From contig JAHDHN010000003.1 of NCBI GenBank assembly GCA_020631295.1, positions 1-36,245 on the forward strand: a stretch of 36,245 nucleotides of DNA. The letters run 5' to 3'. The DNA is from Rickettsiales bacterium. Lineage in GTDB: Bacteria > Pseudomonadota > Alphaproteobacteria > Rickettsiales > UBA8987. The notes under the pieces are model-generated. The model saw only the letters and a program-made list of their open reading frames with translations. It was not told the DNA's origin and did not search any database. This document shows positions 1 to 36,245 of this stretch, in pieces; position 1 is the stretch's first letter; each line of letters opens with the position of its first letter. The translations under genes and the position numbers were made by a program.

Positions 1-60
1 CTTGCATTTTACGCGGCGTTATCCTAGAAGCGCGCCAAAACTGCAACACGTAAATAGACT

Positions 61-876
61 ATGACCGAGACAATTATTATTCGTGCGTTTTACCGCTTTG
101 TTGCGTTGCCAGATTATGAGGCGCTGCGCGACCCATTAAAAACATTATGCGTGGAGCATGGCCTAAAAGGCACTATTCTGCTTGCTAGCGAAGGCATTAA
201 TTCCACCATTTCGGGCACCAAAGAAGCTATGGACAGGTTATTTGCCTGGTTTGATGCGGATCCACGCTTGGCTAATTTGGAATATAAAGAACATGAGGCT
301 GATTTTAAACCGTTTCAACGCATGAAAGTGCGTTTGAAGAAGGAAATAGTGCGCTTGGCTGTAGACGATGTGGATCCAAGCGATGCAGGTGAATATGTAG
401 ATGCGGACGGTTGGGATGCGTTGCTGGAAGATCCGGAAGTAAAAGTGATCGACACACGCAATCACTATGAATATCAGCTGGGCACATTTGAAAATGCTAT
501 TGATCCGCAGACCGATGAATTTCGTAGCCTACCAGAGTGGGTGGAAGAAAATCTGGACCCAGAAAAAGACAAGAAAGTGGCCATGTTCTGCACCGGCGGT
601 ATCCGCTGTGAAAAATCTACGGCATTATTAAAGCAGCGTGGTTTTGAGAATGTGTACCATTTAAAAGGCGGTATTTTGCAATATTTGGAAGATCGTAAGG
701 GCCAAGAGCATAAATGGCATGGTGATTGCTTTGTGTTTGACGACCGCATTGCTGTAAATGCACACTTGGAACCCACTGATGCACCTTTATGCAAACATTG
801 TGGCACCGTTGTTTCCATTGATGACATTCGCTGGGGTGAAAATAACCGTGGTATTGCCTGCAGCGATTGTGCCTAA
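61..876 (+). CDS. trhO: rhodanese-domain tRNA uridine(34) hydroxylase (UPF0176/YceA/TrhO family)
   Basis: 271 aa. N-terminal IRAFYRFV..LKGTILLASEGIN is typical of the UPF0176 family. Rhodanese active-site loop CTGGIRCEKS. C-terminal Cys cluster CKHCG...CSDC. Confidence 0.85.
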   Translation: MTETIIIRAFYRFVALPDYEALRDPLKTLCVEHGLKGTILLASEGINSTISGTKEAMDRLFAWFDADPRLANLEYKEHEADFKPFQRMKVRLKKEIVRLAVDDVDPSDAGEYVDADGWDALLEDPEVKVIDTRNHYEYQLGTFENAIDPQTDEFRSLPEWVEENLDPEKDKKVAMFCTGGIRCEKSTALLKQRGFENVYHLKGGILQYLEDRKGQEHKWHGDCFVFDDRIAVNAHLEPTDAPLCKHCGTVVSIDDIRWGENNRGIACSDCA

Positions 877-894
877 ATCGTATCTAGGTCTGTT

Positions 895-970
895 TCCTGC
901 GGCTTATCCGCAGGATCAAATCTAGCAGTTATGCTGTATCAGTATTTGACCCTGTGGTTAAACCACAGGG
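895..970. repeat. degenerate copy of the hairpin-modular MITE-like repeat family (two GC-rich hairpin modules)
   Basis: Hairpin tcctgcgg-ctta-tccgcagga at 895-915 and ccctgtggtt-aaaccacaggg at 950-970. The second resembles ccccgtggtcaagccacaggg in the copy at 36060-36207. The internal gctgtatc resembles the cgctgtatcg terminus of the 27097-27227 copy. Lies between convergent trhO and gltA. Confidence 0.5.
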
Positions 971-1001
971 AACAGTTTTTAGTAAGAGTGACTGATAATT
1001 T

Positions 1002-2300
1002 CTAACGTTTACTAATATCCACCACAGAGCGTTCCGTGTGTCCTGTGTAAAGCTGGCGTGGGCGACCAATGCGCAGCGCAGGATCGTTATTCATCTCGTG
1101 CCATTGCGCTACCCAACCTGCTGTGCGTGCCATAGCAAACATACCGGTAAACAAGCTGGTAGGGATACCCAGTGCTTTGTAAATAATGCCTGAATAGAAA
1201 TCCACATTTGGGAACAATTTACGCTCAATGAAATAGTCATCTTGCAGCGCAATGCGTTCTAGCTCTTGTGCAATTTCCAGCTCTGGGCTGTGGGTAATGC
1301 CCACCTCATCTAACACCTCATCGCAATATTTCTTCAGCACGGCTGCACGCGGATCATAATTTTTATACACGCGATGTCCAAAGCCCATCAGGCGGAACGG
1401 ATCAGATTTATCTTTTGCGCGTTTGATGAATTCTGGAATGCGGTCTTTGCTGCCAATTTGGTCGATCATTTCAATCACAGCTTCATTGGCACCGCCATGA
1501 GCAGGGCCCCATAAAGAGGAGATGCCTGCACCGATACAGGCAAATGGGTTGGCCTTGGATGAGCTTGCCAGGCGTACTGTGCTGGTAGAGGCATTTTGCT
1601 CATGGTCTGCATGCAAAATAAACAGCTTGTCCATCGCTTTGGCAATGCTTGGCTTTACCGTATAATTTTCGCATGGCACGCCAAACATCATATAAAGAAA
1701 GTTTTCTGCAAAACCACGGCTGTTATCTGGGTACATGAAGGGCTGGCCAATGGAATATTTATAGGCCATGGCGGTAAGTGTAGGCATTTTTGCAATCATA
1801 CGTCGCGCGGCCAAGTCACGCTCTTCTGGGTTATCAATATCCAAACTATCGTGATAGAACGCAGACAGCGAGGCAACCGAGCCCACTAAAATTGCCATAG
1901 GATGTGCACGGCGTGGAAAGCCTTGCAGCATGCCTTTTAGCTGCTCATGCACCATGGTGTGGTTGGTGATGCTTTGTACAAAATTATCTTTCTCGGCCTG
2001 ATTTGGCAGCTCACCATATAGCAGCAAATAGCACACTTCCAGATAGCTGCATTTCTCTACCAGATCTTCAATAGAATAGCCGCGATGGCGCAAAATGCCT
2101 TTTTCGCCATCAATAAACGTGATGGTGGATTCGCAAGAGGAGGTGGATACATAGCCAGGATCATGGGTGAACATGCCCGTATATTTGTACAGGCTTTTCA
2201 CATCAATCACATCCGGCCCTTCTGTGCCTTGCAAAATAGGCAGCTCAATATGTTGGCCTGTGCCGTTATGGGTAAGTGTTACAGTATTTTTACTCGTCAT
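1002..2300 (-). CDS. gltA: citrate synthase
   Basis: 432 aa with hallmark motifs [14 protein letters not shown] and [14 protein letters not shown]; full-length type II citrate synthase architecture. Confidence 0.97.
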
Positions 2301-2485
2301 AGCCCCTCACTTTAGAAAACTCTGCAAAAGCAGAGATTTCTATGTTTTTTGATTATTGCGCTCGCTTGCGCGGCGGAAAACCGCCATTTGCGATGACGGT
2401 TTTCAAAGAAGTATCTGTCTAAAGCAGACCCTTCTTTATTATCCCTTGTTTATGCCATAGTAGCTTGCTAGGTGCAATTGCAGTT

Positions 2486-3289
2486 ATGTTGGAAGTGCAA
2501 AAACATCTTTATTGCTATGGGTTAGGCTATTGTGCACAGCATTTGGTGGATGAGCTGGATAGATCTGCTTGGCAGGTGAGCCACTCTGTGCGAGAAGGCT
2601 TTGCATCGCTTAAGCTGCCAGAAAATATAACGCATGTGCTTATATCTATTCCACCGCAAGATGGTGTGGATATTGTGCTGCAACATCATTTGCAGGCACT
2701 GCAAGCACTTCCTAATTTGCAATGGGTGGGGTATTTATCTAGCACGGTTGTGTATGGTGACCATGATGGTGCATGGGTGGATGAAACTGCAGCGTTGCGG
2801 AGTATTACGGTGCGTGGCAAGGCGCGAATTAAAGCAGAGCAGGCTTGGATGGATTCTGGTCTGCCGGTGAATGTTTTTCGCTTAAGTGGTATTTATGGCC
2901 CAGGGCGCAATGCATTGCTGCAATTGCAACGCGGTACAGCCAAGCGTATCTATAAAGAAAACCATGTATTTTCACGCATTCATGTGGCGGATATTGTAGC
3001 AATGTTGCAGGCAAGTATTGCACATGAAGAAGCCGGTGAGATCTATAATGTAGCGGATGATATGCCTGCTGCGCAGCATGAGGTGGTGGCATATGCGGCA
3101 GAGCTGCTTGGCATAGATCCGCCGCCGTTAGTGCCATTTGAAAAAGCTGAGTTATCGCCCATGGCTGCCAGCTTCTATCAAGATTCACGCAAAATAAATA
3201 ACCGTAAGCTGAAAGCATTGCTGCCGGAGCTACGTTACCCGGATTATAAGATAGGGCTAGATAGTATAGTCACGAGATTAATGCATTAG
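2486..3289 (+). CDS. NAD(P)-binding SDR / epimerase-dehydratase family protein
   Basis: The ORF track starts at a TTG at 2465. ATG 2486 puts the Rossmann-like YGLGYCA motif near the N-terminus. RLSGIYGPGR and VADI segments are typical of atypical SDRs. Specific function unknown. Confidence 0.6.
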   Translation: MLEVQKHLYCYGLGYCAQHLVDELDRSAWQVSHSVREGFASLKLPENITHVLISIPPQDGVDIVLQHHLQALQALPNLQWVGYLSSTVVYGDHDGAWVDETAALRSITVRGKARIKAEQAWMDSGLPVNVFRLSGIYGPGRNALLQLQRGTAKRIYKENHVFSRIHVADIVAMLQASIAHEEAGEIYNVADDMPAAQHEVVAYAAELLGIDPPPLVPFEKAELSPMAASFYQDSRKINNRKLKALLPELRYPDYKIGLDSIVTRLMH

Positions 3290-3556
3290 TTGATATACCA
3301 TATATTGCGCTACATAGAGAATAAAAAGCAGTACCAGCGGTGCAAAATCCAAGCCCTCAATAGGTTTAAGAAAACGACGAATATAGCGCAGGGCAGGGGA
3401 CACAATGATCTCTAATGCACGTGAAAGGCGATACACGAGCGGGTGATGTGTGTTAATAATATTAAAATAAATTAGCCAATGTAAAATAACATGTGCTAGC
3501 ACAAACCAGCCATAGAATTTCAGGGCAAAATAAAGTGGAGCAAGTAGCAGTTTCAT
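3278..3556 (-). CDS. yggT: YggT family small membrane protein
   Basis: Start reassigned to ATG 3556 (MKLLLAPLYF...). The longer ORF to 3721 would overlap dksA. Two hydrophobic helices and SPALRYIRRFLKPIEGLDFAPLV match the YggT signature (P..R..P..gg.D.sP). The 3-prime end overlaps the convergent SDR gene by 12 nt. Confidence 0.6.
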   Translation of the reverse strand: MKLLLAPLYFALKFYGWFVLAHVILHWLIYFNIINTHHPLVYRLSRALEIIVSPALRYIRRFLKPIEGLDFAPLVLLFILYVAQYMVYQLMH

Positions 3557-3658
3557 CTGTTCATTCCTGTTTCTTTGTTGTACAGTGAATAACAGTTTTT
3601 TCTTGCCGAAAAAGCAAAAGATTGTAAATCCCTGTATGGGAATAAAGGAGGGTGGTCC

Positions 3659-4090
3659 ATGGTAAAGCTGCCAAAGAATTATACGCCAAGTGAAAAAGAA
3701 GCTTATATGTGCGATAAGCATAAGGCTTATTTCCGTGCTAAATTAGAGGCCTGGAAAGAAGAGCTGTTGGCGGAATCAAATGAGACGATCAATAATTTAA
3801 AGCATGAAAATCTGAATGAACCAGATTTGAACGACCGTGCTTCTGTGGAAACGGATACGGCGCTGGAGTTGCGTACACGTGACCGTTATCGCAAGCTTGT
3901 ATCTAAAATTGATGCGGCGGTGAAGCGTATTGAAGAAGATGAGTATGGCTATTGTGAGGTAACTGGTGAAGAAATTGGCCTTGGTCGCTTAGAAGCACGT
4001 CCAATTGCTACGATGACAGTGGAAGCACAAGAAGAGCATGAAGAACGTGAGCGCTTAGAAAAAATGGGCCGTATTGCTGAAGACGAGTAG
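3659..4090 (+). CDS. dksA: RNA polymerase-binding transcription factor DksA (one-cysteine variant)
   Basis: 143 aa. Coiled-coil tip DLNDRA (DxxDxA). C-terminal YGYCEVTGEEIGLGRLEARPIATMTVEAQ aligns to the DksA zinc-finger region but keeps only one Cys. AGGAGG lies 7-8 nt upstream of the ATG. Confidence 0.9.
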   Translation: MVKLPKNYTPSEKEAYMCDKHKAYFRAKLEAWKEELLAESNETINNLKHENLNEPDLNDRASVETDTALELRTRDRYRKLVSKIDAAVKRIEEDEYGYCEVTGEEIGLGRLEARPIATMTVEAQEEHEERERLEKMGRIAEDE

Positions 4091-4106
4091 TCTTTATTGA
4101 TATATT

Positions 4107-4646
4107 CTACTTAATTACATTATCTGCGATGCGCAGCAATTTGGAGCTGGCTTTAAGGCCCACGCTGGTTAGATTCCTCAGATGCATGTTGAATAATACT
4201 TTTTCTTTATCGGTTATAAATTCGACCATGCCTTGCTCATTAAGATAATTTGGAATAGCGCTGATAGTAAGGATAGGGCGGTCTTTTATTGCTGCATGGA
4301 CATCTTGCAATGTGCGTTCTTTTTCTGTGCCGATATATAAAATACTGCAACGTTCAAGGTCAAGTTGATAGGTAAAACGCTCTGATTTTACCTTTACCCT
4401 ATATTCACTGCCATTTTGGTCCTCTTGCAGCGGTGAAAGTATTTCTGCAATATCTGCAGCATCCAAAATACAAATAGTGTGTGTTTTTGTTGTGTAGGTA
4501 AGGCTTTCTTTAGGCCAGCTAATAAATTTAAGAAAATTATACACGTAACCCGCCTGCAGTTGCTGGCTGGTAAGGTTCTGGGCGTTAGCTGCCCCGATCA
4601 CTAACAGCAAAAACAGTGTTAGTAGTTGTTTTATATAATATTTCAC
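4107..4646 (-). CDS. YfiR-like periplasmic protein (DUF4154 family)
   Basis: 179 aa. Signal peptide with an ANA-Q cleavage site. LQAGYVYNFLKFISWP and the C-terminal SSKLLRIADNV are characteristic of DUF4154/YfiR. Starts 31 nt downstream of the receptor gene on the same strand. Confidence 0.7.
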   Translation of the reverse strand: MKYYIKQLLTLFLLLVIGAANAQNLTSQQLQAGYVYNFLKFISWPKESLTYTTKTHTICILDAADIAEILSPLQEDQNGSEYRVKVKSERFTYQLDLERCSILYIGTEKERTLQDVHAAIKDRPILTISAIPNYLNEQGMVEFITDKEKVLFNMHLRNLTSVGLKASSKLLRIADNVIK

Positions 4647-4677
4647 AAATAATCTCGCGGACTAATCTAAGCCCTTC

Positions 4678-6648
4678 TTAGAATTCTACGGTCACACGGC
4701 CAAAAATACTGCGCTCAATCTCTGCAGACTCAGCATAAAAGGAGTCATTGAATTCCACATGTTCTGAGTCAAAGAGGTTCTTGCCTATTACCTCAATACC
4801 CACATTCTCATTCACCTGATAGGAGACGCGCGTATCAAAACGAATGTAATCATCTACATTGCGTAGTTCATCTGCGTAATAGAGCATGTTATCTAGCTCA
4901 ATACCATATGGCAGATTGGCATGAGAGCGGAGTGAAAGTAAGTGCTCTGAAGTGCGCTCTTCATCCGGTTCTAATGTGCCAACATCTGTGCTTAAATCAT
5001 CCAAATGGAGGTGTACTTTTGTATATGTATAATTAGCTTCCATGCGCCATTTCGGGTTAATTTGCCATGTAGCCGAGAGTTCTGCGCCGTAGGTTTCACC
5101 GTAGCCTAAATTATCTACGACTAAAGGTAGGTCAAGAAACGGGCTAAGTGTTGGGTGGGTTGTATTTATAAAAGGTGTTTCTTGTTCAAACGTACGTAAA
5201 TTATCATAGTCGTTATAGTAAGCGCTTATATCTAGTGACAGGTTTTCACATAGTTTAGTACGCAAGCCCAACTCATAGGCCGTTAGCTCTTCGGACTCAA
5301 AATGCGGCGACCCACTTTGCGTAAAGATAGTGCTTGGTGCTACGGTTAAAGAAATACTTTTTAAAGATTCTTCATGCCTTGTTGGTGTGCGTACTGCATA
5401 AGAAACAGCACCCCAAAGAGTGGTGTCTTTTGTTGGTGTGTAGGCAATACGTGCGTTTGGTTGTATTTCTAGATGCGTAAAATCATTGTATTCGAACTTA
5501 CTGCCAAGCGTAAGATACAGAGTATCTTCCAAGAGAGAGATTTTATCTTGAATAAAGATATTGCTTACAGAGAAATCAAGATTTTCATCTGTGTAAAGCA
5601 AGTAGTTAGTACCATTAATATCGTCAGACATAAAGCGGTAACCAGCTCCAATGCTCACTTCATGATTGGCAATAGGAGTGAAGTTATATTGCAGTTCTGC
5701 ATCAATGGTGTGGCGTTGCTTTTGGACTATATTAATATCTCTATTAATGTAATCATAGTAAAGTTTTCCATGAAGGCTGGAATTATCACGCTGTGTATTG
5801 AAGCTCAGATTAATATTTGCACCATCAAAATCAGTAGGGTCTGTAAGAATAATGGGCACGCCTGGTGTTAAAGAGGGCACAAAGGAGTCATCTGTGGCTT
5901 TACCTGAATAAAAGTTACCAATGGCTGTGTAGTTTGTGGCATTTGTTTCGTGATCAATGCGGAAGCCGCCACGTGATACGTCATAATCGTCTTTTGAATT
6001 TACATTGTTAGGAAATTGTTGTTCTTCATGATCAATATGTTTTCCGTATAGGCGATATGTTGTGTTTTCTCCAATCTTGCCGCCATAACGTGCTTCTGCC
6101 CCCCAAATTTCATTGCCAGCCGTGGCTTGGACATAGCCGCCTTGGGTTTCTTTGGCTGATTTGGTGACGATATTGATTACGCCATTTACTGCATTGGCAC
6201 CCCACAGGGAGCCGCCTGGACCACGAATTACCTCGATACGGTCAATATCTTCAATGAGATAATCTTGTGCATCCCAAAATACACCGGAGAACAAAGGTGT
6301 ATAGATAGTACGGCCATCCATGAGTACCAAAAGTTTATTGGTATATTGGCGGTTATTTCCTCGTGCTGAAATGGACCATTTATTAGCGTCAATACGCGCT
6401 ACTTGTACACCAGGGACTAAGCGTAAGGCTTCAGGAATGGAGCTTACGCCTGTACGTCGCATATCTTCACTGGTTACCACATAAATAGCAGCAGCAGCTG
6501 TGCGCTTTTCTTCTTCTTGCTTGGATACAGAGGTAACCGTTTGGTTCATTAGCTCTTCTAATGTCATATCAAACACATTAGACGCAGAAACAGTTGAAAC
6601 AGCTGCACCAAGCATAGCCGCTAGCGCTACGGAAGATTTAAAACCCAT
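4678..6648 (-). CDS. TonB-dependent outer-membrane receptor (plug plus beta-barrel)
   Basis: Signal peptide, then a plug region (IPEALRLVPGVQV, LVLMDGRTIY, IEVIRGPGGSLWGANAVNGVINIVTK). Long barrel ending in the terminal aromatic residue (RVTVEF). ATG 6648 is preferred over the track start at 6657, which is a GTG overlapping the GGAG ribosome-binding site. Confidence 0.9.
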   Translation of the reverse strand: MGFKSSVALAAMLGAAVSTVSASNVFDMTLEELMNQTVTSVSKQEEEKRTAAAAIYVVTSEDMRRTGVSSIPEALRLVPGVQVARIDANKWSISARGNNRQYTNKLLVLMDGRTIYTPLFSGVFWDAQDYLIEDIDRIEVIRGPGGSLWGANAVNGVINIVTKSAKETQGGYVQATAGNEIWGAEARYGGKIGENTTYRLYGKHIDHEEQQFPNNVNSKDDYDVSRGGFRIDHETNATNYTAIGNFYSGKATDDSFVPSLTPGVPIILTDPTDFDGANINLSFNTQRDNSSLHGKLYYDYINRDINIVQKQRHTIDAELQYNFTPIANHEVSIGAGYRFMSDDINGTNYLLYTDENLDFSVSNIFIQDKISLLEDTLYLTLGSKFEYNDFTHLEIQPNARIAYTPTKDTTLWGAVSYAVRTPTRHEESLKSISLTVAPSTIFTQSGSPHFESEELTAYELGLRTKLCENLSLDISAYYNDYDNLRTFEQETPFINTTHPTLSPFLDLPLVVDNLGYGETYGAELSATWQINPKWRMEANYTYTKVHLHLDDLSTDVGTLEPDEERTSEHLLSLRSHANLPYGIELDNMLYYADELRNVDDYIRFDTRVSYQVNENVGIEVIGKNLFDSEHVEFNDSFYAESAEIERSIFGRVTVEF

Positions 6649-6669
6649 GATGTGCACTCCTATAGTTTT

Positions 6670-7323
6670 TTAGAATGCTAATTTAAAGAGCTGCATTCTG
6701 TAGTCACCATAGTCTGTTTTGTTCGGAAGTTCAACATCAGAGACTTTTATGTAGTTGAGATCTAACATTGTTTTGAAAACAATCTTATAAATACGGCTGT
6801 TTAATGCGGGTGCTACAGCAAACATATATTTAGCATTTTGTTCAATGCAGTTTAGAGCAATATAATAAAGCAAGCCATAGAGCACATTTGTGCCTCTAAG
6901 AGATTCAGCAATGACCAATCTGGAGCACTCTACACAGTCAAAACGATCGGCACTTATTTCCCTTAGATGTGAATCGAGTGAAAAATTATCATGCTCAAAG
7001 GAAAGCTTTGGATAAAGCTGGCTTGTTTTGTTCATTTTAAAGCCACCTACCACTTCACCTTCATAGGATACAACTAACATATCGCCATTTACTTCGTAAG
7101 GCTCAAGCTTTGTGGGGAAATTTTCTTCACCCACCATTTCGGAGAAAATGCGGTTACAAAGCTGCTTATAAGCCCAGATTTTTTTAGGCTCGCGCGTCCA
7201 TTCGAAGGTAAAACCTTTATCTAGCAAAGGTTGTACATATTTTTCATAGGCAGCATCAAATTTGCTGAAGTCATGCAACGAATCTTCGGAGAGAAAGGAA
7301 GGGCGAGCTGTTGTAAAATTCAT
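6670..7323 (-). CDS. hypothetical protein, GNAT-fold acyltransferase-like (LuxI / N-acyl amino acid synthase-like)
   Basis: 217 aa. The core GEVVGGFKMN ... VECSRLVIAESLRGTNVLYGLLYYIALNCIEQNAKYMFAVA resembles the beta4-alpha3 (E-x-SR-hydrophobic, R-G-x) region of acyl-ACP/CoA-dependent GNAT-fold synthases. Ends 21 nt upstream of the receptor gene. The ORF is solid; the function is tentative. Confidence 0.4.
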   Translation of the reverse strand: MNFTTARPSFLSEDSLHDFSKFDAAYEKYVQPLLDKGFTFEWTREPKKIWAYKQLCNRIFSEMVGEENFPTKLEPYEVNGDMLVVSYEGEVVGGFKMNKTSQLYPKLSFEHDNFSLDSHLREISADRFDCVECSRLVIAESLRGTNVLYGLLYYIALNCIEQNAKYMFAVAPALNSRIYKIVFKTMLDLNYIKVSDVELPNKTDYGDYRMQLFKLAF

Positions 7324-7578
7324 AAAAATCAGTTACCTAGCCTGTTATTCTGGGCAGTTTGCATTTAACCTTGCACAGATTAACGAAAAATTAACGGTTA
7401 TTGTTTAGACAATAATATTCATTGTGTAAACGCACAACTTGAGACATAGCTGCAATTAATGGTAATAGGGCTGTTACCAAAACTCACCATTATGGTGAAA
7501 AGAAAAAACTAGCCAAACTGGGGAATAATTACTCTCCATATTGGTTAAAAAGGTAAGAGGAGGCGGTAGCGGAATAAG

Positions 7579-9105
7579 ATGCTTTTTCAGCGCACCATTG
7601 GCAACATGCCGATGCGACGGAAGATCATTGTGATCACCGTTACCACAGCGACATTGGCGCTGATCTTCGCCTTTGTTGCCTTCATGCTTTATAATTCTTA
7701 TAAACAACGTGAGATTCTGCGCAATGATATTGCCGTGCTTAGGGATGTGCTTGGAAAGCAATCTATCGCAGCACTTACCTTCTTTGATTATGATGTGGGT
7801 AAGGAGAATTTGGAGGCGCTGCGAGAAAAGGAATCGGTAATTATTGCGTGTCTGTATGACACGGCCATGAAAGAGTTCTCCTCCTATCACCGTAATGAGG
7901 AATATGTAAATTGCCCTAATTCACCGCCATTGGGAGGCTATTTTACCGAGTATGGCCTGGAAACACATTCCTATATCAACTTTAAGGGAGAGTATTTAGG
8001 CTCTATTTATATCCGTTCAGATCTGCGCCAAATTACCGAGGATTTTAGGCAGCTTGGTATATTTGTGCTGATCTTCTTGATATTGGGTGTGGCACTGGCT
8101 TATTTGATTTCGCTTTATATGCTACGCTTTATCACGCGCCCAATTGATAATTTGGTGCATACGGCCACACGCGTTACGCGTGATCATAATTATACCACAC
8201 GGGCGCGCAAAATGACCAATGATGAATTGGGGCAGCTGGTAGTAAGCTTCAATGAGATGTTAGGTGAGATTGAAAACCGAGACCGTGCGATTGTAGATTC
8301 CTATAATTTATTAGAAAAACGCGTAGTAGAGCGTACCAAAGCTTTGGCAACCGCAAAGGAAGAGGCGGAGAACGCTAACCAGTCGAAAAGTGAGTTCTTG
8401 GCCAATATGTCTCATGAATTACGTACGCCAATGCATGCGATTCTAAGCTTTGCAGATTTTGGTTTGGAAGAAAGTAAGAAAGATCCGGACAGCGAAGAAC
8501 ATCGCTTTTTTACACGCATTAAAACAGCCGGAGATCGCTTGCTTAAATTGCTGAATAACCTGCTTGATTTATCCAAGCTAGAAGCAGGCAAGATGGATTT
8601 CACCATGCGCCAGGCGGATATGATGCGTGTGATTGAGAATGTGGTGCGTGAAATTAATATTTTAGCAACGAAAAAGCAGATCACGGTAAATGTGCACTCC
8701 TCTCTTTCCAACACCTCTATTGCCATGGATAAAGATAAAATCTTCCAGGTGGTGCAAAATTTGGTGGCGAATGCGATTAAATTCTCTCCGGATAAATCAA
8801 CGGTGCATATTAATGTAAAAGATATGCGGGATATAGAAAAGCCATCCAATGTAGAGTTTGAGCGTGGCATGGCGGTGCAGGTGATTGATGAAGGGGTGGG
8901 TATTCCAGAAGATGAGTTGTCAAATGTATTTGATAAGTTCATCCAAAGCAGCCATACCACCAGTGGTGCGGGCGGTACAGGGCTTGGACTAGCAATCTCG
9001 CAGGAGATGGTTGCGGCGCATCATGGGCATATTTGGTGTGAAAATAACGATGAGGCTGGTGCAACATTCACATTTGTGTTACCACTAAGTGATAGGAATA
9101 ATTAG
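7579..9105 (+). CDS. sensor histidine kinase (TM, CHASE8-like periplasmic domain, TM, HAMP, HisKA, HATPase_c)
   Basis: 508 aa. Two TM helices (IIVITVTTATLALIFAFVAFML and GIFVLIFLILGVALAYLISLYML) flank a ~130-aa domain. HAMP region (RPIDNLVHTA..DELGQLVVSFNEM). H-box SEFLANMSHELRTPMH. N-box NLVANAIKFSP. G-boxes DEGVGIP and GGTGLGLAIS. The start could instead be ATG 7609 or 7615. Confidence 0.9.
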   Translation: MLFQRTIGNMPMRRKIIVITVTTATLALIFAFVAFMLYNSYKQREILRNDIAVLRDVLGKQSIAALTFFDYDVGKENLEALREKESVIIACLYDTAMKEFSSYHRNEEYVNCPNSPPLGGYFTEYGLETHSYINFKGEYLGSIYIRSDLRQITEDFRQLGIFVLIFLILGVALAYLISLYMLRFITRPIDNLVHTATRVTRDHNYTTRARKMTNDELGQLVVSFNEMLGEIENRDRAIVDSYNLLEKRVVERTKALATAKEEAENANQSKSEFLANMSHELRTPMHAILSFADFGLEESKKDPDSEEHRFFTRIKTAGDRLLKLLNNLLDLSKLEAGKMDFTMRQADMMRVIENVVREINILATKKQITVNVHSSLSNTSIAMDKDKIFQVVQNLVANAIKFSPDKSTVHINVKDMRDIEKPSNVEFERGMAVQVIDEGVGIPEDELSNVFDKFIQSSHTTSGAGGTGLGLAISQEMVAAHHGHIWCENNDEAGATFTFVLPLSDRNN

Positions 9106-9126
9106 AAGATGGGGGAGATCGTAAAT

Positions 9127-10068
9127 ATGAGAAATGCAACAATCAAAGCCGCAGCGCGTGATTCAAAGCTGATGCAAAATATCCCACGTATTTTATGTGT
9201 GGATGACGAAGAGTTTAATTTAGAGATCTTAGAGAAGCATATTAAAGATGCTGGCCTAGACCCGGTATTGGCCATGAATGCAGAGGAGGCATGGAGCATT
9301 CTGGATAAAGAGCGCGATGCGATTGATGTGGTGTTGCTGGACCGTATGATGCCGGGCATGGACGGCCTTACCTTGCTGAAAAAGATGAAAGAGGTGGAGC
9401 ATCTGAAGCATATTCCGGTGATTATGCAAACGGCAAAAGTAGCAGCGGAAGATGCTACGGATGGTATTATGGCCGGTGCCTATTATTATGTAACCAAGCC
9501 ATATACTGCCAGCATGGTGATCTCTATTGTAAATGCTGCTCTTACAGAGCGTAAGCATCAGCGCAAAATGTTAAACCGTATGGAGAGTTTGGATATTACT
9601 CTATCTTCCTTGCGCAGTGCAGAATTTCAAATTCAATCACCTAAAGAGGCCAGCCAAATTGCGGCTTATTTAGCTAAATTGGGCAAAAACCCATCACGCG
9701 CTCTGGTAGCGCTTAGCGCGTTATTGAGCAATGCAATTGAGCATGGAAATTTAGGGTTTGGCTATTCTCAGAAACATGAACTTGCTGCTAATGGTGAGTT
9801 TGAAGCTGCATTGGAAGAGGCGCTGGCCGAGCCAGAAAATATGCATAAATATGTAGAAGTGTATTTCAACCGTCTGCCTAATCATAAGCTTGAGGTGCGG
9901 ATTAAGGATCAAGGGCAGGGCTTTAATTGGCAAGAATATATGGATTTTGATCCGTCTCGTATTACCGACCCTAATGGCCGCGGTATTGCCATGGCTAATA
10001 TTACCAGCCCTGGCGCTATTCACTATACAGGCAATGGTAGTGAGGTAATGTTCACCTATGATGCATAA
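9127..10068 (+). CDS. response regulator with RsbW/SpoIIAB-like serine-kinase (HATPase_c_2-type) output domain
   Basis: REC domain: DD at CVDDEE, phosphoacceptor LLDRMMPGMDG, IMQTA, YVTKP. C-terminal N-box LSNAIEHGN, G1 KDQGQGF and G2 NGRGIAMAN. No DNA-binding or GGDEF domain. ATG 9127 follows a GGGGAG site; the track start at 9109 is also possible. Confidence 0.85.
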   Translation: MRNATIKAAARDSKLMQNIPRILCVDDEEFNLEILEKHIKDAGLDPVLAMNAEEAWSILDKERDAIDVVLLDRMMPGMDGLTLLKKMKEVEHLKHIPVIMQTAKVAAEDATDGIMAGAYYYVTKPYTASMVISIVNAALTERKHQRKMLNRMESLDITLSSLRSAEFQIQSPKEASQIAAYLAKLGKNPSRALVALSALLSNAIEHGNLGFGYSQKHELAANGEFEAALEEALAEPENMHKYVEVYFNRLPNHKLEVRIKDQGQGFNWQEYMDFDPSRITDPNGRGIAMANITSPGAIHYTGNGSEVMFTYDA

Positions 10069-10076
10069 TTATGCAT
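10061..10076. repeat. perfect 16-bp palindrome atgcataattatgcat spanning the regulator stop codon and the mutT start codon
   Basis: Read directly from the sequence. TAA at 10066-10068 and ATG at 10071-10073 both lie inside the palindrome. Its halves match the gcataatt / aattatgc termini of the repeats at 27097-27227 and 36060-36207. Confidence 0.8.
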
Positions 10077-10526
10077 GAGGTGAGGGCAGCAGCCTGTGTG
10101 CTATATCGCGAGCGTGGTGCAAATAAGGAAGTGCTGCTAGCACAACGATCTTCGGATACGAACTATCCGCATTATTGGGAGTTTCCCGGTGGAAAAATAG
10201 AGCAGGGCGAGTCTCCGGAGGCTGCGCTTCAGCGTGAGCTAAAAGAAGAGCTGGGTATTGAGGTCTCTGAAGCAGTATTTGTACCCATTACCTTTATCTC
10301 AGAATCACGCCCAGCCGATGCAAAACATGCAAACCCGTATCATATTTTGGTATTTATCTATGGCTGTGCTACCTGGCAAGGTGAGCCAGAAAGCAAAGAA
10401 GATCAGCCGCTTCATTGGGTGCCTCTAGAAGCATTAGATACATATGACCTGCTGCCAGGAAACATACCACTCCTGCCACAGATTAAGGCGTTTTTTCAGC
10501 TGGATGCTTGTTCTAAGCTTGCTTAA
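10071..10526 (+). CDS. mutT: NUDIX hydrolase, MutT (8-oxo-dGTP diphosphatase) family
   Basis: 151 aa. Nudix box GGKIEQGESPEAALQRELKEELGI preceded by WEFPGG. Start is 2 nt after the regulator stop. Confidence 0.85.
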   Translation: MHEVRAAACVLYRERGANKEVLLAQRSSDTNYPHYWEFPGGKIEQGESPEAALQRELKEELGIEVSEAVFVPITFISESRPADAKHANPYHILVFIYGCATWQGEPESKEDQPLHWVPLEALDTYDLLPGNIPLLPQIKAFFQLDACSKLA

Positions 10527-10541
10527 CAATATTCCACTGCA

Positions 10542-10629
10542 ATCCCTGACAAGCGCAGCGCAGATCGGGGATCCAGGGTTAACAAGCACTGTCTATCGTT
10601 TCGCCCTGGGCCCTCGCTTTCGCAAGGGC
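10542..10629. repeat. diverged copy of the hairpin-modular MITE-like repeat family
   Basis: Hairpin tccctga..tcgggga is followed by atccagg (compare ggtatccagag in the other copies). ctatcgtttcgccctgg resembles ctatcgcccctgg at 27171-27182. Terminal hairpin gccct-cgctttcgca-agggc. Lies between convergent mutT and fumC. Confidence 0.4.
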
Positions 10630-10649
10630 TTCAAAATGGGAAATTATTA

Positions 10650-12077
10650 TTAATCACGTGGGCCGATCATGTCCTCTGGCACCACCCACTCATTGAACTG
10701 GTCTTCGCTGAGTAGTTCCAGCTCTAATGCAGCTTTTTTCAGTGTTGTGCCATCCTGATGTGCTTTTTTCGCAATCTTAGCGGCATTATCATAGCCAATA
10801 TGCGGGTTCAGTGCGGTCACTAGCATCAAAGATTCATCACGCAAGGCAGCAATGCGGCGCTTATTCGCCTCAATGCCCACCACGCATTTATCGGTGAAGC
10901 TGTTACAGCCATCTGCCAGCAAGCGGATGGATTGCAACACGTTATAAATCATCACAGGCTTAAATACATTCAGCTCAAAATGACCGTTGGAGCCAGCAAT
11001 GCTCACGGTAGTGTTATTGCCCATCACCTGCGCGGCCACCATGGTGAGCGCTTCGCACTGGGTTGGGTTTACCTTACCTGGCATAATAGAGGAGCCAGGC
11101 TCATTTTCCGGCAGGCGAATTTCGCCAATGCCGCAGCGCGGGCCAGAGCCCAGCATACGAATATCATTGGCAATCTTCATAATGCTCACTGCCACTGTGT
11201 TTAGCGCGCCGCTCAGCTCCACCAGCGCATCATGCGCCGCCAGTGCCTCAAATTTATTTTCTGCCGTCACAAAGGGCAAGTTGGTAATTTTGGCTACTTC
11301 TGTTGCAAAGGCTTCGGCAAAGCCTTTTTTGGAGTTAATGCCGGTGCCCACAGCCGTGCCGCCTTGCGCCAGCTGATACATGCGCGGCAATGCATCTTCC
11401 ACGCGCTTAATGCCATTTTCCATCTGCTTCACATAGCCGGAAAATTCCTGCCCAAGCGTGAGCGGTGTGGCATCTTGCAAATGCGTACGGCCGATTTTTA
11501 CGATATCCGCAAAGGCCTTGCATTTCTGCTCAAGCGCTTCTTTCAAATGCTGCAAGGCTGGCAGCAGTACATGATGCACTTGCTCCACTGCAGAAATATG
11601 CATGGCGGTAGGGAAGGTATCGTTAGAAGATTGGCCCATATTCACATGGTCATTTGGGTGCACGGGGTCTTTGCTGCCCAGCTCACCGCCCAGAATTTCA
11701 ATGGCGCGGTTAGCAATCACCTCATTGCTGTTCATATTGCTTTGCGTGCCAGAGCCTGTTTGCCACACAGAAAGCGGAAAATTATCCAGATATTGCAGAT
11801 CAGCCACTTCGCTTGCCGCCTGCACAATGGCTTCGCCAATATCTTCCGGCATCACGCCCAGCTCCACATTCACGGCTGCTGCGGCTTGCTTGATAATGCC
11901 CAAAGCGCGCACCAAGGGTGCCGGCATGGTTTCTTCGCCAATGGGGAAATTAATCAAAGAACGGGCGGTTTGCGCACCCCAATATTTATCAGAAGGCACA
12001 TCCAGCGGACCAAAAGAATCGGACTCTGTGCGAAACTCTACTAAACTCTCATTCACTGCTTCAGCGTTGTTATTCAT
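10650..12077 (-). CDS. fumC: class II fumarate hydratase
   Basis: 475 aa. Signature [15 protein letters not shown], plus [12 protein letters not shown] and HPNDHVN motifs. Confidence 0.97.
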
Positions 12078-12284
12078 GCTATCTCCAGGCTCTATTTGAT
12101 AAGGATTTGTGCCATTACTCCCCTCTCACCGAAGATGCAAGGCTAGAAATTTTCTTTCAGCCAGCCCATGAAGCCGGCGGATTTGCGGCCGCGGCGGCCA
12201 AATTGCCCGCCTTTATGCCGCTTGGGTAGATAGTGTCTTTTTTCCTGCTTGTTCAAATGCATGGATGCTGGCATATTCGTCGAT

Positions 12285-13010
12285 ATGGAGAATAACGAAC
12301 ATAATATACATATGGTGAGTGATGCGCTGCGTGAAACGCGGGAGCATATGGGGCTTTCTGTGGCAGATGTCTCAGAAAAAACCAATATTCGTACTGTATA
12401 TATTGAGGCGATAGAGAAGGGCCTCATAGAAGATTTGCCCGGTGATATTTATATTGATGCCTATATTCGTACCTATGCAGAGCTTTTGGGATTAGATGCG
12501 GAAAAATTGGTGGAACAGCTGCATAAGAAGAAAACACGCTTTCGTGATAAAGTGCGCCACACTTTGCCAGATATTAAGCAAGAGCCTTATAGCCCGCCTG
12601 CTTGGGTATTGCTGCTGGCAGTTATGTTGTTATTTGCGGCCTTCATTGCCATGAAGCAGCTGGTGTTGCGCCCTGATTTTGTGCAGGCACAGTCTCCTTC
12701 TGCCACAGAGGCTTATGCAGAGATGCTGCGTGAGCCAGAGCATCGTGTTACCTTAACAGCCCTAGAGCCACTCGATGTGATTGTAGAAAATACATCTGGC
12801 CTGCAGCAGGAATATAATTTGGATGCGGGTACGCATATTGAGCTGCCAGTACAGGAGCATTATCTGCTATATCCCAGTGAAAAAGCGCATATGCAGCTTT
12901 CTGTAAGCGGGTATAAGGTGCAGGATCTACGCGGGCTGGAGCATGGAGAGCAAGGCATATTTTTTTCTGCCTATGATTTAATTGGCCGTACCGAAATAGG
13001 AACACAATAA
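12285..13010 (+). CDS. rodZ: RodZ-like cytoskeleton protein (HTH, TM, C-terminal domain)
   Basis: N-terminal XRE-type HTH (LRETREHMGLSVADVSEKTNIRTVYIEAIEKG), one TM helix (WVLLLAVMLLFAAFIAM) and a C-terminal beta-rich domain. Sits immediately upstream of ispG, as rodZ does in E. coli. The start could be 12249 or 12285. Confidence 0.7.
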   Translation: MENNEHNIHMVSDALRETREHMGLSVADVSEKTNIRTVYIEAIEKGLIEDLPGDIYIDAYIRTYAELLGLDAEKLVEQLHKKKTRFRDKVRHTLPDIKQEPYSPPAWVLLLAVMLLFAAFIAMKQLVLRPDFVQAQSPSATEAYAEMLREPEHRVTLTALEPLDVIVENTSGLQQEYNLDAGTHIELPVQEHYLLYPSEKAHMQLSVSGYKVQDLRGLEHGEQGIFFSAYDLIGRTEIGTQ

Positions 13011-14228
13011 ATGACAATGACACGTCATCATACGCATCAGGTGATGGTAGGAAAGGTGGCTGTGGGTGGCGGTGCGCCAGTGGTGGTGCAATCCATGACC
13101 AACACTGACACGGAAGATGTAGAGTCCACCATTGCCCAGGTAAAAACACTGGCGGATGCAGGCTCTGAGATTGTGCGTATCACGGTGAATACAGAGGCCG
13201 CTGCCAAGGCGGTGCCGTATATTCGTGACGGGCTGTTGGAGCTGGGTTGTGATGTGCCTCTGGCAGGGTGCTTTCACTATAACGGTCATCGCTTGTTGCA
13301 AGATGTGCCGGCTTGCGCAGAGGCGTTGGAAAAATACCGCATCAATCCTGGTAATGTAGGGTTTGGCGAAAAGCGTGATCGCCAATTTGAAGAGATGATT
13401 GAGGTGGCGCTAAAGCATGATAAGCCCGTGCGCATTGGTGTGAATTGGGGCAGTTTAGACCAAGATTTGGCCACTAAATTAATGGATGATAATGCCAAGA
13501 GTGTGGATCCCAAAGCAGCAGAAGAGATTTTGCAGGAAGCGTTGATTCTTTCTTCCTTGACCAGTGCAGAGAAGGCAGAGCAGGTGGGGTTGAGCTCGGA
13601 TAAAATTATTATTTCCTGCAAGGTCAGCCGAGTGCAAGAGCTGGTGCATGTCTATACGGAACTGGCCAAACGCAGCAATTATGCGCTGCATGTGGGGCTA
13701 ACGGAAGCCGGCATGGGCAGCAAAGGCATTGTGGCCACCACAGCGGGGTTAGGCATTTTGCTGCAGCAAGGCATTGGTGATACTATTCGTGCGAGCCTAA
13801 CGCCCAAGCCGGGTGAGCCGCGTGAGCAGGAAGTGATTGTATGCCAGCAAATTTTGCAAGTGTTGGGTGTGCGTTCTTTCATGCCGCTAGTAACGGCTTG
13901 CCCAGGCTGTGGCCGTACCACCAGCACATTCTTCCAAACGTTGGCCGAAAAAATTCAGGATTATCTGCAGGCACAAATGCCGGTATGGCGAGAGCAATAT
14001 ACAGGCGTGGAAGAGATGAATGTGGCGGTGATGGGCTGTATTGTAAATGGCCCGGGTGAGAGCAAGCATGCCAATATTGGCATCAGCCTGCCTGGCACGG
14101 GTGAAAGCCCTGCCGCACCGGTATTTATTGACGGCAAAAAGGTCAAAACCCTGCGCGGTGATGGCATCGCCGAAGAATTCCAACATATGGTACAGGATTA
14201 TGTACAAACCAGCTATGCGGTGAAATAA
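13011..14228 (+). CDS. ispG: 4-hydroxy-3-methylbut-2-en-1-yl diphosphate synthase
   Basis: 405 aa. [14 protein letters not shown] and RIGVNWGSL motifs. Fe-S cysteines in ACPGCGRT and [12 protein letters not shown] directly abuts the rodZ stop. Confidence 0.95.
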
Positions 14229-14281
14229 CAAAACCATTATATCTTGTGCAGAGGTTTCTATAATATTACAAGAGGCTAGCT

Positions 14282-16204
14282 ATGACATATTCCACAATGC
14301 AGAAACACAATAACCACACCCCCTTAATGGACGCAGCGGGCTATAAGGCAGCTTACGCAGATTCCATTCAACATCCGGATGCATTTTGGTTAAAGCAAGC
14401 AGAGCGTATTGACTGGTTCAATGCACCCAGCAAGGCAGGTGACTATGCATTTAGCAAAGAGGATGTATCGATTGCTTGGTATGAGGATGGCACCTTAAAT
14501 GCATGTTATAATTGTGTAGACCGCCATTTGCCGGCGCGCGCGAATGACACAGCTATTATTTGGGAGGGCGATGACCCGAATGATTCTAAGCATATTACCT
14601 ATGCAGAATTGCACCAGCAGGTGTGTAAATTGGCGAACGGCTTAGAAGCGCTGGGCGTGCAAAAAGGGGATGTGGTTACCATCTATATGCCGATGATTCC
14701 TGAAGCGGCCTATGCCATGCTGGCCTGCGCGCGCATTGGTGCGGTGCATAGCGTGGTGTTTGGTGGCTTTTCACCAGAGGCACTGCGTGGCCGCATGGAA
14801 GATTGCGAGAGCCGCTTTATCATCACCGCAGATGAAGGCGTGCGTGGCGGTAAAACCGTGCCGCTGAAAGCTAATGTGGATGCTGCGGTGACTGCGCTTG
14901 CAGATGTGACCAGTCTGGTGGTAAAACGCACTGGCGCTGATGTGGCCTGGCACGCGCATGATAATTGGTATCATGAATTGGTGGATACTCAGCCAGAGAC
15001 GCACAGCCCTGCCGAAATGGAAGCAGAAGCACCGCTTTTTGTGCTGTATACTTCTGGCTCCACGGGCAAACCAAAAGGTGTGCAGCATAGCACGGGTGGG
15101 TACATGGTCTATACCAGCCTGACGCACGAGCTTACCTTTGATTATCGTCCAGGTGACATTTACTGGTGCACGGCCGATGTGGGCTGGATCACTGGCCATA
15201 GCTATATTTTATACGGCCCGCTGGCCAATGGTGCCACCACTGTGATGTTTGAGGGTGTTCCCACCTACCCAAGTGCCAGCCGCTGCTGGGAAGTGGTAGA
15301 AAAGCATAAGGTAAATATGTTTTATACCGCGCCTACGGCCATCCGTGCGCTGATGGCACTGGGTGATGAGATGGTAACGAATGACCGCAGTTCGTTGCGT
15401 ATTTTAGGCACGGTGGGTGAGCCAATCAACCCAGAAGCTTGGCGTTGGTATCATGAGGTGGTGGGGCAAAAGCGCTGCCCGATTGTGGACACATGGTGGC
15501 AAACCGAAACAGGTGGTTTTTTGATCACGCCATTGCCTTATGCCACAACGCTCAAGCCAGGCGCGGCAAGCATGCCGTTTTTGGGCATTGAGCCGGTGAT
15601 TGTGGATAATGACGGCAACGTGCTGGAAGGGGCGGCCGAAGGCAATCTATGCATGAAGGGCAGCTGGCCGGCGCAGGCGCGCACGGTGCGTGGTGATCAT
15701 ACACGTTTTATTGAGACCTATTTCAGCCAGTTTGACGGCTATTATTTCACTGGCGACGGTGCCAAGCGTGATGCAGATGGCTATTATTGGATCACCGGCC
15801 GTGTAGATGATGTGCTAAATATCTCAGGCCACCGCTTGGGCACAGCAGAGGTGGAGAGTGCCTTGGTATTGCACGAGCAGGTGGCGGAGGCCGCTGTGGT
15901 GGGTTCTCCGCATGATATTAAGGGTGAGGCGATTTATGCGTTTGTAACGTTGAATGCTGGCATTGAGGCAGATGAGGCGCTGCAAAAAGAGCTGGTGCAG
16001 CTGGTGCGCAAGGAAATTGGGCCGATTGCATCGCCGGATTACATCCAATTTGCACCGGGCTTGCCCAAAACGCGCTCAGGCAAAATCATGCGCCGCATCT
16101 TGCGTAAAATTGCCTGCAATGACTATGGCAATTTGGGCGACACCAAAACGCTCCTGAATCCAGAAGTGGTGGATGTATTGATTAAAGGCAGGTTGGTTCG
16201 TTAA
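14282..16204 (+). CDS. acs: acetyl-CoA synthetase (AMP-forming)
   Basis: 640 aa. AMP-binding motif [11 protein letters not shown], plus [32 protein letters not shown] and C-terminal [11 protein letters not shown]. Confidence 0.97.
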
Positions 16205-16205
16205 T

Positions 16206-17135
16206 CTAAAGCTTGCTAGTCATTTCTGGTACGGCGTCGAACAAATCGGCCACCAGGCCATAATCTGCCACGTCGAAAATGGGTGCATTCTCGTCGTTAT
16301 TGATGGCAACGATCACCTTGCTGTCTCCCATGCCAGCCAAATGCTGAATCGCGCCAGAGATGCCGGCTGCGATATATAGATTTGGCGCAACGATTTTGCC
16401 TGTTTGGCCAACCTGGTAATCATTCGGTACATAGCCTGCATCCACGGCTGCACGGCTTGCACCCACGGCGGCGCCTAATTTATCTGCTAATGCTTCAATA
16501 ATCGCAAAATCTTCCTTGCTGCCCACGCCGCGTCCGCCGGATACTACAATATCGGCATTGCCTAGATCTGGGCGGTCAGACTCACTCAGCTCGGCGCGTA
16601 CAAAGCTGCTTTTGTCGCTTATCTCAGCAGCAGAAATGCTTTCTACAGCAGCACTGCCACCTTCAGCTGCTGCCTTGTCAAAGGCCGCCGCGCGCACGGT
16701 GATGATTTTTACCGCATCGTTAGAGGTCACAGTTGCAATGGCATTGCCGGCATAGATGGGGCGCTTGAAGGTATCTGCACTTTCCACTGCAATAATATCA
16801 CTCACCTGTGCCACATCCAAATATGCAGCCACGCGTGGCATAATGTTCTTACCATAGGTGGTGCTTGGTGCCAAAATATGGCTGTAATTGCCTGCTTGGG
16901 CCACAATAAGCGGTGCAATATTTTCTGCTAAGCCATGCTTGTAGCCTGCATTTTCTGCATGCAGCACCTTGTTCACGCCTGCAATGTTTGCTGCAGCTTC
17001 TGCCACAGCACTGGCATTTTCACCGGCCACTAGCACATCAATATCGCCACCAATCTGGCTTGCAGCCTGCACAGTGGTAAGCGTGGCGCTGGCCAGCTCG
17101 TTATTATTATGTTCTGCGATTACTAAAATGCTCAT
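16206..17135 (-). CDS. etfA: electron transfer flavoprotein subunit alpha
   Basis: 309 aa. FAD-binding C-terminal half (VVSGGRGVG, VGASRAAVDAGY, QVGQTGKIVAPNLYIAAGISGAIQHLAGM). Confidence 0.95.
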   Translation of the reverse strand: MSILVIAEHNNNELASATLTTVQAASQIGGDIDVLVAGENASAVAEAAANIAGVNKVLHAENAGYKHGLAENIAPLIVAQAGNYSHILAPSTTYGKNIMPRVAAYLDVAQVSDIIAVESADTFKRPIYAGNAIATVTSNDAVKIITVRAAAFDKAAAEGGSAAVESISAAEISDKSSFVRAELSESDRPDLGNADIVVSGGRGVGSKEDFAIIEALADKLGAAVGASRAAVDAGYVPNDYQVGQTGKIVAPNLYIAAGISGAIQHLAGMGDSKVIVAINNDENAPIFDVADYGLVADLFDAVPEMTSKL

Positions 17136-17136
17136 C

Positions 17137-17886
17137 TTATATCACCTTCGCTTCGTTGCGTAATTTATCCAGCAGCTCATCTACAGAGCCCACCTTGATG
17201 CCTGCCTGACGCTTGGGCGGCTCTTCCACCTTCACGATTTCCAATGATGGTGCAGTATCAATGCCCAGGCTCTCTGGCGTATGGTGATCAATGGGTTTTG
17301 AGCGTGCCTTCATAATATCCGGCAGTTTCACATAGCGTGGTTCATTCAGGCGCAAATCTGTGGTAACAATGGCGGGTAAGCGCACTTCCACAGTAGATAA
17401 GCCGCCATCCACCTCACGCGTTACTTCCAGAGCACCGTCTTTTGCCACTACTTCTGAGGCAAAGGTGGCTTGTGGCCAACCAAGCAGAGCTGCCAGCATT
17501 TGGCCTGTTTGGTTGCTGTCATCATCAATGGCTTGTTTGCCTAATAACACCATGTCATAGCCATTATCTTGGGTGATTTTCTGCAGCAGCTTGGCTACTT
17601 GCAGCGGCTGCACGTCTACATCCGTTTCAATATGAATGGCATTATCCACGCCCATGGCATAGGCTTGGCGCAGAATATCTTCGCATTTCTTCACACCAAT
17701 GGAAAGCGCGGTTACTTCTGTGGCCTTACCGGCTTCTTTCAGACGAATAGCTTCTTCCACGGCAATTTCGTCAAACGGGTTCATCGACATCTTTACATTG
17801 TCGGTCACCACGCCAGAGTTATCAGGCTTTACGCGCACTTTCACATTGTAATCAATCACGCGTTTTACGGGTACAAGAATTTTCAT
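17137..17886 (-). CDS. etfB: electron transfer flavoprotein subunit beta
   Basis: 249 aa. [20 protein letters not shown]-terminus, [27 protein letters not shown]. One nt separates it from etfA. Confidence 0.95.
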
Positions 17887-17892
17887 GAGCTG

Positions 17893-18090
17893 CTATGCGC
17901 CTCCTTTTTTAAGCACAACGAATATGATGAATAACGCAATGACCGTCAATGCCTGAAACAACACGCGGAACATCATCAACCGTGTGCCGAAAGTTTCATT
18001 GGCTTTGCCGCCTTTGCCCATAAGCACCACACCGGCGACCAATACGCCCAGTGTAAATGCCATGCCAATTAATACTAATGTCATGCCCAT
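17893..18090 (-). CDS. twin transmembrane-helix small protein (HIG1/Rcf1-like)
   Basis: 65 aa with two hydrophobic helices joined by a GKGGKANETFGTRLMMFRVLFQ loop carrying the R-x3-Q part of the HIG1 motif. Ends 6 nt upstream of etfB on the same strand. Confidence 0.7.
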   Translation of the reverse strand: MGMTLVLIGMAFTLGVLVAGVVLMGKGGKANETFGTRLMMFRVLFQALTVIALFIIFVVLKKGGA

Positions 18091-18173
18091 TATTGTTGCT
18101 CCCTGTTATACCGAGGGCAGCATATACCGACTATGGCGTGGTATCCAGCAGAAAAAACTAAAACTTTTCACCC

Positions 18174-18288
18174 CGTCATCCCATGGTTTATCCATGGGAT
18201 CTCCTGCGACTAGCTGTGTCCCATTCTGGAGATTCCACGGACCAGCCTTCGCCAAGGCTTCGGCGGGCAGGCACGCCGTGGAATGACG
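18174..18288. repeat. MITE-like palindromic repeat, subfamily 1 (cgtcatcccatgg ... ccgtggaatgacg), copy with an expanded right hairpin
   Basis: The first 30 nt are identical to 28034-28063. Left hairpin cccatgg-ttta-tccatggg. The right hairpin attccacgg/ccgtggaat has a 35-nt loop, against 5 nt in the other copy. Imperfect 13-nt terminal inverted repeats. Confidence 0.85.
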
Positions 18289-18318
18289 AGACGTGGTGAG
18301 TGAAAGTAGAAAAAGCAC

Positions 18319-18346
18319 TTGTATTTGCGTAGTAGTGCTGTATATC
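18319..18346 (+). promoter_or_regulatory. candidate sigma70-type promoter of rpsB-tsf (TTGTAT, 16-nt spacer, TATATC)
   Basis: Hexamers read by eye about 105 nt upstream of the rpsB ATG. No experimental or statistical support. Confidence 0.25.
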
Positions 18347-18450
18347 TACCCGCCTACACCACATGAGGCCTACATACTCCTACGGTGCAGTGTTCATGAA
18401 AGTGGCGCTGTTATTAGCCTCAGAGGACTTAACCAGAAAGGAACTTTATT

Positions 18451-19293
18451 ATGTCTTCACTACCTGCGTTTACTATACGCGATCTTATGGATGCCGGCGT
18501 GCATTTTGGTCACAAAACCATGCGCTGGAACCCAAAAATGGCGCCATTTATTTTCGGTGAGAAAAATAATATCCACATTATTGACCTTGGTCAGACAGCA
18601 CCTTTATTGCACCGTGCGTTGAAAGCAGCTTATGATGTAGCATCTAAAAACGGTCGTATTTTGTTTGTGAGCACAAAGCGTCAGGGTTCTGATGTGGTGG
18701 CCGAGCAAGCACAGCGTTGCGGCCAGTATTATGTAAATTTCCGCTGGTTGGGCGGCATGTTAACCAATTGGGGTACAGTATCACAATCCATCAACACATT
18801 GCGCGATATTGAAGCGCAATTGGCGGATGAGGAAATTGATATCACCAAGAAGGAGCGTCTGACGCTAACGCGCAAGCTGCAGAAGTTGGAAAACTCTTTG
18901 GGTGGTATTAAGGATATGGGCGGCACGCCGGATTTGGTGTTTGTGATTGATACGAACAAGGAGCATATCGCTATTAAAGAGGCCAACAAGCTTGGTATTC
19001 CTGTGATTGCGGTGGCAGACACGAACTCTGACCCTGCTGGCATTGATCATATCATCCCTGGTAATGATGATTCTGTGCGCTCTATTGAGCTTTATGCGAA
19101 GTTGATTGCCGATGCAGCACTTGCTGGTTTGGGCAGTGCGCTGGGTGGTAAGCAAGATAATGCAAAGCCAGCTGCAGAGAAGGAAGAAAAAGAGCTTAAA
19201 GTGGTGAAAAAAGAAGCCAAGAAGCTTGATAAAAAAGAAGAGGAAGCCGCTGCTGAGGGTGTTGAAGACGCACCAAAAGAAGCGTCTGCATAA
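18451..19293 (+). CDS. rpsB: 30S ribosomal protein S2
   Basis: 280 aa. [20 protein letters not shown]-terminus. Lys/Glu-rich C-terminal tail. Confidence 0.97.
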
Positions 19294-19332
19294 CCTCATC
19301 TAACATAAGAATACGAATAAGGAGAAAGAATC

Positions 19333-20262
19333 ATGGCAGAGATAACTGCAGCAAAAATTAAAGAACTGCGCGAAATTAGTGGCGCAGGCATGATGGATTG
19401 TAAAAAAGCACTGAACGAAGCGGGCGGTGATTTTGAAGCAGCCAAAGACTGGTTGCGTGAGAAGGGTCTTGCCAAGGCGGCGAAGAAAGCGTCTCGCGTG
19501 GCAGCTGAAGGTGTGGTGGTAGTTGCTGCTGAAGGCAATAACGCATCTGTAATTGAGTTGAACTCTGAAACAGACTTCGTGGCGAAAAATGAAGATTTCC
19601 AAGCGGTGGCTAGAAATATTGCTGCCACTGCACTGGCAACACAGGGTGATCTTGATGCGCTGAACAATGCTACAGAGGCATCTACGGGCAAGCCAGTATC
19701 TGAAGTAATTACGGATAATATCGCTACTATTGGTGAAAATCTGAATTTGCGTCGTGTGGCAAATGTGTCTGTGAATGAAGGTGCCGTAGTAAGCTATATC
19801 CACAATGCTTATGCGGATAATATCGGCCGTATTGCGGTGCTTGTGGCACTGGAATCTGCGGGTGATAAAGCAGCGCTTGAGCAGTTGGGCAAGCAGCTGG
19901 CCATGCATATTGCTGCAATGAAGCCTGAGTCTTTGAATGTAGACGGTGTGAATGCAGAAAATCTTGAGCGTGAGCGCAAAATTTATGCAGAGCAGGCACG
20001 TGCGTCTGGTAAGCCAGAGAACATCATTGAGAAAATGGTGGAAGGCCGCATTCGCAAATATTACGAGCAAGTAGTATTCCTAGAGCAGCCTTTTGTGATT
20101 GATGGCAAAACGGCTGTAAAAGACGTGCTGAAAGAAGCGGAAAAAGAAGCAGGCGCGCCTGTATCTATTTCAGACTACGCGATTTTGGTAGTAGGTGAGG
20201 GCATTGAAAAAGAAGAAACTGATTTTGCTGCAGAAGTGGCACAAACAGTAAACGCTGCCTAA
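19333..20262 (+). CDS. tsf: translation elongation factor Ts
   Basis: 309 aa. ITAAKIKELREISGAGMMDCKKAL UBA-like N-terminus. LNSETDFVAKNEDF. Confidence 0.97.
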   Translation: MAEITAAKIKELREISGAGMMDCKKALNEAGGDFEAAKDWLREKGLAKAAKKASRVAAEGVVVVAAEGNNASVIELNSETDFVAKNEDFQAVARNIAATALATQGDLDALNNATEASTGKPVSEVITDNIATIGENLNLRRVANVSVNEGAVVSYIHNAYADNIGRIAVLVALESAGDKAALEQLGKQLAMHIAAMKPESLNVDGVNAENLERERKIYAEQARASGKPENIIEKMVEGRIRKYYEQVVFLEQPFVIDGKTAVKDVLKEAEKEAGAPVSISDYAILVVGEGIEKEETDFAAEVAQTVNAA

Positions 20263-20286
20263 GTAGCTATTACATGCTGAATAATG

Positions 20287-20314
20287 AAAAGGGTCGCTTT
20301 AGCGGCCCTTTTTT
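20287..20314 (+). terminator. rho-independent terminator after tsf
   Basis: Stem aaaagggtcgc / gcggcccttttt (7 G/C-rich pairs including one G-U), loop ttta, followed by a T6 run. Confidence 0.75.
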
Positions 20315-20352
20315 ATGTTGTGCTGCGCATTCCACTTGCACCAATTGTTTGA

Positions 20353-21093
20353 ATGCAGCATATCCTTATGCTCAAGATGGGCACACAACTTCCATATAAA
20401 CGTATTTTGCTGAAGGTCTCGGGTGAGGCCTTGATGGGCGATGGTGCTTACGGCCATGACTTGGAAACCATTCAACGTATTTGCCGTGAAATTGCTTCTG
20501 TGCAGGCGCTGGGTGTAGAGCTGTGCTTGGTGGTTGGTGGTGGCAATATTTTCCGCGGCATGGCGGCAGCAGAAGCGGGCATGGAGCGTGCCACGGGTGA
20601 TTATATGGGCATGCTTGCCACGGTGATGAACGCGTTGGCCTTGCAAGCAGCCTTAGAGCAAATTGATGTGGATACACGCGTGATGAGCGCCATTCCTATG
20701 GACTCTGTCTGTGAACCTTATATTCGCCGCCGTGCCCTGCGCCATATGCAAAAAGGCCGCGTGGTGATTTGCGCTGCGGGCACGGGCAACCCATTCTTCA
20801 CGACGGATACTTGCGCTGCTTTGCGCGCAGTGGAGCTGAATTGTGATGCGTTGTTTAAAGGCACGCAGGTGGACGGTATTTACAATGAAGACCCTAAAAA
20901 GAACCCAGATGCAACATTCTATCCAACATTATCCTATAAAAAAGTGTTGGAAGAAGATCTGCGTGTGATGGACGGTGCCGCCATTGCCTTGGCGCGCGAA
21001 AATAAATTGCCAATTGTGGTGTTTAACATGCATCATCATGGGCATTTTAAAGAAGTAATCAGCAATAATGGTAAAGCTACCATTGTAGAATAA
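20353..21093 (+). CDS. pyrH: UMP kinase
   Basis: [33 protein letters not shown]. The true start is probably an internal ATG at 20368 or 20377. Confidence 0.95.
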
Positions 21094-21124
21094 TATTCCC
21101 TAAATAAATTTAGGGAATATTATG

Positions 21125-21167
21125 AAAATCAAGCAGCGAGTGTAACGAGCGAACGTCTTGATTTTTT
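21125..21167 (+). terminator. terminator-like hairpin in the pyrH-frr spacer
   Basis: 9-bp stem aaaatcaag / cttgatttt with a 23-nt loop, running into a T run (cttgattttttg). Confidence 0.4.
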
Positions 21168-21242
21168 GCTGCGACAGCAAGCGGATAACTTTATTGATGA
21201 AAATCAATAAAGTTAAAAGATATTATAATAAGGAAGAAGACT

Positions 21243-21794
21243 ATGGCAGATATGCAAGATTTAGAGCGTCGTATGGAAGGTGCAGTAAATGCATTTTCAA
21301 ATGATTTGGGTGGGTTGCGTACTGGCCGCGCTAGTGCCAGCTTGGTAGAAAATGTGCAGGTGGAAGTTTACGGTAGCCTTATGCCGCTAAACCAAGTGGC
21401 TACCATCAATATTCCTGAGCCGCGTATGATCTCTCTGCAAGTGTGGGACAAGGGCAATGTGCCATTCGTGGAAAAAGCCATTTTAAATGCAGATTTGGGC
21501 CTGAACCCGTCTTCTGACGGGCAGATTGTGCGTTTGCCTATTCCAGATTTAACGGAAGAGCGCCGCACAGAAATGACCAAGATTGCCGGAAAATACGCGG
21601 AGCAAGCGCGTGTATCGGTGCGCAATGTGCGTCGTGATGGCATGGAGGCGGTGAAAAAGCAGGAAAAAGACGGCGAAATTTCACAGGATGAAATGCATGG
21701 CAAGAGTGATGAGGTGCAGCAACTTACAGACCGTTTTATCAAGCAGATTGACGAGATGTTGGCTGCTAAAGAGAAAGACATCATGACGGTATAA
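21243..21794 (+). CDS. frr: ribosome recycling factor
   Basis: 183 aa. LGGLRTGRASASLVENV, IPDLTEERRTEMTKIAGKYAEQARVSVRNVRRD. Confidence 0.97.
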   Translation: MADMQDLERRMEGAVNAFSNDLGGLRTGRASASLVENVQVEVYGSLMPLNQVATINIPEPRMISLQVWDKGNVPFVEKAILNADLGLNPSSDGQIVRLPIPDLTEERRTEMTKIAGKYAEQARVSVRNVRRDGMEAVKKQEKDGEISQDEMHGKSDEVQQLTDRFIKQIDEMLAAKEKDIMTV

Positions 21795-21798
21795 AGGA

Positions 21799-22467
21799 GT
21801 GTCAGATGGACTCCATATTGCCATTATTATGGACGGCAACGGCCGCTGGGCTGAAGCGCGCGGTAAAAAACGCAGCGCAGGCCATAAGCAAGGGGCAGAA
21901 ACCGCTAAGCAGATTGTGCTGGCTGCTGCCAAACATCCACGCATTGCACATGTAACGCTTTATGCATTCTCAGAAGAAAATTGGCAACGCCCAGAGGATG
22001 AGGTCAAGGACCTGATGGGTCTGATGCGCTTTTATTTAGGGCAGGAAATCAAGGCATTGCACAAGCATGGCGTGGCGGTGGATGTGATTGGTGATGTAAG
22101 CAAATTAAGCAGCGATATGCGCAATAAAATTGCGGCAGCCAGCAAGGAAACATCGGAGAGCACGGCATTGCAGGTGCATATTGCGCTTAGCTATGGCGCG
22201 CGGCAGGAGCTCACCCAGGCTGCAAAAAACATGGCAGCTGCAGGCGCAGAAGAACTTGCACCCTTTTTATATACCAACAATGTGCCAGATCCGGATTTGC
22301 TGATTCGCACCGGTGGAGAAAAACGGCTCAGCAATTTCTTGCTGTGGCAATGTGCTTATACAGAGCTTTATTTTACCGATATATTATGGCCCGATTTCAC
22401 TGGTGAAGATGTAGAAGATGCACTTGCTGATTTCGACGCCCGCCACCGGCGATATGGGAAGTTGTAG
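21799..22467 (+). CDS. uppS: di-trans,poly-cis-undecaprenyl-diphosphate synthase
   Basis: HIAIIMDGNGRWA, TLYAFSEENWQRP, IRTGGEKRLSNFLLWQCAYTELYF. GTG start 4 nt after the frr stop. Confidence 0.95.
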   Translation: MSDGLHIAIIMDGNGRWAEARGKKRSAGHKQGAETAKQIVLAAAKHPRIAHVTLYAFSEENWQRPEDEVKDLMGLMRFYLGQEIKALHKHGVAVDVIGDVSKLSSDMRNKIAAASKETSESTALQVHIALSYGARQELTQAAKNMAAAGAEELAPFLYTNNVPDPDLLIRTGGEKRLSNFLLWQCAYTELYFTDILWPDFTGEDVEDALADFDARHRRYGKL

Positions 22468-22498
22468 TAGTAATCAAATTTGCAATCATTTTGTAACC

Positions 22499-23140
22499 CT
22501 AAAGTGGGCCTTCGCACTGCCAGATGAGTGCAGCGTAAGGCGTTATACCTTCTGCACGCAATGCTGGCTCTGTTAAAATCCGTGCACTGTTTGCGGTGAG
22601 TTCCAGGTAATATGTATAGTTACGTGTTGCATCATAATTGGTAGTGATCACCACCGTGTCTTGCGTGTGCAGCCGTGCATCGGGCAGGGAAATGCCCTCG
22701 CAGCACAGCGCCATGCAGTGATTAATATCATGCTGTTGTAAAGCCAGCTTTGGCACGGGAATATGCAGCAGCGTATCTTTCTCCAAGCCATAACCCTCAG
22801 CACCCTGTTGCACCCGCATGAGCGGTAGGCTCACATAGGCCGTGCTGCTAGGCGCTGCAAACACACGCCGGGAGCTATCTGCCAATCCGCCAATTGCTCT
22901 ATGTGAATTATTGGCATCTGCGGCGATGGTCAGATCATACATCAAATCACTGCGGATAATATCTTCCGGTGCCAGCGAGAATGCCTTAGCGATCTCCTTC
23001 ATCCAATAATAGCTCAGTGCGCGCTCCCCTTTTTCCAGCTTACTGATTTGTTGATGCGAGCAGCCAATGCGCTCAGCCAATGTTTTTAATGTGAGATTAT
23101 GCCGCTTGCGTAGCCAGCGTATATTATTCTCCATAGACAT
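22499..23140 (-). CDS. XRE-family transcriptional regulator with a CI/LexA-like C-terminal domain
   Basis: N-terminal HTH IRWLRKRHNLTLKTLAERIGCSHQQISKLEKGE. The C-terminal ~110 aa includes CEGISLPDARLHTQDTVVI, reminiscent of the S24 GDSM..GD.v.v segment, but I found no clear catalytic Lys. The track start at 23158 is a GTG abutting the GAGGAG site, so GTG 23149 or ATG 23140 is more likely. Confidence 0.7.
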   Translation of the reverse strand: MSMENNIRWLRKRHNLTLKTLAERIGCSHQQISKLEKGERALSYYWMKEIAKAFSLAPEDIIRSDLMYDLTIAADANNSHRAIGGLADSSRRVFAAPSSTAYVSLPLMRVQQGAEGYGLEKDTLLHIPVPKLALQQHDINHCMALCCEGISLPDARLHTQDTVVITTNYDATRNYTYYLELTANSARILTEPALRAEGITPYAALIWQCEGPL

Positions 23141-23274
23141 ATCATTCACCGGAAACACTCCTCTTCCCTTTGGTGCCGTTTTTGTACGGAAGTACCAAAA
23201 CTAACCATATTGGATAAAAATAGAGAACTCAAGTGTTAGCTGGCTAAAATATTATAACTAAAAAAATAGGCAGA

Positions 23275-23439
23275 TTAGGTTCTGTTGTGATTTTTCTATA
23301 TCGACCATTTTGCACTCCTTTTGTGCGTATTTTTTCTGCTCTTTTGCAGCAATAGTGGTGCTATTGTAAGAAAGGGTAGGAAAAATAAAGCCAAAAAGAG
23401 GTGAAAGGGGCGGTGTAGAAAAACCACAACAGAACCTAA
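23275..23439. repeat. 165-bp element bounded by 24-nt terminal inverted repeats (ttaggttctgttgtg core); MITE or structured RNA
   Basis: Left arm 23275-23298 ttaggttctgttgtgatttttcta. Right arm 23416-23439 tagaaaaaccacaacagaacctaa. 23 of 24 positions are complementary. The right arm contains the aroC stop codon. There is a central small hairpin caatag-tggtg-ctattg (23350-23366). Confidence 0.7.
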
Positions 23440-24521
23440 CCGCATTGGCCTTGGTGCAGAAGAATATGATCTGCCAGCACGCAGGCCATCATAGCTTCGG
23501 CCACGGGCACTGCGCGGATGCCCACGCATGGGTCATGCCGGCCCTTGGTGCGCACATTAATTTCCTCACCTTTGGTATTGATACTTTCTACTTCGGTGAG
23601 GATGGAGCTGGTGGGTTTTACGGCAAAGCGTGCGACCAAATCTTGCCCGGAGCTAATGCCACCCAAAATACCGCCGGCATTATTGCTGAGGAAAATTGGT
23701 TCGCCCGTTGCTTCATCAATACGTATCCGGTCTGCATTTTCTTCGCCACGAATGCGCGCTGCTTCAAAACCATTGCCAATTTCTACAGCTTTTACCGCAT
23801 TAATGCTCATAAGTGCGGCGGCAAGCTCTGTATCTAACTTGGCATAAACGGGTGCGCCAAGGCCTACGGGCATATGTTGTGCCACCACTTCTAAAATAGC
23901 GCCCACGCTGGAGCCTTCTTTGCGGATGCCGTCTAAATAGTCTGAAAAACGCTCCACAGAATCACTGTCGGGTGAAAAGAATGGGTTGTTGCGTATCTCA
24001 TTCCAGTCCCAATTATTATAATCGATTTTTTCCGTGCCCATTTCCACTAAGGCGGCTTGAATGGTGAGTTCTGGGTGCTTGGCTGCAATAATTTTGCGTG
24101 CCACGGCACCGGCCGCCACGCGCATGGCCGTCTCCCGTGCAGAAGAGCGCCCACCGCCACGATAATCACGAATGCCGTATTTCTTAAAATAGGTATAATC
24201 CGCATGACCAGGGCGGAATGTGTCTTTAATTTCGCCGTAATCTTTGCTGCGCTGGTCTTGATTGTAAATTACCAAACTAATAGGCGTGCCGGTGGTTTTG
24301 CCTTCAAACACGCCGGAATAAATACGCACCTCATCAGGCTCTTTGCGCTGGGTGGTAAAGCGGTTTTGGCCGGGTTTGCGTTGATCTAGGAACTGTTGGA
24401 TGAAGGCTTCATCCAGCTCTAATCCTGGTGGGCAGCCGTCAATCACACAACCAATGGCTGGGCCATGGCTTTCACCCCAGGTGGTAACTCGAAATGCGTG
24501 GCCAAAACTATTGAACGACAT
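23436..24521 (-). CDS. aroC: chorismate synthase
   Basis: Start reassigned to ATG 24521 ([24 protein letters not shown]). [20 protein letters not shown]. The longer track ORF overlaps the upstream antiporter gene. Confidence 0.95.
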
Positions 24522-24523
24522 GC

Positions 24524-25444
24524 CTAGAGCATCCCCAAAATATAGCCAACATAACCCAGCAGGAATACCACGCCAATCAGGCGGCCAAACTGGCGCGTGC
24601 CAATGGCATAGGTAAAGAAGATGAGCGTGGCAAAGCCCAGCATCCAAATATCAAAACGCAGGAATTCTGTTGCAATAGGCAGTGGCGCTACAAAGGTTGC
24701 AGCGGTAACACCCAGCAGAATATTGAGGATATTACTGCCCACCACATTACCGATCACAATATCATTATGGCCGCGTAAAGAGGCAATCACGCAGGTTACA
24801 ATCTCTGGCGCACAAGAACCTATGGCCACGATGGTGGAGCCAATAAAGGCTTCAGAAAGACCCAGCATGGAGGCCACTTGCACAGAGCCATCCAGCAGCA
24901 AACGCCCGCCAAAGGCCAGCAAAATACAGCCCACAGCAGCAACGGTGCCAGCCTTCCATAGATCCCAGGAATCGTCTTCTAACGCATATTCCACCTTGTT
25001 TTTCTTGGCGCTACGAATGGTGGTGCCAACATAAAACACCAAAATGGCTAATAAGGCTGCACCCTCATACCACTTCAACACGCCTTGGAAGGCAAATACC
25101 ATAAACAGGCCTGTGATTAAGAGCAGGGCAGGGATGTCGTATTTCAGCGTGGTGCCTTCTACCTTCACTGGCTTAATGATGGCAGATAAGGCAAGTACCA
25201 GGAAAATATTAGCAATATTAGAGCCGATAATGTTGCCGACGGCCACCTCTGCATGGCCCTCTAGCTGCGCAATGATGCTGATAATAATTTCCGGTGCGCT
25301 GGTGCCCAAGGCCACAATGGTAAGGCCCACCACAATGGGTGAAATGCCCAAGCGACGGGCAATTTCCACCGCACCTTTCACCAAGCCTTCACCGCCCACA
25401 AAGAGCAATAATAATCCAATAATAATCGCAATTACAGCAAACAT
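24524..25444 (-). CDS. yrbG: Ca2+/Na+ antiporter, CaCA (YrbG) family
   Basis: 306 aa polytopic membrane protein with the duplicated alpha-repeat motifs GTSAPEI..S and [18 protein letters not shown] / [11 protein letters not shown]. Confidence 0.85.
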
Positions 25445-25497
25445 ATGCAGATTCCTCCTGTTGCCATCACTTTATATTCCGTTTAAGCAAAAGCACA

Positions 25498-27045
25498 ATG
25501 AAAACCCTCAAGGCATTTTTTACTGTGAGCTTTTTTACTCTGCTATCACGCATAGCGGGGTTTGTGCGTGATGTGCTGATGGCGTCTATTGTTGGTACTG
25601 GGCCGGTGGCCTCTGCTTTTTTGGTTGCGTTCAAACTGCCTAATTTTTTCCGCAAACTCTTTGCGGAAGGGGCGTTTAATGCCGCCTTTGTCCCGCTCTA
25701 TAGCGGCACGCTGGAAGAAGAAGGCAAGCAGGCCGCGCGTGATTTTGCAGATGTTATCTTCACGCGATTGTTATTAGTATTGCTGCTTTTCTCCATAATG
25801 GTGATTATTGCCATGCCTTATGTGCTGCGCGTGATTGCGCCTGGTTTTGTGGGTGATGCCGCGCAATTTTCGCTGGCGGTCACGCTCAGCCGTATTAGTT
25901 TTGGCTATTTGCTGCTGATTTCTATTGTCTCGCTTTATAGCGGTATTCTTAACGCGCATCACCGTTTTGCGGCGGTGGCAGCAGCGCCCATTTTGCTGAA
26001 TCTGAGTTTTGTTGGCGTGATGCTGTTTGCGTTGGGGAATTTCCCCAGCCATGGTCATGCGCTCAGCTGGGCAGTCATTATTGGCGGTGTGTTGCAGTTG
26101 TTATGGCTGTTAAGCCAAATGCTGCGTTTTGATTTGCTGCCACGGTTTAAGTGGCGTGCATCGCAGCAGAAGCTGCGTGTGTTTTTCAAGCGCCTGGTGC
26201 CTGGCATTATTGGTGCGGGCGTCACGCAAATTAATCTGTGGGTGGATATGATGATTGCCACCTTCATTCCTGCCGCAGTGGCGTTTTTATATTATGCAGA
26301 TCGGATTAATCAGCTGCCACTGGCCTTAATCGGCACGGCCATGGGCACCAGCCTGCTGCCCACTCTGTCTAAATTCTGGCAAAATAAGGCGCAGGATAAG
26401 GCGGAAGCGCAGCTGCGCCATGCCGCGCATGTGGTGCTGTTATTCACGCTTCCGGCGGTGGCCGGCATTGTAGCATTGGCTGAGCCTATGATTGCAATGC
26501 TCTATGAGCGTGGTGCGTTTGATGCCCAAAGTACGCGTTATACGGCCGCTGCCTTAATAGCATATGCAATTGGGCTGCCGGCCTATGGCATGATTAAAAT
26601 TATGGTAAGCGGCTATTATGCGGCGGGTGATACAAAAACACCGGTAAAAATTGCGTTTATCGCCATGTTGGTGAATGTGGTCTGCAACATTCTGTTCAGC
26701 TGGCTGCTGCATAAAAATGGCTATATGGCGCATGTGGGCTTGGCGCTAGGCACGGCTGTGGCTGCAATGGTGAATCTGGTGCTTCTTCTGCGCTTTAGCC
26801 CGCTGCGCTTGCAGCTGGACGTATCACTCTGCGTGCGTATGTTGCTTGCTGCGAGTATAATGGGAGTAGCTGCGTGGTGGTGCATGAGTTGGCTTTCTTC
26901 TGACGTTGATCAGATGCTGTCATATGGTGGTGGAATCTGGGATACAATAGCAGCCATTGATATAGCTATTATACTATACTTTTTTTTGATAAGTGTTCTC
27001 ATAGGGCCAAAAGTTTTTGATAAACTGCTGAGGTTTAGGGCTTAA
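25498..27045 (+). CDS. murJ: lipid II flippase MurJ (MviN)
   Basis: 515 aa. FFTLLSRIAGFVRDVLMA, FFRKLFAEGAFNAAFVP, about 14 TM segments. Confidence 0.9.
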   Translation: MKTLKAFFTVSFFTLLSRIAGFVRDVLMASIVGTGPVASAFLVAFKLPNFFRKLFAEGAFNAAFVPLYSGTLEEEGKQAARDFADVIFTRLLLVLLLFSIMVIIAMPYVLRVIAPGFVGDAAQFSLAVTLSRISFGYLLLISIVSLYSGILNAHHRFAAVAAAPILLNLSFVGVMLFALGNFPSHGHALSWAVIIGGVLQLLWLLSQMLRFDLLPRFKWRASQQKLRVFFKRLVPGIIGAGVTQINLWVDMMIATFIPAAVAFLYYADRINQLPLALIGTAMGTSLLPTLSKFWQNKAQDKAEAQLRHAAHVVLLFTLPAVAGIVALAEPMIAMLYERGAFDAQSTRYTAAALIAYAIGLPAYGMIKIMVSGYYAAGDTKTPVKIAFIAMLVNVVCNILFSWLLHKNGYMAHVGLALGTAVAAMVNLVLLLRFSPLRLQLDVSLCVRMLLAASIMGVAAWWCMSWLSSDVDQMLSYGGGIWDTIAAIDIAIILYFFLISVLIGPKVFDKLLRFRA

Positions 27046-27096
27046 TTTTTATTGCATCACTGGAAGGGCATAAAAGTTGATTATATGATGAATTGA

Positions 27097-27227
27097 ACAT
27101 TAATAATACAAATTTCGCGTCATACCGCGGCTTGACCGCGGTATCCAGAGCCACAAGAAAGATCATGCCCTATCGCCCCTGGATCCCGTGGATAAACCAC
27201 GGGATGACGCTGTATCGTTAATTATGC
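27097..27227. repeat. MITE-like palindromic repeat, subfamily 2 (cgtcat-hairpin ... hairpin-atgacgctgtatcgttaattatgc)
   Basis: Left hairpin accgcgg-cttg-accgcggt and right hairpin atcccgtgg-ataa-accacgggat. The 21-nt block cgcggtatccagagccacaaga is identical to the copy at 36060-36207. The right 24 nt is the exact reverse complement of the left terminus of that copy. The left terminus here is degenerate. Confidence 0.8.
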
Positions 27228-27260
27228 AATTCACTATGGTTGAGAAGATTGAATTAACAC

Positions 27261-27288
27261 TTGCATCTGCTAGCCAAATCGCTATTAA
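27261..27288 (+). promoter_or_regulatory. candidate sigma70-type promoter of rpsU (TTGCAT, 16-nt spacer, TATTAA)
   Basis: Hexamers read by eye about 40 nt upstream of the rpsU start, immediately after the repeat copy. Confidence 0.25.
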
Positions 27289-27329
27289 CGCCGTTCTTAT
27301 TGAAAACTTAAGAAAAGAAGGTAATTGTT

Positions 27330-27521
27330 TTGGTATATGTAAGTGTACGTAATAACGATGTAGATCAAGCGCTTCGCAAGCTGAAAAAAGTGATGCAGCG
27401 TGAAGGTATTTTCCGTGAGATGCGCCAACGCAAGGAGTTTGAAAAGCCTTGTGAGAAGCGTAAGCGTAAAAACCAAGAGCAAGAGCGTCGTTACCGCAAA
27501 ACCCGCCGCGCTGACGATTAA
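27330..27521 (+). CDS. rpsU: 30S ribosomal protein S21
   Basis: 63 aa. [37 protein letters not shown] matches S21. TTG start preceded by AAGAAGG. Confidence 0.9.
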
Positions 27522-27589
27522 TTAATAGTATTTCGCGCGCGTCTGTCTTTTCTTGACTTTACTGCAATTTTTTTGCTAAGGCACGCCCC

Positions 27590-28000
27590 ATGGCTATTTC
27601 TTCCATTGAACAACGTTGTATTGATAAAAAGCTGAAAATGACTGATCAGCGTCGTGTGATTGCGCGTGTGCTGGCGGAAGCGGCAGATCATCCGGATGTG
27701 GAAGAAGTATATAACCGCTCTGTAGCGCGTGATCCGCGTATTTCTATTGCTACTGTGTATCGCACGGTGAAGCTATTTGAAGAAAATGATATTATCGAGA
27801 AGCATGATTTTGGTGATGGCCGTGCACGCTATGAAGAAGCGACCGATGAGCATCACGACCATTTGATTGATATTAAATCTGGTAAGGTGATTGAGTTTGT
27901 GCACCCGGATATTGAGCGTTTGCAAAAAGAAATTGCTGAATCATACGGCTATGATTTGGTAGATCACCGCCTTGAGCTTTATGTGGTGCCTAAGGAATAG
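27590..28000 (+). CDS. fur: Fur-family metalloregulator (no CxxC structural-zinc motifs)
   Basis: 136 aa. Winged-helix ISIATVYRTVKLFEENDII. Metal-site HHDHLID where E. coli Fur has HHDHLIC. No cysteine after residue 10. Confidence 0.85.
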   Translation: MAISSIEQRCIDKKLKMTDQRRVIARVLAEAADHPDVEEVYNRSVARDPRISIATVYRTVKLFEENDIIEKHDFGDGRARYEEATDEHHDHLIDIKSGKVIEFVHPDIERLQKEIAESYGYDLVDHRLELYVVPKE

Positions 28001-28033
28001 GTGCTGTTGCATTTATATTCTCTTAATGTAATA

Positions 28034-28119
28034 CGTCATCCCATGGTTTATCCATGGGATCTCTTTTCTGCACGCTGTGCCCTTATTAGAAGATTCCACG
28101 GACATGCCGTGGAATGACG
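28034..28119. repeat. MITE-like palindromic repeat, subfamily 1, compact copy
   Basis: cgtcatcccatggtttatccatgggatctc is identical to 18174-18203. The right hairpin attccacgg-acatg-ccgtggaat is followed by gacg. Lies between fur and miaB. Confidence 0.85.
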
Positions 28120-28148
28120 AGTTTATAGTAAGGTTTTAGTAGCATACT

Positions 28149-29471
28149 ATGTCCAAGAAAATGTACATAAAGACCTATGGCTGTCAGATGAATGTCTATG
28201 ATTCTGAGCAGATGGAAGGCTTGATGCGTAAAGACGGTTTTGCGCTATCTGATTCGTATGAAGATGCTGATTTGGTGGTGCTAAATACCTGTCATATTCG
28301 TGAGAAAGCGGCCGAGAAAGTCTATTCGGAATTGGGCCGTATTCGTGCAGAAAAAGAACGCATGAAAGATGCCGGCAAGCGCATGACCATTGCCGTGGCC
28401 GGTTGCGTGGCGCAAGCCGAAGGTGCAGAGATGAAAAAGCGTGCACCATTCGTGGATATTGTGGTGGGGCCGCAGAGCTACCAACGGTTACCCAAATTGG
28501 TGAATAATTTGGGGCAAGATAATGTAGCGCTGGAATTTGATGCAGAAGACAAGTTTGATCAGCTGCATGAGGAGCAAACAGAAGCCTCTGCCGCCAGTGC
28601 TTTTGTAACCATTCAAGAAGGCTGTGATAAATTTTGCACCTTCTGTGTGGTGCCCTATACGCGCGGTGCGGAATATTCACGGCCAGTTTCGGCCATTTAC
28701 CGTGAGGCGATGCAAAAAGTGGCGCATGGTGCTAAAGAAATTGTGTTGCTGGGCCAAAATGTAAATGCGTATCACGGTGAGGCAGACGGCAACACCTGGA
28801 ATTTGGCAGAGCTGATTGCCCATGTGGCCACCATCAGCGGGTTGGAGCGCATTCGTTACAGCACCTCTCATCCGCGTGATATGGATGAGGCATTGATTCA
28901 TGCGCATGGCACTATTCCAGCCTTGATGCCACATTTGCATTTGCCGGTGCAATCGGGCAGTGATCGTGTGCTGAAAGCCATGAACCGCAAGCATACGGCG
29001 GAAGATTACGTTAAGGTGATAGATGCTTTGCGTGCTGCACGGCCAGATTTGGAGTTATCCTCTGATTTTATTGTGGGCTTTCCAGGTGAAACAGAGGAGG
29101 ATTTTGAAGATACGATGCGCCTGGTAGAGCGCGTGCGTTATGCGCAAGCCTATTCGTTTAAATATTCACCGCGCCCGGGCACGCCAGCGGCTGGCTCTGA
29201 AGATGCTGTGCCAGAAGAGGTAAAACAGGTACGGCTGGAAAAATTGCAGGCCTTGTTGGGAGAACAACAGCAGGACTATAACCAGCAAACGGTGGGCAAA
29301 ACATTGCCGGTATTGATTGAAAAGTCGGGCCGTAAGGCCGGGCAAATTGTGGGTCGCACGCCTTATATGCAATCGGTGCATATGGTGGCTAGCAGCGCGC
29401 TGATTGGCAGCGTACAGCAAGTGGATATTACCGGCCTTACCGGGCACGGGCTAACAGGAGTGGTTATCTAA
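28149..29471 (+). CDS. miaB: tRNA-2-methylthio-N6-dimethylallyladenosine synthase
   Basis: 440 aa. MYIKTYGCQMNVYDSE, radical-SAM CDKFCTFCVVPYTRG, C-terminal TRAM domain. Confidence 0.95.
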   Translation: MSKKMYIKTYGCQMNVYDSEQMEGLMRKDGFALSDSYEDADLVVLNTCHIREKAAEKVYSELGRIRAEKERMKDAGKRMTIAVAGCVAQAEGAEMKKRAPFVDIVVGPQSYQRLPKLVNNLGQDNVALEFDAEDKFDQLHEEQTEASAASAFVTIQEGCDKFCTFCVVPYTRGAEYSRPVSAIYREAMQKVAHGAKEIVLLGQNVNAYHGEADGNTWNLAELIAHVATISGLERIRYSTSHPRDMDEALIHAHGTIPALMPHLHLPVQSGSDRVLKAMNRKHTAEDYVKVIDALRAARPDLELSSDFIVGFPGETEEDFEDTMRLVERVRYAQAYSFKYSPRPGTPAAGSEDAVPEEVKQVRLEKLQALLGEQQQDYNQQTVGKTLPVLIEKSGRKAGQIVGRTPYMQSVHMVASSALIGSVQQVDITGLTGHGLTGVVI

Positions 29472-29472
29472 T

Positions 29473-30450
29473 ATGGCACAATCAATTCTTTCTTTCTCGG
29501 ATAATAGCTTAATGACAGCATTGCTGGGAGAGGGAGATGTGCATTTGGCCATGCTAGAAGAGCAGCTGGAGGTGGAATGCAGCGCGCGTGGGAATCAAAT
29601 TTCCATCAGCGGTGAAGAGCCGGCAGTTACAGCAGCAGAGAAAGCGCTGAAGCGTTATTATGATAAGCTGGAAGGTGGGCAGGAAATGAGCGATGGCGAG
29701 TTTGATGCTGCTATTCGGCATTATGGCGGCAGCTCGTCTGCACGGCTGAAAGATGGCGATGCGCTGAGCATCAAAACACCACGCAAAACCATCACGCCCG
29801 CCACAGAAGGCCAGGCGGCATTTGTAAAAGCCATGCGTAAACATACCATCAGCTTCGGTGCGGGTCCTGCCGGTACGGGTAAGACCTATTTAGCGGTGGC
29901 CATGGCGGTGGAAATGCTGGAGCGTGGTGAGATTGATTCGATTCTACTCTCTCGCCCTGCAGTGGAAGCAGGGGAGAGCTTGGGCTTTTTGCCGGGTGAT
30001 TTGAAGGAAAAGATCGACCCGTATTTGCGCCCGCTTTACGACGCTTTGCATGAAATGTTGGGCAAAGAAAAGGCTGAGGGGCTTATCAGCCGTGGGATTA
30101 TTGAAATCGCGCCGCTGGCCTATATGCGTGGCCGCACCTTAAAGCGCGCGTTTATTATTTTGGATGAAGCGCAGAACACCACGGCTGTGCAGATGAAAAT
30201 GTTCCTAACGCGCATGGGTGAGGGCGCGCGTCTGGCAATTACGGGTGATTTGTCCCAAACCGATATTCCCAGCAATAAAATTTCGGGCCTGCGCGATGCA
30301 ATGAAAAAGCTGGAGGGGATTAAGGGCATTTCTATCACGCGCTTTTCCAGCCAGGATGTGGTGCGCCACCCGCTGGCAGTGAAGATTATTGAAGCCTATG
30401 AAAAGCAAGAGAAATTCAGCCGCTGGAACCGCGGTGATGAGCTTGTCTAG
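29473..30450 (+). CDS. ybeZ: PhoH-like ATPase (YbeZ)
   Basis: 325 aa. Walker A GPAGTGKTYLA. ILDEAQNTT. ITGDLSQTD. Confidence 0.93.
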   Translation: MAQSILSFSDNSLMTALLGEGDVHLAMLEEQLEVECSARGNQISISGEEPAVTAAEKALKRYYDKLEGGQEMSDGEFDAAIRHYGGSSSARLKDGDALSIKTPRKTITPATEGQAAFVKAMRKHTISFGAGPAGTGKTYLAVAMAVEMLERGEIDSILLSRPAVEAGESLGFLPGDLKEKIDPYLRPLYDALHEMLGKEKAEGLISRGIIEIAPLAYMRGRTLKRAFIILDEAQNTTAVQMKMFLTRMGEGARLAITGDLSQTDIPSNKISGLRDAMKKLEGIKGISITRFSSQDVVRHPLAVKIIEAYEKQEKFSRWNRGDELV

Positions 30451-30452
30451 CC

Positions 30453-31808
30453 ATGGCTGGTGCTAACGCACGTTTTACCGAAGGGCCAGAAGGTCGTGCC
30501 ATAGCGCGCATGGCTGTACCAATGACCATTGGCATCATGCTGGTGATTTTGTTCAATGTGGTGGATGCGTTTTTTATTGCACAATTAAGTGAGGCGCATT
30601 TAGCTGCCATCACTTTCACTTTCCCGGTGGTGCTGTTTATTGCGCAGATCACCATGGGGCTGGGCACGGGCGTGTCTTCTGTGATTGCGCGCGCCATTGG
30701 TGGCAATGCCAATTGTATGGAGGGCGATGCGCAGCGCCACACCTTCCACGCGCTGTTATTGGCCATTTCGGTGATTGGTACCTTATGTATAGCGCTGTTT
30801 TTTAGCATTGAGCCTGTGTTTAAGTTATTGGGCGCAAGTGATGAAAATATCGTTATCATTAAGCAATATATGCCTATTTGGTGCGTAGCAGAGCTGTTTG
30901 TGTGCATTCCAATGATGGGGAATTATGTGCTGCGTGCGAAGGGAGACGGCAAAACACCGGCATTGGTCATGTTGGTGGGCGCATTGGTTAATTTGGTGCT
31001 GGACCCGCTATTGATTTTTGGCATTGGGCCATTTCCGCGGTTGGAAGTGCAGGGCGCGGCCATTGCCACGCTGATTGCCTATATGTGCGGTTGTGCCGTG
31101 GGGCTATATGTGTTGATCGTGCGGGAAAAATTGTTGGATAAGCAGTTTATGCAGCTGCAAGGCATGTGGCAGCATTGGAAGCGCTTTTTGCATGTGGGCT
31201 TGCCTTCTGTAGCAACGAATATGATGCTGCCGCTTTCGCAATCGGCACTGGTGGCTATGGTGGCGCGCTATGGTGATGCAGCCATTGCTGCGTTTGGTGC
31301 CGCTGGCCGTTTGGAGGCCTTAATGATTGTGCCTTTTATGGCATTAGGTGCCAGTATTGCACCGTTTATGGGGCAAAATATTGCGGCTAATCAGCATCAG
31401 CGCATGCAGCGCGGCTTTTTCCTATGCAGCCGCTTTTGCTTGCAATGGGGCATTGGTGTGTTGCTGTTATTATGGTTGCTTGCGCCATTCTTGGCTGCTG
31501 CTTTTACCGACACTGCAGAGGCTGCCAGCATCATGCAGCGTTATTTGCGCATTGCGCCGTTCGGGTATGCAGGCATTGGTGTCGCTATTTGCTTCTCCAG
31601 CGCCATGAACGGCATGGGATGCCCTATGCGCGCCACAGCACTCACCTTGCTGCGCAGTATCATCCTGCTCATCCCACTTTCCTATCTCTCTATGCAAATT
31701 TGGGGTGTGCTGGGTATCTTCTTCGCTATCATGGGCGTGCACGCAGCTGTTGGGCTCATGGGATATGTATGGGGCAGGAAGTTGCTTAGATATAGTATTT
31801 TATATTAA
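30453..31808 (+). CDS. MATE family efflux transporter
   Basis: 451 aa, 12 predicted TM helices. The N-terminal FIAQL..AAITFTFP and mid-protein GDGKTPA are typical of MATE/NorM-like pumps. ATG is 2 nt after the phoH-like stop. Confidence 0.85.
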   Translation: MAGANARFTEGPEGRAIARMAVPMTIGIMLVILFNVVDAFFIAQLSEAHLAAITFTFPVVLFIAQITMGLGTGVSSVIARAIGGNANCMEGDAQRHTFHALLLAISVIGTLCIALFFSIEPVFKLLGASDENIVIIKQYMPIWCVAELFVCIPMMGNYVLRAKGDGKTPALVMLVGALVNLVLDPLLIFGIGPFPRLEVQGAAIATLIAYMCGCAVGLYVLIVREKLLDKQFMQLQGMWQHWKRFLHVGLPSVATNMMLPLSQSALVAMVARYGDAAIAAFGAAGRLEALMIVPFMALGASIAPFMGQNIAANQHQRMQRGFFLCSRFCLQWGIGVLLLLWLLAPFLAAAFTDTAEAASIMQRYLRIAPFGYAGIGVAICFSSAMNGMGCPMRATALTLLRSIILLIPLSYLSMQIWGVLGIFFAIMGVHAAVGLMGYVWGRKLLRYSILY

Positions 31809-31956
31809 AGGCAAACAGCAGAATTTTGTGGGCCATACATTCTGGGCGAGAGGCTATTTTGTGTCTACGGTTGGTGCGGATGAGGCAGTTATTCGTTCTT
31901 ACATCCAAAACCAAGAAAAAGAAGACAAGCGTCTCTATGACCTGTTTAACAGGTAA
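31807..31956 (+). pseudogene. tnpA: C-terminal remnant of an IS200/IS605-family Y1 transposase (tnpA)
   Basis: The translated KGKQQNFVGHTFWARGYFVSTVGADEAVIRSYIQNQEKEDKRL matches the conserved C-terminus of IS200 TnpA (HFWARGYF.STVG....I..YI..Q.EEDK). The N-terminal ~100 aa, including the catalytic HUH and Tyr regions, are absent. Confidence 0.8.
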
Positions 31957-32022
31957 TAAGTAACAAAAACCGCTTCGAGCGGTTCAAGCGAAGCGTCTCA
32001 AACCTCCACTTCTAGTGGAGGT
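31807..32022 (+). mobile_element. truncated IS200/IS605-like element (tnpA remnant plus right-end hairpins)
   Basis: Downstream of the tnpA remnant are the hairpins accgc-ttcga-gcggt (31969-31983) and a perfect 9-bp stem acctccact-tct-agtggaggt (32002-32022). This fits the subterminal hairpins used by this IS family. Confidence 0.6.
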
Positions 32023-32116
32023 ATATGGCTGAAACGACTGTACCATCACGCGGGTGGCATAATAGATCCGCAAATAGCGCCTAGTGCCCCTTCCAGGATG
32101 ACGCAATGATGTTTGA

Positions 32117-33733
32117 CTACTTAATTTTCGGAGGTGTTTCAAATGTGTGGAACGGAGGAGGTGAACTCACTGTCCACTCCAATGTTTTTTCCACTTTAAT
32201 ATCCCAAGGGTTGTCGCCTGCTTTTCTACCAAATGCTAGCGTGTGGAAAATAATATACACAAATAACAGTGCAGAACCAAAGGCCAAGATAGCGCCCCAA
32301 GAGGAGATCATGTTCCAGCCCGCAAACGCATCTGGGTAGTCTACATAGCGACGAGGCATGCCCGCTAAGCCCAAGAAATGCTGTGGGAAGAAGGTAATGT
32401 TCGTGCTGATGAAGGTAATCCAGAAATGCAGCTTGCCCATCCATTCTGGATATTGCTTGCCGCTGATTTTACCAAACCAGTAGAAGAAACCAGCATAGGC
32501 TGCAAATAACGCACCTAAAGACATTACATAGTGGAAATGCGCAATCACATAATAGCTGTTATGCAATGTGGTGGTAACGCCCGCATTGGCCAAAATTACG
32601 CCCGTTACACCGCCAAAGGTGAAGACAAACAAGAAACCAACTGCATAAAGCATGGGTGTGGTGAAACGAATAGAACCGCCCCACATGGTCGCTAGCCAGC
32701 TGAAGATTTTTGCACCGGTTGGGATGGCAATTACCATGGTAGCTGCTGCAAAATAGGCCTTGGCATTTACACTTAAACCTACGGTAAACATATGGTGCGC
32801 CCACACTAGCATACCAATAATCCCGATAATACCCATGGCGCCTACCATGATAGGGTAACCAAAGGCCTTTTTGCCAGAGAAGGTGGCAATCACATGGCTG
32901 ATAATACCAAAGCCAGGCAGGATGATGATATATACTTCCGGATGGCCAAAGAACCAGAATAAATGCTGGAAGAGCACAGGATCACCGCCGCCTGCAGGTT
33001 CAAAGAAGCTAGTGCCGAAGTTACGGTCGGTCAGTACCATGGTAATGGCGCCGCCAAGCACGGGCAGCGTGGTTACTAGCAAGAAGGCAGTAAATAAAAT
33101 AGACCACACGAAAAGCGGCATTTTGCCCAAGCTCATGCCAGGTGTGCGCATGTTGAAGATCGTTACGATAAAATTAATGGCGCCCAAAATGGAAGACGCG
33201 CCGGCTAAGTGCAGGCTTAAAATAGCCATGTCCACAGCCATCCCAGGCTGATAGGTGCTGTTGGCGAGCGGTACATATAAGGTCCAGCCCACACCGGCAC
33301 CGCCATCCACAAAGCTAGAGCCAATGAGTAAGAAAAATGCCATTACAAGCAGCCAGAAACTAATATTATTCAGGCGAGGGAAGGCCATGTCTGGTGCGCC
33401 GATCATCAGCGGCACAAACCAGTTGCCAAACCCACCTGTTAAGGCTGGCATGATCATAAAGAATACCATTACCAGCGCGTGGGCGGTGATCAACACATTA
33501 TAGAATTGATACGCATCTTCTGGCGTTACCGCCTCCGGATTAGCAGAAAGCATGCGCAATAGACCAGGCAAGAATTGTACGCCTGGCTCCAGCAGCTCAA
33601 TACGGAATAATACCGACATACCGGCTCCCACAATACCGCCAATAATGGCAAAGATGAGGTATAACGTACCAATATCCTTGTGATTCGTTGAAAAAAGCCA
33701 GCGGCTTAAGCCTTTGGGAGTATGATCTGCCAT
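32117..33733 (-). CDS. ctaD: cytochrome c oxidase subunit I (aa3-type)
   Basis: 538 aa. [39 protein letters not shown] and HFHYV histidine ligand motifs. Confidence 0.97.
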
Positions 33734-33749
33734 GATTGCGTGTCCTACC

Positions 33750-34541
33750 TTAGTTTTCGATGATTTCGTATGTGTTTTTCGCTTGCGCTACCCATGCGTT
33801 GAATTCTGCTTCTTCTACCGCACGGATTTTGATCGGCATAAAGGCGTGCTTCACACCACAAATCTGATTACATTGCCCGTAATACACACCAGGCTCGCTG
33901 ATCTCCAGCCAGGTTTCATTCAGGCGGCCAGGGATGGTATAGGTCTGCACAGCCAAAGATGGGATATACCAAGAGTGGATTACATCCGCACCAGCAAGCA
34001 GCACTTGTACCTTTTTGTTCACTGGCAGTACCACTTCATGGTCTACATCCAGAAGGTAAATGTCACCCTCTTTCAGCTCTTCTTTTTCCAGCATATAGCT
34101 AGAGAAGGTGAAATTGCCGTTATCCGGGTAGCTATATTGCCAATACCATTGGCGGCCTACCACTTTTAGCGTTAGGTCCGGCTCTGCCACCTTGTCTTGC
34201 GCATAAATAATCTTAATAGACGGGATGGCCAATGCCGCCAGGAGGAGTGTTGGAATTACAATCCAAATAACCTCCAGCTTGGTGTTATGCGAGAAAGTAG
34301 CTGCCTTAGGATTGTTTTTAGCACTGTAACGAATGCAAATATAAATAATAAGGCCAAGTACTAGCAAGCTGATAGCTAACATGATCCACATAAGCAGGTT
34401 ATGGAAGGTTTGCACATCTTCCGCCAAAGGTGATGCAGGCTGAGGATACAGCATTTGCCAAGGCTCCGGGGCCGTGGCCCAAAGCGGTGAAACACATAAT
34501 GCAATAAAGAAAGTAATAATAGTACGCACAAACAGCCTCAT
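33750..34541 (-). CDS. ctaC: cytochrome c oxidase subunit II
   Basis: 263 aa. Two N-terminal TM helices. CuA site DVIHSW ... [14 protein letters not shown]. Confidence 0.95.
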
Positions 34542-34611
34542 TTATAAATTGCTTATCAACGAAAACTCTATAGAACTCTGTGCTTAACTAACAAGCAAAA
34601 AAGCAACATTC

Positions 34612-36024
34612 GTGACCAATTTTTTTACCACCCATGCCTTACCCCAACAACAATTAGCCCAAGCTACGGAAGAAGCCTTGCATGGCTTTGAGGATGGTGA
34701 GTTGTTTTTGGAGCATCATGTGTCTGAATCATTGGTGCTAGATGATGGTGTGGTGAAGACCATGTCGAAAGATACAAGCTGTGGCTTTGGCCTGCGCGGT
34801 GTGGTGGGCGAACAATCGGCCTATGCGCATGCCAGCCAAATTGATGTGCCGATGTTGCAACAGGCGGCAGATACGATTGCACCGCTAAAAAACGGCTATG
34901 ATGGTGGTAAAGCACAGTCGGTAAAATTATCTTCCCGTGCGCCTTTATATGCGCAAACGCCAGAGGCCTGGCCGCTGTTGGAGGCGCGCGTGGCGTTGCT
35001 GCAGAATATTGATGCCTATGTACGTGGTAAAGAGCCGCTGACCAAGCAGGTGAGTGTGAGCTTATATGTGGAAGAGCAGCAAGTGCATATTATGCGTATT
35101 ACTGGTGAAGAAATGGGTGATGTACGCCCGCTGGTGCGCCTAAATATAAGTGTGGTGCTGGAACGCGATGGCCGCATGGAGCGTGGCTCTTATGGCAGCG
35201 GTGGGCGCTATGATGTGAGCGCGCTGATGGAAGAATTGCGCTGGAAGCAAGGCGCAGATGAGGCGCTGCGTGCTGCGCGTGTGAATTTAGAATCTATCGC
35301 CGCACCAGCAGGGGAAATGGAAGTGGTGCTGGGCGCCGGTTGGCCAGGTGTGCTACTGCATGAGGCTGTGGGGCATGGCTTAGAAGGTGATTTTAACCGC
35401 AAAGGCACCAGCGCGTTTGCTGGCCTGATGGGGCAGCAAGTGGCGGCCAAGGGCGTGACGGTGGTGGATAACGGCACCATTGCAGACCGCCGCGGCAGTA
35501 TTAATATTGATGATGAAGGCACAGAAAGTGGCAACACCACCTTAATTGAGGACGGCATTCTCACCGGCTATATGTTTGACCGGCAAAATGCACGGCTAAT
35601 GGGCACAGAGTCTACGGGCAATGGCCGCCGTGAGAGCTATGAATATCAGCCCATGCCGCGCATGACCAATACTTATATGTTAGAAGGCAATAGCAGCCAG
35701 GAAGAGATGATTGCGAATGTGAAGAAGGGCGTGTTTGCTGCCAATTTTGGTGGCGGGCAGGTGGATATCACTAACGGAAAATTTGTGTTCTCTGCCACAG
35801 AGGCCTATCTGATTGAAGACGGCAAAATCACCGCGCCGATCAAAGGCGCAACATTAATGGGCAATGGGCCAGACTGTTTGACTAAAATCAAGGCCGTGGG
35901 CAATGATTTGAAACTGGATGAGGGCGTGGGTACCTGCGGCAAAGACGGCCAAAGCGTGCCTGTGGGCGTGGGGCAACCAAGCCTGCACTTAAGCAGCCTC
36001 ACGGTGGGCGGCACAGAGGGTTAG
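34612..36024 (+). CDS. tldD: metalloprotease TldD
   Basis: 470 aa. HEAVGHGLEGDF zinc motif. GNGRRESY. C-terminal CGKDGQSVPVG. GTG start. Divergent from ctaC. Confidence 0.93.
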   Translation: MTNFFTTHALPQQQLAQATEEALHGFEDGELFLEHHVSESLVLDDGVVKTMSKDTSCGFGLRGVVGEQSAYAHASQIDVPMLQQAADTIAPLKNGYDGGKAQSVKLSSRAPLYAQTPEAWPLLEARVALLQNIDAYVRGKEPLTKQVSVSLYVEEQQVHIMRITGEEMGDVRPLVRLNISVVLERDGRMERGSYGSGGRYDVSALMEELRWKQGADEALRAARVNLESIAAPAGEMEVVLGAGWPGVLLHEAVGHGLEGDFNRKGTSAFAGLMGQQVAAKGVTVVDNGTIADRRGSINIDDEGTESGNTTLIEDGILTGYMFDRQNARLMGTESTGNGRRESYEYQPMPRMTNTYMLEGNSSQEEMIANVKKGVFAANFGGGQVDITNGKFVFSATEAYLIEDGKITAPIKGATLMGNGPDCLTKIKAVGNDLKLDEGVGTCGKDGQSVPVGVGQPSLHLSSLTVGGTEG

Positions 36025-36047
36025 GTAGTATAGCTATACTTACCTTT
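36024..36047 (+). terminator. possible terminator hairpin after tldD
   Basis: ggtagtatag / ctatacttacc, with a perfect 12-bp palindromic core gtatagctatac, followed by TTTG. Confidence 0.35.
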
Positions 36048-36059
36048 GTAATTAATAGA

Positions 36060-36207
36060 GCATAATTAACGATACAGCGTCATGCCGCGACTTGTTCGCG
36101 GTATCCAGAGCCACAAGAGAGAGCTTGCCACATAGCCCTGGCCGCGCCAGCCGAAGCTTTATGCGTAGGCTAGACCCCGTGGTCAAGCCACAGGGTGTTA
36201 ATTATGC
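36060..36207. repeat. MITE-like palindromic repeat, subfamily 2, copy with intact 11-bp termini gcataattaac / gttaattatgc
   Basis: The left 24 nt gcataattaacgatacagcgtcat is the reverse complement of 27204-27227. Left hairpin gccgcga-cttgt-tcgcggt. It shares the 21-nt block cgcggtatccagagccacaaga. Right hairpin ccccgtggtc-aagccacaggg. Confidence 0.85.
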
Positions 36208-36245
36208 AGATTACTATTAAACTTCCCTGACACCTCTCTAACCAT

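Follow-up and report, generated by a model that had tools for sequence, protein, structure and literature searches.

Periplasmic proteins of the DUF4154/YfiR family paired with a CHASE8-HAMP inner-membrane sensor are described for YfiBNR of Pseudomonas aeruginosa (TpbB) and HmsCDE of Yersinia, both of which follow a three-compartment relay logic with an outer-membrane partner. In YfiBNR, a system regarded as a sensor of periplasmic or envelope stress, YfiN has a periplasmic sensor domain to which YfiR binds; YfiR is itself sequestered by the outer-membrane partner, and its fold resembles ABC substrate-binding domains (PMC4655355). A related trio is already known at the annotation level, as NCBIfam holds linked models for a TonB-dependent receptor (NF053590, TonB_dep_TOL0244), a YfiR-like protein (NF053591, YfiR_like_TOL0243) and a YfiR-like protein-associated kinase (NF053592, HK_near_YfiR_like). 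On the output side, a characterisation of regulators of the LvrC type appeared in 2026 (PMC13269768). LvrC of Leptospira interrogans (lic11110, PDB 9QIH), the regulator at the end of the LvrA-LvrB phosphorelay, becomes phosphorylated by its kinase and has published structural similarity to RsbW and SpoIIAB. Its role as an anti-sigma factor under REC control is itself just a proposal, and outputs of this type were further proposed to reprogramme transcription globally.

Here, we describe five open reading frames in the window, i.e., the 36,245-nucleotide stretch of a Rickettsiales genome analysed in this study, which form a genuine envelope-signalling cassette. An outer-membrane receptor, a periplasmic YfiR-like protein and a CHASE8 kinase make up its core, a trio that occurs widely. 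In the window, this core is accompanied by two further proteins, a rare acyltransferase resembling LuxI and FeeM and a regulator of the LvrC type, probably an anti-sigma factor. The cassette and its flanks comprise:

3659-4090: dksA, flank of the block
4107..4646, minus strand: YfiR-like protein (DUF4154), 179 aa
4678..6648 (6657 with GTG), minus strand: TonB-dependent receptor, 656 aa (659 aa with the GTG start)
6670..7323, minus strand: LuxI/FeeM-fold N-acyltransferase-like protein, 217 aa, first gene of the receptor operon
7324..7578, no strand: divergent intergenic region, 255 bp, 36% G+C
7579..9105, plus strand: sensor histidine kinase, 508 aa
9109/9127..10068, plus strand: LvrC-type response regulator, 319/313 aa (the public gene call begins at 9127)
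10071-10526: NUDIX/mutT-like gene, other flank, followed by a class-II fumarase (signature motif)

This layout, including the spacers of 21 and 31 nt between the minus-strand genes and the divergent one of 255 bp, is as the initial annotation had described it. The block was also rightly called A+T rich, with 41.9% G+C compared to 48.7% for the remaining window; per gene, the five range from 0.38 to 0.445 and the 26 others from 0.438 to 0.535 (Mann-Whitney p=2.4e-5), and GC3 differs as well (p=0.003). Codon usage, however, is atypical in the three minus-strand genes only (RSCU r 0.30-0.62, baseline 0.77-0.93), with kinase and regulator inside the baseline (0.78-0.83). The term "island" is not borne out in the sense of mobile DNA, as the block has neither tRNAs nor flanking repeats, no relatives on plasmids were found, and just three of its five genes are atypical in composition. 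A YfiB-like or GGDEF gene was not found among the window ORFs scanned, as already stated initially, and the neighbourhood of the cassette has no genes for a sigma factor, a STAS protein or TonB-ExbBD.

Profile searches recovered the suspected families throughout the core. The receptor carries a signal peptide, a plug (Pfam Plug, 3e-20) and a barrel (TonB_dep_Rec, 7.5e-31) with Phe as last residue, as well as a conserved N-terminal TonB-box-like segment (LEELMNxxVTSVSK); a GGAG that precedes the ATG at 6648 by 9 nt, together with the public gene call, supports this start. It matches NF053590 with 619 bits (E 9e-186, cutoff 645), the next family reaching just 124 bits, and shares 39-46% identity with the receptors of four other loci (L004, L006, L171 and L173) and of 80 metagenome loci. 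In the kinase, TM1, a periplasmic CHASE8 domain spanning about residues 39-168 (5e-9, 36.8 bits, cutoff 27), TM2, HAMP, HisKA (with the His in SHELRTP) and HATPase_c follow each other without the additional modules of a hybrid kinase, and residues 12-232 match NF053592 (172.7 bits, cutoff 194). Judged by its sequence, the 179-aa protein belongs to the YfiR-like family linked to TonB receptors, in which it is divergent: it has an N-terminal signal peptide, matches DUF4154 (PF13689, E 3.5e-31) and NF053591 (98 bits, cutoff 125), and six residues that the family conserves to at least 88% are different in it. Its whole mature length aligns with the P. aeruginosa YfiR structures 5y61 and 4yn7, and its two cysteines align with YfiR Cys71 and Cys110. 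For each protein of the trio, its own NCBIfam model is thus the clear best match, at a score slightly below the cutoff.

The association of CHASE8 sensors, DUF4154 proteins and plug-domain receptors, which had been put forward initially, proved strong when we used the receptor as anchor to sample 80 independent metagenome loci. The YfiR-like protein lies directly downstream of the receptor in 61 of the 64 loci with enough room, and a CHASE8 sensor comes next in 50 of 57, its output being a kinase (14 loci), a hybrid kinase (16) or a GGDEF domain (3). A FeeM-like gene or an LvrC-type regulator occurs in none of the 80 cassettes; the core can therefore function without the acyltransferase. The five families nevertheless co-occur elsewhere, as the full divergent layout is also present in L006, L171 and L173, deeply diverged genomes with unrelated flanks. 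Compared to the NCBIfam trio, the same three protein types and their linkage are found in the window, but the kinase is divergently transcribed instead of lying downstream of the YfiR-like gene, and the FeeM-like gene and LvrC-type regulator are additional. The initial statement that no signal or output was defined for this gene combination has to be narrowed accordingly: the trio is curated and the regulator type characterised, while we found neither a published function of the three families nor a paper on the trio in the literature.

From the domain identities, the conserved linkage and the homology to YfiR and LvrC, we infer a relay from the receptor via the YfiR-like protein and the CHASE8 kinase to the REC domain, as the initial annotation had done, and on balance we favour the view that all five genes serve this one trans-envelope signalling pathway. 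By analogy to YfiBNR, the YfiR-like protein would bind the periplasmic CHASE8 domain of the kinase and fix it in one signalling state, with the receptor standing in for YfiB as outer-membrane partner and ligand arrival altering the hold of the YfiR-like protein on the kinase. The partners differ, as a 22-strand TonB-dependent receptor takes the place of the OmpA-like lipoprotein YfiB and a histidine kinase that of the GGDEF cyclase. The receptor could import a ligand that is bound by the YfiR-like protein or the CHASE8 domain or, alternatively, capture the YfiR-like protein directly. We favour import, since the receptor lacks a signalling domain (no STN domain in the Pfam scan), which leaves receptor signalling by protein contact without precedent, and since the YfiR fold is like that of a periplasmic binding protein. 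As in FecA-FecR-FecI-type surface signalling, there is genetic coupling between a TonB-dependent receptor and a cytoplasmic transcription-control output, which probably acts at the sigma level; unlike there, the receptor has no STN domain, no FecR-like anti-sigma or ECF sigma gene is present, and a two-component system together with a YfiR-like protein that is soluble would provide the coupling. Points against a single pathway include the missing STN domain, the trio scores below the NCBIfam cutoffs, the lack of FeeM-like genes and LvrC-type regulators in the metagenome cassettes, the lack of local sigma-factor, STAS and TonB-ExbBD genes and the divergence of the YfiR-like protein. In the latter, the Cys145-Cys152 pair, on which P. 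aeruginosa YfiR depends and which forms a disulfide at the YfiB interface, has no counterpart.

Alternatively, the minus-strand genes could be a nutrient or metal uptake operon merely located beside its regulator, with the receptor importing a siderophore-like or otherwise scarce compound, the YfiR-like protein acting as periplasmic binding protein or chaperone, the FeeM-like enzyme acylating a secreted chelator and the two-component system just tuning operon expression. The next-best NCBIfam matches of the receptor after its own family are indeed siderophore and B12 receptors, and the likeness of YfiR to ABC substrate-binding domains (PMC4655355) would fit as well. Moreover, the divergent spacer, which presumably holds both promoters (a promoter scan gave 17 sites vs. 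16.9 in shuffled sequence, i.e., no excess, and there was no Rfam match), contains a Fur-box-like palindrome at 7408-7426 with a 14/19 match to the Fur consensus, and a Fur-family gene is present in the window. However, this site is weak (P ~0.015 when the spacer was shuffled) and has no counterpart in L006, L171 and L004, the receptor comes without an inner-membrane permease or ABC transporter both in the window and in the conserved cassettes, and the regulator has no DNA-binding domain. The near-invariant linkage is instead to a CHASE8 sensor, the domain known as the target of YfiR, and we consider mere uptake unlikely.

The 217-aa protein had been guessed to be acyltransferase-like, which turned out right through remote homology and fold only. 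It has no Pfam or NCBIfam match of its own, and a word-indexed search returned no match but itself; an exhaustive HMMER search yielded 135 relatives of 20-33% identity, of which 56 were aligned, 45 matching FeeM (PF21926) and 43 Acetyltransf_5, with matches to Autoind_synth as well. The family profile matches the AHL synthase BjaI in the PDB (E 2e-4), and an AF2 model built with the relatives' alignment (pLDDT 88.9) has LasI (1ro5) and FeeM (2g0b) as best fold matches. Remote homology and this confident model point to a cytoplasmic GNAT N-acyltransferase-like protein of the LuxI/FeeM fold. The GNAT-derived fold and the E-x-S-R and GG-x-R/K motifs of FeeM and LuxI-type synthases (LasI, BjaI) are shared, with G93, G94, E110, E132 and R135 conserved among syntenic orthologues, whereas identity to the solved structures is just 10-15% (TM-scores ~0.53-0.61) and the gene heads a TonB-receptor operon instead of lying beside a LuxR-type receptor or in a natural-product cluster. 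Six loci, among them those of all three closest relatives with readable context, have a FeeM-like gene immediately before the gene of this receptor type, and gene order is kept although the FeeM-like orthologues share just 19-41% identity. Within the signalling pathway, the enzyme would probably make an N-acylated small molecule that is the receptor ligand or its precursor.

Acetyltransf_5 also includes lyso-ornithine-lipid synthases, and the enzyme could accordingly be an OlsB-like aminolipid N-acyltransferase that remodels the membrane, with the trio monitoring the envelope and adjusting a sigma-factor programme. The envelope-stress role of YfiBNR (PMC4655355) and the global reprogramming proposed for LvrC-type outputs would agree with such lipid homeostasis, which we nonetheless hold to be quite improbable: the best fold matches are synthases of soluble signals or natural products, the window ORFs include no OlsA-like O-acyltransferase as its companion, most cassettes are devoid of any acyltransferase, and a TonB-gated importer would be an odd sensor of membrane state.

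The regulator combines a REC domain (Pfam, 6e-24; D32, D33, D78, T108 and K130) with a C-terminal Bergerat-fold RsbW/SpoIIAB-like domain and matches LvrC over its full length (profile E 5.5e-26; C-terminal domain alone, 7.8e-13). It shares with LvrC this architecture of ~300 aa and the N-box, G1 and G2 motifs; N208, E211, H212, G213, D267-x-G-x-G-F and G290-R-G are invariant in the family. LvrC, however, is fed by a cytoplasmic REC-controlled kinase that is not encoded beside it, whereas the window regulator adjoins a CHASE8 membrane sensor, an arrangement shared with L004, L006, L008, L171, L172 and L173, where the kinases are 37-47% identical to ours, protein identity across the loci is just 37-51% and the flanks differ. 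The partner-switching serine-kinase output suggested initially stands as to the Bergerat fold and LvrC homology, but the ATP-binding motifs are retained without the catalytic Glu, and no STAS or sigma gene was found near the regulator here or around its relatives. A true RsbW-type kinase phosphorylating a STAS-domain antagonist encoded elsewhere is very doubtful. In its favour, HATPase_c_2 (19.3 bits in the window regulator, cutoff 27.4) is reached by 36 of 40 family members, the Mg/ATP-binding Asn, G1 box (DxGxG) and G2 box (GRG) are invariant, and LvrC resembles RsbW and SpoIIAB in structure. Against it, the GHKL Glu four positions before the N-box Asn, kept in LvrC (YELLGNAIEHG) and 54 of 72 distant members, is Ala204 in the window (ALLSNAIEHG), and each of the 47 closest relatives has Ala, Gly, Ser or Thr there. 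In MutL and GyrB, activity is lost when Glu is changed to Ala (PMC13614785), and no STAS or PP2C gene adjoins the regulator type in any of ~20 loci inspected.

Since the catalytic Glu is replaced in this subclade, sequestration is the likelier output. In the favoured pathway, the kinase would phosphorylate the adjoining regulator, whose Bergerat-fold domain would most likely be a phosphorylation-controlled, anti-sigma-like sequestering module acting on a target encoded elsewhere. The cassette joins a FeeM-like gene and an LvrC-type regulator to an already known trio that would follow YfiBNR-like logic.

A six-frame ORF list reproduced the five genes proposed in the initial annotation:

4107–4646, minus strand: YfiR-like protein (179 aa)
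4678–6657, or 4678–6648 from the ATG, minus strand: TonB-dependent receptor
6670–7323, minus strand: FeeM-like acyltransferase (217 aa)
7579–9105, plus strand: CHASE8 kinase (508 aa)
9109–10068, plus strand: regulator (319 aa; 313 aa in the public gene call)

For the receptor gene, a GGAG at –9 supports the ATG at 6648, which the public gene call (656 aa) uses as well. With this start, gaps of 21 and 31 nt separate the minus-strand genes and the divergent spacer measures 255 bp, as originally described, and the flanks were likewise retrieved, namely dksA as well as a NUDIX gene (Pfam) followed by a class-II fumarase gene. The NUDIX (mutT-like) gene (10071–10526) starts 2 nt past the regulator stop on the same strand and is therefore probably co-transcribed with kinase and regulator; its position beside the regulator is not conserved in the related loci L004, L006, L171 or L173. 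Near the dksA flank, a gene for a YggT-family membrane protein is found at 3278–3721 (minus strand), whose longest ORF overlaps the dksA start, so that its true start is probably located further downstream. In the related locus L172, a YggT gene lies directly 3′ of the regulator gene. The part of the window around the cassette (12249–14228, 18451–22467) represents ordinary housekeeping DNA, and the housekeeping genes in the window comprise a RodZ-like HTH_25 gene beside ispG, the rpsB-tsf-pyrH-frr-uppS cluster, ETF alpha/beta, acs, aroC, murJ, miaB-phoH and cox genes. A Fur-family gene is located at 27590–28000.

In line with the A+T richness noted at first sight, the cassette has a G+C content of 41.9% versus 48.7% for the remaining window, and at the gene level the five genes differ from the others in GC (Mann–Whitney, p = 2.4e-5) and GC3 (p = 0.003). 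Codon usage gave a split picture, being atypical in the three minus-strand genes (RSCU r 0.30–0.62, compared to 0.77–0.93 in other long genes), whereas kinase and regulator were ordinary (0.78–0.83). Since housekeeping genes make up most of the comparison set, expression level represents an alternative to foreign origin. We found neither tRNA genes nor a match to Rfam families, riboswitches included, in the cassette region, no repeats on either side of the block and no plasmid relative of it. The idea of a mobile island was rejected on these grounds, and the term “island” used in the initial annotation consequently stands as a compositional description, not as a statement about mobile DNA.

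Pfam searches confirmed all families initially assigned to the receptor, the YfiR-like protein, the kinase and the REC domain of the regulator. The receptor consists of a Plug domain (residues 51–160) and a TonB barrel, the YfiR-like protein, with a signal peptide read from the sequence, matches DUF4154/YfiR (PF13689, E = 3.5e-31), and the kinase carries HAMP, HisKA and HATPase_c in addition to CHASE8 (36.8 bits; cutoff 27). The genes for the receptor, the YfiR-like protein and the CHASE8 sensor all fall within 5 kb, and NCBIfam holds curated, mutually linked models for such a trio: the TOL_0244 receptor (NF053590), the TOL_0243 YfiR-like protein (NF053591) and a YfiR-like protein-associated sensor histidine kinase (NF053592). 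These models were the clear best match in each case, at scores below the respective cutoffs, i.e., 619 bits for the receptor (cutoff 645; next family 124 bits), 98 bits for the YfiR-like protein (cutoff 125) and 172.7 bits for the kinase sensor region (cutoff 194; profile positions 2–222 of 223). Among known systems, the TOL_0243/0244 cassette is closest to that of the window, which represents a sub-threshold divergent relative and differs in that its kinase gene is divergently oriented and not located downstream.

The cassette would work in a way similar to the YfiBNR system of Pseudomonas aeruginosa, with which it shares a periplasmic DUF4154/YfiR protein, but it lacks three defining features of that system. 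First, YfiN is composed of CHASE8, HAMP and GGDEF, whereas the window sensor connects CHASE8 and HAMP to a HisKA and HATPase_c output without GGDEF. Second, no OmpA-like lipoprotein YfiB is encoded among the window ORFs scanned, and a TonB-dependent receptor would take the outer-membrane role; the early observation that YfiB and a GGDEF protein are missing was thus borne out for these ORFs. Third, the Cys145–Cys152 disulfide of YfiR, which is essential for folding and located at the YfiB interface (PMC4655355), is absent, as the aligned segment of the window protein contains no Cys equivalent to this pair; judged from the alignment, this loss fits the absent yfiB gene. Apart from this, the YfiR-like protein aligns over its entire mature length with the crystal structures of P. 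aeruginosa YfiR and retains equivalents of Cys71 and Cys110, described as a redox-sensitive pair (PMC4655355). In a comparison with 67 receptor-linked YfiR-like proteins, both the invariant W-P motif and the conserved Cys are retained, and six positions conserved to at least 88% are changed in the window protein. As regards FecA-type transducers, the window receptor lacks their STN signalling domain, with about 25 residues between its signal peptide and the plug, and FecR and ECF sigma partners were not found among the scanned window ORFs.

A receptor-anchored metagenome scan yielded 80 loci with receptors 37–46% identical to that of the window. Downstream genes were annotated by iterated HMM searches, and counts were limited to loci with enough downstream sequence. 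The YfiR-like gene followed directly 3′ of the receptor gene in 61/64 loci with at least 700 bp downstream, and a CHASE8 sensor was encoded in 50/57 loci with at least 1.5 kb, which bears out the initially suggested association of CHASE8 sensors, DUF4154 proteins and plug-domain receptors. In the 39 loci with at least 3.5 kb downstream, the output was a plain kinase in 14, a hybrid kinase in 16 and CHASE8-GGDEF in three, two had another CHASE8 sensor, and no CHASE8 sensor was found in four. Considering this tight and ancient linkage together with the varied outputs, the trio constitutes a conserved module that is widespread and in which outputs can be exchanged. An LvrC-type regulator or a FeeM-like gene occurred in none of the 80 loci.

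Regulator and FeeM-like gene showed conserved linkages of their own. The closest regulator relatives (43–51% identical; L004, L006, L008, L171, L172) were always encoded 3′ of a CHASE8 kinase, reflecting a linkage of the kinase with this regulator subclade. Judged from flanking genes and source names, relatives derive from MAGs of Alphaproteobacteria. More distant ones (33–40% identical) were found beside a PAS or CHASE kinase, a ParA-like gene or nothing, and no cassette was found near them. Similarly, a scan of species genomes with the regulator alignment retrieved mostly generic REC proteins, and L010–L024, the true full-length relatives among the matches listed, contained no cassette. The complete divergent layout, in which FeeM-like, receptor and YfiR-like genes point away from CHASE8 kinase and regulator, recurs in L006, L171 and L173, so the five-gene set delineated at the outset is found repeatedly; L173 was reached independently via the closest FeeM-like relative. 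In L174 and L175, which hold the next two FeeM-like relatives whose context was readable, the FeeM-like gene is directly followed by this type of receptor (43% and 65% identical to the window receptor) before the contigs end. Altogether, the FeeM-like gene is located directly 5′ of this receptor in six loci, although its orthologues there are just 19–41% identical to each other and the neighbouring genes differ in every locus with comparable flanking sequence. The fixed position despite this divergence indicates that selection and not recent common descent maintains this linkage.

Some of the related loci feature further genes close to the cassette components. RND efflux pump genes (ACR_tran and membrane-fusion protein) lie within about 4 kb of the FeeM-like gene in L173 (1–3914) and L174 (1768–6155, here with a TetR regulator), i.e., in two of the six FeeM-like loci, and may reflect export of an acyl product or coincidence. 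Directly 3′ of the regulator, L171 (8978–9628) and L008 (11016–11417) carry small phage/gene-transfer-agent-type genes (DUF2460, Tail_completion_gp17) in the same orientation. The chromid AZO_p4 of Azospirillum lipoferum 4B (L176, 458036–462493) also encodes a REC-Bergerat regulator, with 33% identity at 92% coverage, directly 3′ of the gene for a 1140-aa protein annotated just as “response regulator”, probably a hybrid kinase; a diguanylate cyclase gene on the opposite strand comes next. As a cultured organism, this species could serve as a tractable model of the regulator family at large.

The 217-aa protein itself matched no curated family in Pfam or NCBIfam (including FeeM, Acetyltransf_5 and Autoind_synth), and word-indexed homology searches with the single sequence or a three-sequence profile returned nothing except the protein itself. 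An exhaustive HMMER search, in turn, yielded 135 relatives of 20–33% identity; 45/56 of the aligned relatives match Pfam FeeM and 43/56 Acetyltransf_5, and the orthologues in L173 and L006 match FeeM weakly. With the alignment of these relatives, AlphaFold produced a model with a pLDDT of 88.9, compared to 37 from the single sequence. Fold searches with this model ranked the AHL synthase LasI (1ro5, E = 9e-8) and the N-acyl amino acid synthase FeeM (2g0b, E = 3e-7) first, at TM-scores of 0.53–0.62; BjaI was listed as well, with generic GNATs closely behind, and the sequence profile also reached BjaI in the PDB (E = 2e-4). Also conserved are the motifs GG-x-(R/K) and E-x-S-R, which we take to be typical of LuxI-type enzymes. 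The original designation “acyltransferase-like” was therefore correct and can be sharpened by the FeeM matches of the relatives and the fold: the protein is predicted to be a LuxI/FeeM-like N-acyltransferase with the LuxI/FeeM variant of the GNAT fold. A role in aminolipid or envelope homeostasis is possible but unlikely. Acetyltransf_5 relatives include lipid N-acyltransferases; speaking against it, however, an OlsA-like partner is missing, and the folds found most similar belong to soluble signal synthases.

Promoter-like sites were no commoner than in shuffled sequence, and terminator-like hairpins, about twice as frequent between 3600 and 10700 as in shuffles (12 vs. 6.2 ± 2.5), mostly fall inside coding regions or have the wrong orientation for the genes. 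A Fur-box-like palindrome (GACAATAATATTCATTGTG, 7408–7426) lies in the divergent spacer, some 85 bp 5′ of the FeeM-like gene, and agrees with the E. coli consensus at 14/19 positions; this agreement is weak (P about 0.015 when the spacer is shuffled), and the corresponding spacers of L006, L171 and L004 contain no such palindrome. This site and the general role of TonB-dependent receptors would be in line with an uptake operon that merely has a regulator as neighbour. However, a permease is missing and the invariant partner of the receptor is a sensor, so that we regard an uptake operon as unlikely. The five genes probably form one pathway.

Within such a pathway, the regulator carries a canonical REC domain (PF00072, E = 6e-24), with D32, D33, D78, T108 and K130 invariant in 40 sequences. 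Its C-terminal part scored 19.3 bits against HATPase_c_2, i.e., under the Pfam gathering score of 27.4; 36/40 sampled members of this large family (4358 matches, proteins of about 300 aa) match HATPase_c_2 at E ≤ 0.01 (best 8.7e-12). The N-box (N208/E211/H212/G213), the G1 box (D267-x-G-x-G-F) and the G2 box (G290-R-G) are invariant in the alignment. Residues 27–316 align with residues 5–291 of PDB entry 9QIH (E = 3.7e-11), which is matched by the regulator profile at E = 5.5e-26 and by the C-terminal domain alone at 7.8e-13. Despite its PDB label “SenB”, this entry is not the selenoneine enzyme and represents LvrC of Leptospira interrogans, which consists of REC and a Bergerat-fold domain similar to RsbW and SpoIIAB (PMC13269768). 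Regulators of this type receive phosphate from a kinase and contain an anti-sigma-like domain (PMC13269768). By homology, the window regulator is a full-length LvrC homologue including the C-terminal Bergerat domain.

One catalytic position sets the two proteins apart. Four residues before the Mg-binding Asn, LvrC keeps a Glu (YELLGNAIEHG), whereas the window regulator has Ala204 (ALLSNAIEHG); we assume this Glu to be the conserved GHKL “general base” of motif I (ExxxN). It is present in 54/72 more distant members and all of L010–L024, and in 0/47 of the closest relatives of the window regulator, which carry Ala, Gly, Ser or Thr instead. The L173 regulator (5165–6091, minus strand), part of a complete five-gene cassette, keeps the Glu (ELMVNAVEHG), so the exchange is not strictly tied to the association with CHASE8 and FeeM-like genes. 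In MutL and GyrB, Glu-to-Ala exchanges abolish ATPase activity, and ATP binding can suffer (PMC13614785). Because this catalytic residue is replaced, an active serine kinase is unlikely in this subclade, and a phosphorylation-controlled binding or sequestering module appears more likely. STAS, PP2C and sigma-factor genes were not found among the scanned window ORFs nor adjoining any regulator homologue inspected; unlike in RsbW/SpoIIAB partner switching, neither a STAS antagonist nor a target sigma factor is thus encoded next to the window regulator or the relatives inspected. The serine-kinase (partner-switching) output proposed in the initial annotation is accordingly not fully supported, and a true partner-switching kinase is unlikely with the catalytic Glu missing and no STAS neighbour found.

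In P. aeruginosa, YfiR inhibits YfiN by binding its periplasmic sensor domain, and an outer-membrane partner relieves this inhibition by sequestering YfiR (PMC4655355). In the window system, the TonB-dependent receptor would supply the outer-membrane input and the YfiR-like protein would gate the CHASE8 kinase, a step to which we give an even chance. The kinase would then phosphorylate the regulator, which would capture or release a target encoded elsewhere. For the receptor step, we favour import of a ligand bound by the YfiR-like protein or the CHASE8 domain, since the receptor has no STN domain and the YfiR fold is like that of a binding protein; alternatively, the receptor may directly capture the YfiR-like protein. 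The acyltransferase would make, or contribute to, the ligand, although its being the enzyme that makes it is doubtful and proposed tentatively. Quite improbable, finally, is a self-signalling, quorum-sensing-like circuit, in which the LuxI/FeeM-like enzyme would make an N-acylated signal that re-enters via the dedicated TonB-dependent receptor and is read in the periplasm by the YfiR-like protein acting on the CHASE8 kinase, and the catalytically silent Bergerat domain of the LvrC-type regulator would release or capture a sigma factor. If true, such a circuit would depart from the LuxI/LuxR and LuxPQ types in its synthase, in its receptor route and in its output.

The initial view that no signal or output is defined for this gene combination has to be qualified, as the core trio was already curated in NCBIfam; it holds in that literature searches revealed no published function of the trio or the TOL_0243/0244 cassette. 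A description of the trio together with a FeeM-like enzyme and a Glu-less LvrC-type regulator was not found in the literature and databases searched. In environmental bacteria the trio occurs commonly, at least hundreds of matches being found in one scan, and it points to YfiR-type periplasmic repression as a general plug-in that would couple outer-membrane events not only to c-di-GMP cyclases but also to kinases, a TonB-gated channel acting as outer-membrane partner. To this, the window variant adds two handles, namely an enzyme that is a candidate for producing the ligand and an LvrC-type output amenable to experiments. The target sigma factor of LvrC-type regulators is a question also for pathogenic Leptospira, and the subclade of the window regulator, as a natural test of LvrC function owing to the loss of the catalytic Glu, could reveal whether these regulators need ATP turnover or act by sequestration alone.
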